From Collinsella sp. (GTDB lineage Bacteria > Actinomycetota > Coriobacteriia > Coriobacteriales > Coriobacteriaceae): a stretch of 64,000 nucleotides of DNA. This document shows, one piece after another, positions 1 through 64,000 of this stretch. The stretch lies in contig DBFEIO010000026.1 of assembly GCA_048330275.1 (NCBI GenBank), positions 14,662-78,661 on the forward strand. The letters run 5' to 3'. Position 1 is the stretch's first letter, and each line of letters opens with the position of its first letter. Below the pieces are notes generated by a model. It did no database searches, had not been told where the DNA came from, and saw only the letters and a program-made list of their open reading frames with translations. A program made the position numbers and the translations under genes.

Positions 1-331
1 CATCGAGGGCAAGCTGCGCTACCGCAGCTGGAACGACCAGCAGACCGGCCAGAAGCGCAGCGCGCTGGAGGTCGTGGTGGACGAGCTGGAGTTCATGAGC
101 GGCCAGCAACAGCAGCAGGGCTACGCGCCGCAGCAGTACGCGCCCCAGACGGCCCCGCAAGCGCCGCAGGCCCGCGCGTACGGCCAGGGACGCCCCGCCC
201 CGGCACCTGCGCCGCAGCAGCCCGCCTACGCGCCCCAGGCGGCACCTCAGCAGGCGTACGCGCCGCAGCAGCAGGCCATGCCGCAGCAGCAGGCCATGCC
301 CGATCTGTACGACGAGGATATCCCGTTTTAG
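1..331 (+). CDS. ssb: Single-stranded DNA-binding protein, C-terminal part (5' end outside the window)
   Basis: Frame 2 reads [31 protein letters not shown]. This is followed by a Gln/Pro/Ala-rich linker and the acidic tip DLYDEDIPF typical of SSB. Confidence 0.8.
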
Positions 332-350
332 GGAAGGCGACGGCGACACT

Positions 351-1052
351 ATGGGCATGGTTATACACGACGACTTCTGGGCGGCCGCGCAGGCCATGCC
401 CGAGAAGCAGCGCGCGCCGTTCATCTACGCCATCGTCGAGTACCGGTTCACGGGCAAGGAGCCGCAGGGCAGCCCCGCGTGGCTGCCCACCTTCCTGGTG
501 CTCAAGGGCAGGCTCGACATGGGCGACGAGAAGAGCGAGCGCGCAAGGAAGGCGGCCAACGCCCGCTGGGGCAACAGGCCGGGGAAGGAAGACGCGGTGG
601 ACGATGCGGCGGCACGGGCGCAAGCCGATGCGCAAGCACATGCGGGAGCATATGCGGATGCAGATGCAGTCGCACATGCGCAAGCAGATGCGGACGCACA
701 TGCAGGCGCATCGAGTTGCGGCAATGCAGAGGTTGAGGTTGAGGTTGAGTATATAGATAACCCCTTAATCCCCTTTGACGAAATCGTGCATGCGCTCAAC
801 GAGGCGGCCGGCACCCGCTACCGCTCAAGCAGCGCCAAGACCCGCAGGCTGATACACGCCCGCTGGGCCGAGGGCTACCGCCTCCCCGACTTCCTGGCCG
901 TCATCGACACGATGGCAGCCGAGTGGGCGGGCGACCCGAAGATGGCCAAGTACCTGCGGCCCTCCACGCTGTTCTCGCCGAAGTTCGAGGACTACGTGAA
1001 CCGCGGCCCGAGGACCCGGAAGGAGGCCGACGGCTATGCCGAGTACGACTGA
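351..1052 (+). CDS. Phage replisome organizer / replication protein with a conserved phage C-terminus
   Basis: The C-terminal block (RLIHARWAEGYRLPDFLAVIDTMAAEWAGDPKMAKYLRPSTLFSPKFEDYVN) matches my recollection of the 'conserved phage C-terminus' replication-protein family. It sits between SSB and a DnaC-like gene. The central low-complexity segment is encoded by 12-bp repeats. Confidence 0.6.
   Translation: MGMVIHDDFWAAAQAMPEKQRAPFIYAIVEYRFTGKEPQGSPAWLPTFLVLKGRLDMGDEKSERARKAANARWGNRPGKEDAVDDAAARAQADAQAHAGAYADADAVAHAQADADAHAGASSCGNAEVEVEVEYIDNPLIPFDEIVHALNEAAGTRYRSSSAKTRRLIHARWAEGYRLPDFLAVIDTMAAEWAGDPKMAKYLRPSTLFSPKFEDYVNRGPRTRKEADGYAEYD
620..760. repeat. Iteron-like array: seven 12-bp units NNNNGCASATGC (620-703), GAGGTT x3.5 (729-749), then AT-rich TATATAGATAA. 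Candidate phage origin.
   Basis: Periodicity read directly: gcaagccgatgc / gcaagcacatgc / gggagcatatgc / ggatgcagatgc / agtcgcacatgc / gcaagcagatgc / ggacgcacatgc. It is embedded in the replication gene. Confidence 0.5.
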
Positions 1053-1764
1053 GTGCCCCCACTGCGGGGCGCAGCTGGAGGGCAACTACGTGACCCTCAT
1101 GGGCCGCCGCGCGTTCTGCGGCTGGAAGCCCTGCGGCTGCCCCGGCGCGGTGGCCGAACGGGCCGAGCGGGCGCGGCAGGAGGCACGCGCCAAGGCCGAG
1201 GAGGCCGCAGCCAAGCGCCGCCGGGCCTACGAGCGTGCGGGCATCAAGCCCCGCTTCATGGCCGCCGCCTCCCCCATGGCCGAGGGCATCGCCGCGAAGG
1301 TTGAGCAAGGGCGCGGGGCGTACATCTGCGGCCCCGTGGGAACCGGCAAGACCCACCTGGCGAGCGCCGTGGCGCGGCTCCTGGTGGACGGCGGCACCAG
1401 CGTGAGGGTGACCGACATGCTGGGCGTGCTGGCCGCCATCAAGGGCACCTACGGCGGCGACGGCACCGAGGACGGCGTGCTGTCCAGGCTCTCCCGCGTG
1501 GGGTGCCTGGTGCTGGACGACCTGGGCAAGGAGTCCCCCACCGACTGGACGCTGGGGCAGGTGTTCCGCGTCGTGAACGACAGGTACGAGAACATGAGGC
1601 CCGTGGTCGTAACCACGCAGTACGGCAAGGGCGACCTCATACGCCGCCTGGCCAAGAACGGCGACGAGGAGACGGCGGTGGCCATCGTGAGCCGCCTGTC
1701 GGAGATGTGCGACAAGTACGAGCTGCAAGGCAGGGACAGGAGGCTATCGAATGGCAAACGTTGA
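1036..1764 (+). CDS. DnaC/IstB-like AAA+ helicase loader with an N-terminal Cys-rich zinc motif
   Basis: Walker A (GPVGTGKTHLA) and Walker B (LVLDDLGKE) are present. N-terminal CPHCG...CGWKPCGC. It overlaps the previous gene by 17 nt. Confidence 0.75.
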   Translation: MPSTTECPHCGAQLEGNYVTLMGRRAFCGWKPCGCPGAVAERAERARQEARAKAEEAAAKRRRAYERAGIKPRFMAAASPMAEGIAAKVEQGRGAYICGPVGTGKTHLASAVARLLVDGGTSVRVTDMLGVLAAIKGTYGGDGTEDGVLSRLSRVGCLVLDDLGKESPTDWTLGQVFRVVNDRYENMRPVVVTTQYGKGDLIRRLAKNGDEETAVAIVSRLSEMCDKYELQGRDRRLSNGKR

Positions 1765-2146
1765 CACGCTGCCCGAGATCCTGCGCCCCCTCATGGAGGG
1801 GCCGAGCATCGAGACGCCCAGGTGCGCCGTGTGCGGCGCGCCGTGGCCGCTCAACCGCCACCACATCGTGAGGCGCGGGGCTGGCAAGCTGTTCCGCGAC
1901 GGGCGCGAGGTTCCCAAGCCCACGGTGATGCTGTGCGGCAGCGGCAACGGCAGCGGCTGCCACGGGCTGGCGCACGCCAACCGGCTGCACTTCCGCTGGG
2001 TCAGGGCCGAGCAGAGGTTCAACCGCCCCGCCCCGCCGGGCTCGGGGCACTGGGAGTACCTGCTGCTGCCGGAACCGACCAAGTACGCGGATGCCCTGGC
2101 CATGGACGGCTGGGGGCGGCTGCCGAGGGGCAGGCGGTGCATGTGA
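1751..2146 (+). CDS. HNH-like nuclease
   Basis: The arrangement CAVCG...NRHHIVRR...CGSGNGSGCHGLAH resembles an HNH/zinc-finger motif. Confidence 0.5.
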   Translation: MANVDTLPEILRPLMEGPSIETPRCAVCGAPWPLNRHHIVRRGAGKLFRDGREVPKPTVMLCGSGNGSGCHGLAHANRLHFRWVRAEQRFNRPAPPGSGHWEYLLLPEPTKYADALAMDGWGRLPRGRRCM

Positions 2147-2391
2147 GCGGGTACGAGCCTTCAAGCGGGTGGAACCTCCCGCCCGGGTGCTTCGAGTCCG
2201 ACCCCAGGGCACCGTGGAACCGGCCCGACCCGTGGGAGGGCCGCACGTGCCGGGAGTGCCGCTTCTGCGGCCGCGTGCAGGGCGCTGGCGGCGAGGCCGT
2301 GTGCGCCCGCGACGCCATGACGGGCGGCGGCCCCGACGTGGAGGCGGTAGACGAGACAAGCGAGGCATGCGAGTGCTTCGAGTTCGAATAG
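2143..2391 (+). CDS. Hypothetical Cys-rich small protein
   Basis: GTG start overlaps the preceding stop (ATGTGA). Contains CRECRFCG...CECFEFE. Coding call rests on context only. Confidence 0.35.
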   Translation: MSGYEPSSGWNLPPGCFESDPRAPWNRPDPWEGRTCRECRFCGRVQGAGGEAVCARDAMTGGGPDVEAVDETSEACECFEFE

Positions 2392-2402
2392 GAGACGAAA
2401 CG

Positions 2403-2612
2403 ATGAAGAAGATCTACGCAGTGGCCACGGAGAGCGACGTGGTGCTGGCGTTCGAGAGCAGATCGGACGCAGACGAGTACGCAGGCGAGCACGACGGCAT
2501 GGCGGTGCTGCCGGTGCCGTGCGTGGGGGCCTACGAGTACCCCAGCGAGAAGCCGGCCACCGACTGGGACCGAATCGCCGACGCTCTGCCGAAGGGAGGC
2601 GAGCAGGCATGA
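2403..2612 (+). CDS. Hypothetical phage protein
   Basis: ATG preceded by AGGAGA. 69 aa, same strand, tightly packed with neighbours. Confidence 0.45.
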   Translation: MKKIYAVATESDVVLAFESRSDADEYAGEHDGMAVLPVPCVGAYEYPSEKPATDWDRIADALPKGGEQA

Positions 2613-2800
2613 GGCTGTACATGTGCGCATGCGAACGCTGCGGCAAGGAGGTGCCGGCGACCCTGGCGGGCTACGCCAAGATGGTGCTGGGGAACAGCGC
2701 GCGAATCGACGGCAAGGCAAGGGCCTTGTGCCCGGAGTGCGCCGAGAGCCTGCGGGCGTGGTTCCTCGCAGGCGCGGCGAAGCCGGAAGGAAGGGAGTAG
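2609..2800 (+). CDS. Hypothetical zinc-ribbon protein
   Basis: CACERCG...CPEC motif. ATGA overlap with the upstream ORF. GGGAGG ribosome-binding site (RBS). Confidence 0.45.
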   Translation: MRLYMCACERCGKEVPATLAGYAKMVLGNSARIDGKARALCPECAESLRAWFLAGAAKPEGRE

Positions 2801-2802
2801 CC

Positions 2803-3309
2803 ATGGGAATCATCTGCGAGACCTGCGGGCGCGATATCGACGCCCTTGGGCAGGACAACATGGGCGTGGACGCGCCGCTGTGCGAGGACTGCTGGAACGA
2901 GCAGCAGGGCCACGCGGTGGCCGCGCTGCGCCGCGAGGTTCGCAACCTGAGGTTCAAGAACGCCCGGCTGCGCGAGGAGCTGGACGCCGTGACCGAAGAG
3001 ACGGCCTTGCAGAACCTGCGCAAGGGCATCGAGACGGCCTACGAGGCGAGCCGCGAGCGCGCCCTGGCGCTCACGAAGCTGGACGAGTGCGAGTTGTGGC
3101 TGGGGCGCTGCGAGCCGAGGGCGACAGCGTCACCGACGCTCAAGGGCGCGGCCCAGGACGCCGCCATGCCTTGCCTCAAGGCCGAAGAGGCGCGCGGTTT
3201 CGCGATGCCCGACGTGAACGTGGAGGTGAAGGCCGAGGTAACGGCCGAGGAGCTGGCCAAGAGCCTGCGCGAGGCCATGAAGCCGGCCATGCGGATGGCG
3301 GTGGAGTAG
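2803..3309 (+). CDS. Hypothetical zinc-ribbon plus coiled-coil protein
   Basis: CETCG...CEDC at the N-terminus, then a heptad-like helical segment. GGGAG RBS. Confidence 0.5.
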   Translation: MGIICETCGRDIDALGQDNMGVDAPLCEDCWNEQQGHAVAALRREVRNLRFKNARLREELDAVTEETALQNLRKGIETAYEASRERALALTKLDECELWLGRCEPRATASPTLKGAAQDAAMPCLKAEEARGFAMPDVNVEVKAEVTAEELAKSLREAMKPAMRMAVE

Positions 3310-3311
3310 CC

Positions 3312-3497
3312 ATGGAGCAGCAGACCGAGAAGCCGAAGCGCCGACCCAGCATCGAGGTGCGCTGCCCGAAGTGCGGCATGCGCGAGATCTGGCACCACCT
3401 GCCCAGGGGCGGCGACCGCTGCCGCTGGTGCGGCCACCTGTTCGAGGACTTCACCTACCGCAAGGTCGGGCCGAGCGCGAAGGAGGGGGCGCAATGA
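3312..3497 (+). CDS. Hypothetical zinc-ribbon protein
   Basis: CPKCG...CRWCG motif. Starts 3 nt after the previous stop. Confidence 0.45.
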   Translation: MEQQTEKPKRRPSIEVRCPKCGMREIWHHLPRGGDRCRWCGHLFEDFTYRKVGPSAKEGAQ

Positions 3498-3715
3498 CGA
3501 ACTGGGAGCACCTTTTCGGCACGCCCGAGCGGGCCATCCACACGGAGGTGGAGTTCCACTCGTGGCCCTTCTTCATCGCCGTGCATGAGACGAGCCGCAT
3601 GAGCAGCTGCACTACCAGCAAGCGGCTGCTGGCAAGCTTCTACGAGGAGGCCGACTACCTGGAATGGCTCAAGGCCGAGCATGACGACGGCACCGTCGAG
3701 TTGGAGGACGAATGA
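3494..3715 (+). CDS. Hypothetical phage protein
   Basis: ATGA overlap with the upstream ORF. AGGAGGGGG RBS. Confidence 0.45.
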   Translation: MTNWEHLFGTPERAIHTEVEFHSWPFFIAVHETSRMSSCTTSKRLLASFYEEADYLEWLKAEHDDGTVELEDE

Positions 3716-3846
3716 ACCGCCCGGGATGCAACTGGGGCTGCCTGCTTTTCATAGCGGCGGCGATCGCCATAGACGTGGCCGCGTTCTTCGCCATGCGCGC
3801 GCTGGCGGCCGGCCTCGTGGCCATGGCAGCGGCGGCGTGCGGATAG
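3712..3846 (+). CDS. Possible 44-aa membrane peptide
   Basis: ATGA overlap with the upstream ORF. Translation: MNRPGCNWGCLLFIAAAIAIDVAAFFAMRALAAGLVAMAAAACG. Below the ORF-track length cutoff. Confidence 0.3.
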   Translation: MNRPGCNWGCLLFIAAAIAIDVAAFFAMRALAAGLVAMAAAACG

Positions 3847-3874
3847 GGGCAACCGAATACGGAAACAGGCAGAG

Positions 3875-3914
3875 GGCCGTCCTTCGGGGCGGCCTTTTCC
3901 GTGCCCGGCGACAC
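3875..3914 (+). terminator. Rho-independent terminator (8-bp stem, UUCG loop, T-run) followed by a conserved TGCCCGGCGACAC box
   Basis: ggccgtcc-ttcg-gggcggcc then ttttcc; the box lies at 3902-3914. Confidence 0.6.
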
Positions 3915-3958
3915 GCTTGCGACCATATGGGCCGAAAGATAAGGGAAGGAGGCCGCAG

Positions 3959-4390
3959 GTGCCCAAGAAGGACAAGCCGCTCACGGCGAAGCAGGAAGCG
4001 TTCGCCCGCGAGATGGCCAAGCCCCGCGCCAAGCAGCAGGACGCGTACCGCGCGGCCTACGACTGCAAGCGCATGAACTACAACTCGATAAGCTGCGCCG
4101 CCTCCAAGCTGATGCGCGACCCACGAATCGCGCACAGAATCCAGGAAATCCGCGACGCGGCCGCCAAGGACTGCCGCTGGGAGCTGCAGGACGCGGCCGC
4201 CCCGCTGTTCGAGGTGCTGGACGGCGCGCTGCCCATCTTCCGCCGCCAGGCGGCCGAGGGCAGCATCAACGGCGACGCGCGCCTGGCCATAACCGAGAGC
4301 GTGAAGCTGCTCAACGACATGTTCGGCGTGGACGGCGCGAAGGCCGCCATGGCGGAGGCGGGGGTGACTATCGTTGACGACCTCGGTTAG
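3959..4390 (+). CDS. Terminase small subunit
   Basis: LTAKQEAFAREMAKPRAKQQDAYRAAYDCK...SKLMRDPRIAHRIQEIRD resembles the TerS helix-turn-helix N-terminus. It lies immediately upstream of TerL. GTG at 3959 follows GGAAGGAGG; the ORF-track start at 3917 is TTG. Confidence 0.65.
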   Translation: MPKKDKPLTAKQEAFAREMAKPRAKQQDAYRAAYDCKRMNYNSISCAASKLMRDPRIAHRIQEIRDAAAKDCRWELQDAAAPLFEVLDGALPIFRRQAAEGSINGDARLAITESVKLLNDMFGVDGAKAAMAEAGVTIVDDLG

Positions 4391-5657
4391 GCTCTCGGAC
4401 GTCGTGGCCTCCGTGTTCGCCGGCGTGTGGCGCTCCATCAAGGCGCACGAGTTCACGCACTACTGGTTCAAGGGCGGGCGCAACTCCACCAAGTCGTCGT
4501 TCATATCCATCGCCATCGTGCTGCTGATCATGCTCAACCCGGAGGCCAACGCCGTCGTGCTGCGCAAGGTCGGCAACACGCTGCGCACGTCCGTGTACGA
4601 GCAGATAGGCTGGGCGTGCGACGTGCTGGGCGTGGCGCACCTGTTCGACTTCGGCCTGTCCCCCATGGAGGTGACGTACCGCCCCACCGGGCAGGTCATA
4701 CGCTTTGTGGGATGCGACAAGCCGAAGAAGCTGAAGTCCGCGAAGTTCCGCACCGGCTACTGCGCCGTGGTGTGGTTCGAGGAGGTAGACGAGTTCGATG
4801 GCATGGACGAGGTGCGCAGCGTGCTGGCCACGTTCCTGCGCGGCGGCGACATGTTCTGGGTGTTCTACAGCTACAACCCTCCCCGCTCGGCTCGCAACTG
4901 GGTGAACAAGGAGGCGCGCGACCTGGAGGCCCACCCGGGCGAGGACGGGCGCTTCATATGCCACACCACGTACCTGGACGTCATAGACGAGCACCCCGAG
5001 TGGATAAGCGCCACGGCGCTGGCGGAGGCCGAGCGCAGCCGCCGCAAGACGCCAGACTCTTACCGCTGGCAATGGCTCGGCGAGGTTATCGGCACGGGCT
5101 CCGAGGTGTTCCCAGACGAGCTGCTGGACATACGCCCCATAACGGACGAGGAGCGCGCGTCCATCTCCCTGCGCTCGTTCGGCGTGGACGCGGGCAGCGT
5201 GCACCCGTGGGTGTTCATGGAGGCGGGATACGACGAGAACGAGCGCGTGCTTTACCTGCTGGACGAGGAGAGCCGCCAGGGAACCGAGGCCATCGACGTC
5301 AAGACCGCCGAGCTGGTGGCGGCCAAGCTGCAAGCGGCCGAGGACCCCGCCGCCGACGTGTGGTGCGACAGCGCGGCGCGCGGCATGATCCTCTACTACC
5401 AGGAGCAGGGCATCGGCGCGCAGAAGTCGCTCAAGCAGGGCCTGAACGCGCCCAAGAGCCGCATCAGGTGGATGCAGAACCTTACGCGCATAGTCATCGA
5501 CCCCGACCGCTGCCCGCTCGCCGCCAAGGAGTTCCCCGAGTTCGAGTACGTGTCGAACGGGCAGGGCGACATAACCGAGACACTGCCGAAGGTGAACGAC
5601 GACGCGATAGACGCGGCGGGCTACGCCGCAGGACTGTGGATAAGGAGCAACCTCTGA
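4374..5657 (+). CDS. Terminase large subunit (PBSX-like family)
   Basis: Walker-A-like WFKGGRNSTKSS, acidic VVWFEEVDE, and a C-terminal nuclease-like region. The start codon is uncertain (TTG at 4374). Confidence 0.85.
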   Translation: MTTSVRLSDVVASVFAGVWRSIKAHEFTHYWFKGGRNSTKSSFISIAIVLLIMLNPEANAVVLRKVGNTLRTSVYEQIGWACDVLGVAHLFDFGLSPMEVTYRPTGQVIRFVGCDKPKKLKSAKFRTGYCAVVWFEEVDEFDGMDEVRSVLATFLRGGDMFWVFYSYNPPRSARNWVNKEARDLEAHPGEDGRFICHTTYLDVIDEHPEWISATALAEAERSRRKTPDSYRWQWLGEVIGTGSEVFPDELLDIRPITDEERASISLRSFGVDAGSVHPWVFMEAGYDENERVLYLLDEESRQGTEAIDVKTAELVAAKLQAAEDPAADVWCDSAARGMILYYQEQGIGAQKSLKQGLNAPKSRIRWMQNLTRIVIDPDRCPLAAKEFPEFEYVSNGQGDITETLPKVNDDAIDAAGYAAGLWIRSNL

Positions 5658-7171
5658 TGGAGAAGCGAGGCAACACGGGCTACGCCGAGGCGTGGCTGCG
5701 CCGCATGGGATACCAGCCGGACACCCGCATGCAGGGCATGGTGGGCGTCTGGTTCGGCTGGTTCGCGGCGAACAACGGCTGGTACCACTACAGCGAGCGG
5801 CGCGGCTTCCGCGTGTACAAGCGCGAGCGCGCCAGCCTGCACCCGGCGACGCTCGTGGCCGACGAGTGGGCCAGTCTGCTCATGAACGAGAGCACGATCA
5901 TCTCCAGCACGAGCGACGAGCGCCGCGCCTGGATGGCGCGCTACTTCGCCAACCCCACGGCGACGGGCGGCGTCGGCGACGAGGGGCACGAGGACGGCCA
6001 GGCCGCGCCGCAGCCGACAGAGGACGGCGACGCGCCCACATCGTTCGCCATGGACAACGCCGACTTCATAGCCCGCGCGTTCGCCATGGGCACGGGCGCG
6101 TGGGTCATCGAGCCGCGAGGCGTAACCGACAGCGCCTACACGCCCGACGCCGAGCTGCGCATCGTGCGCTACGACGCCACGCAGATAGTCCCGCTCACGT
6201 GGAGCGCCGACGACTGCACGCAGTGCGCGTTCGTGGGCCGCGTGGAGGTCGCCGGGCGCGACTACGACCAGTGCCAGGCCCACGTGCTCAAGGGCGGCAC
6301 CTACCACATCCTCACGCAGCTGTTCGACACCCGCACGCACAAGCAGGTGACGGTCGAGGGCATCAGCGCCGACATGGACACGCGCTGCACCCGCCCGCTT
6401 TTCGCGCTGGTGCGCCCCGCCGTGTCGAACCGCTTCTACGACTACTGTGCGATGGGCGCGAGCGTGTACTGCAACGCCGTGGGGGCCATGAAGGTGGTCG
6501 ACGAGGCCGCCACCTCCCTGCTCGACCACATTCGCGTGGGCCGCCCGCGCACGTTCGTGGACAAGACCCTCATAGAGTCCAAGACCGACAAGGGGCCGGA
6601 CGGCAGCCTCACGAAGACCTACTACGCCTTCGGCGAGGCCGACGACACCATCTTCAGCATGAACCCCGGCGACGAGGGGTCGGCCAAGATTCAGACCGTT
6701 CAGAGCGACCTCAAGGCCGACGAGAACGCCAGCGCCATCAACACGGGCCTGCGCCTGCTGTCGGTAGCGTGCGGCTTCGGCAACGGCTACTTCTCCTGGG
6801 AGTCGCACACGGGCCTGAAGACCGCCAAGGAGGTGGCGGCCGACAACTCGCAGCTGATGCGATCCATCCACCGGCACGAGAACGCCCTGCGCAAGTCCAT
6901 CGTGCGCCTCGTGAACGGCATGGCCGACGCGTGCCGCAGCATCAAGGGCGAGGCCGTGCCCTACGGCGACGTCACCGTGGACTTCGACGACTCCATCATC
7001 AGCGACACGCAGAGCGCGCGCGAGATGGCCATGAGCGAGGTCGGCGCGGGCATCATGGCCCCGTGGGAGTACCGCCGCCGCTTCTACGGCGAGACCAGCA
7101 ACGAGGCCAAGGCCAACGTGCCCGAGCAGCAGGGCGGCGCGTTCGACATGCTGGGCGACGGGCTCGCCTGA
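5657..7171 (+). CDS. Portal protein
   Basis: 504 aa, directly after TerL with an ATGA overlap. Position and size are typical of a portal; the SPP1 Gp6-like assignment is from recollection. Confidence 0.8.
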   Translation: MEKRGNTGYAEAWLRRMGYQPDTRMQGMVGVWFGWFAANNGWYHYSERRGFRVYKRERASLHPATLVADEWASLLMNESTIISSTSDERRAWMARYFANPTATGGVGDEGHEDGQAAPQPTEDGDAPTSFAMDNADFIARAFAMGTGAWVIEPRGVTDSAYTPDAELRIVRYDATQIVPLTWSADDCTQCAFVGRVEVAGRDYDQCQAHVLKGGTYHILTQLFDTRTHKQVTVEGISADMDTRCTRPLFALVRPAVSNRFYDYCAMGASVYCNAVGAMKVVDEAATSLLDHIRVGRPRTFVDKTLIESKTDKGPDGSLTKTYYAFGEADDTIFSMNPGDEGSAKIQTVQSDLKADENASAINTGLRLLSVACGFGNGYFSWESHTGLKTAKEVAADNSQLMRSIHRHENALRKSIVRLVNGMADACRSIKGEAVPYGDVTVDFDDSIISDTQSAREMAMSEVGAGIMAPWEYRRRFYGETSNEAKANVPEQQGGAFDMLGDGLA

Positions 7172-8847
7172 TGCTGGGGCCGGACTACATAGAGCACTTC
7201 ACCGACGCGGCGCAGGGGGCCATGGACGAGTACACCCTGCGCCTGGTGTGCATCTACGCCGCGCTCATAGGCTCCATCGACTTCGAGGGCGACAGCGCCT
7301 ACTCGCAGGCCGCCCGCAGGGCGACGCTTGCCGCCAAGGACGTGCAGAAGGCCATGAACGACGAGGGCCGCAGAGCCGCGCGCGAGGCTGCCAAGGCTGC
7401 GGCCGAGGCCGTGGCCAAGAGCGCCGAGGCCGACCTGGCCACGCTGGGCACGGCCATGGGCGCGCTGTCCAAGGCGATGCAGTGGAGGCTGCACAACTCC
7501 GCGCGGGCCACGGCGGCGGGAGTGCAGGACGTCGTGAGCCGCGACAACCTGAAGATGCCCGCCAACGTGCAGCGCGCCTACCTCGAAGTCGTGGCGCAGG
7601 CCGTGGCTCGGGTGAACTCGGGCATGGCGGGCTACGAGCAGGCCACCCGCGAGGCCGTGCTGAAGCTGGCGCGGCGCGGCGTGTCCGTCGTGGACTACAA
7701 GAGCGGGGCGTGGGCGCAGGCCGACGTGGCCATGCGCCGCCACATCCGCACCCAAGCGGTGCAGGCGGGCAGCCGCAACACGCTGGAGCTGCTTGAGGAG
7801 ACCGGGCACGACCTCGTGCAGACCTCCTCGCACGGCGGGGCGCGCGAGAGCCACGCCAAGTGGCAGGGCCGCGTGTTCAGCCTGTCGGGCAAGTCCAAGA
7901 AGTACCCGCCGTTCTACCGCGAGACGGGCTACGGCTCTGTCGATGGCCTGTGCGGCGCGAACTGCAAGCATGACTTCGGCATCTACGTGGAGGGCCAGCC
8001 GCTGCGCTACGAGCGCGACCCCGACGGAGGCGACGAGAAGCGCGAGGAGCGATACCAGGCCAGCCAGCAGCAGCGCGCCATCGAGCGCGAGGTGCGCACC
8101 ACGAGGCGCGAGGCCGCCGCGCTCGAAGCGGCTGGCATCGACAACACCAAGGAGCGCATGAAGCTGAGCAGACTCCAGCAGAAGCGCCGCGACCTCGTGG
8201 CGAAGTACCCGCACCTGGACGCAGAGCACGGGCGCGAGAACCCCTACGAGACGGGCAGCAAGGTGTACGCCCTCACCCGCCAGAAGGTGAGCCGCACGGC
8301 CTACATGGCGCACCCGAACACCAAGGCGCTCATAGCCGAGGCAGGCGTGAGCCAGAAGCGCGTGGGCGAACTGGTCAAGGCCAGCGGCGATGGCTTCGAG
8401 CTGAAAACCGCAGCAGAGCGCCGCGCGGCGCTGGACAACGCCATCAAGCGCGCCAAGGCCGAGAAGGAACGCGACCGGCGCGTGGCGAACGCCGCAGCCA
8501 TGGAGGTGCACGCAGACAAGCAGGCCAAGCACATCGCGGGCAGCCGCCAGCACGAGCAGTACGTTGCGAACCTGAAGCGCAAGGGCGGCGCGTACAAGGA
8601 GCCGAGCGGCATCACGGTGACGCTTGAGGAGGTGCGCGACCTCATAGCGAAGCACGCGGGCACGGGCACGGCGCAGACCACCAGAAGCGGCAAATGGAGC
8701 GGGCGCGAAACATGCGACGCCGGGCGTGTGATCGGCTACGTGATAGGCGATAATGGGGAGCACATACCGACGACGCGCTTCACCATCCACTACGCCGACG
8801 GCGACGTGCACATAGTCCCGACCAAACCAGAGGAGGCACAGCAATGA
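7171..8847 (+). CDS. MuF/SPP1 gp7-like minor head protein with a long C-terminal extension ending in a toxin-like domain
   Basis: The MuF core (SSHGGARESHAKWQGRVFS...GANCKHDF) is followed by a coiled linker and a terminal ~110 aa: KHIAGSRQH...AGTGT...TTRFTIHYADGDVHIVPTKP. Confidence 0.8.
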   Translation: MLGPDYIEHFTDAAQGAMDEYTLRLVCIYAALIGSIDFEGDSAYSQAARRATLAAKDVQKAMNDEGRRAAREAAKAAAEAVAKSAEADLATLGTAMGALSKAMQWRLHNSARATAAGVQDVVSRDNLKMPANVQRAYLEVVAQAVARVNSGMAGYEQATREAVLKLARRGVSVVDYKSGAWAQADVAMRRHIRTQAVQAGSRNTLELLEETGHDLVQTSSHGGARESHAKWQGRVFSLSGKSKKYPPFYRETGYGSVDGLCGANCKHDFGIYVEGQPLRYERDPDGGDEKREERYQASQQQRAIEREVRTTRREAAALEAAGIDNTKERMKLSRLQQKRRDLVAKYPHLDAEHGRENPYETGSKVYALTRQKVSRTAYMAHPNTKALIAEAGVSQKRVGELVKASGDGFELKTAAERRAALDNAIKRAKAEKERDRRVANAAAMEVHADKQAKHIAGSRQHEQYVANLKRKGGAYKEPSGITVTLEEVRDLIAKHAGTGTAQTTRSGKWSGRETCDAGRVIGYVIGDNGEHIPTTRFTIHYADGDVHIVPTKPEEAQQ

Positions 8848-9044
8848 ACCTGAGCGAAACGCTGAAATACTACGGCAAGCAGGTGCGCGTGACGTGCACC
8901 GACGGCGAGGAGTACCGGGGCAGGTACGACTGGTACCAAAGCGACGCCGAATCGCTAGACGAGCCCAACGCCATCGGCATAGAGGGCGCGGGCATCATCA
9001 CCGAGATACCCATCGACGAGGTGGCGAGCATCGCCGCCCTGTAG
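8844..9044 (+). CDS. 66-aa acidic protein; candidate immunity or partner of the MuF C-terminal domain
   Basis: ATGA overlap with the MuF gene. AGAGGAGG RBS. A terminator follows. Confidence 0.5.
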   Translation: MNLSETLKYYGKQVRVTCTDGEEYRGRYDWYQSDAESLDEPNAIGIEGAGIITEIPIDEVASIAAL

Positions 9045-9078
9045 CGAAGCAACGGCAACCGAACAGCGACACGGCATC

Positions 9079-9122
9079 AAGGCCGCCCACCACGGGCGGC
9101 CTTTTCTTTTGCCTGGCGACAC
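9079..9122 (+). terminator. Rho-independent terminator followed by a conserved TGCCTGGCGACAC box
   Basis: aaggccgccc-accac-gggcggcctt then ttttctttt; the box lies at 9110-9122. Confidence 0.6.
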
Positions 9123-9246
9123 ATTGGGGAAGATGCAGGCACGCGATGGGGCGGCGAGAACATGCCCCGCACGCGACCACGGCGACAACGGTGGGCCATC
9201 CAAGCGCGCAGGGAAGCGCGACAACCAAACACGGAAGGAGCAAGCG

Positions 9247-9804
9247 ATGGCTGAAGACAACAAGCCCAAGGGAAACGAGGGCGGCGAAGGCCAGGGCACC
9301 GAGCCCCAGAAGGAGGTCGTGTCCTACGCGAAGTACAAGCGCGAGACCGACGAGTACCAGGAGCAGGTGAAGGCCCTCAAGGCCGAGCTGGAGCAGCGCG
9401 ACAAGCAGATCGAGGAGTTCACCTCCAAGGCGGGCAACGCCGAGGAGCTGCAGGCCGCGCTCGACAAGGCCAAGGCCGACAACGAGGCGTACAAGGCCGA
9501 CGCCGAGAAGCGCGAGGCCGACATGCGCCGCGACTTCGCCATCGACACCAAGCTGGCGCAGATGGGGGTGCGCAACGCCAAGGCGGCGCGCGCGATCATC
9601 CCGAACATCGCCGACGCGAAGTTGGACGAGCAGGGCAACCTCACGGGCATCGACTTCGAGGCCCTGAAGAAGGACAACGCCTATATGTTCACCGACCAGC
9701 CCCGCGAGAGCGCGGGCGGCGACCCCAAGGGTGGCGCAGGCTCCGACGGCCTGGCCGACTTCCGCGCAGCTTTCGGACTCACCGACGAATCTTCAAAGGA
9801 GTAA
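9247..9804 (+). CDS. Scaffolding protein
   Basis: Highly charged, coiled-coil, 185 aa, immediately upstream of the capsid gene. GGAAGGAG RBS. Confidence 0.7.
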   Translation: MAEDNKPKGNEGGEGQGTEPQKEVVSYAKYKRETDEYQEQVKALKAELEQRDKQIEEFTSKAGNAEELQAALDKAKADNEAYKADAEKREADMRRDFAIDTKLAQMGVRNAKAARAIIPNIADAKLDEQGNLTGIDFEALKKDNAYMFTDQPRESAGGDPKGGAGSDGLADFRAAFGLTDESSKE

Positions 9805-9807
9805 ATC

Positions 9808-10689
9808 ATGCCAAACAGCATCGAACTGCCCAAGGGCTACGAGAACGTGCTCATGGAGGCGTACCGCAAGGAATCCCTGACCGCCGTGCTGGAGAGTGCC
9901 GCGCCGCAGGGCAACATCGCGCAGATGGAGCAGCTGGGCGAGTTCTACTACCCCGTCTACTCCATGGGCGGCCTGGGAGACGTGCAGGCAAACGGGCGAC
10001 TGCCCCAGAACAGCGGCGCGTCCCTGACCTGGAAGCCCATCAGCGCCAACTACGACCGCGGCACCATCCTGGAAATCGACCAGAAAGTGGACGCCCAGTC
10101 CTTCAACCTGGCGTTCGGCAACGCCGCCGCGCACTTCAACCGCACCAAGGTGGTGCCCGAGGGAGACGCGTTCGTGTTCTCCACGCTGTGCGCAGGCACC
10201 GGCATCACCAAGGAGCAGAAGACCTACGCCGACGGCGCGGACATGCTCAAGGGCCTGAACGCCGCCATGTGCGACATGGACGAGAAGGAGGTGCCGGAAG
10301 AGGGCCGCGTGCTGTTCATCACCCCCACCCTGCTGGGTATGGTGAAGGACCTGGACACCACCAAGTCCCGCGAGGCGCTGGACGGCTTCTCCTCCATCGT
10401 GAAGGTGCCGCAGTCCCGCTTCTACAGCGCCATCGACCTTTTGGACGGCACCACCAAGGACGAGGAGATCGGCCACTACAAGAAGGGCACCGGCGCGGTG
10501 GACATGAACTTCCTCATCGTCCACAAGGACGCCGTGGTGCTGCGCTGGAACTTCGCGCACGGCAAGGTCATCGACGCCGAAGACAACCAGCAGGGCTTCG
10601 GCCACCTGTTCAAGTACCGCAAGTACGGCGTGTGCGGCGTGCGCGAGAACCTGGCGCACTACATCACCGCAGGCATGAAGGCCGCGTAG
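9808..10689 (+). CDS. Major capsid protein
   Basis: 293 aa after the scaffold gene. AAAGGAG RBS. Call is by position and size. Confidence 0.7.
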   Translation: MPNSIELPKGYENVLMEAYRKESLTAVLESAAPQGNIAQMEQLGEFYYPVYSMGGLGDVQANGRLPQNSGASLTWKPISANYDRGTILEIDQKVDAQSFNLAFGNAAAHFNRTKVVPEGDAFVFSTLCAGTGITKEQKTYADGADMLKGLNAAMCDMDEKEVPEEGRVLFITPTLLGMVKDLDTTKSREALDGFSSIVKVPQSRFYSAIDLLDGTTKDEEIGHYKKGTGAVDMNFLIVHKDAVVLRWNFAHGKVIDAEDNQQGFGHLFKYRKYGVCGVRENLAHYITAGMKAA

Positions 10690-10703
10690 GAAGGAGGCGC
10701 GAC

Positions 10704-10859
10704 ATGCGCACCGTTGGACTGGCCTTCGAGAAGGAGGCCCCGAAGAAGGCCAAGCCCGCCAAGGGCAAGGCGGAAAAGCCCGAGGCGAAGGCCGCAGACG
10801 AGCAGCCCACCAAGGGCAAGGCGGAAAAGCCCGAGGCGGCCGAGGACGATGGAAACTAG
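10704..10859 (+). CDS. Small Lys/Glu-rich repeat protein
   Basis: AGGAGG RBS. Contains a perfect 29-bp direct repeat (10759-10787 and 10810-10838) encoding KGKAEKPEA twice. Confidence 0.35.
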   Translation: MRTVGLAFEKEAPKKAKPAKGKAEKPEAKAADEQPTKGKAEKPEAAEDDGN

Positions 10860-11208
10860 AGCCCCGACCCACGAGGACTACCTGGCAGCCGGGCGCGGGG
10901 AGCTGTCCGCCGAGGAGTTCAAGGCGGCGCTCCCCCACGCCACGGCAGTCGTGCGCGACCTGATCTTCCCCAACGAGCCGGACGGCTCCGAGGAGTGGGC
11001 GCGCGCGGTCATGGCGGCCTGCGAGGTCGACGCCGCGTACGGATGCTCGGGCGGCATCATGGAGGGCGGCGGCTTCACCGTCGGCTCGTTCTCGTGGAAC
11101 CCCGGTACCGAAGGGGCCAGCACCTACCGCAGCGACATGGAGGCCGCCGTCCGCCGCGAGCTGCTCGGAACGCCGCTGCTCTACGCGGGCATCGGGGGTA
11201 CCAGATGA
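10849..11208 (+). CDS. Head-tail connector-type protein
   Basis: Position in the head-completion block. 119 aa. Confidence 0.5.
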   Translation: METRAPTHEDYLAAGRGELSAEEFKAALPHATAVVRDLIFPNEPDGSEEWARAVMAACEVDAAYGCSGGIMEGGGFTVGSFSWNPGTEGASTYRSDMEAAVRRELLGTPLLYAGIGGTR

Positions 11209-11534
11209 TGCGGGTGCCGCGCTCGGCGCGGCCCTCCACCATGTCCGTCAAGGTGCCCAGGGAGGGCGGCTACGGCGGCGAGTTCGAGCAGCCCGTCGAG
11301 GTGCGCCGCGTGCGCTTCGAGCCCGTCTCGGCGTGGCTCGTGCGCGAGTACGCCCTGGGCGACGGCGCGCAGGGCCTCGTGATAGCGGACGGCGCGGACA
11401 GCCCCGGCATGTTCGACGTGCCAGTGGGCAGCCGCGTGAGCATCGACGGGGGCGAGTGGATGAACGTGGCGAGGTGCACGCCCCGCCGCGCGTTCGGCAC
11501 CCGTCCCCACCACTGGGAACTGGAGGTGAGGTAG
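11205..11534 (+). CDS. Head closure / adaptor-type protein
   Basis: ATGA overlap with the upstream ORF. Call is by position. Confidence 0.45.
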   Translation: MMRVPRSARPSTMSVKVPREGGYGGEFEQPVEVRRVRFEPVSAWLVREYALGDGAQGLVIADGADSPGMFDVPVGSRVSIDGGEWMNVARCTPRRAFGTRPHHWELEVR

Positions 11535-11536
11535 CC

Positions 11537-11887
11537 ATGCCCGCAGCAGTTACGGTCGACCTGACCAAGCTCATGAAGCGTTTCAGCGCGAAGGAGCTGG
11601 AGGCCAAGCAGGTGAAGTTCGCCATGAACGTGGCCGAGGACATGAACGCGTTCACGCCAGAGGACACCAAGCGCATGCATAACTCCATGCAGGCCGCCTC
11701 CGACTTCAGGCAGGGCCTCGTCATATGGGACGCCGACTACGCCGCCTACGTGCGCGACCTGCCCGACAGCTCCATCAAGCACGGCAAGAACCCGAGGGCC
11801 AAGGCCGACTGGCCGAAGGCCGCGAAGGAGGCGCATGGCGAGGACTGGGAGCACCTGGCCGTCGACCTCCTGACCGAGGGGGCGTGA
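11537..11887 (+). CDS. Neck / tail-completion-type protein
   Basis: Call is by position. 116 aa. Confidence 0.45.
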   Translation: MPAAVTVDLTKLMKRFSAKELEAKQVKFAMNVAEDMNAFTPEDTKRMHNSMQAASDFRQGLVIWDADYAAYVRDLPDSSIKHGKNPRAKADWPKAAKEAHGEDWEHLAVDLLTEGA

Positions 11888-11888
11888 C

Positions 11889-12287
11889 ATGGCCCCGGAC
11901 GTGATGGAGGCGGCGAAGGCCGCCATAGAGGCCCTAGGCTACGGCCCGGTGCTCCTCACCCGCCTGGCCGCCTCGCGCGGCCACGACGACGCGGTGGTGC
12001 TGCGGCCCATGCCCACCACCGACGTGGTGCGCCACATGGACGGCACCCGCCGCGTGGGATACGTGCTGCAGGTCATCGTGAAGGACACCTCCGAGGCCAA
12101 GGCCATGGGCGACGCCTACGACCTGGCCGACGCGCTGGACGGGGCCGACCTGTCCTCGCCCACAGGCTCCTACGGCTTCACGAGCGCGTCGCTGTACACC
12201 GAGCCGCAGGAGATAACGCCGCCCGAGGGCGGGCCGTACCTGTGGGAGTTCCGAATCAAAGCGATCATAACCATAGAGAAGGGATAA
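11889..12287 (+). CDS. Tail terminator-type protein
   Basis: Lies immediately upstream of the major tail protein. Confidence 0.45.
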   Translation: MAPDVMEAAKAAIEALGYGPVLLTRLAASRGHDDAVVLRPMPTTDVVRHMDGTRRVGYVLQVIVKDTSEAKAMGDAYDLADALDGADLSSPTGSYGFTSASLYTEPQEITPPEGGPYLWEFRIKAIITIEKG

Positions 12288-12289
12288 CG

Positions 12290-13006
12290 ATGGCAAAGAA
12301 CCAAGACCTGGGCTTCGCGCCCAACTACATGAGCGCGCTGGAGATCGACACCACGCCAGACGCGGCCAGCCCCACGTGGGCCATCTTCTCGCGCGGCATC
12401 ACCGAGGTGAAGCCGACCACCAACGAGACCACCGAGACCAAGGACTACTACGACGGCTACGGCACTCCCACCGACAAGGTGAAGAGCGTGCAGCCGCAGT
12501 ACGAGGTCACTGGCGACCGCTGCTACGGCGACCCCGCGCAGGACTTCGTTGCCAGCCTGGCGCTTGAGACCGGCGAGGGCCGCACGGGCCACTTCCGCCA
12601 CACCGACCCCAACGGCGACGTGGTGGAGGGCGACTGCACCTACCTGGGCCTGACCGTCGGCTCGCAGCAGGGCGCGGCGTCCGACCCCGGCGCGTTCTCC
12701 TGCACAATCTCGGGCGCTGGCGCTATGCGCTACATCCCCGCCAACAAGCTCAAGCAGCCCACGGGCGTCACCTGCACCGCGCCGACCGGCCCGGCCGTGG
12801 GCAAGTCCATGAAGCTCGCGCCGACCGTCACGCCCGCCGAGGCGAACGCCAAGTGCTTCTTCGCATCGGGCAACACCGACGTGGCCACCGTCGACAGCGA
12901 CGGCAACGTGACGGGCGTGGCCGTAGGCGAGGCGGTCATCACCGTGCGCTGCGCGTCCAAGCCGAGCATCTGCACGCAGGTGAAGGTCACCGTGTCGGCG
13001 AAGTAG
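12290..13006 (+). CDS. Major tail protein with a C-terminal Ig-like (Big_2-type) domain
   Basis: The C-terminus (KLAPTVTPAEANAKCFFASGNTDVATVDSDGNVTGVAVGEAVITV) is a typical Big_2 pattern. A terminator follows. Confidence 0.75.
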   Translation: MAKNQDLGFAPNYMSALEIDTTPDAASPTWAIFSRGITEVKPTTNETTETKDYYDGYGTPTDKVKSVQPQYEVTGDRCYGDPAQDFVASLALETGEGRTGHFRHTDPNGDVVEGDCTYLGLTVGSQQGAASDPGAFSCTISGAGAMRYIPANKLKQPTGVTCTAPTGPAVGKSMKLAPTVTPAEANAKCFFASGNTDVATVDSDGNVTGVAVGEAVITVRCASKPSICTQVKVTVSAK

Positions 13007-13041
13007 CCGCAGGCGACACCAGACATAACCTCCTGGACATG

Positions 13042-13093
13042 GGGGCGCGGGCTAGTGAGCGGCCCGCGCCCCTTTTCTATGCCCGACGCTCAC
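13042..13093 (+). terminator. Rho-independent terminator plus a degenerate copy of the junction box (TGCCCGACGCTCAC)
   Basis: 11-bp stem (ggggcgcgggc / gcccgcgcccc) followed by ttttct. Confidence 0.6.
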
Positions 13094-13114
13094 CGCTCAC
13101 GAAAGGGGCAACAA

Positions 13115-13618
13115 ATGGAACTTCTGAAAAACATCCGCGCGTACGAGGACGTGTTCTTCGAGGACCCCGAGGAGAACCCCGACACGCCGCGCTTCCGCGT
13201 GTGGTTCGACGACAAGCACATTGAGGAGTACCTGGCCAAGGTCGGCAACGCCATCGACCGCGCGCAGGCCAACGAGCAGATGGCCCGCGAGGCCGACACC
13301 CCCGAGAAGGCGGCCGAGGCCAACGCCGCGCAGGCCCGCCTCATGAAGCGCACCATCTCGGCGTTCATCGGCACCGAGGGCTGGGAGCAGCTGCTCGCGT
13401 GGATGGGCGGCGACGAGGGCCCCATCGCGCCCGAGGAGAACATCCGCATCCTGGGCGAGGTCTTCGCCACGTTCCTCAACATGTTGGCGCGCCACGCGAC
13501 CAGCGAGCAGCTGATGGCGTGCGGCCTTGCATACAGCGAGCGCGCCGATCAGGTCCAGGCGCTCAACCGCGCCCAGCGCCGCGCCAAGGCCAAGCGCAAG
13601 AAGAAGGGCGGCAAGTAA
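13115..13618 (+). CDS. Tail assembly chaperone-type protein
   Basis: Acidic with a basic C-terminal tail (RRAKAKRKKKGGK). Lies between the major tail protein and the tape measure. Confidence 0.55.
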   Translation: MELLKNIRAYEDVFFEDPEENPDTPRFRVWFDDKHIEEYLAKVGNAIDRAQANEQMAREADTPEKAAEANAAQARLMKRTISAFIGTEGWEQLLAWMGGDEGPIAPEENIRILGEVFATFLNMLARHATSEQLMACGLAYSERADQVQALNRAQRRAKAKRKKKGGK

Positions 13619-14274
13619 TGCTGCCAGCCGCGCTCACGGCCGAGCGGGTGCGGCTGCCCGATGGCACGAGCGCCACGCGCTACCCGTGGAACGGCGAGGA
13701 GGTGCTGGTGCGCGACGACGCGCTCACGATCATCCGCGTCATCGAGGTGCTGACCGACGAGGGCAAGTCCGACGACCAGCGCCGGGACGAGTTCCTGGCG
13801 CTGGTCGTCGTGGACTGGGCGGACGCGTGGTGCGCATGCGACTACGACGCCGCCGAGTTCGTGCGGATGCGCGACGCGGCGGTATGGGACATGTGCGGAC
13901 TCGACCTGAGCGGCGACCGCCCGCACGAGACCCCGCTGTGGGACTTGGAGGAAGACGCGGCGCGCATACGCACCAGCTTCCGCCAGGCCTACGGCATCGA
14001 GTGGGACGAGGTGCGCGGTCGCATCAGCTTCGCCGAGTTCGTGGCACTCGTGGGCGGCTGCCCGCAGGACACGCCGCTCGGCGCGGCCATCCACTACCGC
14101 AACCCGGCGACCAAGCCGAAGCCAACCAAATACAACAGGCAGGAGGTCGAGGCCTGGAACGCCGCCCACAAGGCGTTCGAACTCGGCAAAGGCCGCAGCT
14201 CACACGGCTCTGAGGAAGGAAGCGACGCGGCGATGCGCGATGTGTTCGCCGCGCTCAAGAGAGCGACGAGGTGA
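13618..14274 (+). CDS. Gp15-like tail-module protein
   Basis: TAATG coupling with the upstream ORF. Lies directly upstream of the tape measure, as in A118-like phages (recollection). Confidence 0.5.
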   Translation: MLPAALTAERVRLPDGTSATRYPWNGEEVLVRDDALTIIRVIEVLTDEGKSDDQRRDEFLALVVVDWADAWCACDYDAAEFVRMRDAAVWDMCGLDLSGDRPHETPLWDLEEDAARIRTSFRQAYGIEWDEVRGRISFAEFVALVGGCPQDTPLGAAIHYRNPATKPKPTKYNRQEVEAWNAAHKAFELGKGRSSHGSEEGSDAAMRDVFAALKRATR

Positions 14275-16967
14275 GCATGGACGGCAACGTCATCATCAAA
14301 GCGGTGCTCGACACCGTTGACGTATCCAAGAACATCAAGGCCCTGGAGCGCGACCTCCAGGGCATCTCCTGGAAGAACATAACCGAGGGCGACGAGAAGG
14401 CCGCGAAGCTGTCGTCCTCGTTCAAGAAGGCCGGCACGGCCGCCACGGTGACGCTGACCGCGCCCGTGGTGGCCGCCGGCAAGGCCGTATTCGGCGTGGC
14501 CAGCGACTACGAGCAAGCCAACGCCCGCATAGCCGCCGCGCTCGGCGTGTCCGGCGAGGAGGCCGAGCGTTTCAGCGGCATAGGCAAGCGCATATACGAG
14601 GGTGGCTGGGGCCAGTCCCTGGACGAGGTCAACGATGCGCTGATCCAGTGCAAGTCCACCCTTCGCGACGTGTCCGACGAGGACCTGCAGACCGTCACCA
14701 CCAACGCACTCATGCTGTCGGACACCTTCGGCGCAGACGTGAACGAGTCCATACGCGGCACCAACGCCCTCATGGAGGGCTTCGGGCTGTCCGCCACCGA
14801 GGCCAGCGACCTGCTGACGGCGGGCATGCAGCGCGGCCTGAACTACACCGACGAGCTGGGCGACAACCTGAGCGAATACTCCGTGCGATGGGGCGAGGCG
14901 GGAATGAGCGCCAGCGAGTACTTCTCGCTGCTAGAAGCGGGCACGTCCAACGGCGCGTACAACCTGGACAAGGTGGGCGACTACCTCAACGAGTTCCTGA
15001 CGGCGCTTTCCGACGGCCGCATGGAGGAATCCATCGGCTCGTTCAGCGAGGGCACGCAGGAGGTCTTCGAGAACTTCAAGAACGGCAGCGCCACCGCCGA
15101 GGACATGCTGCAGGCGGTGCTGGGCGACCTCACGCAGATGCCAAACGAGTACGACAAGGCCGCGCTGGCCTCCACCCTGTGGTCCTCGCTGGGCGAGGAC
15201 AATGCCATGGGTATGATCGAGTCCCTGGCAGGCGTGCAGGACAGCTTCGGCGACGTGGCGGGCGCTGCGCAGCAGGCCCAGGAGGCCGCCTCCAACAGCT
15301 TCGCCGTGAAATCGCAGGAGGCCATGCGCGAGCTGCAGGGCTCCATCGAGCCGCTTGGCGAGCCGCTGCTCAACATCGCCACCAACGTGGCGGGCGTCGT
15401 CAAGTCGTTCTCCGAGTGGTTCGCCGGCATCGGCGAGGGCGGCCAGACCGCCGTGCTGGCGATCGCCACGATAGCGGCCGCCATAGGCCCCGTGCTGTCG
15501 ACGGTCGGCACCGTCGTGGACACCGTGCCGAAAATCGGAGCGGCCTTCCAGGTGGTCGGCAAGCTGGGCACCGGCGCGCTGGGGCTCATAGCCGCGCACC
15601 CCGTGGTAGCGGCCATAGCGGCCATCATCGCCGCCGTGGTGCTGCTGTGGAACAACTGCGAGGAGTTCCGCGACGCGGTGACCGCCGTGTGGGATGCCGT
15701 GTGTGCCGCGTTCGAGGTGGCCATCCAGGTGGCGGGCGACGTGGCCCAAAGCGTCGGCGAGTTCTTCTCGCAGCTCGGCGAGACGCTGGGCGGCGTGTGG
15801 GACGGCATCTGCTCCACGGTGCAGGGGGCCATCGACGCCATGGCCGGGTTCTTCCAAGGCCTGGCCGGCACCGCCTCGTCCATCTGGGACGGCATCTGCA
15901 ACGTGGTGCAGGTCGCCGTGATGCTGCTGGGCGAGATTCTGAACCTGGCCATCGAGACGCTGCTCATACCCTGGAACTTCATCTGGGAGAACTTCGGCGA
16001 GCAGCTGACGGCGGCATGGGACGCAATCTGCGGCGCGGTGGGAGGCTACATCGACGCGGTGAGCCAGGTCATCACCGACGTGGTGACGGCGCTCTCCGAA
16101 TGGTGGGGCGCGACGTGGGAAGGCATCAGCGGCACCGCCAGCGCCATATGGGAGGCCATCTACGGCGCGGTGAGCGCATACATCCAGTACGTTAGCGACG
16201 TGATAGGCGCAGCCCTTTGGGTCATCCAGGGCGTGTGGGACACGGTGTGGGGCGCGGTGTGCTTCACCGCCTCCAGCATATGGGACGCCATCAGCTCGGC
16301 GATAGTCGCGGCCATCAATGCCATCAGCTCCACCATATCGGCGGTGCTGTCGGCAATTCAGGCGGTGTGGGACTCCATATGGGGTGCCGTGAGCAGCACG
16401 GCGTCGAGCGTGTGGGGCGGCATCAGCTCCACCATATCCAGCATCGTGAACGGCATCCGCGACACGATCTCCAGCGTGTTCAACGCCGCCAAGGACACCG
16501 TGAGCAGCGTGTGGAACTCCATCAAGAGCGCCATCGAGACGCCGATACAGAACGCCCGCGACACCGTGCGCAACGTAATCGACTCCATCAAGGGGTTCTT
16601 CAACTTCTCGTGGTCGCTGCCCCACCTGAAGCTGCCGCACCTGTCCATCTCCGGCAGCTTCAGCATTGCCCCGCCGAGCGTGCCGCACTTCGGCATCGAC
16701 TGGTACGCCAAGGGCGGCGTGTTCAACGGCCCCAGCGTCATCGGCGTCGGCGAGGCGGGCCCCGAGGGCGTGGTGCCGTTCAACGAGCGCGGCGCGCGCC
16801 CGCTGGCCGAGGGCATAGCCAAGCTGCTCGACGGCAAGGGCGGCGCTGCCCATGGCGACACGAACGTGACAATCAACCTGTACGCGACCGTGCGGGAGGA
16901 GGCCGACATCGAGAAAATCTCCCGCCAGATAGCCAAGGAAATCAAACGGCAGGAGTGCTTCGCATGA
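14271..16967 (+). CDS. Tape measure protein
   Basis: 898 aa with hydrophobic central segments. The C-terminal half consists of periodic W/F repeats (VWDAVC, VWDGIC, SIWDGIC, AAWDAIC, AIWEAIY, SIWDAIS, AVWDSIW, SVWGGIS, SVWNSIK). The start is GTG 14271 or ATG 14277. Confidence 0.9.
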   Translation: MSMDGNVIIKAVLDTVDVSKNIKALERDLQGISWKNITEGDEKAAKLSSSFKKAGTAATVTLTAPVVAAGKAVFGVASDYEQANARIAAALGVSGEEAERFSGIGKRIYEGGWGQSLDEVNDALIQCKSTLRDVSDEDLQTVTTNALMLSDTFGADVNESIRGTNALMEGFGLSATEASDLLTAGMQRGLNYTDELGDNLSEYSVRWGEAGMSASEYFSLLEAGTSNGAYNLDKVGDYLNEFLTALSDGRMEESIGSFSEGTQEVFENFKNGSATAEDMLQAVLGDLTQMPNEYDKAALASTLWSSLGEDNAMGMIESLAGVQDSFGDVAGAAQQAQEAASNSFAVKSQEAMRELQGSIEPLGEPLLNIATNVAGVVKSFSEWFAGIGEGGQTAVLAIATIAAAIGPVLSTVGTVVDTVPKIGAAFQVVGKLGTGALGLIAAHPVVAAIAAIIAAVVLLWNNCEEFRDAVTAVWDAVCAAFEVAIQVAGDVAQSVGEFFSQLGETLGGVWDGICSTVQGAIDAMAGFFQGLAGTASSIWDGICNVVQVAVMLLGEILNLAIETLLIPWNFIWENFGEQLTAAWDAICGAVGGYIDAVSQVITDVVTALSEWWGATWEGISGTASAIWEAIYGAVSAYIQYVSDVIGAALWVIQGVWDTVWGAVCFTASSIWDAISSAIVAAINAISSTISAVLSAIQAVWDSIWGAVSSTASSVWGGISSTISSIVNGIRDTISSVFNAAKDTVSSVWNSIKSAIETPIQNARDTVRNVIDSIKGFFNFSWSLPHLKLPHLSISGSFSIAPPSVPHFGIDWYAKGGVFNGPSVIGVGEAGPEGVVPFNERGARPLAEGIAKLLDGKGGAAHGDTNVTINLYATVREEADIEKISRQIAKEIKRQECFA

Positions 16968-17677
16968 TATACAACGGCTTCGACTTCGCGCCGTGGTTCG
17001 ACACCCGGCTCGTGACCCGCTCGCTGCTGCCCGAGTACGAAATCGCCACGCGCGACGTGCCCGGGCAGCCCGGCTCGCGCTTCATGCGCGCAGAGCTGAA
17101 ACCCCTGACGATAGACGTGGCGGCGGCCTGGAGGGCGCGCCCCGCCGACGACATGGCGGCCCTTCGCCGCCTCATGGCCTCGCGCCTGCTGTGCCTCAAG
17201 GAGGCCGAGCTGTGGCTGGACGACGAGAGGCACTTGGGCCTGCGCTACATGGCCGTGCTGACCTCGCCGGGCGCGCTCGACACGCTGTGGCACACCGGCG
17301 AGGCCACGCTGACGTTCACGGCATACGACCCCGTGGCCTACGGGGCCGAGGGGCGCGCAACCGTGTCGGGCACCTCGGGCGTGCAGGTGGGCGGGACGTT
17401 CCGCACCTACCCCACCGTGACCGTCAGGCCCGGCGGCAGCACGTCGGCGCTGCGGCTGACGAACATGGACACGGGCGAGTTCGTGCAGATCGACAAGGCG
17501 GTGACGGCATCGAGCGCGGTGGTCATCGACATGGCCGCCCCGCAGGCCACGGTGGACGGCAGCCCCGCGCCCGTGACCTTCGAGAGTGACTTCTTCCCGC
17601 TGGAGCCGGGGGCCAACAGCCTCAAGCTGTCCAGCGGCACCGCGACGGTACAGTGGACGGAAAGGTACGTGGGCTGA
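16964..17677 (+). CDS. Distal tail protein (Dit)
   Basis: ATGA overlap after the tape measure gene. 237 aa. Confidence 0.7.
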   Translation: MIYNGFDFAPWFDTRLVTRSLLPEYEIATRDVPGQPGSRFMRAELKPLTIDVAAAWRARPADDMAALRRLMASRLLCLKEAELWLDDERHLGLRYMAVLTSPGALDTLWHTGEATLTFTAYDPVAYGAEGRATVSGTSGVQVGGTFRTYPTVTVRPGGSTSALRLTNMDTGEFVQIDKAVTASSAVVIDMAAPQATVDGSPAPVTFESDFFPLEPGANSLKLSSGTATVQWTERYVG

Positions 17678-20229
17678 TGATTCTGTGGGCATGCGACCGC
17701 TGGGAGGCGTACAAGGGACCCATCAAGACGCTGTTCGAGTGCGAGGACACGCGCGAGGTCAACGGCGAGAACGCCCTGAGCATCACAACGCTGGCGCGCC
17801 TGGACAAGGGCGACCGCCTGGTGTGGCGCGACCTCAAGGGCCGCTGGCACGAGAACATCGTGGACGGCGTGGAGGAGGAGCGCGCAAGCGCGGGCATCCT
17901 CTACACGTACTACTGCCCGACCTCGGCGCAAATCGAGCTCCTGGGCGACTACCTGGAGGACAAGCGCCCCTACGACGTGAGCGCCTACGCCGCGCTGGCC
18001 TCGGCGCTGTCCTCCTCGCGCTGGCAGGTCGGAACCGTGGCCGACCTCGGGCAGGCCGGCACGAACTTCTACCACACCAACGCATGGGCGGCCATCCACG
18101 ACGTGGCAGACACTTGGGGCGGCGAGCTGTCGTTCGAAATCCAGGTGAGCGGCACCAAGGTGACCGCACGCCGCGTGTGCATGGCCAAGCAGGTCGGCGA
18201 GGACAACGGCAAGCGTTTCACCTACGCCAAGGACCTCGTGAGCGTCAAGCGCAGCGTGGACGAGGGCAACGTGTGTACCGCCCTGTACGGCTACGGCAAG
18301 TCCCTGCAGACCGCCGACGAGGACGGCAACCTGACGGGCGGCTACGATCGCAAGCTGACCTTCGGCGACGTGAACGGCGGGCAGAACTGGGTGGGGTCGG
18401 CCGACGCGCTGGCGCGCTGGGGACGGCCCGACGGCAAGGGCGGCAAGGCGCACGTGTTCGGCGACGTGGAGTTCTCCGACTGCGAGGACGCCGCCGAGCT
18501 GAAGAAGCTCACCGAGGCGCAGCTGGCGCAGTCGTGCGTGCCCACCGTGTCCTACACCGTGGACGCCACGGCGCTTGCGCGCGCCGGCGAGGGCTTCGAG
18601 GGCGCGGACGAGGGCGACCTGGTGACCGTGGTGGACAAGGTGTACGACCCGCCGCTGCGCGTGCGCACCCGCATCACCAAGGTGGTGGAGGACCAGCTGC
18701 GCCCCGGCGAGGTCACCTACACGTTCGGCAACTACCAGACCGTGGCCGAGCTGATGGCCGCCCAGAAGTCCAGCGCAAAGAGAACGGCTTCGAGCATCCG
18801 CGCCACCGTGGCCGACGCGGTAAACGCGTCCAACAAGGCATCGACCGGCAAATGGGGCGAGAGCCTGGCGGCCTCCGAGAAGCGCCAGGAGGCGTTCGCC
18901 AGGGAGCAGGGCGGCGCGGCCAAGGACTACACCGACGAGGTGAAGGACGCGCTTGACAAGGCCCTCAAGGAGTACGCCGACAACGGGGACACCACGCTGG
19001 AGGAGGCGCTGAAGAAGTACTCCGACGACGGCAACCTGTCCCTTGAGGAAGTGCTCAAGCTCTACACCGACACGTCGATAGAGCAGAGCGAGAGCGTCCT
19101 CAAGCAGATAGACGAGGCCAACAAGGAGTACCTGGAAGGCGTCACGGACAAGCTCGACGTACGGCTGACGAGCGCCGAGGGCGAGGTGGAGGGGCTGCAG
19201 AAGCAGCTCGACCAGCTGCCGACCGATATCCGCAAGAAGATCGTGGAAATGCTCAACAGCGAGATAAACACCACGGGCGGCTGGGTGTACGAGGAGCCCG
19301 GCCAAGGCATCCTGGTGTACGACAAAAAGCCCGAGAGCGCCACCAAGTGCGTCAAGATAGGCGGCGGAATCATCGGCGTGGCCAACTCCAAGTACTCCAG
19401 CGGCGCGTGGAAGTGGCGCACGGCCATAACCGGCGACGGCGTGACCGCCGACGAGCTGACCACGGGCCGCATCAAAGGCGGGAACTCGTACTGGGACCTC
19501 GACAGCGGGGCCTTCTACCTGCGCGACGGCTCCATCTTCATGACCGACAGCAACGGCAACAGGGTCTATATCAACGCCACCAACGGCTTCCAGATATACG
19601 ACAAGAACGGCTCCATCATCGCGGGCACCGTGCTGGTGGGCAGCACCTCCATGTTCCGCTGCAACATGGTCGGCACGTCGTCAACCAACTACATCACCAC
19701 CGGCACGACGACGAACAACCACCCGGGAGCGTCGTTCGTGAACGGCTCGACCGAGTACTGCACCATCGAGGCCGTCCACGCGAAGGACAGCCCCACGGCG
19801 AGCTCGACCGACGGCGTGGGCATATCCACCTGCGGCTACGGCTTCCTGGCAGTCAACCGCTACTACCGCCAGACGTGGCTGACGACCCCCTACTACGCGG
19901 GCTACATGAGCCATCCCGACGAGCAGCTGTACATGAGGAGCGGCAACAGCAACGCGGGCGGCTCGGCGTACGTGAAGCTGCAGGAGAACTCCAACAACTA
20001 CGTGTACCTGGATAGCAGCCGCGCAGACATTGGGTCGTCGGGCACCGCCAGGATACTCGCCCCGAAGTTCGCCATAGGAACCAGTCCGAGCAGCGGCGGC
20101 ACCTACGGGTACACGGGCTCCACGCAGTTCATCGGGTGCATCACCAACAACGGCAACAACTGGACGTGGGGCACCATCAACGTGGTGAACGGAATCATCA
20201 CCGGCATGAGCAGCATCACGGGAAACTAG
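17677..20229 (+). CDS. Tail-associated protein (Tal; prophage-tail N-terminal domain)
   Basis: 850 aa after Dit. The N-terminal region resembles the prophage tail-endopeptidase family, with a central coiled coil. The family assignment is from recollection. Confidence 0.75.
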   Translation: MILWACDRWEAYKGPIKTLFECEDTREVNGENALSITTLARLDKGDRLVWRDLKGRWHENIVDGVEEERASAGILYTYYCPTSAQIELLGDYLEDKRPYDVSAYAALASALSSSRWQVGTVADLGQAGTNFYHTNAWAAIHDVADTWGGELSFEIQVSGTKVTARRVCMAKQVGEDNGKRFTYAKDLVSVKRSVDEGNVCTALYGYGKSLQTADEDGNLTGGYDRKLTFGDVNGGQNWVGSADALARWGRPDGKGGKAHVFGDVEFSDCEDAAELKKLTEAQLAQSCVPTVSYTVDATALARAGEGFEGADEGDLVTVVDKVYDPPLRVRTRITKVVEDQLRPGEVTYTFGNYQTVAELMAAQKSSAKRTASSIRATVADAVNASNKASTGKWGESLAASEKRQEAFAREQGGAAKDYTDEVKDALDKALKEYADNGDTTLEEALKKYSDDGNLSLEEVLKLYTDTSIEQSESVLKQIDEANKEYLEGVTDKLDVRLTSAEGEVEGLQKQLDQLPTDIRKKIVEMLNSEINTTGGWVYEEPGQGILVYDKKPESATKCVKIGGGIIGVANSKYSSGAWKWRTAITGDGVTADELTTGRIKGGNSYWDLDSGAFYLRDGSIFMTDSNGNRVYINATNGFQIYDKNGSIIAGTVLVGSTSMFRCNMVGTSSTNYITTGTTTNNHPGASFVNGSTEYCTIEAVHAKDSPTASSTDGVGISTCGYGFLAVNRYYRQTWLTTPYYAGYMSHPDEQLYMRSGNSNAGGSAYVKLQENSNNYVYLDSSRADIGSSGTARILAPKFAIGTSPSSGGTYGYTGSTQFIGCITNNGNNWTWGTINVVNGIITGMSSITGN

Positions 20230-20250
20230 ACCAGCGAGAGAGGAAACGGA

Positions 20251-20571
20251 ATGTTCTACCACCTTGTGCAGCAGCCCGAAGCGCCGCAGGCGCTCGACGG
20301 CGCGCCGAAGCCGCCCGAGGCGCTTCCGGTGTTCGAGTGCATCAGCGACCCGGCCACGGCGCGGGCCATCGTGGAATCGGAAGACGTGTTCGAGTTCGAC
20401 GGCAAGGGCGGCTTCACGCTCGTGTCCAGCCCCGTGGCCGTCATGGACGCGGAAGGCGGCGAGGCCAACGCCGTTGACTTCTCGGCGCTCACTGACGAGG
20501 AGATATGCGGGGTCCACAGAGCGCAACCCGGCGACATATCGCGGACACTTGCGGCCGAAGGAAAGGAGTGA
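20251..20571 (+). CDS. Hypothetical tail-module protein
   Basis: RBS GAGAGGAAA. 106 aa, acidic. Confidence 0.45.
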   Translation: MFYHLVQQPEAPQALDGAPKPPEALPVFECISDPATARAIVESEDVFEFDGKGGFTLVSSPVAVMDAEGGEANAVDFSALTDEEICGVHRAQPGDISRTLAAEGKE

Positions 20572-20574
20572 GGC

Positions 20575-21477
20575 ATGGCAACGCACGAGCTTACGCTCAA
20601 CCTCAAGAAGACCAACATAGCGCCGCCCGTCATCACCGTGCACCAGGGCGACAGCGCCGAGGTCCTGAAGGCCGCCATCTACGACGGCGACAAGAAGGCG
20701 GCCCTGACGGGCTGCAAGGTGCACCTCATGGCTGCGAAACCCGACCACACCTACGTGGAGCAGCAGTTCACTGGCATCAGCGACAACGTGGCCACCGTGA
20801 CGGTCGACCCCGCCGTCTTCGGCGTGGCCGGGCTGCTCAAGGTGTGCTACGTGCGTGTGCGAAACGCGGCGGGGCTGGACGCCACCACCGAGAACGTCCT
20901 GGTGAACGTGCTGCCCTCGGCGAGCGCGTCGGGCGAGATATCCGGCCCGTACGTCGATGCGGTGGAGGCGATCATCGCGAACCTCGAAGGGCAGCTAGCC
21001 GACGTGAGCGCGCTGAACGCGCAGATGCAGAAGGCCGAGGCCTCCCGCGCGAGCGCGGAAAACCAGCGCGCCACGAACGAGAAGGCACGCCAGACCGCCG
21101 AAACCAAGCGCGCAGAGGCCGAGAAGAAGCGAGCCACGGCGGAAAGCGACCGCGTGACCGAGGCGTCGCAGCTGAAGACGGCCTCGCAAGCCGCCACGGC
21201 TGCGGCAAACGGCGCGGCCTCGAACGCCGACGCGGCGGCAAACATCGCCCTGCAGATAGCCAACAGCGTGGCGCAGGGCAGCGCAGGCAGCTCGGACATG
21301 GCCAAGCAGAAGCAGCAGATAGCCGACCTGTACGGCAAGCTGGCCGACGCCACGAACGCGTTCATCTACGACGACGGCACCGTGTACTGCCCCGCCTCCA
21401 AGGCCAGCGCATCTGGCAGCACCATCACGTTCGGGAGCACCTGCACGGCGTCCGGCACAACCCTCAACCTCAAGTAG
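20575..21477 (+). CDS. BppU-like baseplate/fibre protein (N-terminal Ig-like domain plus Ala-rich coiled coil)
   Basis: The N-terminus (LTLNLKKTNIAPPVITVHQGDSAEVLKAAIYDGDK) resembles BppU_N, followed by an AEASRASAENQRATNEKARQTAETKRAEAEKKRATAE stalk. Confidence 0.6.
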   Translation: MATHELTLNLKKTNIAPPVITVHQGDSAEVLKAAIYDGDKKAALTGCKVHLMAAKPDHTYVEQQFTGISDNVATVTVDPAVFGVAGLLKVCYVRVRNAAGLDATTENVLVNVLPSASASGEISGPYVDAVEAIIANLEGQLADVSALNAQMQKAEASRASAENQRATNEKARQTAETKRAEAEKKRATAESDRVTEASQLKTASQAATAAANGAASNADAAANIALQIANSVAQGSAGSSDMAKQKQQIADLYGKLADATNAFIYDDGTVYCPASKASASGSTITFGSTCTASGTTLNLK

Positions 21478-21489
21478 AAAGGCAACGAA

Positions 21490-22398
21490 ATGGCACAAGC
21501 GAAAACCCTGTCGGTGGGCGGCATCGGCTACGAGGTCATCGACGATACCGCACGCAGCAACGCGCAGACGGCGCTCAACAACGCCGAGTACAACCGCCAG
21601 GGCCAAATCGGCAAGTACGGCGGGCAGAGCATCGCCACCATCCTGGCGGGAGAGATCGGCAGCGGCAGCGTGTACGACGCGCTGCACAAGCGAGCCGCCA
21701 ACGGCAACTTCGCGGGCCTGCGCGTGGGAGACTACATCGACGTGCCGCTGGTAAGCGCGTCGGGCGTGGCGGCCCAGCAGTCCGTGCGCTTCCTCCTGGC
21801 GCACTTCGACCCGTACTACTGCTGCGGCGACAGCTCCAAAGGCCACCACATCGCCTTCGTGGCCTCCGCGCCCATCGCCGTGGCCAAGACCGTGACCGGC
21901 GTTGCCAACGACAGCTTCCTGATGTGGAACACCACCAACACGAACCAGGGCACCGCCGACCGGAAATGCCCCTACCCCAACAGCAACCTCAAGGCGTGGG
22001 AGACGGCCTTCGAGGCGTGCCTGCCCGAGGGGCTGACCAAGTACCTGCTTACCCAGCGCGCGCTGCTTGAGGAGCGGTACAGCGCCAGCGGCGCGCTCAA
22101 CGACTCCAACTCGTGGAGCTGGCAGGATATCGGCAAGGTGTTCTCGCTGTCGGAGATGGAGGTGTACGGCTGCCCCGTGTGGGGGACGAAGGGCTACAGC
22201 GTGGGCTTCGACTGCCAGTTTGACCTGTTCCGAGACACGGCGCACCGAGTCAACGGAAATCGGTACGATTGGTGGTTGCGTTCCGTCATGGGTGGCTCCT
22301 CGTCCGACGTGTGCTACGTCGGCGGCAACGGCAATGCCCACTACTACTCGGCGACGAACGTCTGGGTTCGCCCCCGCCCCGGCTTCCTCGTCGGCTAG
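21490..22398 (+). CDS. DGR target protein: receptor-binding tail protein with a C-terminal C-type-lectin-like variable region
   Basis: The C-terminus (NRYDWWLRSVMGGSSSDVCYVGGNGNAHYYSATNVWVRPRPGFLVG) contains the VR. The WWLRS...VRP pattern is typical of DGR targets. Confidence 0.85.
   Translation: MAQAKTLSVGGIGYEVIDDTARSNAQTALNNAEYNRQGQIGKYGGQSIATILAGEIGSGSVYDALHKRAANGNFAGLRVGDYIDVPLVSASGVAAQQSVRFLLAHFDPYYCCGDSSKGHHIAFVASAPIAVAKTVTGVANDSFLMWNTTNTNQGTADRKCPYPNSNLKAWETAFEACLPEGLTKYLLTQRALLEERYSASGALNDSNSWSWQDIGKVFSLSEMEVYGCPVWGTKGYSVGFDCQFDLFRDTAHRVNGNRYDWWLRSVMGGSSSDVCYVGGNGNAHYYSATNVWVRPRPGFLVG
22259..22387 (+). repeat. DGR variable repeat (VR)
   Basis: 129-bp match to 22997-23125 with 9 mismatches, every one opposite an adenine in the TR copy. 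Confidence 0.9.
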
Positions 22399-22406
22399 CC
22401 AGCCGA
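22391..22406 (+). promoter_or_regulatory. Short hairpin (6-bp stem, 4-nt loop) 3' of VR; candidate DGR target-recognition structure
   Basis: tcggct-agcc-agccga. It overlaps the stop codon and lies just after a 14-nt G/C-only stretch (22369-22382). Confidence 0.4.
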
Positions 22407-22502
22407 GTGCTCTATACTCTGCTTTTAGGCGACCGCCTTGCGCGGTCGCCTCCTGCCCGCGAAGCGGGCCGTTTTTTTCGCCAGTTTCCCCAGGAGGTGC
22501 AC

Positions 22503-22973
22503 GTGAGCGGCGTCTACCAGCGCAACCGCGAGGTGTCCGAGTACAAGTTCTTCACACAGGCCATCGCCATCCGCGTGGAGGTTAATAAACTGATGGCGTC
22601 CTCCTCAGTAGTGCCCAAGGCCTACAGGCTGCTGAACGCGGTGCCGACCGTGGAGACGGCGCGCAGCATCGTGTACAACGTCAACCGCGCCGACTGCTTC
22701 TACCCTAACAGCTCGTTCAACGCGCTGGAGAGGAAACGCTACCTGACGCTGGCCATAGCGGACTGCGAGCAGCTTATGCTGGACATGCAGTGCCTCATGG
22801 ATATCGGCCTGCCCGTGAACGCCAACCGCTTCGAGGAGCTGGCGGCCATGGTCGAGGAGGAGATCAGGCTGCTGAAGGGGGCGCGCAAGAACGTGCGCGT
22901 GACGGGCAAGAAGTCCACCGAGGAACGCATAGCCGAGGCCGAGGCCGAGCTAGAGCGCCTGCGTTCGCTATAA
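22503..22973 (+). CDS. avd: Accessory variability determinant (Avd)-like protein
   Basis: GTG after AGGAGG. Helical, 156 aa, located between VR and TR exactly as in the mtd-avd-TR-brt layout. Confidence 0.65.
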   Translation: MSGVYQRNREVSEYKFFTQAIAIRVEVNKLMASSSVVPKAYRLLNAVPTVETARSIVYNVNRADCFYPNSSFNALERKRYLTLAIADCEQLMLDMQCLMDIGLPVNANRFEELAAMVEEEIRLLKGARKNVRVTGKKSTEERIAEAEAELERLRSL

Positions 22974-22996
22974 TGGACGGCGGTCGCGCCTTGTTT

Positions 22997-23125
22997 ATCG
23001 GTACAATTGGTGGTTGCGTTCCGTCATGGGTGGCTCCTCGTCCAACGTGTGCTACGTCAACAACAACGGCAATGCCAACTACAACTCGGCGACGAACGTC
23101 TGGGTTCGCCCCCGCCCCGGATTCC
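22997..23125 (+). repeat. DGR template repeat (TR), non-coding
   Basis: An invariant copy rich in AAC triplets (tcc AAC, gtc AAC AAC AAC, gcc AAC tac AAC). It lies 204 bp upstream of the RT start. Confidence 0.9.
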
Positions 23126-23328
23126 CTTATTGCCAGACCGAGTAGGCCCCAGGGCCGAAAGCAGAGCGCGAAGAGGAAGGAAGGCGCGACCATCGGGCAT
23201 GCGCCCGTAAATACGCACCCCGCGAGGGTGGCCGGACGCTGCTTGCATGGCGCGGCGCTCCGTGGCTTCGCCGCGTTTCATGGCCATACCTCAAGCGGCT
23301 GTCAGAGCCACATTGCAAGCCGTGCGGG

Positions 23329-24519
23329 GTGCTCTCTATGAACTCAGAGCAAAGAAGGGCCGCACGCCGCAAGCGCCGCGAGGAGAAGCGGGCCAAGGCA
23401 AAGGCCGAGCGTCTCAAGGCGTGCACCCTTGAGACGGTGGCCGACCTCAACAGCCTGTGCAAGGCTTCAAAGCAGGCCGCGCGGGGCGTCATGTGGAAGT
23501 CGTCCACGCAGCGGTACATGAAGGACTACCTACGCAACGCCGTCCTGTCCCGCCGCGACCTTTTGGAGGGCCGCGACATATGCCGGGGCTTCATACGGTT
23601 CGACCTATGGGAGCGCGGCAAGCTGCGCCACATCAGCGCCGTGCACTTCCCCGAGCGCGTGGTGCAGAAGTCACTGTCGCAGAACGCGCTCGTGCCCGCG
23701 ATCGTGCCCACCCTCATAGCCGCCAACTCCGCGAACATAAAGGGGCGCGGCACCGACTACGCCCTGAGGCTGCTCAAGCGCCACCTGGCCGACAACTGGA
23801 GGAAGCACGGCGACGATGGCTACATACTGCTCGGCGACTTTTCCGACTACTTCGCCCGCATAGCGCACGGCCCCGTCAAGGAACAGGTGGCTGCCGCGCT
23901 GCTCGATCCGCGAGTAATCGCCCTTGAGCACCGCCTGATAGACGCACAGGGCGAGGCTGGCCTGGGCCTGGGCAGCGAGCCGAACCAGATATGCGCGGTG
24001 GCGCACCCAAACCGCATCGACCACTACGTGGCCGAAATGCTGCGCCCCGAGGCCTACGGGCGCTACATGGACGACTTCTACCTGATCCACGAGTCCAAGG
24101 AGTACCTGCAGGTATGCCTGCTGCTCATAGAACGCGAGTGCGCGAAGCTCGGCATAGAGCTGAACCCGCGCAAGACCCGCGTGGTGAGGCTGACGCGCGG
24201 CTTCACGTGGCTGAAGAAGCGCATCTTCTACACGGAGACGGGCCGCATAGTCGTGAAGCCGTGCCGCGACTCCATCACGCGCGAGCGCCGCAAGCTGAAG
24301 AAGATGGCCCGCATGGTAGCCGATGGCATCATGACCCCCGAGCAGGTGGAGCAGAGCTACCAGAGCTGGCGCGGAGGCATGAAGCGGCTGGACGCGCACC
24401 GCAGCGTGCGGGCCATGGACGCGCTGTACCGCAGCCTGTTCGGAAATCCCGCGGGGGGGGGTTGCTCAATGCAATCCAAACCTGGAGGCGACACGGATGG
24501 GAACATGCCCCTACCCTAG
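23329..24519 (+). CDS. DGR reverse transcriptase
   Basis: RT motifs are present, including GRYMDDFYLIH (YxDD) and LGSEPNQ at the position of the DGR-type [ILV]GxxxSQ motif. Confidence 0.9.
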   Translation: MLSMNSEQRRAARRKRREEKRAKAKAERLKACTLETVADLNSLCKASKQAARGVMWKSSTQRYMKDYLRNAVLSRRDLLEGRDICRGFIRFDLWERGKLRHISAVHFPERVVQKSLSQNALVPAIVPTLIAANSANIKGRGTDYALRLLKRHLADNWRKHGDDGYILLGDFSDYFARIAHGPVKEQVAAALLDPRVIALEHRLIDAQGEAGLGLGSEPNQICAVAHPNRIDHYVAEMLRPEAYGRYMDDFYLIHESKEYLQVCLLLIERECAKLGIELNPRKTRVVRLTRGFTWLKKRIFYTETGRIVVKPCRDSITRERRKLKKMARMVADGIMTPEQVEQSYQSWRGGMKRLDAHRSVRAMDALYRSLFGNPAGGGCSMQSKPGGDTDGNMPLP

Positions 24520-24537
24520 CAACGGAAGGAGCGACCC

Positions 24538-24783
24538 ATGACGGAACAGGATATCGCCGGGGAGATCAACGGCTACAAACAGCAGCTTGAGCAGAGCGAC
24601 TACAAGGTCATGAAGGCGGTGGAGCGCATCTTCTCCGCATCGTCCATCACCGACCTGCTCTCGGCCATCGCCGCAGCTGCCAAGGAGGTGGCCGAGATCA
24701 TCTCGCAGCGCCAGACGTGGCGCGACCGCATCAACGAGCTGGAGGCCATGGAGCCCGACCAGCCGGAAGCGCCGCAGGAGTAG
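24538..24783 (+). CDS. Hypothetical phage protein
   Basis: GGAAGGAG RBS. 81 aa. A terminator follows. Confidence 0.5.
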   Translation: MTEQDIAGEINGYKQQLEQSDYKVMKAVERIFSASSITDLLSAIAAAAKEVAEIISQRQTWRDRINELEAMEPDQPEAPQE

Positions 24784-24785
24784 CG

Positions 24786-24825
24786 AGCGCCCCTTCGGGG
24801 GCGCTTTTCTTTTGCCCGGCGACAC
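24786..24825 (+). terminator. Rho-independent terminator followed by a conserved TGCCCGGCGACAC box
   Basis: agcgcccc-ttcg-ggggcgct then tttctttt; the box lies at 24813-24825. Confidence 0.6.
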
Positions 24826-24869
24826 CTCGCGGACAATCGCGGCAGCGATTCGAGGAGGTGAGAAAACGA

Positions 24870-25283
24870 ATGACCGACGTGCTGGAAATCTTCGCGCCGT
24901 ACGGCCCCGGGTCGCTTTTCGGCGCGCTGCTCGTCCTAGTGGTCCTGTACTTCGGCAAGCAGTTCCTCGAAGAGTTCAAGGCCCAGAACGAGCGCAAGGC
25001 GAACATCGACCTCAAGCGCGAAGAGCGAAAGCAGGACGAGGTGAACGAGCGGGCGCAGCGCGACCGCGAGCGCAGCCAGATGGAGGGCCGCATCGCCGCG
25101 CAGATGGAGCGCAGCAACGCGCTGATGGAGGCCATGAAGGCGCTCATGGAGTCCGTCGTTACCTCCAACGAGGTGCTGCACGCCGACCTGGCGAACAGCC
25201 AGGCGCGCAGCCAGGGCATGGCGGCGAAGGTCGACCACATCGCCGACCGCGTCGACCTGCTCTACAAGGAATCGGCTCGATAG
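24870..25283 (+). CDS. Membrane-anchored coiled-coil protein (lysis-module accessory?)
   Basis: GAGGAGG RBS. One N-terminal transmembrane segment (SLFGALLVLVVLYF), then a charged helix. Confidence 0.5.
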   Translation: MTDVLEIFAPYGPGSLFGALLVLVVLYFGKQFLEEFKAQNERKANIDLKREERKQDEVNERAQRDRERSQMEGRIAAQMERSNALMEAMKALMESVVTSNEVLHADLANSQARSQGMAAKVDHIADRVDLLYKESAR

Positions 25284-25296
25284 AAAGGAATCCGAA

Positions 25297-25602
25297 ATGA
25301 CAGAAATGCAAGCAATCGCAGCCATCGTGCTGTCTTTCGCCGTGCCGTTCGCGGTGCAGCTGATCAAGACCGAGGCCATGACCGGCAAGGCCGCCCGCGC
25401 CCTGGCGCTGGGCTGCTCGCTCCTGGCGGGCGTCGTGACCGGCTTCGTGGGCGGCGTGCCCACAGACCCGGGCGCATGGGTAACGTGCGCCTTCGCCGTG
25501 GTAGGCGGCGTGCAGGCGGCCTACACGCTGTTCAAGTCGGTAGGCATCACATCCAAGTGGCTCGACGCCCTGCTGGGCGTGACCGTAGGCGGGAAGGAGT
25601 AG
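25297..25602 (+). CDS. Holin-like membrane protein
   Basis: 101 aa with 3 predicted hydrophobic segments. Lies immediately upstream of the endolysin. Confidence 0.6.
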   Translation: MTEMQAIAAIVLSFAVPFAVQLIKTEAMTGKAARALALGCSLLAGVVTGFVGGVPTDPGAWVTCAFAVVGGVQAAYTLFKSVGITSKWLDALLGVTVGGKE

Positions 25603-25605
25603 GCA

Positions 25606-26418
25606 ATGGCTAAACTGTTCGTCATCTGCGGCCACGGCGCTGGCGACCCCGGCTGCTGCGCAGGCGGCTACACCGAGGCCGAGCGCGTTCGCGCCCTGGG
25701 CCAGCGAATCAAGGAACTGGGCGGTTCCGAGGTCGAGCTGGGCGATACGTCCCGCAACTGGTACGCCGACGGCGGGCTTAACCGCCTGAGCACCGACGCG
25801 CCAGTGGTGGAGCTGCACATGGACGCCAGCGGCATCGCCACGGCCCACGGCGCGCACGTCATCATCAAGGAGGGCTTTGAGCCTGACGAGTACGACAATG
25901 CGCTGGCCGACAAGCTGGCGGCGTTCATGCCCGGGCGCTCCGAGAAGCTGGTGCGCCGTTCCGACCTCGCGAACCCGAACCGAGCCGCCGCGCGCGGCAT
26001 CAACTACCGCCTGTGCGAGAACGGCTTCATCGACAACGACGGCGACCGCGAGAAGTTCAACGGCAACCTGGACGAGCTGGCGCGCATCTACCTGGAATGC
26101 TTCGGCATCACTGCTGGAAGCGCCCCCGCAGCCGTCCCGCAGCCGCAGCCTGCGCAGCAGGAAACGATCGAGAACTTCGGCGGCACCTACCGCTGCACTG
26201 TGGACTACCTGCGCGTGCGCGACGCCCCCGGCCTGGGCGGCACCGAGGTGGCGCACTATTCCAGCGGCGAGACCGTGACGCTGGATAACTGGTACAAGAT
26301 CGCCGACGGCTACGTTTGGGGCCGATACACGGGCTACAGCGGCGCAACGCGCTACATCGCCGTGGGCAAGGCCACGGGCAAGCCAGAGGCCGACGACTAT
26401 CTGGTGAAGGTGGGATAG
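25606..26418 (+). CDS. Endolysin: N-acetylmuramoyl-L-alanine amidase with a C-terminal SH3-like domain
   Basis: The pattern ICGHGAGDPGC...ELHMDAS...ENGFIDN is Amidase_3-like. The C-terminus (YRCTVDYLRVRDAPG...YVWGRYTGYSG) is SH3-like. Confidence 0.85.
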   Translation: MAKLFVICGHGAGDPGCCAGGYTEAERVRALGQRIKELGGSEVELGDTSRNWYADGGLNRLSTDAPVVELHMDASGIATAHGAHVIIKEGFEPDEYDNALADKLAAFMPGRSEKLVRRSDLANPNRAAARGINYRLCENGFIDNDGDREKFNGNLDELARIYLECFGITAGSAPAAVPQPQPAQQETIENFGGTYRCTVDYLRVRDAPGLGGTEVAHYSSGETVTLDNWYKIADGYVWGRYTGYSGATRYIAVGKATGKPEADDYLVKVG

Positions 26419-26421
26419 GCC

Positions 26422-26733
26422 ATGCCGTACCCGAGCCCCGCAGACGAGGAGCGCAACGGCGGGTGCGGCCCCATCCTCGCGGCGGTCGTCCTGCTGTTCA
26501 TCGTCCTGGCCGCCGCCAGCTGCGCGTCGCAGGCCATGGGAGCGCAAGACGTGACCGTGAGGCAAGCCCGCACGGACGGCCCCATATACGACCTGCCCGA
26601 GGGCATCGGCCAGGAAATCGTGTGCGACGAGCACAACCGCGAGTACCTGCTGCTTACCACCGAGCAGGGCGGCGTGTTCCTCATGCCGTACATGGACGAG
26701 GACGGCGAGCAGGAGATCATGCCGCAGGCCTAG
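26422..26733 (+). CDS. Small membrane-anchored protein (last prophage gene)
   Basis: One transmembrane segment (ILAAVVLLFIVLAAASC). A terminator follows. Confidence 0.45.
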   Translation: MPYPSPADEERNGGCGPILAAVVLLFIVLAAASCASQAMGAQDVTVRQARTDGPIYDLPEGIGQEIVCDEHNREYLLLTTEQGGVFLMPYMDEDGEQEIMPQA

Positions 26734-26740
26734 AACGCAA

Positions 26741-26772
26741 AGAAGCCGCCCCGTATGGAGCGGCTTCTTTCT
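26741..26772 (+). terminator. Rho-independent terminator
   Basis: agaagccgc-N10-gcggcttct followed by ttct. Confidence 0.6.
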
Positions 26773-26838
26773 ATCTGACGAGCAATACGAACGCCCGTCT
26801 AACGACGAACACGCGTATGTGTTCGCCTACTGAACAGT

Positions 26839-27202
26839 TGGTGGAGGCGCGGAGAATCGAACTCCGGTCCACGAAAGCCCCCTGATTGGCATCTCCAAGC
26901 TCAGTCGCTGGTTTAGTCTCGGACGCTTTGCGCGCAGCGACACGCTCGCAGCATCCCAACCGGTTCGATCTTAGCCTGCGCCATACCGATTACGTGCGCA
27001 GGAGCATTCCCCTAACATGACGTCGCACCGGTGTCGGGGAAATCACCGGGTTGACGCGCCGCTATAAATTAAGCAGCGAGAGCCATAGGCTCAAAAGAAG
27101 AGTTGTTGTCAATTCAATTTGACGGCACCCCTGTTTAACGAGGCGAGGAGACCTCGGCTTGCTTCCTCTCTCAGAGCTATCGTGTCGAAACCAGTCGCCC
27201 CC
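26839..27202 (-). ncRNA. ssrA: tmRNA
   Basis: On the minus strand, the 5' end reads GGGGGCGACTGGTTTCGACA and the 3' end reads GGAGTTCGATTCTCCGCGCCTCCACCA. The tag ORF reads GAC AAC AAC TCT TCT TTT GAG CCT ATG GCT CTC GCT GCT TAA (DNNSSFEPMALAA). Confidence 0.9.
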
Positions 27203-27441
27203 GAATGTCGGGAAAGTCTGGATGGTATCGGGCCTGCAAACACCCGATAACCGTCGACTTTTCAAGGAACATGCAGGGCAAGCCCCGCTTGTGGAGTGTT
27301 ATCTTACCACGTTCTGAAAGCGGACAGCTGTTCTATGCACGAGCTGTGAAGACCCCAATGTGCGCCGCACTTCGCACTTTTGTTACCGACCGCGTCACGT
27401 ATATTTTCGCCAAGCAAAATTGACCCGTCGAAAGGACCGTT

Positions 27442-27876
27442 ATGGATACCAAGCAGCAACTCGTCAATGCCCTCGCAGGCCTGGGCTCAACCATTACCGA
27501 AGCCATGGATGTCATCGAAGGCTTTGTCCCCTGCGGACATCCCGCTCTCACGGTATCGAACGCACTCGTCGCGCTGGACGCTGACGATGATGCAGTTCTC
27601 GCCCAGCAGCTCGAGACCGTCGAGGGCTTTATCGACCACGTGAGCGAGAACCGAGGCGTGGCCGCCTACCACGGCATCGAGGTCGAGCTCGCGGGTCCCA
27701 AAGCCAATCTGTTCGCAGCAATCCGCGAAGTAGGCGCCCTTATGCAGACCGCAGGCGTCAAGAACACCCAGGTCAACGAGTGGGTCTACCGCAGTCTGGC
27801 AGCACTCGACAGCTCCGACGAAAAGGCAGCCGAGCAGCTCGCAGAAAGTCCCGCCATCAAGGCCGAGCTTTTGTAA
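27442..27876 (+). CDS. Hypothetical acidic protein
   Basis: GAAAGGA RBS. 144 aa. No recognisable motif. Confidence 0.5.
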   Translation: MDTKQQLVNALAGLGSTITEAMDVIEGFVPCGHPALTVSNALVALDADDDAVLAQQLETVEGFIDHVSENRGVAAYHGIEVELAGPKANLFAAIREVGALMQTAGVKNTQVNEWVYRSLAALDSSDEKAAEQLAESPAIKAELL

Positions 27877-27934
27877 ATAGCAGACGCGGGCCCCTTGGCG
27901 CATCGTCGTCCAAGAGGCCCGCAAACAGTTCGCA

Positions 27935-28450
27935 TCAACCGATAGCCGCGCTGCCGCGTTCGGCCAAAGCCAGAATCGGCATCATTTGGCGCGGGGTCTT
28001 TGCTGCAAGATCGGCATGTTCGAGCAGCTTGCGATCGTTGGTCACCAAGTAATCGACCTGCGCGCGCTTGCACGCGGCGAGCACCAAGTTGTCCTCGTAA
28101 TCGCGATGGAGCGCTACGTATTTGTCGGCCAACCAAAGGTCCGACGCATCTGCACCCACGGCCGTGGCGTTTTCGGTCATGTTCCGAACAAACGCCAACG
28201 CCGCATCGCCAATTGCACGGGCAGACGCCTCGTCGAGCGCTCCCCCGCTGGCAAGAACGCTACGCTTCAGCTCGTGTTGGACAACGTACAGCACGTCCTT
28301 AGCGATATGCACCGGAAAGAACAGCAACGCCCCCGTCTCCGTCGCCCGCCCAATAAACGCACGCGCGGCAAGCGACTCGGCATGGTCGACGCAAAACGAA
28401 TCGACCCATACGTTGGCATCCACCATTATTTTGAGGGGAGTCCCGCTCAC
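27935..28450 (-). CDS. PIN-domain toxin (VapC-like)
   Basis: MVDANVW (first acidic residue) and EDNLVLAACKRAQVDYLVTNDRKLL (C-terminal PIN signature). GTG at 28450 overlaps the antitoxin stop (GTGA); an alternative ATG is at 28426. Confidence 0.75.
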   Translation of the reverse strand: MSGTPLKIMVDANVWVDSFCVDHAESLAARAFIGRATETGALLFFPVHIAKDVLYVVQHELKRSVLASGGALDEASARAIGDAALAFVRNMTENATAVGADASDLWLADKYVALHRDYEDNLVLAACKRAQVDYLVTNDRKLLEHADLAAKTPRQMMPILALAERGSAAIG

Positions 28451-28800
28451 AGGATCATCCCCTTTTGGCGATAGCGCTCGTCCATGGCCTCGGAATAGAT
28501 TGTGTCCCAATCGCGATCGTCGGATACGGACGACGTAGCAATGCCCAGGTCCGCGTAAAGCTGATCCGCCGCCGCCCATGATGCGGCGAACGGCGTATCG
28601 GGCGCGACGGTCTGCTGCCGGCCATCAACGGCAGACAGCACTTCCTCACACTGTCCACCACCCTGCGCGACCTTGGCCACGACCTTTTTGATGAGCTCGG
28701 GCAGTGACCTGCCCGAAAGCTGCAGCGCTTCCTCGGCGCGCTCTTTAACCGAGCGATCTACGCGAACATTCACCTGCGCCATGCTGCCAACGGTAGCCAT
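28447..28800 (-). CDS. RelB/DinJ-type (ribbon-helix-helix) antitoxin
   Basis: The N-terminus MAQVNVRVDRSVKERAEEALQLSGRSLPELIKKVV fits a ribbon-helix-helix (RHH) fold. ATG at 28800 follows GGTGAGG. A TGCTAGC-TC-TGCTAGC repeat lies just upstream. Confidence 0.7.
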   Translation of the reverse strand: MATVGSMAQVNVRVDRSVKERAEEALQLSGRSLPELIKKVVAKVAQGGGQCEEVLSAVDGRQQTVAPDTPFAASWAAADQLYADLGIATSSVSDDRDWDTIYSEAMDERYRQKGMIL

Positions 28801-28871
28801 CTCAACCTCACCTTCAGCATTTGCTAGCTCTGCTAGCACGAGCATATATCCGAGCTAACATCTCGTCAAAC

Positions 28872-28920
28872 AAAAGAAGGCCTGCACCCTGGCGGCTGCG
28901 GTGTCGCCAGGGTGCAGGCC
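28872..28920 (-). terminator. Rho-independent terminator of the ATPase operon
   Basis: 16-bp stem (ggcctgcaccctggcg / cgccagggtgcaggcc) followed by TTCTTTTGTTT on the minus strand. Confidence 0.65.
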
Positions 28921-28939
28921 ATTTACTCAATCGAAAACG

Positions 28940-31015
28940 CTAACGCAGGTAAGCCTTCGCGTTGCTCAGGCTGTAGGCAATCGTCGAGCCGTTGTGCAGC
29001 AGCGACGACGCCTGCGGGGTAATCGCGCCGGTAATACCCAATGCCAACAGCGCCGAATTGGTGAGCATCACCTTAGAATAGGAGCTCGTCAGACGGTCGA
29101 TGAGACCCTGACTCATGCGGCGCAGGCGCACGATCGCGGCAAGATCCGTATCGGTCAGGATGATATCGGCGACCTCCTTGGCGATGTCGCTTCCGCCACC
29201 CATGGCCAGGCCCACGTCGGCCAGGCCCAGCGCCGGTGAGTCGTTGACGCCGTCGCCCACCATGGCAACGTGGCGCCCCTCGCTCTTAATGCGCTCCACA
29301 TACGCGTATTTGTCCTCGGGCAGCAGCTCGGCCTTAAACTCGTCGACACCCGCCTCGCGCGCGATGCGCTCGGCCGTGCGCTCGGAGTCACCCGTGAGCA
29401 TGACCACGTGCTTGACGCCCAGCGCATGCAGGTCGGCGATGGCCTCACGGACCCCGGGCTTGAGCGGGTCCTCGATACCGAGCACGCCGACGACCTTTCC
29501 ATCGACCGCCAGATACAGCGGCGACAGGCCCTGCATCTGGGACTCGATTTGCTCCTTAATGTCGGAATCGAGCTGCGCGCTCTCGTCCTCAAACACAAAG
29601 TGTGCCGAGCCGATAATCGCGCGACGCCCTTCGATGGACGAAGCGATGCCGTGCGCCACAATATACTCGACCGCAGCGTGACGCTCGCGGTGCTCGAGCC
29701 CGCGCTCGCGGGCGGCGTTGACCACGGCACGCGCCACCGGATGCGGAAAATGCTCCTCCAAGCAAGCGGAAAGGCGCAGGACCTCGTCCTCGCTCCAGCC
29801 GTCGGTCGTGAGCACGCAAGCTAGGCGCGGCTGGGCCTCGGTCAGCGTACCGGTCTTGTCAAAGACAATGGTATCGGCCTTGGCAAACGACTCAAAGTAC
29901 TTAGCGCCCTTGACCATAACGCCCATCTTGGCAGCATCGCTCATGGCAGTCATGACGGCAACGGAACCCGTGAGCTTGAGTGCGCACGAGTAGTCGACCA
30001 TCAGTGCCGCGGAGGTCTTGATGAGACTGCGCGTGGTGAGCGCAACCAGGCCCGCGAGCAGGAAGTTCCACGGGACGATCTTGTTGGCAAGGTCCTCCAT
30101 ATGCGACTGGCCCTCGGATTTGAGCGAGTCGGCCGTCTGCACGAGCGAGACGATCGAGCGCAGTTTGGTCTGCGCCGTATTGGCGCGCACGCGCACCAAG
30201 ATGCCGCCGTCTTCCACGACGGTACCGGCGAACACGTCGTCGCCCACGCTGCGCTCGACGGCCAGCGGCTCGCCGGTCAGGGTCGCCTGGTTGACCATAG
30301 CGCTCCCCTGCTCGACAACACCGTCGATGCAGATGGACATGCCGGTGCGCACGGCGACCAAGTCGCCGGGCTCGAGCTCGGTGGCGGCAACGCTTACCTC
30401 GGTGTCGCCGACGACCTTTTGCGCCTTGTCGGGCACATCGAGCAGCGAGTTGATGAGCTCGTTTTCGCTCATGGCGCGGGTGTAGTCCTCGAGCAGCTCG
30501 CCCACGTTGAGCAGGAACATCGTCTGGCCCGCGGTGTCGACATCACGCTTGACGAACGAAATGCCGATGGCCGAAGCGTCGAGCACGGGAACGGTCAGGC
30601 GCGGCTGCGCGAGCTCATGAAGGGCAGCGCGCAAAAATGCCATGTAACCGGCCACGACAAACACCGCACGCAGAGGCGTCGGCAAGAACCAGCGGCGCGC
30701 GTAGTGGGCGCCGATAAGTGTGGCAAGATCCATGACGAGCTTGTGCTTGCGTGGCTCAAGCTGCATCACGTAGCCTGTCTTTGCGTCGGCAATGGCCCGA
30801 GCGTCGAGCGCACCGACGGCGGCCAGCACGGCATCGCGGCGCGACTCGTCGTATTCGAGTGCCATCTGGCCGATGCGGCCGTAGACGCGCACCTTGTGCA
30901 CGCCGTCGATATCGCCGCTGAGCTTAAGAAGTGCATCGAGATCGCTCTCTGGCACAGGACCCGCCAATTGAAGACGGGTCCTGCCGGGGATCTCGCTGAT
31001 AATCGAGAATCTCAT
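28940..31015 (-). CDS. P1B-type (heavy-metal-type) P-type ATPase with a non-canonical SCA transmembrane motif
   Basis: DKTGTLT, TGEP and GDGVNDSPAL motifs are present. The N-terminal HMA-like fold lacks CxxC. DYSCALKL stands where CPC is expected. Confidence 0.9.
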   Translation of the reverse strand: MRFSIISEIPGRTRLQLAGPVPESDLDALLKLSGDIDGVHKVRVYGRIGQMALEYDESRRDAVLAAVGALDARAIADAKTGYVMQLEPRKHKLVMDLATLIGAHYARRWFLPTPLRAVFVVAGYMAFLRAALHELAQPRLTVPVLDASAIGISFVKRDVDTAGQTMFLLNVGELLEDYTRAMSENELINSLLDVPDKAQKVVGDTEVSVAATELEPGDLVAVRTGMSICIDGVVEQGSAMVNQATLTGEPLAVERSVGDDVFAGTVVEDGGILVRVRANTAQTKLRSIVSLVQTADSLKSEGQSHMEDLANKIVPWNFLLAGLVALTTRSLIKTSAALMVDYSCALKLTGSVAVMTAMSDAAKMGVMVKGAKYFESFAKADTIVFDKTGTLTEAQPRLACVLTTDGWSEDEVLRLSACLEEHFPHPVARAVVNAARERGLEHRERHAAVEYIVAHGIASSIEGRRAIIGSAHFVFEDESAQLDSDIKEQIESQMQGLSPLYLAVDGKVVGVLGIEDPLKPGVREAIADLHALGVKHVVMLTGDSERTAERIAREAGVDEFKAELLPEDKYAYVERIKSEGRHVAMVGDGVNDSPALGLADVGLAMGGGSDIAKEVADIILTDTDLAAIVRLRRMSQGLIDRLTSSYSKVMLTNSALLALGITGAITPQASSLLHNGSTIAYSLSNAKAYLR

Positions 31016-31033
31016 AGTTTGTGCCTGGGAGCG

Positions 31034-31279
31034 TTACTCGGCTGCCTCGTCAGCAGCGGCCTCGCTCTGGGTGATGTAGGCCGCCTCGGCAACCATGTCG
31101 TCGACATTAGCCTTGGCCTGCTCGACCATGTCCTGGTAGCCGTTCTTGATGCGCATGCCGCACGCGATACCCTGCACGCAGGCGTTCTTTACCGGAGCGC
31201 TGGTGAGCAGCTTGATGCCAGCCGTACCAAGCAGAAAACCGCCACCAACAAGCAGGGTGTTGAACGTGGACTTCTTCAT
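31034..31279 (-). CDS. Small membrane/amphipathic protein co-transcribed with the ATPase
   Basis: MKKSTFNTLLVGGGFLLGTAGIKLL. AAGGGAGAG RBS. Its stop lies 18 bp before the ATPase start. Confidence 0.55.
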   Translation of the reverse strand: MKKSTFNTLLVGGGFLLGTAGIKLLTSAPVKNACVQGIACGMRIKNGYQDMVEQAKANVDDMVAEAAYITQSEAAADEAAE

Positions 31280-31474
31280 GATGTCTCTCCCTTTTGCCGC
31301 ATTGGACGCGGCATGGTGCCTCAGCACCCGAGTAAACAAGTTTGCTCGAGCACGCTTTTGAAATATCTCAATTTTATCTAACTATCTAGGTCAGCCATGG
31401 CTAACCTTTTGAAAATTAACGATGCGGAGTAACCGATTGTCAATGTGACAAAGGGACTGTCCCTTTGCCCCTTC

Positions 31475-33232
31475 TTACAACTGCCAGGTAGCTGCTTCCT
31501 TTTGCAGCGCCACCATGCGGGCGAATTCTCCACCTGCCGCCTTGAGCTGCGCCGGAGTGCCCTGCTCGGCAACCACACCATCCTTGAGTACAACGATTTT
31601 GTCGGCATTTTCCACCGTACGCATACGGTGGGCAATAACGATCACCGTCTTACCTGCAAGCAGACGGGAGAGTGCCTGCTGAACCACGGTCTCGTTCTCC
31701 ACATCCAAGCTCGCCGTCGCCTCGTCCAACAGCACGATAGGCGCGTCTTTGAGCAGCGCGCGGGCGATAGAGATGCGCTGGCGCTCACCGCCGGACAGCT
31801 TGGAACCGTTCTCGCCGATCATGGTGTCATAGCCCTGCGGCATGCGGCTCACAAACTCGTCGCAGTTGGCGGCACGCGCGGCAGCAAGCACTTCCTCATC
31901 GGTGGCATCGCGACGACCAAGACGGATGTTCCCCATCACCGTGTCGTCAAAGAGCAACACGTCTTGGAACACAATGGCGTAGTCGCGCAGCAGCACCTCG
32001 GGATCGACGCTCGCAACATCCACACCGCCCACGGTAACCTTGCCCGCGGTGGCATCCCAAAAGCGCGCGGCAAGGCGGCTCACCGTGGACTTACCGGAGC
32101 CCGAAGGACCGACCAGTGCCGTGACCTCGCCTTCCTTGGCGGTAAAGCTCACATCGGTAAGAACTTTCTCGCCGGCGCGGCCGTCCTCGCCCGCACCATA
32201 GCCAAATGCCACGTGATCGAACACCACATCGTGGCCTACGGGCTCAAACTGCTCGCTGCCCCGCGCCACGGGCCCTTCCATGATGGAACGCATGCGCTTG
32301 GCAGACGACTCGGCGGCAAACAGCTCGGACATTAACATTAAAGCCTGGTCAAAGGGTGCATAGATACGGCTCACCATAAGCAGGAAGGCAAACATCACCA
32401 AAAAGTCGACCTGCCCGGAGGCGACCATCGCAGCGCCCGTGACCAACGTGGTGGCAATCCCCAGGCGCAGGATGGCAAAGGCGGAGTTGACCAAAAGCCC
32501 GTTGGCGAGCTCGCCTTTGGTGGTCTCGCGCTCCTCGGCATCGATCACGGCGTTGAGTCCCTCAAGATAATGGGCCTCCTGGTTGGTGGCGCGGATCTCG
32601 CGCACGCAGTCGAGCGTCTCCTGGATCGCCTCGGTGACCTTGACCTTCTCGGCGCGCACATGGTCGAACACCGGGGTCATGGGCCCGCGTGTCAGATACA
32701 GCACGGCAAAGGCCACGGGCACGCTCCAAAACGCCGCAATCGCCAGCTGCCAGCAAAAGAACAGTGACGCCACGAACACGATGGCACTTGCGATGATGGC
32801 ACCCCAAAGCTCTCCCAGCACGTGGCTGTAGGCGTGCTCCATGGCCTGGACGTCGCCCATGATGGTCTCGGTTAAATCGGCCAGATCACGACGGCCAAAA
32901 AACGACAGCGGCAGCTTGCGCAAGCGCTCGGCGATCTCCATACGCTGCTTGCCGCACTCCTCGTAAAAGATGCAGTAGGTGTAGTAATACTGCTGCCAGT
33001 TAGAGGCAAAGAGCAACACGAAAAAGACCAGGAGGCCGCCCACAATCGGCAGGGCATCCGGCAGGTCAGCCCCGCTGGCGAGATGTTCGACAAAACCGCC
33101 CATGACCAGGAATAAAAAGCCCATGCCGGCCATGGTAATGAGATTAGTGAGCGTGGTCCAGAAAATGCCGCGTTTTACGCCGGCGACGCCTTTATCGGAT
33201 AGGAAATACTTCTTTTGGAATGAGGCGAACAT
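31475..33232 (-). CDS. ABC exporter, fused permease/ATPase subunit
   Basis: Six-transmembrane N-terminal half. Walker A GPSGSGKST, signature LSGGERQR, Walker B IVLLDEATS. Confidence 0.85.
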   Translation of the reverse strand: MFASFQKKYFLSDKGVAGVKRGIFWTTLTNLITMAGMGFLFLVMGGFVEHLASGADLPDALPIVGGLLVFFVLLFASNWQQYYYTYCIFYEECGKQRMEIAERLRKLPLSFFGRRDLADLTETIMGDVQAMEHAYSHVLGELWGAIIASAIVFVASLFFCWQLAIAAFWSVPVAFAVLYLTRGPMTPVFDHVRAEKVKVTEAIQETLDCVREIRATNQEAHYLEGLNAVIDAEERETTKGELANGLLVNSAFAILRLGIATTLVTGAAMVASGQVDFLVMFAFLLMVSRIYAPFDQALMLMSELFAAESSAKRMRSIMEGPVARGSEQFEPVGHDVVFDHVAFGYGAGEDGRAGEKVLTDVSFTAKEGEVTALVGPSGSGKSTVSRLAARFWDATAGKVTVGGVDVASVDPEVLLRDYAIVFQDVLLFDDTVMGNIRLGRRDATDEEVLAAARAANCDEFVSRMPQGYDTMIGENGSKLSGGERQRISIARALLKDAPIVLLDEATASLDVENETVVQQALSRLLAGKTVIVIAHRMRTVENADKIVVLKDGVVAEQGTPAQLKAAGGEFARMVALQKEAATWQL

Positions 33233-35059
33233 TTAGGCCTCGCCTCCCTTCGTGACGGCGGCATCCGCGGTCGCTGCAGTGATTTTCCAGCTCGCGGCCT
33301 GTTCGTATTCAGCCCACATCTTGGCGTATAGACCCTTTTGGGACAGCAGCTCGGCATGGGTGCCAGTCTCCTGCACGCTACCTTGGTTGAGCACCACGAT
33401 CTTGTCGGCCCCCACCACGGTCGAAAGCCGGTGCGCGATCATAATGACTGTGCGACCCGCCGCCAGTTTGCTAAAGGCGCGCTGGATGAGCGCCTCGTTC
33501 TCGGGGTCGGCAAAGGCTGTGGCCTCGTCGAGCACCACGATGGGCGCGTCCTTAAGGATTGCGCGGGCGAGCGCCACGCGCTGGACCTCGCCGCCCGAAA
33601 GGTACGCCCCGCCGGCGCCGAGCATGGTGTCGATGCCCTGCGGGAGCTTGGCCACGATATCGTCGCACTGGGCCGCGGAGAGGGCCGCGCGCACTTCGTC
33701 GTCAGTGGCTCCAGGCTTGGAGGCGCGCACGTTATCGGCAAGTGTTTGGCGGAACAGCTGGTTGGTCTGAAACACAAAGGCGACCTGGTCCATGAGCTCG
33801 TGCGGGTCCATGTCGCGAACGTCCACACCGCCTACGAGCACTCGACCCGAGGAAACATCCCAAAAACGCGGGATCAGGCTGGCGCAGGTTGACTTACCGC
33901 CGCCCGAGGGACCCACCAACGCGAGGGTGCTACCTGCGGAAACGCTAAAGCTCACATGGTTGACGGCAGGTGCCTCGGCACCCTCGTACGTAAAGCTCAC
34001 GTCCTCAAATCGCACGTCGCCGCCGACAGGGTGCTTGGGTTGGGCGGGCACGGAGAGCTGCTTGGAATCCATAACGCTTCGGATGCGCGCCAGCGAATCG
34101 GCACTCATCTGAGAGGCCTCGCCCACAAACATGAGCTTGGTCATGGCCGTCGGCACCACGGCCGAAAAGATCGCGTAAAACGTGAAGTTGACCATAAAGT
34201 GCGCGAAGTCCGTCTCGCCCGGCGCCAACAGCAACGCCACGGGCAAAAGAAATGCCACGAGGCCATTGAGCGCGGTAAGGGTGAGCACCTGCGGGCCTCG
34301 GCAGAACGTGCCCGCATAGCTTTGCGCCATGTCGGCGTATTCGGCGATCGCATCGTGAAACGCCTTAAAGGAGTAGACCGTCTGCTGGAACACCTTGACC
34401 ACGGGGATGCCGCGCACGTATTCGGTGCCGGTCTTGTTCATCTTGACCAGCGCGCCCATGTAGGCCTTCATAAACTCGGCGCCCTTGCCGCTCATCATGG
34501 TGGCCATGGCGCCAAGCGAAACGGCGACCGAGATAAGGCATGCCGCGCCCAAGCGCCAATCGAGGGCGAAAAGCAGCACGAGCAGACCTGCGACCATGGC
34601 GGTGGCGCCGGCGATATCGGGCAGCATGTGCGCGAGCAGCGTCTCGGTTGAGGCGGCGCATCCGTCTACGATACGGCGCAGCTCACCGGTGGCGTGCGTG
34701 TCAAAGTAGCCGAGCGGCAGCTTAAGCAGATGCTCGCTCGTAGCCTTGCGGATATTGGATGCGCAGCGAAACGCGGACAGGTGCGTGCACATGAGTCCCA
34801 CGAAATAGATCACGATGCTCGCCAGGGCAAAACCGACAGCCCACCAACCATACATCGCGATGTCGGCGGCCTCGCTCCAGTTAGGCGCCACAGCGATCAG
34901 GTCTCGCGCAACAAGCCAGATGCACACGTACGGGCCAAAGCTCAACAGCTGCGAGAACGCCGAGAGGGCCATGCCCAAATACGTTAGGAATTTACGGTCA
35001 CCAGCATATGCAAGTAGCTCGCCGATGCCGCCACCTTCCTTTTTCGATCCCTTTGCCAT
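33233..35059 (-). CDS. ABC exporter, fused permease/ATPase subunit (heterodimer partner)
   Basis: GPSGGGKST, LSGGEVQR and IVVLDEATA motifs. The start was moved to MAKGSKKEGG at 35059; the upstream part of the tracked ORF looks non-coding. Confidence 0.85.
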   Translation of the reverse strand: MAKGSKKEGGGIGELLAYAGDRKFLTYLGMALSAFSQLLSFGPYVCIWLVARDLIAVAPNWSEAADIAMYGWWAVGFALASIVIYFVGLMCTHLSAFRCASNIRKATSEHLLKLPLGYFDTHATGELRRIVDGCAASTETLLAHMLPDIAGATAMVAGLLVLLFALDWRLGAACLISVAVSLGAMATMMSGKGAEFMKAYMGALVKMNKTGTEYVRGIPVVKVFQQTVYSFKAFHDAIAEYADMAQSYAGTFCRGPQVLTLTALNGLVAFLLPVALLLAPGETDFAHFMVNFTFYAIFSAVVPTAMTKLMFVGEASQMSADSLARIRSVMDSKQLSVPAQPKHPVGGDVRFEDVSFTYEGAEAPAVNHVSFSVSAGSTLALVGPSGGGKSTCASLIPRFWDVSSGRVLVGGVDVRDMDPHELMDQVAFVFQTNQLFRQTLADNVRASKPGATDDEVRAALSAAQCDDIVAKLPQGIDTMLGAGGAYLSGGEVQRVALARAILKDAPIVVLDEATAFADPENEALIQRAFSKLAAGRTVIMIAHRLSTVVGADKIVVLNQGSVQETGTHAELLSQKGLYAKMWAEYEQAASWKITAATADAAVTKGGEA

Positions 35060-35131
35060 GAGATTCCTTTCTAACGGCTTGAGAGTTAACCGTAAGAAAC
35101 TTATCATGGGCGTGTTAGCCAAGGCACACAA

Positions 35132-36178
35132 TTGGGCCAGGCGTGGACGTTTTCGCAAATGAAGGGGACGCTTTTGAAAATGCGGCGGGCGGCAACCGAT
35201 ATAACCGAGCTCTACGCACCGCAGTTTGAGCAGTTTGGCCTGCAGCTTTCCGGCAAGGGCGCCGTCTTTACCGGTGAGGTGGCAAACGATCGGGCGCACG
35301 GACGCGCATGGATCATGCCCCTTTCCCCCACCTGCATCGTCATGGAGCATTTCATTACCCCGATGCACAACATGCACCTAGCCGAGTACACACCCGAACC
35401 GTACGCGTGCGTGAGCGAGGTCAGCGCGCCCACGCTCATGTGCATGCCCGAGGCTGGCATAACGCCTGCAAACCTTAAACTCTTGCATGGACCGTGGCCA
35501 AACAATGCCGTGTGCAGCTTTATCCAAGATAACTGTGGCGAGGAGTTAAGCCCGCTGTTTGCAGGGCAGCTCTATCACTCGCGCTCGGTGCTCTTTTTGC
35601 CTGGATATTTTGACGAACTGGAGCACCGCTATCCCACCGAGTTCGCAGGGGTCTTTGAGGCGTTTGCCGAGCCATGGCACGAGGAAGCGACGTCCGCCAT
35701 CTGCCACACACTGCACCGGATTAACGAGGACCGCGCCCGCACCGTAGGCGGACACGTCTATATGCAAGGCATCGTGGAGACCATGGTCGCGGAGCTCGCC
35801 TGTTCGCGCGCGGCCCACAAGCAGGCGCAGCAGGCGGCAGACACACGCGCCAGCATAACCATTGCCGAAGAAGCAACGGCAATGATTGAGCGCGAGCTCG
35901 ACAAAGGCAGACGTGTGGGTATCAACGAGGTGGCCGAGAGGCTCTATACAAGCCGCTCCAAGCTATGCGCCACCTTTAAGGCCCAAACTGGCGAGTCCCT
36001 GGGCGCCTACATTCGCAGACGCCGTATGGAACGAGCACAGGACCTTTTGGCCGATAGCTCGCTCACGATAGCGCAGGTGGCAGAGCGTCTAGGCTACCCT
36101 CAGCAGGCCGCCTTCGCCCAAGCCTTCAAACAATACACCGGCACCACTCCCACCGCTTGGCGTTCCCAACATACATAA
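35132..36178 (+). CDS. AraC-family transcriptional regulator
   Basis: The C-terminus carries two helix-turn-helix motifs (INEVAERLYTSRSKLCATFK...LTIAQVAERLGYPQQAAFAQAFKQYTG). It is divergent from the ABC pair. The start is uncertain. Confidence 0.8.
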   Translation: MGQAWTFSQMKGTLLKMRRAATDITELYAPQFEQFGLQLSGKGAVFTGEVANDRAHGRAWIMPLSPTCIVMEHFITPMHNMHLAEYTPEPYACVSEVSAPTLMCMPEAGITPANLKLLHGPWPNNAVCSFIQDNCGEELSPLFAGQLYHSRSVLFLPGYFDELEHRYPTEFAGVFEAFAEPWHEEATSAICHTLHRINEDRARTVGGHVYMQGIVETMVAELACSRAAHKQAQQAADTRASITIAEEATAMIERELDKGRRVGINEVAERLYTSRSKLCATFKAQTGESLGAYIRRRRMERAQDLLADSSLTIAQVAERLGYPQQAAFAQAFKQYTGTTPTAWRSQHT

Positions 36179-36180
36179 AG

Positions 36181-36434
36181 AATGAAGGCGCCAACGGCGC
36201 CCTCATTCACCAAATTCCATTCAGCCCCACCTGACCCGAACGGCCGAGTCGTAGCAGAACCCGGGAACCCCGGCAGGGCGGGTGCTTGCTCAAAATGAGT
36301 TCCCTCCAAAACAATGGGCGCGCCGTTGGCGCGCCCATTCACTCTATTCCATTCAGCCCACCTGACCCGAACGGCCGAGTCGTCGCAGAACCCGGGAGCC
36401 CCGGCAGGGCGGGTGCTTGCTCAAAATGAGTTCC
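36181..36434. repeat. Tandem ~122-bp intergenic repeat, two units (36181-36303 and 36313-36434)
   Basis: Each unit begins with a GC hairpin and then shares a near-identical core: attccattcagcc(c)cacctgacccgaacggccgagtcgt(a/c)gcagaacccggga(a/g)ccccggcagggcgggtgcttgctcaaaatgagttcc. Confidence 0.85.
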
Positions 36435-36497
36435 GCACGCAAAGAAGGCCACTTAATGTGGCCTTCGTCTTGCGCAGGACTGTTTGAAATTTTGAGG

Positions 36498-36528
36498 AAG
36501 CACCCGCCCTGCCGGGGCTCCCGGGTTC
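36498..36528. repeat. Inverted 31-bp partial copy of the same repeat, abutting the gatB stop codon
   Basis: aagcacccgccctgccggggctcccgggttc is the exact reverse complement of 36388-36418. Confidence 0.85.
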
Positions 36529-36532
36529 CCGC

Positions 36533-38209
36533 TTACGAGAGCGACGTTCTCAGCAACTCGTTGAAGAGCTTCGGGTTGCCCTTGCCGCGGCTCGCCTTCA
36601 TGCACTGGCCCACCAAAAAGCCGATGACCTTCTGGTTGCCGTCACGATACTGCTGCGCCTGATCGGCACAGTTAGCCAGTACCTCGTCCACGATCGGCTG
36701 CAGTGCGCCGGCATCGCTCACCTGACGCATACCGCGCTCGTCGACGATCTTGTTGGGGTCGTCGCCGGTCTGGGCCATGGCCTCAAAGACCTCGTGCGCC
36801 TGATTGGAGCTGATGGCATCGGTCGCCAGCAGCTTGGCAAGGGCTGCCACCTGAGCCGGCGCGATGCCGGACTCGACCAGCGACACGCCCGCGCCCTTAA
36901 GGTAGGCGATCATCTCGTTCACCAGCAAGTTTGCGACCGTCTGGGCCTCCTTGCCGGCCATACCGGCAGCGGCAGCCTCAAAGAAGTCGGCAAACTCGGG
37001 GTCGCCGGCAATCTGCTCGGCATCGGCCGCCTTAATGCCAAAGTCGGCCTCAAAACGAGCGCGCTTGGCATCGGGCAGCTCGGGAATCTCGCCACGGCAG
37101 CGGTCGATGAACTCGTCGTCCAGATCGAACGGCGCCAGGTCGGGATCGGGGAACAGACGATAGTCGTCTGCCGTTTCCTTCACACGCATGACCACGGTGC
37201 GCTTGCGGCTGGGCTCCCAGTGGCGGGTCTCCTGATAGATGATGCCGCCCTCCTCAAGCACCTCGGCCTGACGGCAGATCTCGTAGGCAAGGCCGTCGTG
37301 CAGGCTCTTAAACGAGTTGAGGTTCTTGAGCTCGGTCTTGGTGCCCAGCTTGGTCTCGCCGCGGCGGCGCAGCGACACGTTGCCGTCGCAGCGCATGGAG
37401 CCCTTCTCCATGGAGCAATCGGAAATGCCCAGCGTCACAAAGATGCGACGAAGCTTTTCCATAAACAGACGCGCTTCCTCGGGCGTACGCAAGTCGGGCT
37501 CAGTCACGAGCTCAATCAAAGGTGTGCCGCAGCGGTTGTAGTCGACGAGCGACTCGGCCGCGGCGGTAATGCGGCCCTCGGCGCCGCCCACGTGGACCAT
37601 CTTGGCGGCGTCCTCCTCCATATGGATGCGCAGGATGCGGATGGGCACCGTGTATGAACCGTCCTCGCGGCGCTCGGGCATCTGCAGGTTGGACGCATCG
37701 TAGCTGGCCAGGTGACCGGCGCGCTGGTTACCCTCGCGCATGGTCGACGTCATGGACGTGGACAGGACCTCGGCGTTGGCCGAGGCGCTCGCCAAGCTCT
37801 GGGCCTCGGCCTCGCCAAACGCGCAGTCGGGGCGCTCGGCGGCACCGCGACCGGTCACGTCCAGATCCAGGTGACCGTACATGGCAAAGGCGACCGGACC
37901 CTGCGTGGTCTGGAAGTTCTTGGCCATATCGGGATAGAAGTAGTGCTTGCGGTAGAGCATCGAGTGGCGCTGGATCTCGCAGTTGGTGGCCAGACCGGCC
38001 TTGACGATGCTCTCGATGGCGCGCTTGTTGGGCACCGGCAGGGCGCCGGGCAGGCCCAGGCACACCGGGCACACGTTGGCGTTGGGCTCGTCATCGTGGC
38101 TGAGCTTGCAGTTGCAGAACATCTTGGTATCGAGTGCGGTGAGCTCGGTATGGATCTCCAGGCCGATCACGGCCTCCCAATCCTGCAGGACCTCGGAAAG
38201 CTCCTTCAT
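36533..38209 (-). CDS. gatB: Asp/Glu-tRNA amidotransferase subunit B
   Basis: GLEIHTEL, CPVCLGLPGALP and RIHMEEDAAK motifs. The C-terminal YqeY-like tail is present. Carries a ~68-aa insertion. Confidence 0.95.
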   Translation of the reverse strand: MKELSEVLQDWEAVIGLEIHTELTALDTKMFCNCKLSHDDEPNANVCPVCLGLPGALPVPNKRAIESIVKAGLATNCEIQRHSMLYRKHYFYPDMAKNFQTTQGPVAFAMYGHLDLDVTGRGAAERPDCAFGEAEAQSLASASANAEVLSTSMTSTMREGNQRAGHLASYDASNLQMPERREDGSYTVPIRILRIHMEEDAAKMVHVGGAEGRITAAAESLVDYNRCGTPLIELVTEPDLRTPEEARLFMEKLRRIFVTLGISDCSMEKGSMRCDGNVSLRRRGETKLGTKTELKNLNSFKSLHDGLAYEICRQAEVLEEGGIIYQETRHWEPSRKRTVVMRVKETADDYRLFPDPDLAPFDLDDEFIDRCRGEIPELPDAKRARFEADFGIKAADAEQIAGDPEFADFFEAAAAGMAGKEAQTVANLLVNEMIAYLKGAGVSLVESGIAPAQVAALAKLLATDAISSNQAHEVFEAMAQTGDDPNKIVDERGMRQVSDAGALQPIVDEVLANCADQAQQYRDGNQKVIGFLVGQCMKASRGKGNPKLFNELLRTSLS

Positions 38210-39723
38210 TACAGCTCGCCTCCCTTCCCGGCAAAATCGGGCGCGACGGAAAGCGCGGGCGCACCCGTGGCGGCATCGGCAAAGCCGCGCTCCAGGGCGC
38301 GGGCAAACGTGAGCAGCTGACGGTCCTTAAAGGCCGGACCCACCAGCTGGGCAGAAACGGGCAGCTGAGTATCCTCGCCCAGGCCCAGCGGCACCGAGAT
38401 ACCGCCGTTGCCGCAGATGTTGAGCGAAATGGTGTACAGATCGGAGAGGTACATCTGCGTGGGGTCGCTGATCTCGCCAAACTTAAAGGCCGTGCGCGGC
38501 GAGGCAGGCATGAGGATGGTGTCCACCTTGGCATATGCGGCGTCGTAGTCCTGCGTGATGAGCGTGCGGGCCTTTTGCGCGGCGTAGTAATACTTGTCGT
38601 ACACGCCCGAGCTCAGCAGGTAGGCGCCGAGCATCTGACGTCGCTTGGCCTCGGCACCAAAGCCGTGGGCGCGCGAAAGCGAGCTCTGGTCGGACAGGTT
38701 GGCGCAGCCCTCCTCCTGATAGCCGTAGCGAATGCCGTCGAAGCGGGCCAGGTTGGAGAACGCCTCGGCCGGGCCGATGACGTAGTAGGCGGCGATAGCG
38801 GCGTCCAGGTGCGGCAGGTCGACCTCGACCAGCTCGGCGCCCTGGTTCTGCAGCTCCTGGGCGGCGCGCTGAACAGCGGCCTTGACCTCGGGGGTCAGGC
38901 CCTCGGCCTCCATAAACGCGGGGATGATGCCCACGCGCTTGCCCTCGATGCTGTCGTTGAGATGCTCGGTAAAGTCGACGGCGCAATCCTGGCTGGTGCA
39001 GTCGTACGGATCGTGGCCCGCGCCGGTAAGCGCGTTCATGGCCAGCGCGACATCCTCGACCGTGCGGCCAAAGGGACCCACCTGGTCGAGCGACGAGCCA
39101 AAGGCGACCACGCCGTAACGGCTCACGGCGCCATACGTGGGCTTAAAGCCCACCACGCCGCACAGCGACGCCGGCTGGCGAATGGAGCCGCCGGTGTCCG
39201 AGCCCAGCGAGAGCGCGACCTCGCCCGCGGCGACGGCGGCAGCGGAGCCGCCCGAGGAGCCGCCAGGCACGCGCTCGGTATCCCAGGGGTTGTTGGTGCG
39301 GTGGAACGCCGAGCTCTCGGTGGAGCTGCCAAAGGCAAACTCGTCCATGTTGGCCTTGCCCATGGGCAGGCAGCCGGCATCGAGCATGCGCTGGACGCAG
39401 GTGGCGGTGTAGACGCTCTGGTAGTCCCCGAGCATGCGGGAGGCGCAGGTGGTGCGCGTGCCCACGAGGTTCATGTTGTCCTTAATGGCCAGCGGCACGC
39501 CCGCGAGCGGGGGCAACGGCTTGCCTGCGGCACGGTCGGCATCCACGCGCGCAGCGGCCTCGAGCGCAAGCTCGGGCGCCACCTGCAGGAATGCCTGGAC
39601 CCCGCCCTCGCGCGCCGCGATGGCGGCAAGGGAGGCCTGGGCCACCTCGGTAGCGGTAAAGTCGCCGGCGGCAACGCCCGCGGCGATCTGGGCGGCGGTA
39701 AGGGAATCGAAGCTTAGCGCCAT
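38209..39723 (-). CDS. gatA: Glutamyl-tRNA(Gln) amidotransferase subunit A
   Basis: Amidase signature GGSSGGSAAAVAAGE...GSDTGGSIRQPA. TAATG coupling with both neighbours. Confidence 0.95.
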   Translation of the reverse strand: MALSFDSLTAAQIAAGVAAGDFTATEVAQASLAAIAAREGGVQAFLQVAPELALEAAARVDADRAAGKPLPPLAGVPLAIKDNMNLVGTRTTCASRMLGDYQSVYTATCVQRMLDAGCLPMGKANMDEFAFGSSTESSAFHRTNNPWDTERVPGGSSGGSAAAVAAGEVALSLGSDTGGSIRQPASLCGVVGFKPTYGAVSRYGVVAFGSSLDQVGPFGRTVEDVALAMNALTGAGHDPYDCTSQDCAVDFTEHLNDSIEGKRVGIIPAFMEAEGLTPEVKAAVQRAAQELQNQGAELVEVDLPHLDAAIAAYYVIGPAEAFSNLARFDGIRYGYQEEGCANLSDQSSLSRAHGFGAEAKRRQMLGAYLLSSGVYDKYYYAAQKARTLITQDYDAAYAKVDTILMPASPRTAFKFGEISDPTQMYLSDLYTISLNICGNGGISVPLGLGEDTQLPVSAQLVGPAFKDRQLLTFARALERGFADAATGAPALSVAPDFAGKGGEL

Positions 39724-40034
39724 TACTCGCTCTCCCCCTCTCCCAAAATGGACGGCACGCGGAAGTAGCGGTCGCGCGCGCTGCCAGCGTTTTCGAGCGC
39801 AACATCGAGCGGCAGGTCGCGCTCGGGCTCGCGCAGGTCATCGCCCATCACGTTGGACAGACTTCCGATGGGATGGAACGTGGGCTCCACGTCGGGCAAG
39901 TCATATTGCAAGACGGGCTCGAGCATCTGGACGGCGTCGTTCAGGTAAGACGTCATCTGGGTGAGCTCGTCATCGGTCAGTGCGATCTTTGCGTACTCGG
40001 CGATGCCGCGCACGTCTTTCTCGCTGAGTGCCAT
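39723..40034 (-). CDS. gatC: Amidotransferase subunit C
   Basis: MALSEKDVRGIAEYAKIALTDDE. GGAAGGGAG RBS. Confidence 0.85.
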   Translation of the reverse strand: MALSEKDVRGIAEYAKIALTDDELTQMTSYLNDAVQMLEPVLQYDLPDVEPTFHPIGSLSNVMGDDLREPERDLPLDVALENAGSARDRYFRVPSILGEGESE

Positions 40035-40113
40035 AGGCGCTCCCTTCCGCATAACAGATAAACCGCTCTAGTATACAAGGCAACGCCACTTGGAGCAGGC
40101 GCTTTACCTAAAT

Positions 40114-40240
40114 GCAGCGAAAACGTAACGAGAGCGGCGGTTGGCAGGCGGCGGGCTGGCGGTTCTGCAGCGAAACCGCACCGTCCGTAGCGAAAACCGT
40201 ACTGCCCGCAACGAAAACCGCGCCGCCCACAGCGATAACC
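40114..40240. repeat. Degenerate ~21-bp tandem repeats (AGCGAAAACCG-N10) upstream of gatC
   Basis: Units read: gcagcgaaaacgt..., gcagcgaaaccgcaccgtccgt, agcgaaaaccgtactgcccgca, acgaaaaccgcgccgcccac, agcgataacc. Confidence 0.6.
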
Positions 40241-40297
40241 ATCACAACATTCGACGCTTTTCGCCAAAATCGAGATTTCCATCGAATGTTGTGATGG
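40239..40297. repeat. 59-bp palindromic intergenic element, copy 1
   Basis: CCATCACAACATTCGA-N27-TCGAATGTTGTGATGG. Confidence 0.85.
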
Positions 40298-40311
40298 TTT
40301 GGAAGTCCCGA

Positions 40312-40344
40312 CCACCACAAAGGTGCCTGCCCCCTTTGTGGTGG
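40312..40344. repeat. CCACCACAAAGG hairpin, copy 1
   Basis: ccaccacaaagg-tgcctgccc-cctttgtggtgg. Confidence 0.8.
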
Positions 40345-40358
40345 TTCTGGAGAATGTC

Positions 40359-41297
40359 TTATGCCGAGGCCTTGGCCTTGCGGCGCTTGCGGACCGCGTG
40401 GATCACGATATCCAGCAGCAACAGCACAATGGCTATGACCACGATAAGCACGGCAAACTCGCGCTTGCCCCAGTGGCGGCCGGCCAGCGACTTTTGCTTG
40501 TCGACGTCCTTCTTGTTGTACTTGGTGCGCACGCAATGCACCAGCAGGCGATGGTCGTTCACGCCGTAGGGCGTGCAGGTGACGAGCGTCACCTTGTCGG
40601 CGCCGGGCTCGATGGTTAGCGACTCCATCTCCTCGGGCAGTACCACCTCGGAATCCACCATCTTGTAGGCGAGCGTCTTGTTCATGGTGTGCAGCAGCAC
40701 CAGGTCGCCGGGCTTCAGCGAATGGATGTCGTCGAACATGCTCAGGTTACGCATGCCCGAGTGCGCGGTGAGCACGCAATGCGTCGAGGTGCCGCCCACC
40801 GGCAGGCTCGTGCCTTCCAGGTGGCCGACGCCGGCCATAAGGACTTCTTCGCTCGTGCCGTGGTAGATGGGCATGCTCACGTCGATGGAAGGAATCTCGA
40901 CCCAGCTCATCATGGGGTCGCGGTCAAAGATGAGCTGCTGGGCGTAGGGCTCAATCTGGTCGGCGGGGAGCTCGGTGGCCTCGCCTGCCAGCTGCTCGTT
41001 AAAGGAGCGCGCCTGGAGCAGGATGAGCTCGCGCTCCTCGGCAGACAGCGCGTCCACGGTGCTGGACACCGTGCTGATCTGGTTGAACACGCCCGAGGCC
41101 TCGAGCCGGTCCAAGATCCACGGCCAGGTCATAAGGCCCACGCCAATAAGGATGATGACGATAGTGATGAGCCGGTCGGCCCAGCGCGGCAGCCGCTTGC
41201 GGCGGCGCTTGGGCTTTGGTTGAGGTTTGGGCTGAGGGCTTGAGCCACCGTTGTCCGCGGCGTTATTGCCCTTCATATGTTTGGCGCCCTGCACCAT
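40359..41297 (-). CDS. Class C (pilus-assembly) sortase
   Basis: VLTAHSG and TLVTCTPYGVNDHRLLV (TLxTC) motifs. N-terminal and C-terminal membrane anchors. Lies adjacent to pilin genes. Confidence 0.9.
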   Translation of the reverse strand: MVQGAKHMKGNNAADNGGSSPQPKPQPKPKRRRKRLPRWADRLITIVIILIGVGLMTWPWILDRLEASGVFNQISTVSSTVDALSAEERELILLQARSFNEQLAGEATELPADQIEPYAQQLIFDRDPMMSWVEIPSIDVSMPIYHGTSEEVLMAGVGHLEGTSLPVGGTSTHCVLTAHSGMRNLSMFDDIHSLKPGDLVLLHTMNKTLAYKMVDSEVVLPEEMESLTIEPGADKVTLVTCTPYGVNDHRLLVHCVRTKYNKKDVDKQKSLAGRHWGKREFAVLIVVIAIVLLLLDIVIHAVRKRRKAKASA

Positions 41298-41709
41298 CAC
41301 CGGTCACTCCTCTACAACTCAAGTTGTCTAAACAAATAATAGCCGATTAGCGAGCTTCCGCACCGGACAACGCAGTCTGGCAGCATTGCGCAGCGCGAGT
41401 TGGGCGCGAGTTGGGTCAGCATTTGGGTTTTCAAAATGTCCCGGATCGGCGGAGCGATTCGGGATACAATGTCTGTAGGAAACGACGCACCCCGCGTAAG
41501 TGATCGAAAGCGCGGGCGACCAGTTTCCGGTGTTGTTAAATGCCCGGGCCTCTAACCCCGGGCATTCTTATTTGCGCTTGCGGCGCAACTGCCTTCTACC
41601 GTCCGCACCGCGCGTGCGCCTACGGACCTTAAACCGAACCTCATACGAGTCAAGAAACGCGATGACGAGCGTGCCCGCATCGGACGATGGAGGCTGACTG
41701 CGTTATCCC

Positions 41710-41747
41710 AAAAAGAACGGGGCAGACTCCAGTGCGGAATCTGCCCC
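41710..41747 (-). terminator. Rho-independent terminator after the major pilin gene
   Basis: Minus strand: ggggcaga-N13-tctgcccc followed by GTTCTTTTT. Confidence 0.6.
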
Positions 41748-41848
41748 GAAAAGAGAATGGCAAAGCAAGAACGTCGATGGACGAGAAAAGTGTCCGCAAG
41801 TCTCATGGCCATCACATCCCACCCGCCAAAGGAATGGATGAGCGAGCG

Positions 41849-43549
41849 TTACTCCTGCTCGGACTCCTCGGCCTGCTTACGGCTGCGGATGAGGTGCGCC
41901 ACGCCGATGCACAGCACCGCGCCACCAGCGATCCAAGTGAAGGTCACGCCGTTGAGACCGGTCAGCGGGAGGCCAACCTGCTTGGTATCGCCAACGGTGA
42001 TGTTGAAGATGCCGTCCTCGTCCTTTACGGAGCCAGGCTTCGCCGTCAGATTGTTATCGCCGGCATTCTCATCGGTGATACCGGCAATGACCTTGCCGCC
42101 CTGGTCAGTCGTAAGTACGCCCTTGAGCTCAGTAAGACCAGCACCCGGATCATCGGCATTCATGCTCGGCTTGATCTCGAAGGTGAAGGGGTCGACCTTA
42201 GCGTAACCAGAGGGGGCAGAAACCTCCGTGACGGTATAGGTGCCGGCGTCGAGTCCGGTGACCTTGATGACACCGCCGTTGGCAGTCACGAATTTCCAGG
42301 GATCAGAACCAAGAGAACCATCCTTCTGGACATACAAACTCTTGGATGCGTCGTCGTCCGCTCCAGTGGCCTGAATGGTGAACTCGGCACCGTCGAGGGC
42401 TGCCTCGGTACCCAGGTCAACCTTGTTGATCTTGAGGCCGTAGGTGTAATCCTTGACCGTGTCAGGCTGGGTCTCGCCGCGCGTGCTGGTCATGGGGTTA
42501 TTGGAGTAGTTGAGCGTCACGGTGTTCTCGTTACCCTCGGTGCCCGCGACGACCGCATCCTTGTTGATTTGCGCCTTATAGGAGACGACGATGTAGGAGT
42601 CCTTAGTGACGTCACCGACCGTCTTCAGGTTATCGCAGGTCCACGTCGTCGTCTTGCTGCCGTCTTCGGCAGCCTCGGCGGGCGTTTCCTCCTTGAAATT
42701 CGCAGTGATATCCGTGCCCTTCGCGCGGGCGAGATCGCCCTTCGCGTCAGTCCTGTTCTCATACAGGTAGACCTTAGCGCCCTTCTGCAGCGTCAGGCCC
42801 TTGGAAATCTTGTCGGAGAACTGATAGAAATACGTGTCGTACTTGTCGAAGTTCTCTGCGACGGTGCCGTAAAGGTTGTACGTCACGTCCTGGCCGATCT
42901 GGGAGTCAGCTGCGTCGTGCTCCTTGCTGTCGGCATCGCTCACGATTTTCTTCTCAACGGTAGGGATGCCCGTTTTCTCGTTGACGTTAACGGGCGTGCT
43001 TCCCACGACAGTGAAGATGGGAGACGTGCCCGCCTCGCCGTCTCCGATGGTGCCGGCATCGGTCACAAAGAGCCAGTAACCGTGCTCTAGACCGGAGGCA
43101 ACACCAGCACTCGTTGTCTTTTTGTCAGTAAGATCGTCCACAGCAGCGGCAATCTTATAAGCAATGTGATTAGAGTCAACACGGGTTGTCTTATCGGTCC
43201 CTGTCACATTGGACGTTATCCAGTCTGCAGCATCCTGAGCGGTTGTGCCGCTGTAACCGTTATCCTTAATGACATTCTCGACAGCCGTCTTCACATCATC
43301 GTTTGCCCAGGTGATATTACTCACAACCGTCTTACCTTCGACTGTCGCAACATCAGCCTTAAAAATCTGATAGCCATCGAATTCGGTATGGTTGCCCTCA
43401 ACGTTCGCAATGGTCACCGAGCCATTGGCCGTTGCAGCCGCATCCTCAGCAAACGCCATCGTGACCGGGGCCATGACGCCGCCGAAGCTCAGCGCTGCTG
43501 TGAGGCCGGCGGTTACTGCCAGGCGTGCGATGTTCTTGCTCATGCTCAT
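41849..43549 (-). CDS. LPXTG-anchored pilin (probable backbone subunit)
   Basis: Signal peptide ...VTMAFA. E-box-like YTVTEVSAPSGY. LPLTG followed by a hydrophobic segment and a basic tail. Start chosen at the ATG after GGAGGA. Confidence 0.85.
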   Translation of the reverse strand: MSMSKNIARLAVTAGLTAALSFGGVMAPVTMAFAEDAAATANGSVTIANVEGNHTEFDGYQIFKADVATVEGKTVVSNITWANDDVKTAVENVIKDNGYSGTTAQDAADWITSNVTGTDKTTRVDSNHIAYKIAAAVDDLTDKKTTSAGVASGLEHGYWLFVTDAGTIGDGEAGTSPIFTVVGSTPVNVNEKTGIPTVEKKIVSDADSKEHDAADSQIGQDVTYNLYGTVAENFDKYDTYFYQFSDKISKGLTLQKGAKVYLYENRTDAKGDLARAKGTDITANFKEETPAEAAEDGSKTTTWTCDNLKTVGDVTKDSYIVVSYKAQINKDAVVAGTEGNENTVTLNYSNNPMTSTRGETQPDTVKDYTYGLKINKVDLGTEAALDGAEFTIQATGADDDASKSLYVQKDGSLGSDPWKFVTANGGVIKVTGLDAGTYTVTEVSAPSGYAKVDPFTFEIKPSMNADDPGAGLTELKGVLTTDQGGKVIAGITDENAGDNNLTAKPGSVKDEDGIFNITVGDTKQVGLPLTGLNGVTFTWIAGGAVLCIGVAHLIRSRKQAEESEQE

Positions 43550-43657
43550 CTTCTTTTCCTCCATTTTCCGGTTGTTTCTCATTCGATCGGTCATCATCTG
43601 TCTGTGTCTTAGCATCTACTTCGCTACGTCTCGCCCCGCTCTCTGTGGGGCTGCCAG

Positions 43658-45328
43658 CTACTCTTTATGGCTGCCACCTCCCCGCTTGACCAGGAGCGCG
43701 ACCACGATGAGCGCGGCTCCGGCGACCGCTGCGGCGGCCGCGGCGTACATTGCCATATCGCCAGTCGAGGGCATAAAGCCTCCGGTGGTAATGCTAGGGG
43801 GTGTGCCGGTGGGCGTGTTGATGAGCGACGCCTCCAGGCTGCCCGTCGACCCGTCCGCGCTGTCGGCGCGCAGGGGCGACTCGGCCGTGATGGTGAGTTT
43901 GGGCTTGGCGGCGGCCACCTGGTCGACGTCCAGGCCCTCGGCCTTGACCGTCACGGAGCGCGTGCCCTCAAAGGCGGTGTAGCCCTTGGGCGCCTTGAGC
44001 TCGCGGACCTCCAGCTTGCCCGAGTCCACGCCCGAGACGGTCACGCGGCCGTCCTCGCCCGTGGTGACGGTGGCCTTGCCCTCCGCATCCCACGTGCCGT
44101 CGGCCGCCAGCGTGCGGCCGCGGTCGTCGGTAATACTCAGGACCGCCCCGGCAAGCGGCTTGTCGCCGTCGCTGCCGCGCTTGGTGAGCGCGAGATCCCA
44201 GGTGTAGGCGCACGCATCGTCGCTCGGCGTGCGGGTGAAGCCCGCGTCGCCGGACTGATCGGCAAAGGGAGAGCGCGGGTAGCGCAGGTAGACCTCGTTG
44301 GGGTTGCCCTTCGCGATGCCGTGGTTGCATGCGCTGTTGAGCGGCGCGTTGTACACGGCGACCACGCGGGCGCCCGCGGTGAAGGCGTCGGTCCCGCCGA
44401 GCGCGGCGATGAGGTCGCCGGTGCGCACGGTGAAGGTCTTGCCGTCGGCCGCTACCTTGGTGGCGCACTGGGCCGTGATGTCGGTCCAGCCCTTCGCGGG
44501 CTCGGTGCCGGCGCGCCCATCCTTGCCGGTCTGGACGGCGTCGAAGCCACCGTCCGCGCCCGCCGCCACGTACACGCGCATGCTCGCGGCCACCTTGGAG
44601 GGGTCGAGCCCCGCGCCCATGGTGTCGACGAACTGCACCGTATAGGTGTCGTAGGCGGCAAGGCCCGCCGGGAGCGTGGCAGAGAGGCGCCAGTACAGGT
44701 CGTCGGTGACCGTCGCGTCGGCGGCCTTCTGCCAGGCGGCGGTGCTGTCCTCCAGCACGTGCTTAGCCACCTTGGGAGTGGCGGCCTTGGGCTTGACGGT
44801 GACGGCGCTGCCGCCCACCAGGGCCATGATCGGCGCGGTGCCGGCCTCGCCCTGGGCGATGGCGTCGTCGTCGGCAACGATGAGCCAGTAGCCGCAGGGC
44901 AGCTCAGCCGCCGTGCCCGCGTTAAGGGCCGCGAGCTCGGCGTCAGAGCCCTGGAGGGAACGAGCGAGCTGTGCGCTCAGCGCGCTCGTAAGGTGGGAAT
45001 CGGTGTTGAGCCACTCGGCAGCTTCCTGCGCGGTGGTCTGGGAATTGGGCATGCCGGCGCTGTGCAGCACAGGCAGCGCGGCGTCGCGCGCGGCGTCGCT
45101 TGCCCAGGTGAGGTCGGTGGCGATCTTGGCGTCGCTGTCGCCGTCGACGACGCTGGCGCTAAAGATCTGATAGGCGTCGTAGCTGCTCGCCACGGTGCCG
45201 CTCACCGTGATGGAACCGGTCGAGGTCGGCGCGGCCTGCGCGGATGCGGGGAACACAACCGCGCAGGTGCCGATCAGGAGGGCAAGCAGCGCAAACAAGA
45301 TTGGGAAGGAGCAAACTTTCTTATTCAC
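43658..45328 (-). CDS. Pilin subunit with a variant sorting signal (MPSTG)
   Basis: Signal peptide ...PASAQA. E-box-like LEVRELKAPKGY. FMPSTG followed by a transmembrane segment and KRGGGSHKE. The GTG start after GGGAGG overlaps the upstream stop by 8 nt. Confidence 0.8.
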   Translation of the reverse strand: MNKKVCSFPILFALLALLIGTCAVVFPASAQAAPTSTGSITVSGTVASSYDAYQIFSASVVDGDSDAKIATDLTWASDAARDAALPVLHSAGMPNSQTTAQEAAEWLNTDSHLTSALSAQLARSLQGSDAELAALNAGTAAELPCGYWLIVADDDAIAQGEAGTAPIMALVGGSAVTVKPKAATPKVAKHVLEDSTAAWQKAADATVTDDLYWRLSATLPAGLAAYDTYTVQFVDTMGAGLDPSKVAASMRVYVAAGADGGFDAVQTGKDGRAGTEPAKGWTDITAQCATKVAADGKTFTVRTGDLIAALGGTDAFTAGARVVAVYNAPLNSACNHGIAKGNPNEVYLRYPRSPFADQSGDAGFTRTPSDDACAYTWDLALTKRGSDGDKPLAGAVLSITDDRGRTLAADGTWDAEGKATVTTGEDGRVTVSGVDSGKLEVRELKAPKGYTAFEGTRSVTVKAEGLDVDQVAAAKPKLTITAESPLRADSADGSTGSLEASLINTPTGTPPSITTGGFMPSTGDMAMYAAAAAAVAGAALIVVALLVKRGGGSHKE

Positions 45329-48300
45329 GACGCTCGCCTCCCTTCGCATTCGCCTTGCGACGAATGTGCATCCAGGCTGCAGCAGCGCAAAGCACCGCTG
45401 CGCCGGCAAGGTACGTCAGCGTGACGCCCGACATACCAGAAAGGGGCAAAGAGGTGGAGTAGGTGTTGGTGAAGGTGGGGGTGGACTCGGGCTTGGTACT
45501 GTCAAAGTTAATGGGCTTCGAGTCGGCGATAGGATCACCGTGAGCGTCCTTGATTTTGGTAAAGGTCACTATCTCGGGTTCGATTTTACCTTCTTCATTG
45601 TCCTTCATCCTGACATCAAATCGATAGACCGACTTGTCGTACGTATAGTTCGAGAACAGCGAAACCTCTGTACTCTCACGCACGTAGTACTTGAAGTCTT
45701 TGCAAGCGCCACGACCCGGATCACCAGAATCCCCCTGTTTCAAGTCGTCAAGGTTGTACTCAATATTGGGGAAATAAAGCTTCTGAGGCTCGACGCCGCC
45801 GGCTTTGGTCTTAACCCTCCTGGCATTATCGAACTCCTCGTTATCCGCAAACTCGAGCGTAAACTCCTTCATCTCGCCGCCCTTAACGACCTTAGTTGCC
45901 GCAGGCGTCCAGGAACCAAGAGAGTTATAGGGCTCAATTTTGTTGGTAAAGGTCGGCTTATCATCGTTGCCGATAGTAAGCGTAGCCGTTGTCTTGTCCT
46001 CTGAGTACCTAACGGAATAGTCTCCGGAATCAGAATGAAGTGGTTTGAAGACGTTATCCTTCTCTGCCTTTTTAGAAACGGTTACTCCTTCTACCGTGTA
46101 ATAATTAATAGGAATCTGCATGAGTTGGTCGGTTTTGTATGGTATGTCACCAACTTTTACCACGATCTTGTAAATGGTTTCATCGAATTTGGTATTCAAT
46201 TCGTTTTCGCCGCTGATGGGTTCCTCAACTAGATAGAAAACGTATTGTCCCGAAGAATAGTCCTTGCCAGAGTCGAAGGTGATATGGCCGCTTGTTTGAT
46301 CAACAGGCGCCTTGCCCGCAACACTGCACTCGCCCATATCTAATGTACCGTCCTCTTTCCAAGAAGGCTCAGTGGGGCCATCCTTGCGGAGCAGCTTAAA
46401 CTTGTACCCGTGTCCATCAAGCTTTTGCAGCTCTCCGCCTGCATCTACAAGCACCTTGGTAGCGTTGAGCGTCATGTTCGGATAAACGCTCAAATCACTG
46501 ACTTCGCCGACGGTGAGGTCGCCGTTGGTCATAATGCCGCCACCGTGGGTGTAGGAGTAGTTACCACTGATGATGGTCGTAGCTGCCAATTTCGCCTTTT
46601 TTACGGCCTCTTCATTCGGATGGGCCTCCAAACCGAACATGTACTTGGCCTCGGCGCCGCCATTAGGATCGATGGTGATCTTCTGGCGATCGCAGGTGCC
46701 CTTCCAGACAGCTGAGCCGCCGCCGAGCATCTTGCCGAGCACAACTGCAACCGTCTTATTGCTGTCATCCTTGCGCACGAGGAAGAAATCCTTGTGGCCG
46801 GCTTCTTTGAAGTCTTTGGTAATGTAGTTAGTGTTGCTGTCCTCGTTCTTGCCATTACCACCGGCAGACATGTGATTACTTAAACCATTATCCGTATTGT
46901 TGTAGATTGCGGCACCATTTGAGTGCGAAACAATTGTCTCGCCCGTAGGGCAGGCACCGATGCCACCACCCCAGCCACCGGCCTCATTATCAGTAATCAG
47001 CGTCCTTACGATGTTAAGCTTGCCGTCCTTTTGGACAAAGACGCCACCGCCGCCCCAATCGCCGCCACGGCTCTCACCCGTCATGGTCTTGTTGTTGGTG
47101 ATGTAAATCTTGTTGGACGTGCTCGGCTCAGCCTTAATATCGCCGGTAGTACCGGTGGAAATACGGAGACCACCGCCCTCGGCGTTTTCAGATTCGTTGC
47201 CGGCAATCGTGCCGCCAGTCATTTTAAACGTAATCGCCTGGTTCCAGAAACCAGCGTAGATTCCGCCACCGGCCTCTTTGGAGTAATTGGCAGTAACGGA
47301 TCCACCCGTCATGGTTAACGTCCCTCTGTGCGTGCATGCAATTCCGCCGCCGCCAAGCAGACCGAAGTTGTAAAGATTGGAATCAGTAATCCAAGCGTCA
47401 ACTCGATTGTTGGTAATATTGGCAGATCCGCCGATGGTGACGTTCGCGCCCTTGGTATAAACACCACCACCGTATCCGCCGTCTCCGGTGTCACCGCCGC
47501 AGCTGCTGCCGCCGATGCCCTTAGCGTACGTAGCATTACCCGAGATGACACCGCCGGAGAGATCCAACGTGACACCGCTGTTGGCAAAAATGCCACCACC
47601 GGAAGCAGCCTTATTCGCTGCAATCACGCCGCCAGTCATGTTGAGTGAACCCTTTGCCATGCACAGGCCACCGCCCCAGCCACCGCCGTTGCCGTTGGTG
47701 ACGTAACCGCCTTCGATTTTGACCGTACCCTCGGAATAAATCACATGGCCGTCGGGACTCAGGTTGGCAGCCGTGGTAATCATGCCGCCCTTGAGATCGA
47801 GCGTGCCGCCCGCTTCAACGTTGACCACATACTTTACGGAACCGCTGCCCGACGCCGCATCGATAGCGCCAAAGCCTGTAACGACATGCCGGTACGTAGT
47901 CTCGGTGGTGCCAAGTCCATCTGTCTTGGGCGTGCTCTTAGTCTCATAGTAAGTAAGACTCGTAGGAGTGCCGAGATTAGAGCCGTCCCCTTTTTCCCAT
48001 GTCATACTCGCAGGCTGACCCACCGGCATATTGTTGACCGGAGTCTTTTCGTCTTTTGCGCTATCTGAGTCCTTGATAGTGTCCTCGATAGTGAGCGTGA
48101 CTCCGTTATTGACCACAAAGAAGGAGCCTAAGCCGCCGGAGCGGTTGTAGAGCATGTTTCCCGCAAGATTGATGGTGGTGTTTTCGCTGATAGTGATCTG
48201 CTGATTCGAATAGGCAGAACCCGTCAGTCGAAACTTGCCGCCACTGGTAAATGCCCCAGCAACGTCACCGCTTATCTCGGTATAGCCATCGGCACCGACG

Positions 48301-48692
48301 TTGGCAGGAGCGTTCGCGTTTTCATCGTTATTTTCATCATCGGAAGGCTGTGCGTCGGAAGGCTGCGTGTCACCCTCGACCTCCGTGTCGTCGGACGGCA
48401 GGCCTGCGGCAGCGGCGTCTTCGCTCGCGTCATTCCCGGCATCGTCACTATTCTGGTTTTCGGTATCCCCGTTTTTGGTGTTTTCTACATCAGTAGACTC
48501 ACTTGAGGAACCCCCCCCCATCACAGTTTCCTCGGTAGGAGCTGCCTGGGCATCGTTGGCAATGGCCTGCGAGATCGAGGGCATGACGAGCGACAGTACC
48601 AGGCTCAACACGGAGGCTCCGCACAAAACGCCTGCCAGTACACGGCGCGTCGCTTTATTACTCTGCTTAGATTTGTCCGAATTCGCTTTCAT
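45321..48692 (-). CDS. Large LPXTG-type surface protein; probable pilus tip adhesin with a parallel beta-helix region
   Basis: Signal peptide present. Repeated GGGI/GGGV...N motifs (GGGIFANSGVTLDLSGGVISGN, GGGVYTKGANVTIGG, GGGIACTHRGTLTMTGG, GGGIYAGF). C-terminal Ig-like domains. LPLSG sorting signal. Confidence 0.8.
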   Translation of the reverse strand: MKANSDKSKQSNKATRRVLAGVLCGASVLSLVLSLVMPSISQAIANDAQAAPTEETVMGGGSSSESTDVENTKNGDTENQNSDDAGNDASEDAAAAGLPSDDTEVEGDTQPSDAQPSDDENNDENANAPANVGADGYTEISGDVAGAFTSGGKFRLTGSAYSNQQITISENTTINLAGNMLYNRSGGLGSFFVVNNGVTLTIEDTIKDSDSAKDEKTPVNNMPVGQPASMTWEKGDGSNLGTPTSLTYYETKSTPKTDGLGTTETTYRHVVTGFGAIDAASGSGSVKYVVNVEAGGTLDLKGGMITTAANLSPDGHVIYSEGTVKIEGGYVTNGNGGGWGGGLCMAKGSLNMTGGVIAANKAASGGGIFANSGVTLDLSGGVISGNATYAKGIGGSSCGGDTGDGGYGGGVYTKGANVTIGGSANITNNRVDAWITDSNLYNFGLLGGGGIACTHRGTLTMTGGSVTANYSKEAGGGIYAGFWNQAITFKMTGGTIAGNESENAEGGGLRISTGTTGDIKAEPSTSNKIYITNNKTMTGESRGGDWGGGGVFVQKDGKLNIVRTLITDNEAGGWGGGIGACPTGETIVSHSNGAAIYNNTDNGLSNHMSAGGNGKNEDSNTNYITKDFKEAGHKDFFLVRKDDSNKTVAVVLGKMLGGGSAVWKGTCDRQKITIDPNGGAEAKYMFGLEAHPNEEAVKKAKLAATTIISGNYSYTHGGGIMTNGDLTVGEVSDLSVYPNMTLNATKVLVDAGGELQKLDGHGYKFKLLRKDGPTEPSWKEDGTLDMGECSVAGKAPVDQTSGHITFDSGKDYSSGQYVFYLVEEPISGENELNTKFDETIYKIVVKVGDIPYKTDQLMQIPINYYTVEGVTVSKKAEKDNVFKPLHSDSGDYSVRYSEDKTTATLTIGNDDKPTFTNKIEPYNSLGSWTPAATKVVKGGEMKEFTLEFADNEEFDNARRVKTKAGGVEPQKLYFPNIEYNLDDLKQGDSGDPGRGACKDFKYYVRESTEVSLFSNYTYDKSVYRFDVRMKDNEEGKIEPEIVTFTKIKDAHGDPIADSKPINFDSTKPESTPTFTNTYSTSLPLSGMSGVTLTYLAGAAVLCAAAAWMHIRRKANAKGGERRE
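48511..48519 (-). repeat. G9 homopolymer in the coding strand of the tip adhesin gene
   Basis: The plus strand reads ccccccccc; the coding strand reads GTG ATG GGG GGG GGT TCC (VMGGGS). It begins 173 nt after the start codon. Confidence 0.9.
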
Positions 48693-49140
48693 CGATGTCT
48701 CCTCCCCAAGAGACCGCGATCTTGCTCTTTCACCATCAAACGTATCTGCGCAATCTGTAATTGCGCTCGTTTAGTAATGCAATTATAGCGATTGTTTAAA
48801 CATCTGAGCAAATAAAACCGATAGTTTTGTAGTGAGTTCTCAATTCTCTTGACAATTGCTCGGATTTGCCTTCGTTTATTCGCTATCTATTTTTTGTTTC
48901 TGCTGGTAATTTAGTTGCGTATTATTTTTTAATGGCATTAGATTTATTTGCACAACATTTTGCTCAAGAGCAAACATCCTGTGAACGGTCGAAAATCGAC
49001 CGTGAGCGGTAGGTCATCAACCGGGATGAATATCCTACCAAATTGATGAGAATATCTTAAACCCATCGGTGGTTAGAAGCATGATGTTCAGACAACAATA
49101 TTTGAATTTTCCCACAGATTTTAAGTATCAATTCGCCCAA
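48693..49140. promoter_or_regulatory. AT-rich ~450-bp upstream region of the pilus operon
   Basis: Visibly AT-rich against a high-GC background. Contains short palindromes (ttgctcaagagcaa, ggtcgaaaatcgacc). No promoter was mapped. Confidence 0.4.
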
Positions 49141-49198
49141 ATCGCCTGAGGCCACCGCAAAAGAGCCTGCCCCCTTCTGCGGTGGTTCTCCCCCAGCG

Positions 49199-50020
49199 CT
49201 ACAGCAGATGTTCCTCGATAAAGATCGCGATGCCGTCTTTGTCGTTGCTGGCGGTTACAAAATCGGCGGCGGCACGGGTGGCATCGCTGCCGTTTGCCAT
49301 GGCCACGCCCACGCCGGCGTCAGCCACCATGCAGGTGTCGTTGTCCGCATCGCCAAACACGCAGATGTCCTGGAGCTCCATGTCGTTGAGCTCCGCCACG
49401 CGCACAAGGCCGCGCGTCTTGGACACGCGCGGATCCATGAACTCGTAGAGCCGCTGCGTGGTTTGCAGAGCCGCCGCCTTAACAGTGTTATCGGCAAACG
49501 TCGATGCTCGCTCAATCATCCGCGGCATTACCTCGGGCGCCATGGTAAACATCACCTTGGGCTGCGGCTCGCGCAAGAACTCGGCAAAATCGACCACCTG
49601 GTAGGGCACACCGTCGACGCGCGACAGGTGCTCGACGCACGCGTTGCTCTCGGGCACGTAGAACACGCCGTCTCGGGGGCAGACGGGTGTTGCCGGAAGG
49701 TCCGCCATGTGCTTGCAGATGCGCGCGATGGTCTCGCCCGGCAGCGGATAGCTCAGCTCGTTGATGTCGTGCGCGCGGTCGATGACCTCGGCGCCACCGC
49801 AGCCCACGAGCACGTCCACCAGGCCTTCGATACCCCAGAGCTCGTACATGGCCTCGGTCGCGTGGGCGTCGCGCCCGGTGCACAGGCCAAAGAGCACGCC
49901 ACGCTCGCGCAGGGCGCGGATCGCCGCCACGGTACGCGGGGACACCGTGTGCCGGCTCGTGAGCAGCGTACCGTCGATATCGCAGAACACGGCTTTGATG
50001 TGGCTGAAGGTGGCGTCCAT
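49199..50020 (-). CDS. HAD-superfamily hydrolase (Cof-type)
   Basis: FCDIDGTLL (motif I) and FGDADNDTCM (motif IV). Start moved to MDATFSHIKAV. Confidence 0.8.
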   Translation of the reverse strand: MDATFSHIKAVFCDIDGTLLTSRHTVSPRTVAAIRALRERGVLFGLCTGRDAHATEAMYELWGIEGLVDVLVGCGGAEVIDRAHDINELSYPLPGETIARICKHMADLPATPVCPRDGVFYVPESNACVEHLSRVDGVPYQVVDFAEFLREPQPKVMFTMAPEVMPRMIERASTFADNTVKAAALQTTQRLYEFMDPRVSKTRGLVRVAELNDMELQDICVFGDADNDTCMVADAGVGVAMANGSDATRAAADFVTASNDKDGIAIFIEEHLL

Positions 50021-50114
50021 GGGGGCCTTTCTGGGTTGTGCGGCGGTGTGGGGTGTATTCGTGAACGGCGTACATGGTATACCAAGGCACAGGCGCGGCC
50101 CGTCAAAGCAAAAA

Positions 50115-50148
50115 CCACCACAAAGGTGCCTGGCCCCCTTTGTGGTGG
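50115..50148 (-). terminator. CCACCACAAAGG hairpin, copy 2, acting as the terminator of the MFS gene
   Basis: On the minus strand the hairpin is followed by TTTTTGCTTT. Confidence 0.6.
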
Positions 50149-50169
50149 AAGTGACGTTTGCGGGCCAAA

Positions 50170-50228
50170 CCGTCACAACATTCGATGTTTTTCGGCAAAA
50201 TCGCGATTTTTACCGAATGTTGTGATAG
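50170..50228. repeat. 59-bp palindromic intergenic element, copy 2 (same orientation as copy 1)
   Basis: CCGTCACAACATTCGA-N27-CCGAATGTTGTGATAG. Confidence 0.8.
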
Positions 50229-50232
50229 TTTC

Positions 50233-51513
50233 TTACCGCTTTACGGCACGTTCCAAGTGATTGCGTCCAAACAGCAGCAACGCCGCAGGGACCGCCGTCA
50301 CGACCATGCCCGCCCCCACGAGTGTCCGTTGTACGCCAAATGTTGCCGCCAGCCACGGTGCAATCGTCAGCGGGGCCACGCCGGCAAACATATTGCCAAA
50401 GCCCATGACCGAGTTCACGCGACCGAGCTGCTCGAGCGGAGCCGTCGTTTGCACAATGGTGTTGTGGAGCGGGTTGACGACACCCCAAGCTATGCCCAGG
50501 GCGATCTGGCCGATGAGGGCCACGCCCACGTACGGTGTCCCCACATAGAGCAGACTTCCCAGGCCCACGGACATGAGCGCCACGAGCAGCGTTTTAAGGT
50601 TGACCAGGTGCGGCGGCAAGTGGAGCGCGAGCACGGCACCCAGCACCGCGCCCACGCCCGAAGCCGACGAGAGCCAGCCCATCCACTCAACGCCGACGCG
50701 TAGGACATCGCGATAGAAAAACGACTCGAGCGGATCGAAGGCTCCGTAGCCAAAGTTCGAGAGAAAAATAATGCAGAAAAGTAGCGCGAGGACGCTGTTG
50801 GTGAAGACTGTCTTGATGCTGGTCGCGAAGGTGGCGCGGGCGGGCGTGCTGGGGTTGGAGCTTTGTCCCGCACGCTCCCCTTCCTCTGTCGAATCGGCAT
50901 CCGCATGCCCGGCGACATGGCTGGTCTGCGGCCTAAAGCCCCAACCGGCGACGAGCGCCAGCACGGTAAAGAGCATCATGAGCACGAACACCGCGCGCGA
51001 CGACGCAGCCGCCGCGACAAAGCCGCCCAGCGTGGGGCCAACGATGATACTCACGTTTGAAACCATGGCGATGGCGGAGTTGATGTCTTTGAGCTCGACG
51101 GGGTCGTTGGTGAGGTAGGCCGGATAGGACGTGGCGACGGGCTGGGCGAATCCCATCACAAAGCCCAGAAACACCGCGCCGAGCAGGACGACGCCGGTCG
51201 CGCTACCAAAGGCGATGATTGCCGTGCCAGTTGCGAGAGCGCCGATGATGCTCAGCAAGAAATGGCGGCGCGGACCCCATGCGTCGAGCGCAGCGCCGCC
51301 CGCAAAGGATCCCAGGATCACGAAAACGTTCATGAACAGGACGGCCAGCGATGTCGCGACGACCGAGGCATCGTCCGCATAGGTAAGCGTTCCGATGACG
51401 CCGATAAAGTAGCTGGTCTGAAACCCGGTGTAGATGAGAAAGCGCATCGCTACCAGGCGCTTGGCCTGCATGGACAGCGAAGGTTGAGGTTTTGAGAGAA
51501 GAGATGCGAGCAT
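50233..51513 (-). CDS. MFS transporter
   Basis: About 12 hydrophobic segments. ATG at 51513 follows AAGGAG; an alternative ATG is at 51531. Confidence 0.8.
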   Translation of the reverse strand: MLASLLSKPQPSLSMQAKRLVAMRFLIYTGFQTSYFIGVIGTLTYADDASVVATSLAVLFMNVFVILGSFAGGAALDAWGPRRHFLLSIIGALATGTAIIAFGSATGVVLLGAVFLGFVMGFAQPVATSYPAYLTNDPVELKDINSAIAMVSNVSIIVGPTLGGFVAAAASSRAVFVLMMLFTVLALVAGWGFRPQTSHVAGHADADSTEEGERAGQSSNPSTPARATFATSIKTVFTNSVLALLFCIIFLSNFGYGAFDPLESFFYRDVLRVGVEWMGWLSSASGVGAVLGAVLALHLPPHLVNLKTLLVALMSVGLGSLLYVGTPYVGVALIGQIALGIAWGVVNPLHNTIVQTTAPLEQLGRVNSVMGFGNMFAGVAPLTIAPWLAATFGVQRTLVGAGMVVTAVPAALLLFGRNHLERAVKR

Positions 51514-51687
51514 GGAGACTCCTTGTTTCATACGAATACGGGCGGTGGGTATTCGCCACCGTCTGTCAAATCAATCTATCCGCATGAAACATTAAGGACG
51601 CATCAGGACCCTTCTCTCCGTTTTTCGCTCAGTATGAACTACTTGGTAGATTGTAAGGCATGTCCCACACATCTACCAAAGCAAAAA

Positions 51688-51721
51688 CCACCACAAAGGC
51701 GCCTGTCCCCCTTTGTGGTGG
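51688..51721 (-). terminator. CCACCACAAAGG hairpin, copy 3
   Basis: On the minus strand the hairpin is followed by TTTTTGCTTTGG. Confidence 0.55.
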
Positions 51722-51741
51722 AAATGACGTTTGCCCAGATA

Positions 51742-51780
51742 AAACCTGCCAAAACAAACCTGTCCCTTTTTGGCAGGTTT
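51742..51780 (-). terminator. Hairpin terminator directly after the moaC-mobB stop codon
   Basis: 13-bp stem (aaacctgccaaaa / ttttggcaggttt). Confidence 0.55.
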
Positions 51781-53084
51781 TAGGCCAGATGATCTTGGAT
51801 CAGATCGCAGATGGCTCGGGCGTCGTTGATGTTGATGGCTCGGGTCGCAAAGCCGGCGTCGAAGGCCTGACGCGCCAGGGCTTCGTTGCAGGCAAGGGCC
51901 AGCGTGTGACCGTCGACCAGGTCGAGTGAGCTCTTGCCACGCAGACGGTCGACACCGGAGCGCGCGACCACGATGTTGTCGAAGCCCTCGGTCTTGTAGC
52001 CCTCAATGATCACCACGTCGGCATCGTTGTAGCGCGACAGCAGCTCGCGCGCGGGCATCTCGTCCTCCTCGCGCGTGTCGGCGTACTCCGCCCAGCGCGT
52101 GGCGCAGATGAGACCCACGTGCTTGGATCCGGCCTGGTGATGGCGCCAGGTGTCCTTAGCGGGCACGTCGATATCGAAGCCGTGGTGCCCGTGATGCTTG
52201 AGCGAACCCACGCGCAGGCCACGGCGGGTGAGCTCGGCGATGACCTTCTCGACGAGCGTGGTCTTGCCCGAGTTTTGGTAGCCGATAAACGCGATCGCGG
52301 GGACGACCGGGGCCGGAGCTGCGGGCGCGACGGCGACGGGCGCGCTCGCGGGTGCGTCGCCCGCGGCTCCCACGGCCTCAACAGCAGCGGCCTGACGCTC
52401 TGCACGATCCCACACGCCCGAGCGGCCGCCCTCCTTGTGCAGCAGGCGCACGTCGACGATCTCCATGCCGCGATCGACCGCCTTGCACATGTCATAGATG
52501 GTCAGGCACGCGGCACTCGCGCCGGTCAGAGCCTCCATCTCGATACCCGTCTTGCCCGTCACGCCCGCCGTAACCAGTACGTGAAAGCCAACCTGCCCGT
52601 CCACGCGCGCCGGCGCCCAGCCCTCGGGCACGTCCTCGGCCGGCGTCCCCGCCGGAGCGATGGGCGCAATGTCGCACTTGCTCTTAGTAATGAGCAGCGG
52701 ATGGCACATGGGAATGATGTCGCTCGTGCGTTTGATGGCCATAATGCCCGCCACGCGCGCGCAGGCAAGCACGTCGCCCTTTTTGGCGCGGTCCTGCAGC
52801 ACCATGGCCTGCGTCTCGGGATGCATGAGGATGGTGCCCTCGGCGATGGCGATGCGATGGGTCTCGGCCTTGTCGGACACGTCGACCATGCGCACCTCGC
52901 CCTTGGCGTCCACGTGTGTCAGCTCGTCGCGACGGGCGTCACGGGCGGGCCCGACAGCAGCGCCGGCAGTCGGCTGCGCGGACGCGTCGGCGTTGCCAGC
53001 ATTCGCCGCAGCCGTGACTTTGTGGGCAGACATCGCGGCCCGGCGAGCGGCCTTGGTGGCATCGGCGTACCTGCTCTTGGCCAT
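51780..53084 (-). CDS. moaC: Fused MoaC (cyclic pyranopterin monophosphate synthase) and MobB-like P-loop protein
   Basis: The MoaC block (THVDAKGEVRMVDVSDK...GKTGIEMEALTGASAACLTIYDMCKA) is joined by an Ala/Pro linker to the MobB block (IAFIGYQNSGKTTLVEK...LKHHGHHGFDID). Confidence 0.85.
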   Translation of the reverse strand: MAKSRYADATKAARRAAMSAHKVTAAANAGNADASAQPTAGAAVGPARDARRDELTHVDAKGEVRMVDVSDKAETHRIAIAEGTILMHPETQAMVLQDRAKKGDVLACARVAGIMAIKRTSDIIPMCHPLLITKSKCDIAPIAPAGTPAEDVPEGWAPARVDGQVGFHVLVTAGVTGKTGIEMEALTGASAACLTIYDMCKAVDRGMEIVDVRLLHKEGGRSGVWDRAERQAAAVEAVGAAGDAPASAPVAVAPAAPAPVVPAIAFIGYQNSGKTTLVEKVIAELTRRGLRVGSLKHHGHHGFDIDVPAKDTWRHHQAGSKHVGLICATRWAEYADTREEDEMPARELLSRYNDADVVIIEGYKTEGFDNIVVARSGVDRLRGKSSLDLVDGHTLALACNEALARQAFDAGFATRAININDARAICDLIQDHLA

Positions 53085-53088
53085 ATGA

Positions 53089-54144
53089 TCATCCTCCGAT
53101 TTGGGACATAAATCGTTGCGTGCCCTCAATTATCGCGTGTTCCTGCGGTTTGTGGGCCACGGCATCGCGCCAAATCGAAAGTACCTGCATATCATCACCA
53201 CGGCGCAGGGCGTCGCGCACCGAATACTCGGCATCGCTGAACAGGCACGGACGCACGTTGCCGTCTGCCGTCAGGCGCAGACGGTTGCAATTCGCGCAAA
53301 AATGGTTGGACATGGCGCTGATGAAGCCGACCGTTCCCGCCGCGCCCGGAAAGTGCCAGTAGCGTGCAGGGCCCGCGCCGGCAGGAGCGTCGTTGATGTC
53401 GAGCGGCTCAAGCTCGCCCAGACCAACCGCGGCGGCCCCGGCATTGATGCGCGCCCGCAGCTCGTCGCTCGGCACGGTGTCGCTCGCATCCCACAGCGCC
53501 GGATTGAGCGCAGGCGCATGCGGGTCCACAGCGCAATGCGAGCTCGTGCGCTCGTCGCCGATGGGCATATATTCGATAAAGCGCAGGTGGATGGGGCGGT
53601 CGAGCGTGAGCCGCGCGAGGGCCGCCACATCTTGATTGAGCCGGCGCACCACAACGCAGTTGACCTTAACGGGCTCAAAGCCCCAAGCCAGCGCCGCGTC
53701 GATGCCGGCCATGGTCTGCTCGAGTCGACCCAGGCGCGTGATCTTTCCAAACAGCGTAGGGTCGAGCGTGTCGAGCGAAATGTTGACGCGGTTAAGCCCG
53801 GCATCTTTGAGCTGCGGCGCCAGCTTGGGCAGCAGGGCGCCGTTGGTGGTGAGCGAGATGTCCTCGATCTGCGGGATCGCGCGGATGTCGCGAATAAGCG
53901 GAATGATACGGCGGCTGACCAGCGGCTCGCCGCCCGTCAGGCGTACGCGGCGAATGCCCTCCCCCGCCACCAAGCGCACAAAGCGGGCGATTTCCTCGGC
54001 GCTGAGCAGCTCGTCGTGCGCGCGGGGCGCCACGCCATCGGCCGGCATGCAGTAAATGCAGCGGAAATTGCACTTGTCGGTAACGGCAATGCGCAGGTAG
54101 TTGATATCGCGGCCAAAACCGTCATGTTGCACGTGCCCGTCCAC
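53089..54144 (-). CDS. moaA: GTP 3',8-cyclase MoaA (radical SAM)
   Basis: YLRIAVTDKCNFRCIYCMP cluster motif. C-terminal CANCNRLRLTADG. GTG start. Confidence 0.9.
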   Translation of the reverse strand: MDGHVQHDGFGRDINYLRIAVTDKCNFRCIYCMPADGVAPRAHDELLSAEEIARFVRLVAGEGIRRVRLTGGEPLVSRRIIPLIRDIRAIPQIEDISLTTNGALLPKLAPQLKDAGLNRVNISLDTLDPTLFGKITRLGRLEQTMAGIDAALAWGFEPVKVNCVVVRRLNQDVAALARLTLDRPIHLRFIEYMPIGDERTSSHCAVDPHAPALNPALWDASDTVPSDELRARINAGAAAVGLGELEPLDINDAPAGAGPARYWHFPGAAGTVGFISAMSNHFCANCNRLRLTADGNVRPCLFSDAEYSVRDALRRGDDMQVLSIWRDAVAHKPQEHAIIEGTQRFMSQIGG

Positions 54145-54279
54145 GCAGCCCTCCCCTCACGCGGTGTTTTATTCTTCGGAAAACATAATACCCCACGCGA
54201 GAATCATGCCGACACCCGTACGACAGGACAGGTCGCTTCGAGCAAGACCGGCTTTCCAAGCCCATCCTCAGCATACAGA

Positions 54280-54338
54280 CCATCACAACATTCGATGCTT
54301 TTCCCGATTTTGGCAAAAAACGTCGAATGTTGTGATGG
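54280..54338. repeat. 59-bp palindromic intergenic element, copy 3 (opposite orientation to copies 1 and 2)
   Basis: CCATCACAACATTCGA-tgcttttcccgattttggcaaaaaacg-TCGAATGTTGTGATGG. Confidence 0.85.
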
Positions 54339-54379
54339 TTTGCCTGCCCACGGCACCCCGTAGAAGGACCAAAGCGCCC

Positions 54380-55024
54380 CTAAAGACCGCCGTCCCAGTG
54401 CCGAATCACGAATTCTCGCAGGTCGTTCTGCCGCTTTTGGAACGCTTCGCTTCGGTCGCACTTAAGCCCCATAGCGAGCGCGATGGCGTTCATCGCCCGG
54501 TGCAATTGCAGCTGATGGGCAAACTGGGGCATCTCGACATAATCGTCCGTCGACAGATGATTCAAATGGTATCGGGCACAGATTTCGTAGCCATATTCCA
54601 GCTGTTCGGGCTCGCTCATCCACGGACCCGCCTGGACAAAGCACATGGCCTCATCAACCACCAGAAGACCCTCTGCCACCTCGATAAGATGGTCTGGAGG
54701 TACCGGCGCCCCAAACACGTGGCACCTAAATCCAGCCGGCGTCGAGCGCTCAAAATCGAAGTTGACGAGCGTATCGATATGATCGAGCTCTTCTCGTGGA
54801 ACACCAAGCGAAACCAGATGGTCGGTAACAATCCCGACGGCCGTTGAAGCCCTCAGCCCCTTGGCATCGAGTCCCAATTTGGGCAGGCCCGCAGTCGGCT
54901 CCGCCTCGTTAGCAGGCGAATCCTCATCGTATAGGCTGCTTGCTCGCGAGAGCGGCTCGGACGGGCGCGCCACGTTGTGGTACAGCCAAGCGGTCTTATG
55001 GGACAGGACGATCGGCAGGTCCAT
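54380..55024 (-). CDS. Hypothetical protein
   Basis: TGGAGGG RBS. 214 aa. The N-terminus IVLSHKTAWLYH faintly recalls AbiEi/DUF559-type N-termini, which is a weak impression only. Confidence 0.5.
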   Translation of the reverse strand: MDLPIVLSHKTAWLYHNVARPSEPLSRASSLYDEDSPANEAEPTAGLPKLGLDAKGLRASTAVGIVTDHLVSLGVPREELDHIDTLVNFDFERSTPAGFRCHVFGAPVPPDHLIEVAEGLLVVDEAMCFVQAGPWMSEPEQLEYGYEICARYHLNHLSTDDYVEMPQFAHQLQLHRAMNAIALAMGLKCDRSEAFQKRQNDLREFVIRHWDGGL

Positions 55025-55128
55025 GAGCCCTCCAATGGAGTCGGATAACCAACCTTATTCCCCTGCCCACGGGTCCGCACACCTTCGTGCGCAAGAAAGC
55101 GATTCCACCCGATCGAGTGGTAGAAAAA

Positions 55129-55187
55129 CCATCGCAACATTCGATGCTTTTCCCGTTTTTGGCAAAAAACGTCGAATGTTGTGATGG
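55129..55187. repeat. 59-bp palindromic intergenic element, copy 4 (same orientation as copy 3)
   Basis: CCATCGCAACATTCGA-tgcttttcccgtttttggcaaaaaacg-TCGAATGTTGTGATGG. Confidence 0.85.
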
Positions 55188-55239
55188 TTTGAGGCGAGGT
55201 GAGGGGCACGGAGGGGTCAAAGCATCGTGCTCGAACGGG

Positions 55240-57138
55240 TTAATCCAGCTCTTTTAAGCCATGTGCCAGCTGCCAGTACTCGCCGTGCTGGGCGAGCAGC
55301 TCTTCGTGCGTGCCGCGCTCGATGATGCGGCCGTGTTCGAGGACCATGATGGCATCGGCGTCGCGGACGGTGGACAGGCGGTGCGCGATCATAAACGTGG
55401 TGCGGCCACGCATGATGCGGTCCATGCCGCGCTCGATGAGCTTTTCGGTGCGCGTGTCGATAGAGCTCGTGGCCTCGTCCAGGATGAGCACCGGCGGGTC
55501 GGCGACGGCCACGCGCGCAATGGCGAGCAGCTGGCGCTGGCCCTGCGACAGGTTGGCGCCGTCGGCCGTGACCGGCGTGTCGTAGCCTCTAGGCAGGCGG
55601 CGGATAAACGAGTCGGCGCAGGCTGCCTCGGCAGCGGCGCGCACCTCCTCGTCGGTCGCGTCGAGCTTGCCAAAGCGGATGTTCTGCGCAATGGTGCCGC
55701 TAAACAGGCGCGTGTCCTGCAGCACAATGCCGAGCGACCCGCGCAGGCTGGCCTTGGCAATGTGCTTGACGTCGATGCCGTCGTACGTGATCTCGCCGTC
55801 ATCGACCTCGTAGAAGCGGTTGATGAGGTTGGTGATGGTCGTCTTTCCGGCACCCGTCGAGCCCACAAACGCGATCTTTTGCCCCGGCTTGGCAAACAGG
55901 TTGAGGTCCGTGAGCACGCGGGTGCCCGGCACGTAGGAAAAGTCCACGGCATGGAAGCGCACGTCGCCGGCAAGTGGGACCAAGCCGCACGTGAGCTCGG
56001 TACCGTCGGCAGCCACCGCGCGGCCCGACTCATCAACAGCGGCCACGTCGTGCAGGTGCCCATATGTGCCCACGCCCTGGCCCTCGGGAATCTTCCACGC
56101 CCACGCGGCGTCGCCCGTCTGCACCAGCTCCACGCAGCCCTCGTCCACCTCGGGCTTAAGGTCCATGGCGGCAAACAGGCGCTCGGCACCGGCCAGCGCG
56201 TTGAGCAAAAAGTTGCCCAGCTGCGTAAACTGGTTGATGGGCATGGCGGCCTGACGCACAAAGACCAGGTAACTTGCGAGCGCACCTACATCGGCCAGAC
56301 CGTTGATGCAGAGCATGCCGCCTGCCACCGCAACGATGGCGTAGTTGGCATAGCCGATCACCACGGTCATGGGAACCATCGAGTTGGCGTAGGCCTGCGC
56401 GGCACCACCGGTGCGGCGCAGCTCTTGGTTGCGTGCGTCAAAACCAGCCACGTTGGCCTGTTCGTGACTAAAGACCTTGATGACCTTTTGGCCCGAGACC
56501 ATCTCTTCGATATATCCGTCCAAATCGCCCAGCGACGCCTGTTGGGCGGCAAAAAAGCGCTTGGAACGCATGCCCGAGTAGCGCGCGTACAGCACAATGG
56601 CCACATCGCACACGAGCGTGATAATCGTGAGCTGCCAGTTGAGGATGATGAGCATGGCCGTGGTGCCGACCACCTGGATGCTCGCCTGAATCACGTTGGC
56701 AAAGCTGTTGTTGAGCGCCTCGGAGACGGTGTCGACGTCGTTGGTAAAGAAACTCATGATGTCGCCTGAGCGCGTGCTGTCGAAGTAACTGAGCGGCAGC
56801 GTCTGGATGTGCGCAAACAGGTCGCGGCGGATATCGGAGACCACGCGCTGGGCCGCGCGCACCATAATCTGCGAGTAGCCCAGAGCCGAGAGCACGCCCG
56901 CGGCGTAGATGGCAGCGGTAAAGATAACCTGCTTAGCGAGCAGTTCCTCGCCGCCCGTTGCCAAACCGTTGACGATGGGGCGCACCATGTAGGTACCGGC
57001 AAGGCTTGCGATGGCCGCAACAGAGGCAAGCACACCCACTGCGAGCAGCGAGAACTTGGCGTGGCCCATGTAGGAGAGCAGGCGGCGGAGCGTCTGCGCC
57101 AGATTGGCGGGACGGGCCTGAGCGGATGTCTTAGGCAT
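55240..57138 (-). CDS. ABC exporter, fused permease/ATPase subunit
   Basis: GSTGAGKTT, LSQGQRQL and VLILDEATS motifs. The start ATG overlaps the upstream stop (ATGCCTAA). Confidence 0.85.
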   Translation of the reverse strand: MPKTSAQARPANLAQTLRRLLSYMGHAKFSLLAVGVLASVAAIASLAGTYMVRPIVNGLATGGEELLAKQVIFTAAIYAAGVLSALGYSQIMVRAAQRVVSDIRRDLFAHIQTLPLSYFDSTRSGDIMSFFTNDVDTVSEALNNSFANVIQASIQVVGTTAMLIILNWQLTIITLVCDVAIVLYARYSGMRSKRFFAAQQASLGDLDGYIEEMVSGQKVIKVFSHEQANVAGFDARNQELRRTGGAAQAYANSMVPMTVVIGYANYAIVAVAGGMLCINGLADVGALASYLVFVRQAAMPINQFTQLGNFLLNALAGAERLFAAMDLKPEVDEGCVELVQTGDAAWAWKIPEGQGVGTYGHLHDVAAVDESGRAVAADGTELTCGLVPLAGDVRFHAVDFSYVPGTRVLTDLNLFAKPGQKIAFVGSTGAGKTTITNLINRFYEVDDGEITYDGIDVKHIAKASLRGSLGIVLQDTRLFSGTIAQNIRFGKLDATDEEVRAAAEAACADSFIRRLPRGYDTPVTADGANLSQGQRQLLAIARVAVADPPVLILDEATSSIDTRTEKLIERGMDRIMRGRTTFMIAHRLSTVRDADAIMVLEHGRIIERGTHEELLAQHGEYWQLAHGLKELD

Positions 57139-58951
57139 GGCGCTCACCCCCTTCCGTGGCTTGAATTGATTCGTTGGGGCCGGCGGAAGACGGGGCATTT
57201 GCGCCGTCCACGACGCCCGCATCCCCCGCAAACTCCATCTGCGAGGCGTAAATCTCCTGGTAGATGCTATCGCCCGCCAGCAGCTCCTCATGCGTTCCCA
57301 CGCCGTGGACACGGCCGTCGTCCAACACAATAATGCGGTCGGCATCCATGACGCTCGCAATGCGCTGCGCAATGACAATCACCGTCGTATTGGGAATCTG
57401 AGCGATATGCTCACGAATCTTGGCGTCGGTCGCCATATCGACCGCGCTGGTCGAATCGTCAAAGATGAGCACACGCGGATGTTTGAGCAACGTACGCGCG
57501 ATGCACAGACGCTGTTTTTGTCCGCCCGAGACGCCGGCACCGCCCTGGCCCAGATAGCCGTCGAGTCCGCCGATGCGATCTAGGAACTCGTCCACGCATG
57601 CCGCCCGGCAGGCACGCAGCAGCTCCTCGTCGGTGGCATCGGGCGCGCCCCACTGCAGGTTCTCGCGCACGGTACCCGTAAACAGCACGTTCTTTTGTAG
57701 CACGATGCCCACGGCGTCGCGCAAGGCGGCCAGGTCGTAATCGCGCACATCGCGCCCGCCCACAAGCACGGCGCCCTCGGTGGCGTCGTACAGGCGTGCA
57801 ATCAGCTGCACAAGCGAGCTCTTGCCCGAGCCCGTGCCGCCGAGGATGCCCACCGTCGAGCCGCTCTCGATGCGAAGGTCGATATGCTCGAGCACATCCT
57901 CGGCTGCATCCGTGCGGTATTTAAAGGAAACGTCGCGAAACTCGATACTGCCGTCCGCTGGCGCCGCAGTCGCGAGGTCTCCCACAGGGTTGGCGATAAA
58001 GGGCTCTTCATCGAGCACCTCCGCAATACGGCCTACACTCGTGAGAGCGCGCGTGAGCAGCAAAAACACGTTGGAAATCATCATGAGCGAGTTCATGATC
58101 AACAGCACATAGCTCATAAAGCCCGTGAGCGAGCCCACGCCGAGCTCGCCGGCAAGGATCATGCGACCGCCGATCCACAGAATGGAAAGCGCCGCCACGT
58201 ACATCGAGAGTTGGAACACCGGCAGGTTGAGCACGGCAGTGCCGAAGGTCTTGGTCGCCGTGCCGGCGAGCTCGGTATTGACGGTGTCGAACTTGTCGCA
58301 CTCGTGCTCGGCGCGCACGTAAGCCTTCACGGCGCGCACGGCGGTAAGGTCCTCTTGCACCACGCCGTTAAGGTGGTCCATCGAGGTCTGGAGTTGGCGG
58401 TAGAGCGGGCTCACGCGCACGGTAATGATACCGAGCACGATGGCGAGCATCGGCAGAATGACGGCAAAGACCGCCGCGAGCTCACGCGAGAGCGCAAAAG
58501 CGTAGACGAGGCCCATGACCAGATTTACCGGCCCGCGCACCATGGGGCGAAAGCCGTTGCCGATGGCGTTTTGGATGACGGTGATATCGGTGGTCATGCG
58601 AGTGACCAGCGAGCTGGCGTCGTAGTTGTCCAGATTGCCAAAAGCGAGCGTCTGGATCTTGCGATACTCGGCCTCGCGCAGGTTAGCGCCCAGCCCCGAG
58701 GCGACGCGAGCAGACGTGCGTGCATAGCCCAAGCCAAGTACCAGCGAAAATGCGGCGCATACCAACATATACGTGCCCTGCAACAGCATGTAGTTGATGT
58801 CGCCCGCGGGCACGCCCACATCGATGATATTTGCCATGATGACCGGGATAAACAGCTCGAGCGCCGTCTCGGCCGTCACAAAGAGCACGCCGAGTATGGC
58901 ATCGCGGCGGTATGTCCCCAGATAGGAAAACAAAATCTTGAGATTGCGCAC
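57131..58951 (-). CDS. ABC exporter, fused permease/ATPase subunit (partner)
   Basis: GGTGSGKSS, VSGGQKQR and VLIFDDSTS motifs. GTG start. Confidence 0.85.
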   Translation of the reverse strand: MRNLKILFSYLGTYRRDAILGVLFVTAETALELFIPVIMANIIDVGVPAGDINYMLLQGTYMLVCAAFSLVLGLGYARTSARVASGLGANLREAEYRKIQTLAFGNLDNYDASSLVTRMTTDITVIQNAIGNGFRPMVRGPVNLVMGLVYAFALSRELAAVFAVILPMLAIVLGIITVRVSPLYRQLQTSMDHLNGVVQEDLTAVRAVKAYVRAEHECDKFDTVNTELAGTATKTFGTAVLNLPVFQLSMYVAALSILWIGGRMILAGELGVGSLTGFMSYVLLIMNSLMMISNVFLLLTRALTSVGRIAEVLDEEPFIANPVGDLATAAPADGSIEFRDVSFKYRTDAAEDVLEHIDLRIESGSTVGILGGTGSGKSSLVQLIARLYDATEGAVLVGGRDVRDYDLAALRDAVGIVLQKNVLFTGTVRENLQWGAPDATDEELLRACRAACVDEFLDRIGGLDGYLGQGGAGVSGGQKQRLCIARTLLKHPRVLIFDDSTSAVDMATDAKIREHIAQIPNTTVIVIAQRIASVMDADRIIVLDDGRVHGVGTHEELLAGDSIYQEIYASQMEFAGDAGVVDGANAPSSAGPNESIQATEGGERHA

Positions 58952-59139
58952 GCAGGTTCATCCCCCATCAAACGTTGTTCGCAAACCCACGTATTATGGC
59001 GCGCCGTGCGGCGGTGTCAAGTGATGCGAAATCGATTTCTGCAAGGCTAGTGCAGACGCCATGCTCACAGGACGCGCCCCTGTATTCAATTGGAAATGAA
59101 CGCGAGCGTGACTTTTTCGCCCCGCCGCCAACACAAACC

Positions 59140-59160
59140 TTGACTCTACAATCGTTGTAG
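59140..59160. promoter_or_regulatory. TTGACT followed by the perfect palindrome CTACAATCGTTGTAG, in the divergent ABC/MATE intergenic region
   Basis: Read directly from the sequence. No convincing -10 box was found at 17-bp spacing. Confidence 0.3.
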
Positions 59161-59210
59161 GGTTTTCACTACACTGGTACGTAAACAGACCAAGCCAGAA
59201 AGCCCCGCCC

Positions 59211-60557
59211 ATGGAACACGACCTCACACGCGGCAATGTCCTTAAGACCATCGCGGTCTTTGCCCTGCCCTATATGCTCTCGTACTTTTTGCAGATGCTC
59301 TACGGCATGGCCGACCTGTACATGATGGGGCAGTTTAGCGGCGCCGCCGGCATCACCGCCGTGGGCAACGGCGCGCAGACGCTCTATATCATTACCGTGA
59401 CGCTCGTGGGCCTGGCCATGGGAACGACGGTTATCGTCGGCCACGCCGTGGGTTCGCGTCGGTTTGACCGCGCCGAGACCGCCATCGGCAACACCATCAC
59501 GCTCTTTATGGGTGTCTCGGTGGTGCTGGCCGCTGTCCTGCTCGCACTGTGTCCGCAGATCGTGGCGCTCATTGGCACGCCGGCCGAAGCGGTCGAAGGA
59601 ACCGCCGCCTACCTGCGTATCTGCTTTATGGGCATTCCCTTTATCGCCGCGTACAACATCCTCTCGGCCATCTTTCGCGGCCTAGGCGATTCGCGCTCGC
59701 CCATGTACGTGATTGGCGTGGCATGCATCATCAACATCGCGCTTGATTTTCTGTTTATCGGTCACATGGGACTCGGCCCCGTGGGTGCGGCGCTCGGCAC
59801 GGTCATCGCGCAGACGGCGAGCGTGGCCCTCGCGCTCGTGTGGCTCAAGAGCCGTCGCACGAACATCCACGTTAAGCGCAGCGACCTGCGCCCCCAGCCC
59901 GAAGTGCTCGGCAGCATTCTTAAGATCGGTGTGCCCGTAGCCGTGCAGGACGGCTGCATCCAGGTGGCGTTTATGTTTATCACCGTCATCGCCAACCACC
60001 GCGGCCTGGTCGACGCCGCCGCCGTGGGCCTGGTCGAGAAGATGATCAGCTTTTTGTTCATTGTGCCGAGTTCCATGGGTGCCACCGTCAGCGCGCTCAC
60101 GGCGCAAAACGCCGGCGCAGGCAAGGGCGACCGCGCGCGTCAGGTGCTCAAAGATGCCATGACCATCTCGGTCGTGTACGGTTGCCTGATCACGGTGCTG
60201 ATGTGGCTGGTGGCACCGGCGTTTATCGGCTTTTTTGCCAAGGACCCCGCGGTGGTCGCCGCCGGTACCGGCTATATGCACAGTTATATTTTCGACGCGA
60301 TTTTTGCCGGCATCCACATTTGCTTTAGCGGCTTTTTCGCTGCATACGGCAAGAGCTACATCGGCTTTGCGCACAACGTGCTGGCCGTGGCGCTCATTCG
60401 CGTGCCCGGTGCATGGCTGCTGTCGAACGCCTATTCCGATACGTTGTTTCCCATGGGCATCGCCTCGCCGTGCGGGTCCATTCTGTCGGCGGTCATCTGT
60501 GTGATTGCATTTACCGTGCTCAACCGCCGTGGGGCTTTTGACAAACTGGTAGCGTAG
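59211..60557 (+). CDS. MATE-family efflux transporter
   Basis: 12 hydrophobic segments. The N-terminus (LTRGNVLKTIAVFALPYMLSYFLQMLYGMADLYMMG) is typical of MATE. Confidence 0.85.
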   Translation: MEHDLTRGNVLKTIAVFALPYMLSYFLQMLYGMADLYMMGQFSGAAGITAVGNGAQTLYIITVTLVGLAMGTTVIVGHAVGSRRFDRAETAIGNTITLFMGVSVVLAAVLLALCPQIVALIGTPAEAVEGTAAYLRICFMGIPFIAAYNILSAIFRGLGDSRSPMYVIGVACIINIALDFLFIGHMGLGPVGAALGTVIAQTASVALALVWLKSRRTNIHVKRSDLRPQPEVLGSILKIGVPVAVQDGCIQVAFMFITVIANHRGLVDAAAVGLVEKMISFLFIVPSSMGATVSALTAQNAGAGKGDRARQVLKDAMTISVVYGCLITVLMWLVAPAFIGFFAKDPAVVAAGTGYMHSYIFDAIFAGIHICFSGFFAAYGKSYIGFAHNVLAVALIRVPGAWLLSNAYSDTLFPMGIASPCGSILSAVICVIAFTVLNRRGAFDKLVA

Positions 60558-60643
60558 CGGGGCGACGCAAAATCGCCCTGATCGACGACATCATCAGCGA
60601 CGACCCGGCGACCTACGTGACGCAGATCACGGTGCCGGTCTCT

Positions 60644-60822
60644 CTAGGCTAGACCGAGCCTCGCCTCTAACTCGGTCAACGCCTCAAAGGCATCGCGAGA
60701 TGCACCCGCCGCGCGCTCGCGCTCGGCAACGCAAATTCGCATCATTAAGCGCTCTTTCGCCTGTACTTGGCCTTGCCTCGCGCGCCCTTCCACCTGCGAG
60801 CAATTGAGATTCTCGATATCCA

Positions 60823-60823
<1 letters not shown>
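60644..60823 (-). CDS. Possible 59-aa helical protein translationally coupled to ligA
   Basis: TAATG overlap with the ligA stop. Translation: MDIENLNCSQVEGRARQGQVQAKERLMMRICVAERERAAGASRDAFEALTELEARLGLA. Below the ORF-track cutoff. Confidence 0.3.
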
Positions 60824-63099
<2,276 letters not shown>

Positions 63100-63233
63100 T
63101 CACCATGGCGCCGAATAACCCTTTCGAACCGCACCGAATCGGCAGCCGCCAGACTGGGGTGGATCGCGCGATTAAACCATGCCCTTGCCAGTTCTAAATG
63201 ATCCGTTTTCCTCCGTCTCCAAGGGATCATCGC

Positions 63234-63273
63234 GAAAAGAGGGGCTGTCCCGCGCTGGCGGAACAGCCCCTCT
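63234..63273 (-). terminator. Rho-independent terminator after the protease gene
   Basis: 11-bp stem (agaggggctgt / acagcccctct) followed by TTTTCG on the minus strand. Confidence 0.65.
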
Positions 63274-63299
63274 GGCTTCGATATGTGCGAAACGGCTCG

Positions 63300-64000
63300 T
63301 TAGAAACCCTGGCCGTTGCCCTGACCCTGGCCCTGCTGGCCAAGCAGCTCCTCCAGATACTGGCGCAGCTGCTCGTCGGTAATACCGCCGTTGCCGGTAT
63401 CGGTCGCGCTGTCGTTCTGCTGATGGTTCTGTAGCTCCTCGTCGGAGCCCAGCTCAACCGTGACCTTCTTCTCTTCCTTGCCGCGCATGAGCGTGATCTC
63501 GACCTTCTCGCCCACCTCGTGGCTGCGCAGCGCGATGATCAGGCCGTCGGCGCTCGAAATCTCATCGTCGCCCAGCTTGGTGATGACGTCGCCCTCCTGA
63601 ATGCCGGCCTTGGCGGCAGGACCATCCTCAACGACGCTCGCCACATACGCGCCGCTATCGGTGCTCAACTTGTTGGTGCGGGCGTTAAGCGCATTGACGC
63701 TCGAAAGCGTAGCGCCCATGTACGGATGCACCGGCGTCTTACCGTCGATGATCTGGTCGGCAATGTTCTTGGCGTAGTTAACCGGAATGGCAAAACCCAC
63801 GCCCGAGCTGGAGCCCGAGTAGCTCTCGATAAGCGAGTTGATACCCACAAGCTCGCCATTGTCGTTGACGAGCGCGCCGCCGGAGTTGCCCGGATTGATG
63901 GCGGCATCGGTCTGGATCATGTTGGCATAGATGGTGTTGCCGCTGGTAGAGCTCATGGCCGTGGAGCGATACAGCGCCGACACGATACCCGTGGAGACAG
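63300..64000 (-). CDS. HtrA/DegP-like serine protease with a PDZ domain (N-terminus outside the window)
   Basis: TDAAINPGNSGGALVN (catalytic Ser) and a PDZ segment (GAYVASVVEDGPAAKAGIQEGDVITKLGD). Gln/Gly-rich tail. Confidence 0.85.
   Translation of the reverse strand, partial: VSTGIVSALYRSTAMSSTSGNTIYANMIQTDAAINPGNSGGALVNDNGELVGINSLIESYSGSSSGVGFAIPVNYAKNIADQIIDGKTPVHPYMGATLSSVNALNARTNKLSTDSGAYVASVVEDGPAAKAGIQEGDVITKLGDDEISSADGLIIALRSHEVGEKVEITLMRGKEEKKVTVELGSDEELQNHQQNDSATDTGNGGITDEQLRQYLEELLGQQGQGQGNGQGF

Follow-up and report, generated by a model that had tools for sequence, protein, structure and literature searches.

The tail module of this Collinsella prophage very probably carries a complete diversity-generating retroelement (DGR). 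In the window, the whole 64-kb stretch of DNA that was analysed, all parts of the cassette are on the + strand in the order target gene, avd-like gene, template repeat (TR) and reverse transcriptase (RT) gene. The ORFs and repeats that we located bear out the mtd-avd-TR-brt order on one strand proposed in a preliminary description of this DNA, and all of the ORFs are intact with high GC3. The reading of the cassette as a DGR is supported by the clade of the RT, by mismatches between TR and VR that fall on adenines only, and by an accessory protein with an Avd-type bundle. The element is a fresh instance of a well-known system, the type of which is itself already known, and the prophage that carries it is found across the gut bacterium Collinsella. 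The suggestion that this instance may not have been described holds only in part. A literature search found no paper on a Collinsella DGR, but many copies of the element occur in public genomes and in IMG/VR, and this type of DGR has already been published for Roseburia and Faecalibacterium phages.

The host had been correctly surmised to be a high-GC Gram-positive bacterium, as the window is 63.5% G+C and near-identical loci occur in Collinsella genomes. Upstream of the cassette are genes for a tape-measure protein (14271-16967), a Prophage_tail/Tal-like protein (17653-20229) and a BppU_N baseplate protein (20575-21477, + strand; Pfam BppU_N, E 1.7e-10). The last of these is directly 5' of the target gene and its product is likely the holder of the target protein. 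Among the Dit/Tal/BppU-like genes said to lie here, the Tal-like and BppU_N proteins were confirmed by Pfam; the ORF labelled Dit (16993-17589) had no family match in profile searches. Downstream, the lysis genes that had been placed after the cassette encode a holin (25297-25602) and an Amidase_3 endolysin (25606-26418). The prophage also adjoins a tmRNA gene as described (26839-27202, - strand; Rfam tmRNA 157.6 bits, and ARAGORN), whose 3' end faces the prophage 105 nt beyond the last phage ORF. Loci L001 and L080 have the same junction.

Adenine-specific variation between TR and VR

The TR (22997-23125, + strand) is 129 nt long and non-coding as claimed. It begins 24 nt past the stop codon of the avd-like gene and precedes the RT gene. 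Its partner, the VR (22259-22387, + strand), is also 129 nt long, is offset from it by 738 nt with 93% identity, and covers target codons 257-299; it is the only VR within the 64-kb window. All nine mismatches between the repeats are at TR adenines, of which there are 25, while the 104 non-A positions are all identical. The chance that nine random mismatches would all fall on 25 adenines among 129 positions is 1.0e-7. Read in the target frame, seven of the nine lie in AAY codons, at position one or two. The mutable A-sites of the VR span 22259-22358. They correspond to nine AAY and six single-A codons in the TR, which allow ~1.2e14 protein variants with no stop codon reachable.

The same bias was observed in related elements. 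Across 60 related Collinsella loci, 701 of 757 TR/VR mismatches were at TR adenines, the ~7% at non-A positions being partly due to indels in an ungapped comparison; for 32 further IMG/VR loci the count was 378 of 428. The 60 loci contained 59 distinct VRs and 31 distinct TRs. Entropy in the VR reached values up to 1.96 bits only in columns with a TR adenine, and these columns had an entropy of ~0 in the TR itself. Polymorphisms at non-A positions of the TR recurred in the VR in matching numbers (39/21 at eight columns, for instance), which shows that the transfer of information runs from TR to VR. To assess recent activity, we compared five pairs of loci that have identical TRs and at least 99% identity in the 600 nt of target sequence 5' of the VR. 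These pairs differed at 41.7% of VR A-sites, compared with 0.6% of positions upstream and 0.8% of VR non-A sites. Such divergence between near-identical prophages with identical TRs indicates that the element worked recently and, to judge from natural variation, it is evidently active.

The 3' ends of the repeats contain features of an IMH. The last variable A-site, as well as 24 of the 25 TR adenines, is upstream of a 14-nt G/C run (22369-22382 in the VR and 23107-23120 in the TR). The next base, 22383, is C in the VR of 59 of 60 loci and A in the TR of all 60, which shows that it is not transferred; the difference is synonymous in the target (GGC/GGA). Beyond this fixed step, which is also found in Roseburia phage Shimadzu, Faecalibacterium phage Roos and MT835543, the tails of the repeats diverge. 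The G/C run (CGCCCCCGCCCCGG), the C at 22383 and a VR-specific tail up to CCAGCCGAGT make up a putative IMH at 22369-22406 (+ strand), the layout of which agrees with the published description of the BPP-1 IMH (PMC5758913).

Two inverted repeats follow the VR. A G+C-rich inverted repeat downstream of the IMH occurs in about a third of DGRs and is not essential for membership. The first here, TCGGCT-AGCC-AGCCGA (22391-22406, + strand), was found by DNA folding directly after the VR and spans the target stop codon. Its stem is altered in only one (u24) of 39 distinct sequences from ~70 loci, the other changes being in the loop; since there is no covariation, a structural role is only suggested. 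The second (22427-22451, + strand; DNA fold) is G+C-rich with a 10-bp stem and a 5-nt loop, and shows one compensatory change from a G:C to a T:A pair in some of the related loci. Comparison with BPP-1 (PMC5758913, PMC3240598) makes it a candidate for a hairpin or cruciform in DGR target recognition. The fold of 22385-22490 has a z of -4.8 relative to shuffled sequences. Both repeats could just as well act in transcription termination. An intrinsic-terminator-like hairpin, GCCCGC-GAA-GCGGGC followed by T7 (22455-22478, + strand), was identified by a terminator scan and folding and is conserved in related loci.

The RT, the Avd-like protein and the spacer RNA

The RT gene (23329-24519, + strand) encodes the 396-aa protein with YMDD that had been reported, as evidenced by GRYMDD and a Pfam RVT_1 match. 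These values assume a start at GTG 23329; the alignments with many relatives begin no earlier than residue 3-4, so that translation more likely starts at ATG 23338 and gives 393 aa. The best relative of the RT with a solved structure is bRT of a Bordetella phage (8ub7_A, E 4.7e-11, residues 64-365), whereas the match to a group II intron maturase structure extends over 84 residues only (E 1.6e-5). The protein aligns with BPP-1 brt (E 4e-8) and many phage RTs over ~80-89% of its length, is 52.5% identical to the Shimadzu RT and matches phrog_1423 at 218 bits. In all cases checked, namely BPP-1, Shimadzu, Roos and MT835543, these relatives are held in DGR cassettes. The signature of DGR RTs is [I/V/L]GxxxSQ as opposed to QGxxxSP in introns (PMC7826257). 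The Collinsella RT has LGSEPNQ at this position, with L, G and Q kept and S replaced by N, and both LGSEPNQ and GRYMDD are present in 80 of 80 Collinsella loci. Structure, sequence homologs and signature thus place the RT closest to bRT and in the DGR clade, not with group II intron, retron or Abi enzymes.

The predicted 156-aa helical Avd-like ORF was found at 22503-22973 (+ strand; GTG start, AGGAGG upstream, GC3 0.89) and encodes a divergent Avd homologue. The sequence itself had no Pfam, NCBIfam or PHROG match, and 4 of 38 members of its family matched Pfam 23S_rRNA_IVP (PF05635). Its AlphaFold2 (AF2) model (pLDDT 85.9) is a four-helix bundle with an extra C-terminal helix (residues 13-32, 39-65, 71-100, 107-129 and 139-155). 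The best Foldseek matches were 2gsc and 2rld followed by Avd itself (8ub7_B-E, 4dwl; TM 0.83-0.85 normalised to target, rmsd 2.0-2.5 Å); the E-values were weak (7e-3 to 1), which is common with helical bundles. The protein is 26% identical to the annotated Avd of Shimadzu (E 4e-13). Fold and homology support its assignment as an Avd-type accessory protein, and like Avd it may form a pentamer that binds the RT.

A structured RNA of the Rfam family RT-2 (RF03077) occupies 23128-23352 (+ strand) and ends at the RT start. The match is full-length (1-222) at 145.1 bits versus a gathering score of 40. RT-2 is also located between TR and RT in Shimadzu, Roos, MT835543 and other Collinsella loci, and in 9 of 20 more distant IMG/VR relatives; BPP-1 carries Phage_DGR (RF03022) at the equivalent position. 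In this lineage of gut-phage DGRs, RT-2 proves to be the spacer RNA. Within a stretch that the Rfam model leaves unpaired, AAGGCGCGACC (23181-23191, + strand) is the perfect complement of GGTCGCGCCTT (22982-22992, + strand), and the two would form a duplex that brackets the TR. Equivalent duplexes of differing sequence are at the same relative place in Shimadzu, Roos, MT835543 and loci L141, L164 and L159. Complementarity is kept with unrelated sequences (GGTCGCGCCTT/AAGGCGCGACC, GTTATGCCTT/AAGGCATGAC, GGGTTATTTGCT/AGCAAATAACCC, GTATCTCT/AGAGGTAC and GTATCTTT/AAAGATAC), with individual significance in only some lineages (p 0.005-0.47), and about a dozen Collinsella loci have a C·C mismatch in the duplex. 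The arrangement agrees with the cPRT-Stop duplex of BPP-1, which has been predicted in 207 of 278 DGRs (bioRxiv 10.1101/2023.10.23.563531).

The target protein and alternative explanations

The 302-aa target ORF was present as claimed (21490-22398, + strand) and, by ORF, Pfam and AlphaFold2 analysis, encodes a candidate tail-fibre tip or receptor-binding protein with a C-terminus that ends in DWWLRSVMGGSSSDVCYVGGNGNAHYYSATNVWVRPRPGFLVG. In the AlphaFold2 model (pLDDT 95.8), a beta-hairpin and a long helix (residues 5-40) precede a globular DUF6273 module (residues ~41-302), in which residues 208-301 follow a beta-alpha-alpha-beta-beta-beta-beta order. Pfam DUF6273 was matched at residues 215-295 (E 1.6e-7; 31.8 bits versus a gathering score of 23.5), and 64 of 71 diverse homologues also scored above the gathering score. 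DUF6273 is a published DGR target in Faecalibacterium phages (PMC11792537) and in phages nd4/nd12 (PMC10743442). The module is related to 941 representative clusters, where it is C-terminal in proteins of 280-1837 aa.

The sole significant PDB neighbour of the model is 9qa6 (Foldseek E 5.5e-5, with a low TM-score of 0.39), the N-terminal DUF6273 domain of a Thomasclavelia ramosa IgA peptidase, whose core is described by its authors as C-type-lectin-like (CTLD-like; PMC12237041). According to the papers the two belong to the same Pfam family, and no match between them was found at the sequence level. Unlike the target, the 9qa6 protein is part of a cell-surface protease, is not from a phage and is not diversified. 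Neither in sequence nor in fold did the target directly match the variable proteins of DGRs with solved structures (Mtd, TvpA and AvpA), and Foldseek against PDB gave no direct structural match to FGE. Membership in the Mtd family was rejected (hhalign probability 0.2%, no PDB sequence match, 1YU0 not among the Foldseek matches). Of the two findings that the preliminary description named as counting against it, an RT outside the DGR clade and a target C-terminus without a CLec/FGE-like ligand-binding fold, neither was obtained outright.

The position of the target gene and the tail-fibre N-terminal domains of its homologues lead us to infer that its diversification may switch phage tropism. 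Alternatively, the DGR could be real and its target not a determinant of host range, serving instead as an accessory adhesin for mucus glycans, immunoglobulin or other bacteria and so resembling the Ig-like and 'tentaclin' targets that have been proposed for DGRs of other gut phages. The one DUF6273 domain with a solved structure does sit on the secreted IgA peptidase of a gut bacterium (PMC12402451), and the DUF6273 targets of nd4/nd12 include capsid- or fibre-like 'tentaclins' (PMC10743442). We consider an accessory adhesin rather unlikely here. The target gene directly follows the Tal and BppU_N baseplate genes, which is the usual position for a siphophage receptor-binding protein. In addition, homologues have the module joined to tail-fibre N-termini such as Collagen, Phage_tail_fib, BppU_N and Mtd_N, and BFVD matches of the target are annotated as DUF6273, 'Receptor Binding Protein' or tail-collar fibre proteins.

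It is very unlikely that the cassette is a decayed relic, with TR and VR as remnants of past activity. In favour of decay, a single window is by itself no evidence of current activity, a scan of the avd-TR-RT unit found no sigma-70-like promoter, and the RT signature has asparagine in place of serine. However, the ORFs and the non-A positions of the repeats are intact, 42% of A-sites differ between near-identical prophages whose TRs are the same, and the serine to asparagine change is fixed in 80 of 80 loci that still show diversification. We attach hardly any probability to an RT from another retroelement or defence system (group II intron, retron, Abi/DRT) next to an ordinary duplication. 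The best NCBIfam match of the RT is indeed the group II intron RT/maturase family (E 7.7e-12), and PADLOC lists many weak RT matches. Yet the scores are far below the family cut-offs (group_II_RT_mat 45 bits versus 300; retron St85 24.8 versus 235), the retron, Abi and DRT models gave only weak generic RT matches (at most 58 bits in PADLOC), and an Rfam search detected no group II intron or retron RNA family in the window. Moreover, the closest structural relative over the full length is bRT, and duplication explains neither adenine-only mismatches nor transfer from TR to VR.

Relationship to known DGRs and a proposed mechanism

Among annotated relatives, the DGR that comes closest is that of Roseburia phage Shimadzu (LR596903.1). 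Its tail fibre (orf22), Avd (orf23), TR and RT (orf24) are in the same gene order and are followed by lysis genes as in the Collinsella prophage. The C-terminal module of its target is 33% identical to that of the Collinsella target (E 2e-35), and it likewise has an RT-2 RNA between TR and RT (144.9 bits), adenine-specific TR/VR differences, a TR-A/VR-C step before TTCC and a TR-bracketing duplex at the equivalent place. The two differ in host phylum (Bacillota versus Actinomycetota), in baseplate (myovirus-type with P2 GpU, GpJ and GpI families versus siphovirus-type with Tal and BppU) and in RT signature (the canonical LGSETSQ versus LGSEPNQ). The Shimadzu target is also longer (431 aa), and its Avd is without the extra C-terminal helix found here. 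In the Faecalibacterium phages Roos, Pioen, Lelie and CP11 and in phages nd4/nd12, the VR is at the C-terminal end of DUF6273 (PMC11792537, PMC10743442), and their RTs are 31-34% identical to that of Collinsella. Roos shares the RT-2 RNA (175 bits) and the TR-A/VR-C step, whereas in Lelie and nd12 nothing reaches the gathering score of RT-2. Unlike the Collinsella element, several of these DGRs diversify two targets, or ones in which the VR is N-terminal ('tentaclins'), and their hosts are Bacillota rather than Actinomycetota.

The prototype DGR of BPP-1 has the same order of parts (mtd-avd-TR-brt) in the same genomic position, between the last tail genes and the lysis genes. Common to both are adenine-specific mutagenesis of AAY codons, a 14-nt G/C run at the IMH start and inverted repeats 3' of the VR, together with an Avd that is a four-helix bundle and a structured spacer RNA between TR and RT. 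The Collinsella RT aligns with that of BPP-1 over 84% of its length at 23-24% identity and is 65-70 aa longer, and the Avd-like protein is 13% identical to BPP-1 Avd. In contrast, the DUF6273 target has no detectable similarity to Mtd, and the spacer RNA is RT-2 instead of Phage_DGR.

By analogy with BPP-1, we propose the following mechanism. A transcript would run from the end of avd through the TR and the RT-2 spacer, and would fold such that the duplex of 22982-22992 with 23181-23191 brackets the TR. Once the RT and the Avd-like protein are bound to this RNA, cDNA synthesis primed from a site in the spacer would start inside the G/C-rich 3' end of the TR. The RT would copy C, G and U faithfully, insert random nucleotides opposite A, and stop near the bracketing duplex. 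This cDNA would next take the place of the VR in the 3' end of the target gene, with the IMH, and perhaps also the inverted repeats downstream, as guides. As a result, 15 codons (residues 257-290) of the presumed ligand-binding tip of DUF6273 could assume ~1e14 stop-free variants. The most likely benefit is that the phage could retain its receptor on the surface of Collinsella cells or exchange it for another.

The RT-2 motif was published without an assigned function. We suggest, while judging the balance for and against to be even, that it serves as the cis-priming scaffold RNA in a large lineage of gut-phage DGRs spanning phages of Bacillota and Actinomycetota, and that its 'unpaired' linker forms the TR-bracketing stop duplex with sequence 5' of the TR. 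In a bolder version of this proposal, the DUF6273 tip would bind host mucosal ligands and not a bacterial receptor. If RT-2 is such a scaffold, the RNP architecture solved for BPP-1 would be reproduced by an RNA family without recognisable similarity.

Cassette layout and the TR/VR pair

The preliminary description placed the parts of a diversity-generating retroelement (DGR) on one strand in the order mtd-avd-TR-brt, and we found all of them in that order on the plus strand. The ORF list contains a target gene of 302 aa (21490-22398, +) and a reverse transcriptase (RT) gene of 396 aa (23329-24519, +). Between them lie an Avd-like gene (22503-22973, +; 156 aa, with a GTG start after AGGAGG and a GC3 of 0.89) and one copy of a repeat. 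The repeat finder returned a single strong direct repeat in the cassette region, 129 nt in length with copies 93% identical, of which one copy (22259-22387, +) lies at the 3' end of the 302-aa gene and the other (22997-23125, +) is non-coding and lies downstream. The alignment and a per-codon table showed nine differences between the copies, 9/9 at adenines of the downstream copy, and identity at 104/104 non-adenine positions; seven of the nine hit the first or second base of an AAY codon in the target-gene frame. Since the differences are confined to adenines of the downstream copy, this copy is the template repeat (TR) and the one in the target gene is the variable repeat (VR). The probability of nine random differences all falling on the 25 TR adenines is 1.0e-7, and on the adenine-only pattern we reject plain duplication as the source of the pair. 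The TR encodes nine AAY and six single-A codons, which allow about 1.2e14 protein variants with the stop codon unreachable. No second VR-like copy or second target was found elsewhere in the 64-kb window.

The activity of the DGR is judged better from comparative data on related loci than from a single window. A search with the RT protein against one genome per species returned at least 406 related loci, and there were 549 related viral contigs in IMG/VR. The best 80 of the at least 406 RT loci were 89-96% identical and nearly all came from Collinsella, a few bearing the label Coriobacteriaceae or another one; with a window G+C of 63.5%, this agrees with the high-GC host proposed previously. 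The 60 loci holding both TR and VR were compared without gaps. TR adenines accounted for 701 of the 757 TR/VR differences, and part of the non-adenine differences were small indels misread by the ungapped comparison. At the A-columns the TR was near-invariant among loci and the matching VR columns reached up to 1.96 bits of entropy; there were 59 distinct VRs versus 31 distinct TRs. The non-A polymorphisms of the TR were repeated in the VR at equal locus counts, with eight columns split 39/21 in both repeats, as is predicted by repeated copying from TR to VR. In five pairs of loci with identical TRs and at least 99% identity over the 600 nt upstream of VR, the VR A-sites (24) differed at 41.7%, compared with 0.6% for upstream sites and 0.8% for VR non-A sites. 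A further 32 IMG/VR loci gave 378 of 428 TR/VR differences at A. The sole locus pair with the same VR, L009 and L012, lies 35 kb apart on contig CATXMO010000002.1 and is identical in VR, TR and 600 nt of upstream target sequence; on this MAG contig, the pair stems from a tandem or duplicated prophage, or else from an assembly concatemer.

Both TR and VR carry a 14-nt G/C run, CGCCCCCGCCCCGG, after the last mutable adenine. The base that follows is A in 60/60 TRs and C in 59/60 VRs, giving GGA and GGC. Since this difference is synonymous in the target, it reflects non-transfer and not selection on the protein. The same TR-A/VR-C step past the G/C-rich end is present in Roseburia phage Shimadzu, Faecalibacterium phage Roos and the faecal phage contig MT835543, and the tails of the two repeats diverge beyond it. 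The VR-side and TR-side homing signals, IMH and IMH*, diverge likewise in Bordetella phage BPP-1, the DGR prototype (PMC5758913). Three hairpins follow the VR: a conserved one across the stop codon (22391-22406; 6-bp stem, 4-nt loop), a 10-bp hairpin rich in G+C (22427-22451), in which relatives show one compensatory change from G:C to T:A, and a terminator-like hairpin with T7 (22455-22478). One of them may be the counterpart of the BPP-1 cruciform. A promoter scan for the avd-TR-RT unit found none.

The reverse transcriptase and the Avd-like protein

The RT contains an RVT_1 domain and a YMDD motif. Its best match among all PDB sequences was 8ub7_A, the RT of the Bordetella phage DGR ribonucleoprotein (E 4.7e-11, residues 64-365). 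When it was compared with annotated phages by tblastn, 81 records were returned, some from phages with characterized DGRs. The closest was the RT of Shimadzu at 52.5% identity, followed by those of Faecalibacterium phages, phage nd12, Vibrio phages, an archaeal virus and the brt of BPP-1 (E 4e-8, 84% of the query). A nucleotide search of annotated phages gave no match beyond 99 nt of the Shimadzu RT, indicating that this collection includes no close annotated phage. The best PDB match and the homology to the Shimadzu and BPP-1 RTs support the earlier reading of the enzyme as a DGR RT. The competing readings as a group II intron, retron or Abi/DRT enzyme were examined as well. A group II intron maturase did match the RT in the PDB search, across 84 residues only (E 1.6e-5); the models for these classes scored sub-threshold only, and no intron or retron RNA families were detected in the window. 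We therefore reject these readings and retain that of a DGR RT.

The RT alignment contains an invariant arginine, which from our reading of the alignment we take to occupy the position of Arg74 in bRT, the brt product of BPP-1. At the position of the DGR RT signature [I/V/L]GxxxSQ (PMC7826257), the RT in the window has LGSEPNQ, compared with LGSETSQ in Shimadzu and IGSLTSQ in bRT. Since the S-to-N change is fixed in 80/80 Collinsella loci, it is a lineage trait compatible with activity, and the signature tolerates N for S.

The Avd-like protein alone matched no family in Pfam, NCBIfam, PHROG or PADLOC. One of its 227 relatives bears the source name '23S rRNA-intervening sequence protein', and 4 of 38 diverse family members matched Pfam 23S_rRNA_IVP (PF05635; best E 9e-4), which we take to be the family containing Avd. 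The AlphaFold2 model based on these 38 members (pLDDT 85.9) shows four helices in a bundle and a fifth helix at the C-terminus. Its top Foldseek matches were 2gsc and 2rld, presumably members of the same Pfam family. Avd came next, both from the DGR ribonucleoprotein (8ub7_B-E) and as the crystal structure 4dwl, with TM normalised to these structures of 0.83-0.85, rmsd of 2.0-2.5 Å and weak E-values. The protein is also 26% identical to the annotated Avd of Shimadzu (E 4e-13), and we accept it as a divergent Avd. PDB sequence searches with the protein alone or with a 38-sequence profile gave nothing meaningful; the PDB sequence matches seen in these and the target searches (cytochrome oxidase, Fab, cactin) were spurious. 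Residues 139-155 of the protein (gene 22503-22973) form an extra C-terminal helix, AEAEAELERLRSL, which is present in most members of the family and absent from the Avd of Shimadzu and BPP-1.

The RT-2 RNA and a predicted TR-bracketing duplex

The Rfam RNA RT-2 (RF03077) was found at 23128-23352 with 145 bits, where the gathering score is 40. This match begins three bases past the TR and ends within the first RT codons. RT-2 also fills the TR-RT spacer in other Collinsella loci, in Shimadzu, Roos and MT835543, and in 9 of 20 more distant IMG/VR relatives, whereas BPP-1 has RF03022 ('Phage_DGR') at the same place. The paper on the RT-1 to RT-19 motifs tied only RT-10, which is the BPP-1 spacer, to a DGR and speculated that further motifs might serve other DGRs (PMC5737381). 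We assign RT-2 as a DGR spacer RNA, which gives this orphan Rfam family a definite role.

In the fold of the transcript, GGTCGCGCCTT (22982-22992, four bases before the TR) pairs with AAGGCGCGACC (23181-23191), a stretch unpaired in the Rfam RT-2 model. Equivalent duplexes of different sequence are predicted at the same relative positions in Shimadzu (GGGTTATTTGCT/AGCAAATAACCC), the related locus L141 (GTTATGCCTT/AAGGCATGAC), Roos (GTATCTCT/AGAGGTAC) and MT835543 (GTATCTTT/AAAGATAC), and likewise in the related loci L164 (CAAATCTC/GAGATTTG) and L159 (CAAGTCTC/GAGGCTTG). Against shuffles the individual duplexes were significant only sometimes (p 0.005 to 0.47), and some Collinsella loci have one mismatch. 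The TR-bracketing duplex is thus a prediction that covariation supports without proving it. In the BPP-1 ribonucleoprotein, cDNA synthesis is stopped by a duplex in which sequence 5' of the TR pairs with sequence 3' of it, and the duplex predicted here would be its counterpart. Such a stop duplex has been predicted in 207 of 278 DGRs (bioRxiv 10.1101/2023.10.23.563531).

Two variant arrangements were observed among the relatives. L164, a distant IMG/VR relative (42% RT identity), has RT-2 RNAs both before and after its RT (2760-2991 and 5366-5595); upstream of the second lies a separate 12-bp complement to it, and it may be a second template unit. In loci L020 (3737-3850) and L109 (around 612), a VR-like repeat with a VR-type IMH is fused to the RT-2 spacer at a shared CCGAGT, so that these loci lack avd and a separate TR; the junction is either a real 738-nt microhomology deletion or an assembly artefact.

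The target protein, its prophage and related systems

Residues 215-295 of the target are a DUF6273 domain (Pfam), which was also matched by 64 of 71 diverse homologues; some of the 71 have N-terminal Collagen, BppU_N, Phage_tail_fib, Phage_fiber_rpt or Mtd_N domains. An exhaustive search gave 941 representative clusters; the homologous module, approximately residues 41-302, is C-terminal in proteins whose length ranges from 280 to 1837 aa. In the confident AlphaFold2 model (pLDDT 95.8), an N-terminal hairpin and long helix precede a globular domain. The final hundred residues form one strand, two helices and then four strands, with the VR covering the last of the strands and loops. A Foldseek search of viral models gave 28 significant neighbours, whose names are DUF6273, receptor-binding or tail-fibre protein. 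The sole significant Foldseek match in the PDB was the T. ramosa IgA peptidase 9qa6 (E 5.5e-5, TM 0.39). Two papers on this peptidase assign its N-terminal domain to DUF6273 and, from the experimental structure, report a C-type-lectin-like core that resembles the C-terminal domain of Legionella Lcl (PMC12402451, PMC12237041). The same PDB search did not return Mtd, TvpA or FGE and placed a human C-type lectin at a non-significant E of 4.8. No relation to BPP-1 Mtd was seen when the target profile was compared by hhalign, and the target alone or its 71-sequence profile gave nothing meaningful against PDB sequences. The C-type lectin (CLec) fold claimed earlier is therefore supported indirectly, through the 9qa6 relative and its published CLec-like DUF6273, and direct similarity to Mtd, TvpA or FGE did not emerge.

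The cassette is part of a siphovirus-like prophage that spans position 1 to about 26.8 kb. Its genes include those for the large terminase (4374-5657), a MuF-type minor capsid protein (5692-8847, +), the tape-measure protein (14271-16967), a Prophage_tail/Tal protein (17653-20229) and, directly before the target gene, a BppU_N baseplate protein (20575-21477); the holin (25297-25602) and Amidase_3 endolysin (25606-26418) genes lie 3' of the cassette. The location between Tal/BppU-like and lysis genes is thus as first described. We infer a receptor-binding role for the target because its gene directly follows those for Tal and BppU_N and because homologous modules are joined to tail-fibre domains; a role as an accessory adhesin is less probable. 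The 1051-aa capsid protein, with Phage_min_cap2 (MuF-like) at residues 541-836, also ends in an Ntox50 toxin domain (939-1043), and by its domains looks like a phage-borne polymorphic toxin.

A tmRNA gene (26839-27202, -) points its 3' end at the prophage, which is therefore tmRNA-adjacent as stated. The search for an attachment-site repeat of the tmRNA 3' region gave only a 13-mer chance match within the window, placing the other prophage end outside it. In L029 (7505-7806), a related locus labelled Eggerthella sp. AM16-19, the same prophage end adjoins three tRNA genes instead of a tmRNA, so this group of phages integrates at two or more kinds of site. tmRNA tag peptides usually end in a hydrophobic (L/V)AA-type tail. 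Since the tag predicted by ARAGORN, ARQPGDFPDTGATSC, has no such end, its resume codon may be mis-called. Further along, G+C drops to 53-56% at 46001-50000 versus about 60-66% in neighbouring windows, and confident ORFs are sparse from 45.4 to 49.2 kb; the 46001-50000 stretch may be non-coding or of foreign origin.

Among described systems the Shimadzu DGR is the closest: its parts come in the same order, its RT, Avd and target module are homologous, and its RNA is of the same family. The BPP-1 DGR is alike in logic and layout but differs in target family, spacer RNA family and most of its sequence. A literature search found no paper on a Collinsella DGR, in line with the suggestion that this instance may not have been described; the element itself, however, is common in public genomes and viral catalogues. 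It leaves the understanding of DGR workings unchanged, and what it adds is modest: the assignment of RT-2 as a DGR spacer RNA with a putative TR-bracketing duplex, the fixed S-to-N change and a large TR/VR set. To our knowledge, DGRs are the only natural system of targeted protein hypermutation in prokaryotes, and each well-documented example therefore helps. With the Collinsella element, the DUF6273/RT-2-RNA type of phage DGR reaches beyond Bacillota phages into an actinobacterial host. Its presence in hundreds of Collinsella genomes and more than 500 IMG/VR contigs provides an unusually rich natural TR/VR record from one abundant human-gut genus, on which the use and selection of VR positions can be studied.

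Follow-up and report, generated by a model that had tools for sequence, protein, structure and literature searches.

A 64,000-nt stretch of a Collinsella sp. contig, referred to here as the window, carries two near-identical copies of a 129-nt sequence, one at the 3′ end of a tail gene and the other in the intergenic region downstream. The initial annotation read this pair as the mark of mutagenic retrohoming specific for adenines and took the element to have been active. The locus thereby raises the questions of whether the two copies are the VR and TR of a DGR, and whether that DGR works. As described below, the two copies are almost certainly the VR and TR of a complete DGR, which a Collinsella prophage carries in its distal tail module (Table 1).

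Table 1. Features of the DGR and the surrounding prophage genes, in window coordinates
Feature	Position	Strand	Remarks
Tail tip / Tal-like prophage tail protein	17653..20229	+	Prophage_tail PF06605, E 8.5e-37; PHROG 12312, 19445 (tail tip protein Tal)
BppU-like baseplate upper protein	20575..21477	+	BppU_N PF10651, E 1.7e-10; directly upstream of target gene
DGR target gene, variable protein	21490..22398	+	302 aa; DUF6273 PF19789, residues 215-295
VR (variable repeat)	22259..22387	+	Diversified columns 22259-22358 (columns 1-100)
14-nt G/C-only element (putative IMH GC element)	22369..22382	+	CGCCCCCGCCCCGG; at VR 3′ end; same in TR, 23107-23120
Putative IMH-specific segment (IMH*)	22383..22408	+	Differs from TR; starts with fixed C (TR: A at 23121), ends GCCAGCCGAGT
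GC-rich hairpin/cruciform candidate	22427..22451	+	10-bp stem, 5-nt loop CTTGC; downstream of VR
Intrinsic terminator of target gene	22455..22478	+	GCCCGC-GAA-GCGGGC then T7
avd, divergent (identified by predicted fold)	22503..22973	+	156 aa; GTG start after AGGAGG; between VR and TR
TR (template repeat)	22997..23125	+	25 A; the 24 mutable A occupy codon positions 1-2 in the VR frame
RT-2 RNA (RF03077)	23128..23352	+	Full-length Rfam match, 145.1 bits (gathering score 40), E 4e-36
DGR reverse transcriptase	23329..24519	+	396 aa; RVT_1; phrog_1423, E 3.5e-64; YMDD and LGSEPNQ motifs
Holin and amidase endolysin (lysis module)	25297-26418		
tmRNA gene	26839..27202	-	Rfam RF00023, 157.6 bits; ARAGORN; adjoins lysis module

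Direct comparison of the VR (22259-22387) with the TR (22997-23125) yielded a 129-nt ungapped repeat with nine mismatches, which lie only at TR positions 23005, 23044, 23059, 23060, 23062, 23063, 23077, 23083, and 23121, exactly the nine positions previously annotated. At all nine, the TR has A and the VR has G, C, or T (chance P = 1.0e-7, hypergeometric test). The VR agrees with the TR at 104 of 104 non-A positions and is in frame and without indels over the 129 nt, beyond which the identity falls to background on either side. An independent repeat search of the window recovered the same pair. No third copy or second VR was found on either strand of the window, the best off-target sequence agreeing at 52 of 104 non-A positions, a background value. 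The adenines of the TR, put at about 25 in the initial annotation, number exactly 25, and the window TR matches the family consensus at every one of them. The TR contains seven AAC and two AAT codons, and no A>N change yields a stop.

The variation of this repeat pair was then compared across 74 elements, consisting of the window and 73 related Collinsella prophages; for the final counts, gapped BLAST loci, two single merged-repeat loci, and one indel locus were excluded or re-anchored. TR adenines accounted for 734 of the 752 TR/VR differences. The mean entropy of the VR was 1.38 bits at the A columns versus 0.13 bits at the non-A columns, whereas that of the TR was 0.09 and 0.12 bits, respectively. 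All of the 24 mutable A columns were variable in the VR, and 74 distinct VR sequences were found, as against 31 distinct TRs. At the 14 polymorphic non-A columns, the VR carried the base of its own TR in 1029 of 1036 cells. In addition, two prophages that differ at only 2 of 2090 flanking nt (L035 and L045) share one TR sequence, yet their VRs are unlike at 13 A columns, and at no non-A column. In another pair with six flanking differences (L001 and L014), the TRs differ at 10 positions and the VRs at 10 non-A positions. These results indicate that, at the population level, sequence is copied one way from TR to VR with changes at adenines, and that the element has recently been active in this lineage. 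The presence of different VRs in near-identical prophages further indicates a fast VR turnover in the prophage family. Heterogeneity of the VR in related prophages was thus confined to the columns opposite TR adenines, as the initial annotation had anticipated; neither of the patterns that it had named as contrary to its reading, variation spread over non-A columns or equal variability of TR and VR, was seen in the 74 elements.

An ordinary paralogous repeat, shaped by drift or by diversifying selection at Asn codons together with occasional gene conversion and without reverse transcription, would resemble this locus in two respects: the intergenic TR is readable as a pseudogenised copy of the gene 3′ end, and gene conversion could in principle produce the concordance at the non-A columns. 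However, drift would not put so large a share of the 752 differences on one template base, the TR is invariant exactly where the VR varies most, and the relation is asymmetric, with A in the TR facing any base in the VR. A bRT-like RT, Avd, and the RT-2 RNA also adjoin the repeats, and the divergence between almost identical prophages is A-only. We therefore regard a paralogous origin as exceedingly improbable, and the DGR reading is retained below.

The population data also bear on the nine mismatches of the window. Column 125, which corresponds to the mismatch between A at 23121 and C at 22383, has C in the VR and A in the TR of every one of the 74 elements, and the sequences diverge after it. 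This fixed mismatch marks the IMH/IMH* boundary, and the window pair thus comprises eight products of mutagenesis and one fixed difference, rather than the nine products that had been proposed. Without column 125, all eight differences still fall on the 24 A of 124 columns (P = 6.7e-7). At the protein level, the codon table gives six amino-acid changes from TR to VR, N260D, N273D, N278G, N279G, N284H, and N286Y, and one further, silent change at G298 (GGA>GGC). The five changes listed initially (D, G, G, H, Y) are all among them; that list was one D short.

The window VR might be a consensus or chimera of a mixed population, in which case no single molecule need carry the eight-difference haplotype or encode the D,D,G,G,H,Y protein. 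Hypervariable VRs are difficult to assemble, and about one-tenth of the listed database homologs are 488-494 aa long owing to a frameshift in the VR that fuses the target to the avd frame, as would be expected from assembly errors in a heterogeneous VR or from real indels. In one relative (L048), moreover, the non-A alleles of the VR are of another class than those of the TR, as in a chimeric MAG. Against this, the window VR retains the reading frame and full length of the repeat and all of the non-A bases of its TR, which makes a chimera quite improbable. The identity of the element as a DGR is unaffected either way.

The genes and RNA next to the repeats support this identification. The nearest solved relative of the RT in a PDB sequence match is the bRT of Bordetella phage BPP-1 (8ub7_A, E 4.7e-11), followed by a group II intron maturase (1.6e-5), and the equivalent of R74 is conserved. 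In DGR RTs, the signature [I/V/L]GxxxSQ stands where group II and retroviral RTs have QGxxxSP (PMC7826257). The corresponding LGSEPNQ of the window RT starts with a hydrophobic residue, as the signature does, and keeps its G and its last Q, with N in place of S. Because YMDD and LGSEPNQ are both kept in 76 of 78 relatives (the RT ORF is truncated in 2 of the 78), LGSEPNQ is a lineage variant and not damage. Judged by its RVT_1, phrog_1423, and bRT matches, the RT appears to belong to the DGR clade.

The product of 22503..22973 had no match in Pfam, NCBIfam, PHROGs, a PDB phmmer search, or a PDB profile search, and 4 of 43 homologs matched PF05635 weakly. Its AF2 model (pLDDT 86) is a four-helix bundle with a fifth helix, for which the best PDB matches in Foldseek were 2rld, 2gsc, and bAvd (8ub7_B-E and 4dwl), with TMt of 0.75-0.86. 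Both 2rld and 2gsc are assigned by annotation to the S23 ribosomal protein family, to which Avd also belongs. The modeled fold thus identifies the protein as a probable Avd.

The RT-2 RNA starts 3 nt after the TR, fills the gap from the TR to the RT gene, and overlaps the start of the latter. This location, directly after the TR of an A-mutagenic element, places the RT-2 motif in the DGR spacer position, and the RNA may be the counterpart of the BPP-1 spacer (Sp) RNA, from which its priming role is proposed by analogy (PMC6182149). In the MFE fold, a purine tract of RT-2, GAAGAGGAAGGAAGG (~23174-23188), pairs with the pyrimidine-rich 3′ end of the TR. The fold of the TR 3′ end with RT-2 is no more stable than that of shuffled sequence (z = -0.2), so the proposed TR:spacer pairing is only a lead.

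At the 3′ end of the VR, the 14-nt GC element is invariant among the related loci and has its counterpart in the (GC)14 of the BPP-1 IMH (PMC3240598). The GCCAGCCGAGT that ends 22383-22408 is shared with the GCCAGACCGAGT downstream of the TR (23132-23143). In sequence, the GC element and the VR-specific segment fit the IMH/IMH* layout of DGRs. The candidate hairpin starts 40 nt past the end of the ungapped repeat, its region has a DNA fold z of -3.9, and relatives retain it, with a single compensatory change of a G:C pair to T:A. Phage DGR hairpins have been described with a 7-10 bp stem and a 4-nt GRNA loop, 4-34 bp from the VR (PMC3240598); both the loop and the distance of the Collinsella hairpin lie outside this range. 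A second hairpin with a GAA loop (22455-22469) belongs to the terminator.

The VR spans codons 257-299 of the 302 codons in the target gene, at its 3′ end. In the AF2 model of the target (pLDDT 89.8), strands are predicted at residues 273-277 and 283-287, on either side of the most variable codons, 278-282. A Foldseek search of BFVD with this model returned phage proteins of the DUF6273, receptor-binding, and tail-fibre types, with E values as low as 2e-16. The target family comprises 941 representatives at 50% identity, in which the module is C-terminal in proteins of 280-1837 aa. Mtd, TvpA, or another C-type lectin structure was not recovered by Foldseek against the PDB with the whole target model, and the C-type lectin assignment hence rests on the literature. 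The protein is probably a receptor-binding protein, in whose C-terminal DUF6273 domain up to 15 codons (aa 257-290), chiefly AAC/AAT Asn codons, would be open to random recoding, giving a potential of about 1e14 protein variants.

With all of its parts intact, a stable TR, and a VR variable opposite A, the DGR is evidently working, and the claim that the element has been active stands. A DGR that was once active in the lineage could nonetheless have fallen silent in the window genome, in which case the eight A-site differences would only preserve homing events of the past. Decay does occur among the relatives: in one, a deletion has removed the TR, the RT-2 RNA, and most of the RT (L077), in two others VR and TR are merged into one repeat and avd is missing (L010 and L058), the TR of another is itself mutated at A columns (L026), and truncated RT ORFs occur as noted above. 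A sigma-70 scan of 22000-25000 found no promoter-like site for the avd-TR-RT transcript. The window element itself, conversely, has a full-length RT with YMDD, a full-length avd ORF, a full-length RT-2 match, a TR identical to the consensus at its 25 A, and an IMH and hairpin of the common alleles, and its prophage family shows the fast VR turnover described above. Silencing in this genome is thus unlikely.

As to the prophage itself, the Tal-like gene marks the start of the distal tail module. The tmRNA gene is the probable attachment site; no direct repeat of its 3′ end of 14 nt or longer was found as attL/attR. The left end of the prophage probably lies outside the window, before its start. 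A nucleotide search of deposited phage genomes revealed no similarity except to 99 nt of the RT gene of Roseburia phage Shimadzu. In the literature, setting aside the Wu et al. survey's supplementary tables, no described Collinsella DGR was found. The family is widespread, with at least 231 relatives among species-representative genomes.

The element closely resembles the prototype, the BPP-1 DGR (mtd-avd-TR-brt). The order of target, avd, TR, structured RNA, and RT is the same, a tail gene for receptor binding (a probable role in Collinsella) carries the VR at its 3′ end, and the TR/VR differences are A-only and mostly in AAC codons. In both, TR and VR have a 14-nt G/C-only element in common, a VR-specific IMH comes after it, and a GC-rich inverted repeat lies downstream of the VR. 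The RT and Avd fold discussed above are further points of likeness. The two differ in the RT (396 aa with LGSEPNQ in Collinsella versus 328 aa with IGSLTSQ in BPP-1), in Avd (156 aa with a fifth helix and no detectable sequence similarity to BPP-1 Avd), in the RNA between TR and RT (Rfam RT-2 versus RT-10; PMC5737381), in the target (a 302-aa DUF6273 protein versus the 381-aa Mtd), and in the hairpin loop (CTTGC, 5 nt, versus GAAA). The Collinsella host, unlike that of BPP-1, is a Gram-positive actinobacterium.

DGRs with DUF6273 targets have been reported in gut Firmicutes prophages, namely Faecalibacterium phages Lelie, CP11, Roos, and Pioen (PMC11792537) and, as target2, nd4/nd12 (PMC10743442), and the variable residues of such targets are predicted on a beta-hairpin (PMC11792537, PMC10743442). 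The Collinsella element shares with them a small single-domain DUF6273 target of about 230-300 aa in the tail module, with the VR at the C-terminus of the domain. It differs in host phylum, Collinsella belonging to the Coriobacteriia, and in having one target, whereas nd4 and nd12 have two (PMC10743442). The element is canonical, a clear example of a well-known system and not a new one.

By analogy with BPP-1 (PMC3240598, PMC6182149, PMC7826257, bioRxiv 10.1101/2023.10.23.563531), the RT and the Avd-like helical-bundle protein would bind a transcript covering avd, the TR, and the RT-2 RNA. The structured RT-2 RNA would position the 3′ end of the TR, and cDNA synthesis would begin in or near the G/C-only stretch; pairing of the RT-2 purine tract with the TR 3′ end could set the cDNA start upstream of 23121. 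The RT would then copy C, G, and U faithfully and misincorporate opposite template adenines, and the resulting cDNA would replace the VR. The IMH, composed of the GC element and the VR-specific sequence from 22383, together with the downstream hairpin, would direct the transfer and make it one-way.

It is conceivable, although we put this forward tentatively and think it less probable than not, that the element represents a distinct and very active Coriobacteriia sub-lineage of phage DGRs, characterized by an LGxxxNQ RT, a profile-invisible five-helix Avd of 156 aa, and RT-2 as the spacer/priming RNA. Among the RT-associated motifs of Weinberg et al. 2017, only RT-10 was tied to a DGR, that of BPP-1, and others were speculated to belong to other DGRs (PMC5737381). 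At the present locus, RT-2, an orphan motif in Rfam, is tied to the position of the DGR spacer. If RT-2 is indeed a spacer/priming RNA, a DGR role would have been assigned to a second RT-associated RNA motif, and the at least 231 natural variants would provide a comparative data set for the RNA rules of DGR priming outside Bordetella.

The understanding of DGRs is unchanged by these results; their value is that the example is clean and well populated and that it may serve as a Gram-positive model. They confirm the A-only TR/VR mismatch signature as a reliable pointer to a working DGR. The family also offers natural experiments: swapped TR alleles have been copied into the VR, deletions have merged VR with TR at the loss of avd, and one TR is corrupted. 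Overall, a widespread family of DGR-bearing prophages is documented in Collinsella, a common genus of the human gut, and the finding that every VR examined is different suggests that the phage keeps re-tuning its probable receptor-binding protein.

The variable repeat (VR, 22259-22387) and the template repeat (TR, 22997-23125), at an offset of 738, align over 129 bases with nine differences, at TR positions 23005, 23044, 23059, 23060, 23062, 23063, 23077, 23083, and 23121. Direct comparison confirmed the initial annotation's statement that TR has A at all nine and VR has G, C, or T; the annotation's estimate of about 25 TR adenines proved to be exactly 25. The probability that nine random differences would all fall on the 25 adenines is 1.0e-7 (hypergeometric). 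Outside the 129 nt, the VR/TR identity drops at once to background. The same pair was the longest family in an independent repeat search, and no further TR copy was found on either strand within the window.

At least 231 target-gene relatives were found by scanning species-representative genomes; 80 loci, nearly all from Collinsella, were retrieved and their own VR and TR extracted in register. Five loci were left out (two with a merged single repeat, one with an indel, one combining TR and VR of different allele classes, and one whose TR is corrupted), and the final set comprised 73 loci and the window (74 elements). Each related locus comes from a single assembly, in many cases a MAG, and its VR may be a consensus sequence.

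At alignment column 125 (TR 23121 A, VR 22383 C), 74 of 74 VRs have C and 74 of 74 TRs have A, indicating that this is a fixed difference and not a product of mutagenesis. Thus, of the nine mismatches previously read as mutagenic, eight stand and the ninth does not. With column 125 removed, all eight remaining differences lie on the 24 mutable adenines of columns 1-124 (P = 6.7e-7). Directly before this column, the 14-nt G/C-only run CGCCCCCGCCCCGG is identical in VR (22369-22382) and TR (23107-23120), and past it the flanks diverge except for a common GCCAG(A)CCGAGT. The same arrangement is seen in the IMH, the element at the VR 3' end, belonging to Bordetella phage BPP-1, the prototype diversity-generating retroelement (DGR), where (GC)14 common to TR is followed by a VR-specific segment setting the direction of transfer (PMC3240598). 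BPP-1 cDNA synthesis begins at a G in the GC-rich part of TR (PMC6182149), and a cDNA start upstream of 23121 would explain the absence of variation from that adenine.

Over columns 1-124 of the 74 elements, 734 of 752 TR/VR differences (97.6%) are at TR adenines. VR varies at all 24 A columns (minimum entropy 0.70 bits, mean 1.38 bits), whereas TR at these columns is almost invariant (0.09 bits); the mean is 0.13 bits for the non-A columns of VR, 0.12 for those of TR, and 0.16 for the 150 nt upstream. Each of the 74 elements has a VR of its own (74 distinct sequences), against only 31 different TRs among them, and all eight window differences in these columns fall at columns variable among the relatives. 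The VR heterogeneity therefore lies opposite TR adenines, as the initial annotation had expected, and is neither spread over non-A columns nor matched by equal variation in TR. At fourteen non-A columns where the family is polymorphic, VR and TR of the same element agree in 1029 of 1036 cells, indicating copying between VR and TR.

The very close locus pairs indicate the direction of copying, from TR to VR, and its recency. For L035 and L045, 2 of 2090 flanking bases differ and the TRs are identical, whereas 13 columns separate the VRs, all of them A columns. For L001 and L014, with 6 flanking differences, the TRs differ at 10 positions and the VRs at 10 non-A positions. Substitutions at A in the VRs of clean loci are to G (54%), C (28%), and T (18%), proportions that reflect polymerase bias and selection together. 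The 74 elements and the close pairs thus bear out the earlier proposal of adenine-specific mutagenic retrohoming in its A-specificity, its TR-to-VR direction, and its recent turnover in the lineage.

Several related loci are atypical. L010 (~6770-6919) and L058 (~6770-6898), two of the 80, have VR and TR merged into one repeat (corresponding to window 22259-22408 fused to the sequence from 22997 onward), with avd deleted and the target gene directly abutting the RT-2 RNA and the reverse transcriptase (RT). The hybrid TR 3' flank (VR-type IMH and RT-2) occurs once in the flank table, joined at a shared CCGAGT microhomology; the two loci look like natural recombination deletions between VR and TR. 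In L077, a deletion at 7171-7181 (window 22670 joined to 24194) connects the first third of avd to the C-terminal part of the RT; VR persists, whereas TR, the RT-2 RNA, and the bulk of the RT have been lost, leaving a decayed element whose VR is frozen. The L026 TR (5880-6008) has only 18 A, its departures from the family consensus fall mostly at columns where the consensus is A, and it shows 7 non-A mismatches with its VR; this template itself looks A-mutagenised, via self-homing or VR-to-TR conversion. In L048 (VR 6770, TR 7507), VR and TR fall into distinct non-A allele classes (TTGCGTCGGG versus CATGGGTGG at columns 29-35) with 11 non-A mismatches, reflecting either a recent TR replacement without homing since or a chimeric MAG contig. 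The complete genome NZ_AP031421.1 (Collinsella sp. i05-0019-G5) holds two copies of this prophage family with its DGR, at separate positions on the chromosome (L012 and L030, at ~0.50 Mb and ~1.53 Mb), each with its own TR/VR pair and 13 mismatches, 12 and 13 of them at A, respectively.

In the frame of the target gene, the VR changes are N260D, N273D, N278G, N279G, N284H, and N286Y, with a silent GGA>GGC change at G298. The Asn replacements described initially are real, although they number six and not five. Every TR adenine except that of G298 occupies codon position 1 or 2, the VR-frame codons in TR include seven AAC and two AAT, and no TR codon can reach a stop by an A-to-N change. About one tenth of the listed target homologs (P0126, P0150, P0189, and about ten others; 488-494 aa) have a frameshift inside VR and read through the intergenic region into avd, following the reading frame of ORF 22269-22973; the cause is either genuine indels introduced by error-prone cDNA or misassembly of a heterogeneous VR.

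In the target model (pLDDT 89.8), strands 273-277 and 283-287 lie either side of the most variable codons. Among predicted viral structures, it matched DUF6273, receptor-binding, and tail-fibre proteins (E down to 2e-16), and the sole PDB match was an IgA peptidase, in its DUF6273 N-terminal domain. DUF6273 has been assigned to the C-type lectin fold (PMC10743442), which was not reproduced by searching the target model against the PDB. The module has 941 representatives at 50% identity, usually at the C-terminus of longer proteins.

Among all solved structures, the best match of the RT was the BPP-1 DGR reverse transcriptase, bRT (8ub7_A, E 4.7e-11), with a group II intron maturase ranking behind. 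In this alignment, the RT has YMDD and retains the equivalent of bRT R74. In place of the DGR signature [I/V/L]GxxxSQ (PMC7826257), it reads LGSEPNQ (23541-23561, residues 214-220), with N replacing S, and this LGxxxNQ variant is kept in 76 of 78 relatives.

For the 156-aa protein, no match was found by sequence or profile in Pfam, NCBIfam, PHROGs, or PDB; 4 of its 43 homologs weakly matched PF05635, and one bears that family's legacy name. Its AlphaFold model, built with the 43 homologs (pLDDT 86), consists of a four-helix bundle and one more helix at the C-terminus. The best PDB fold matches were 2rld and 2gsc, each carrying an S23 ribosomal protein family annotation, the family to which the accessory variability determinant (Avd) belongs, followed by Bordetella Avd (8ub7 chains B-E and 4dwl), with target-normalised TM-scores of 0.75-0.86. 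On these predicted fold matches, the protein is called a putative divergent Avd.

Features of the DGR cassette and its surroundings
Feature	Position	Strand	Remarks
Tal-like tail protein	17653-20229		Prophage_tail, E 8.5e-37
Baseplate protein	20575-21477		BppU_N
DGR target, 302 aa	21490-22398		C-terminal part matches DUF6273; next after BppU_N protein
GC-rich hairpin, 10-bp	22427-22451		3' of target stop codon
Canonical terminator	22455-22469 plus T7		3' of target stop codon
156-aa ORF (Avd candidate)	22503-22973		GTG start after AGGAGG; 5' of TR
RT-2 RNA (Rfam)	23128-23352		full-length match, 145 bits vs gathering score 40
Reverse transcriptase, 396 aa	23329-24519		RVT_1; phrog_1423, E 3.5e-64
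tmRNA gene	26839-27202	minus	prophage adjoins its 3' end

The DGR lies at the end of a prophage that carries the distal tail and lysis modules, with a holin and an amidase endolysin 3' of the RT gene. The tmRNA gene (tag peptide ARQPGDFPDTGATSC) is likely the attachment site, and the G+C content is 67% on the prophage side versus 61% on the chromosomal side. Since no att repeat of at least 14 nt matching the tmRNA 3' end was found elsewhere in the window, the left prophage end probably lies upstream of position 1. At the RT stop and next ORF start, the 21 nt of 24527-24547 (AGGAGCGACCCATGACGGAAC) are 95% complementary to an invariant part of VR (22280-22300) and TR (23018-23038) (inverted repeats I5 and I6); this could reflect pairing with the TR RNA or chance in GC-rich DNA.

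By analogy with the Bordetella system, the RT and Avd would bind the avd-TR-RT-2 transcript, the structured RNA would prime synthesis, the GC element would be the start of cDNA synthesis, and the IMH and hairpin would direct homing. The RT-2 match overlaps the RT gene start. In the minimum free energy fold, the pyrimidine-rich TR 3' end pairs with a purine tract early in RT-2, which is only a lead because the stability is no better than that of shuffled sequence. The hairpin is conserved among the relatives, with one compensatory pair, and has a 5-nt loop, whereas a 4-nt GRNA loop is reported for phage DGRs.

The element is a DGR by every testable feature, with two partial matches, the S-to-N change in the RT motif and the hairpin loop. 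It is real, has all its parts, and is almost certainly functional; we infer activity in the window's genome from the intact parts and the behaviour of the relatives. BPP-1 is the closest prototype; by target type, the nearest relatives described so far are DGRs with DUF6273 targets in Faecalibacterium and other gut phages (PMC11792537, PMC10743442). A nucleotide search found no similar deposited phage genome, and none of the papers in the literature searched described a Collinsella DGR; the window element is very probably already in the large DGR catalogues. A specialist would not be surprised by such a DGR. RT-2 was published as an orphan RT-associated RNA, with only RT-10 linked to a DGR, and the authors speculated that other RT motifs serve DGRs (PMC5737381). 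The position of RT-2 in the window, beginning 3 nt after TR, supports that speculation.
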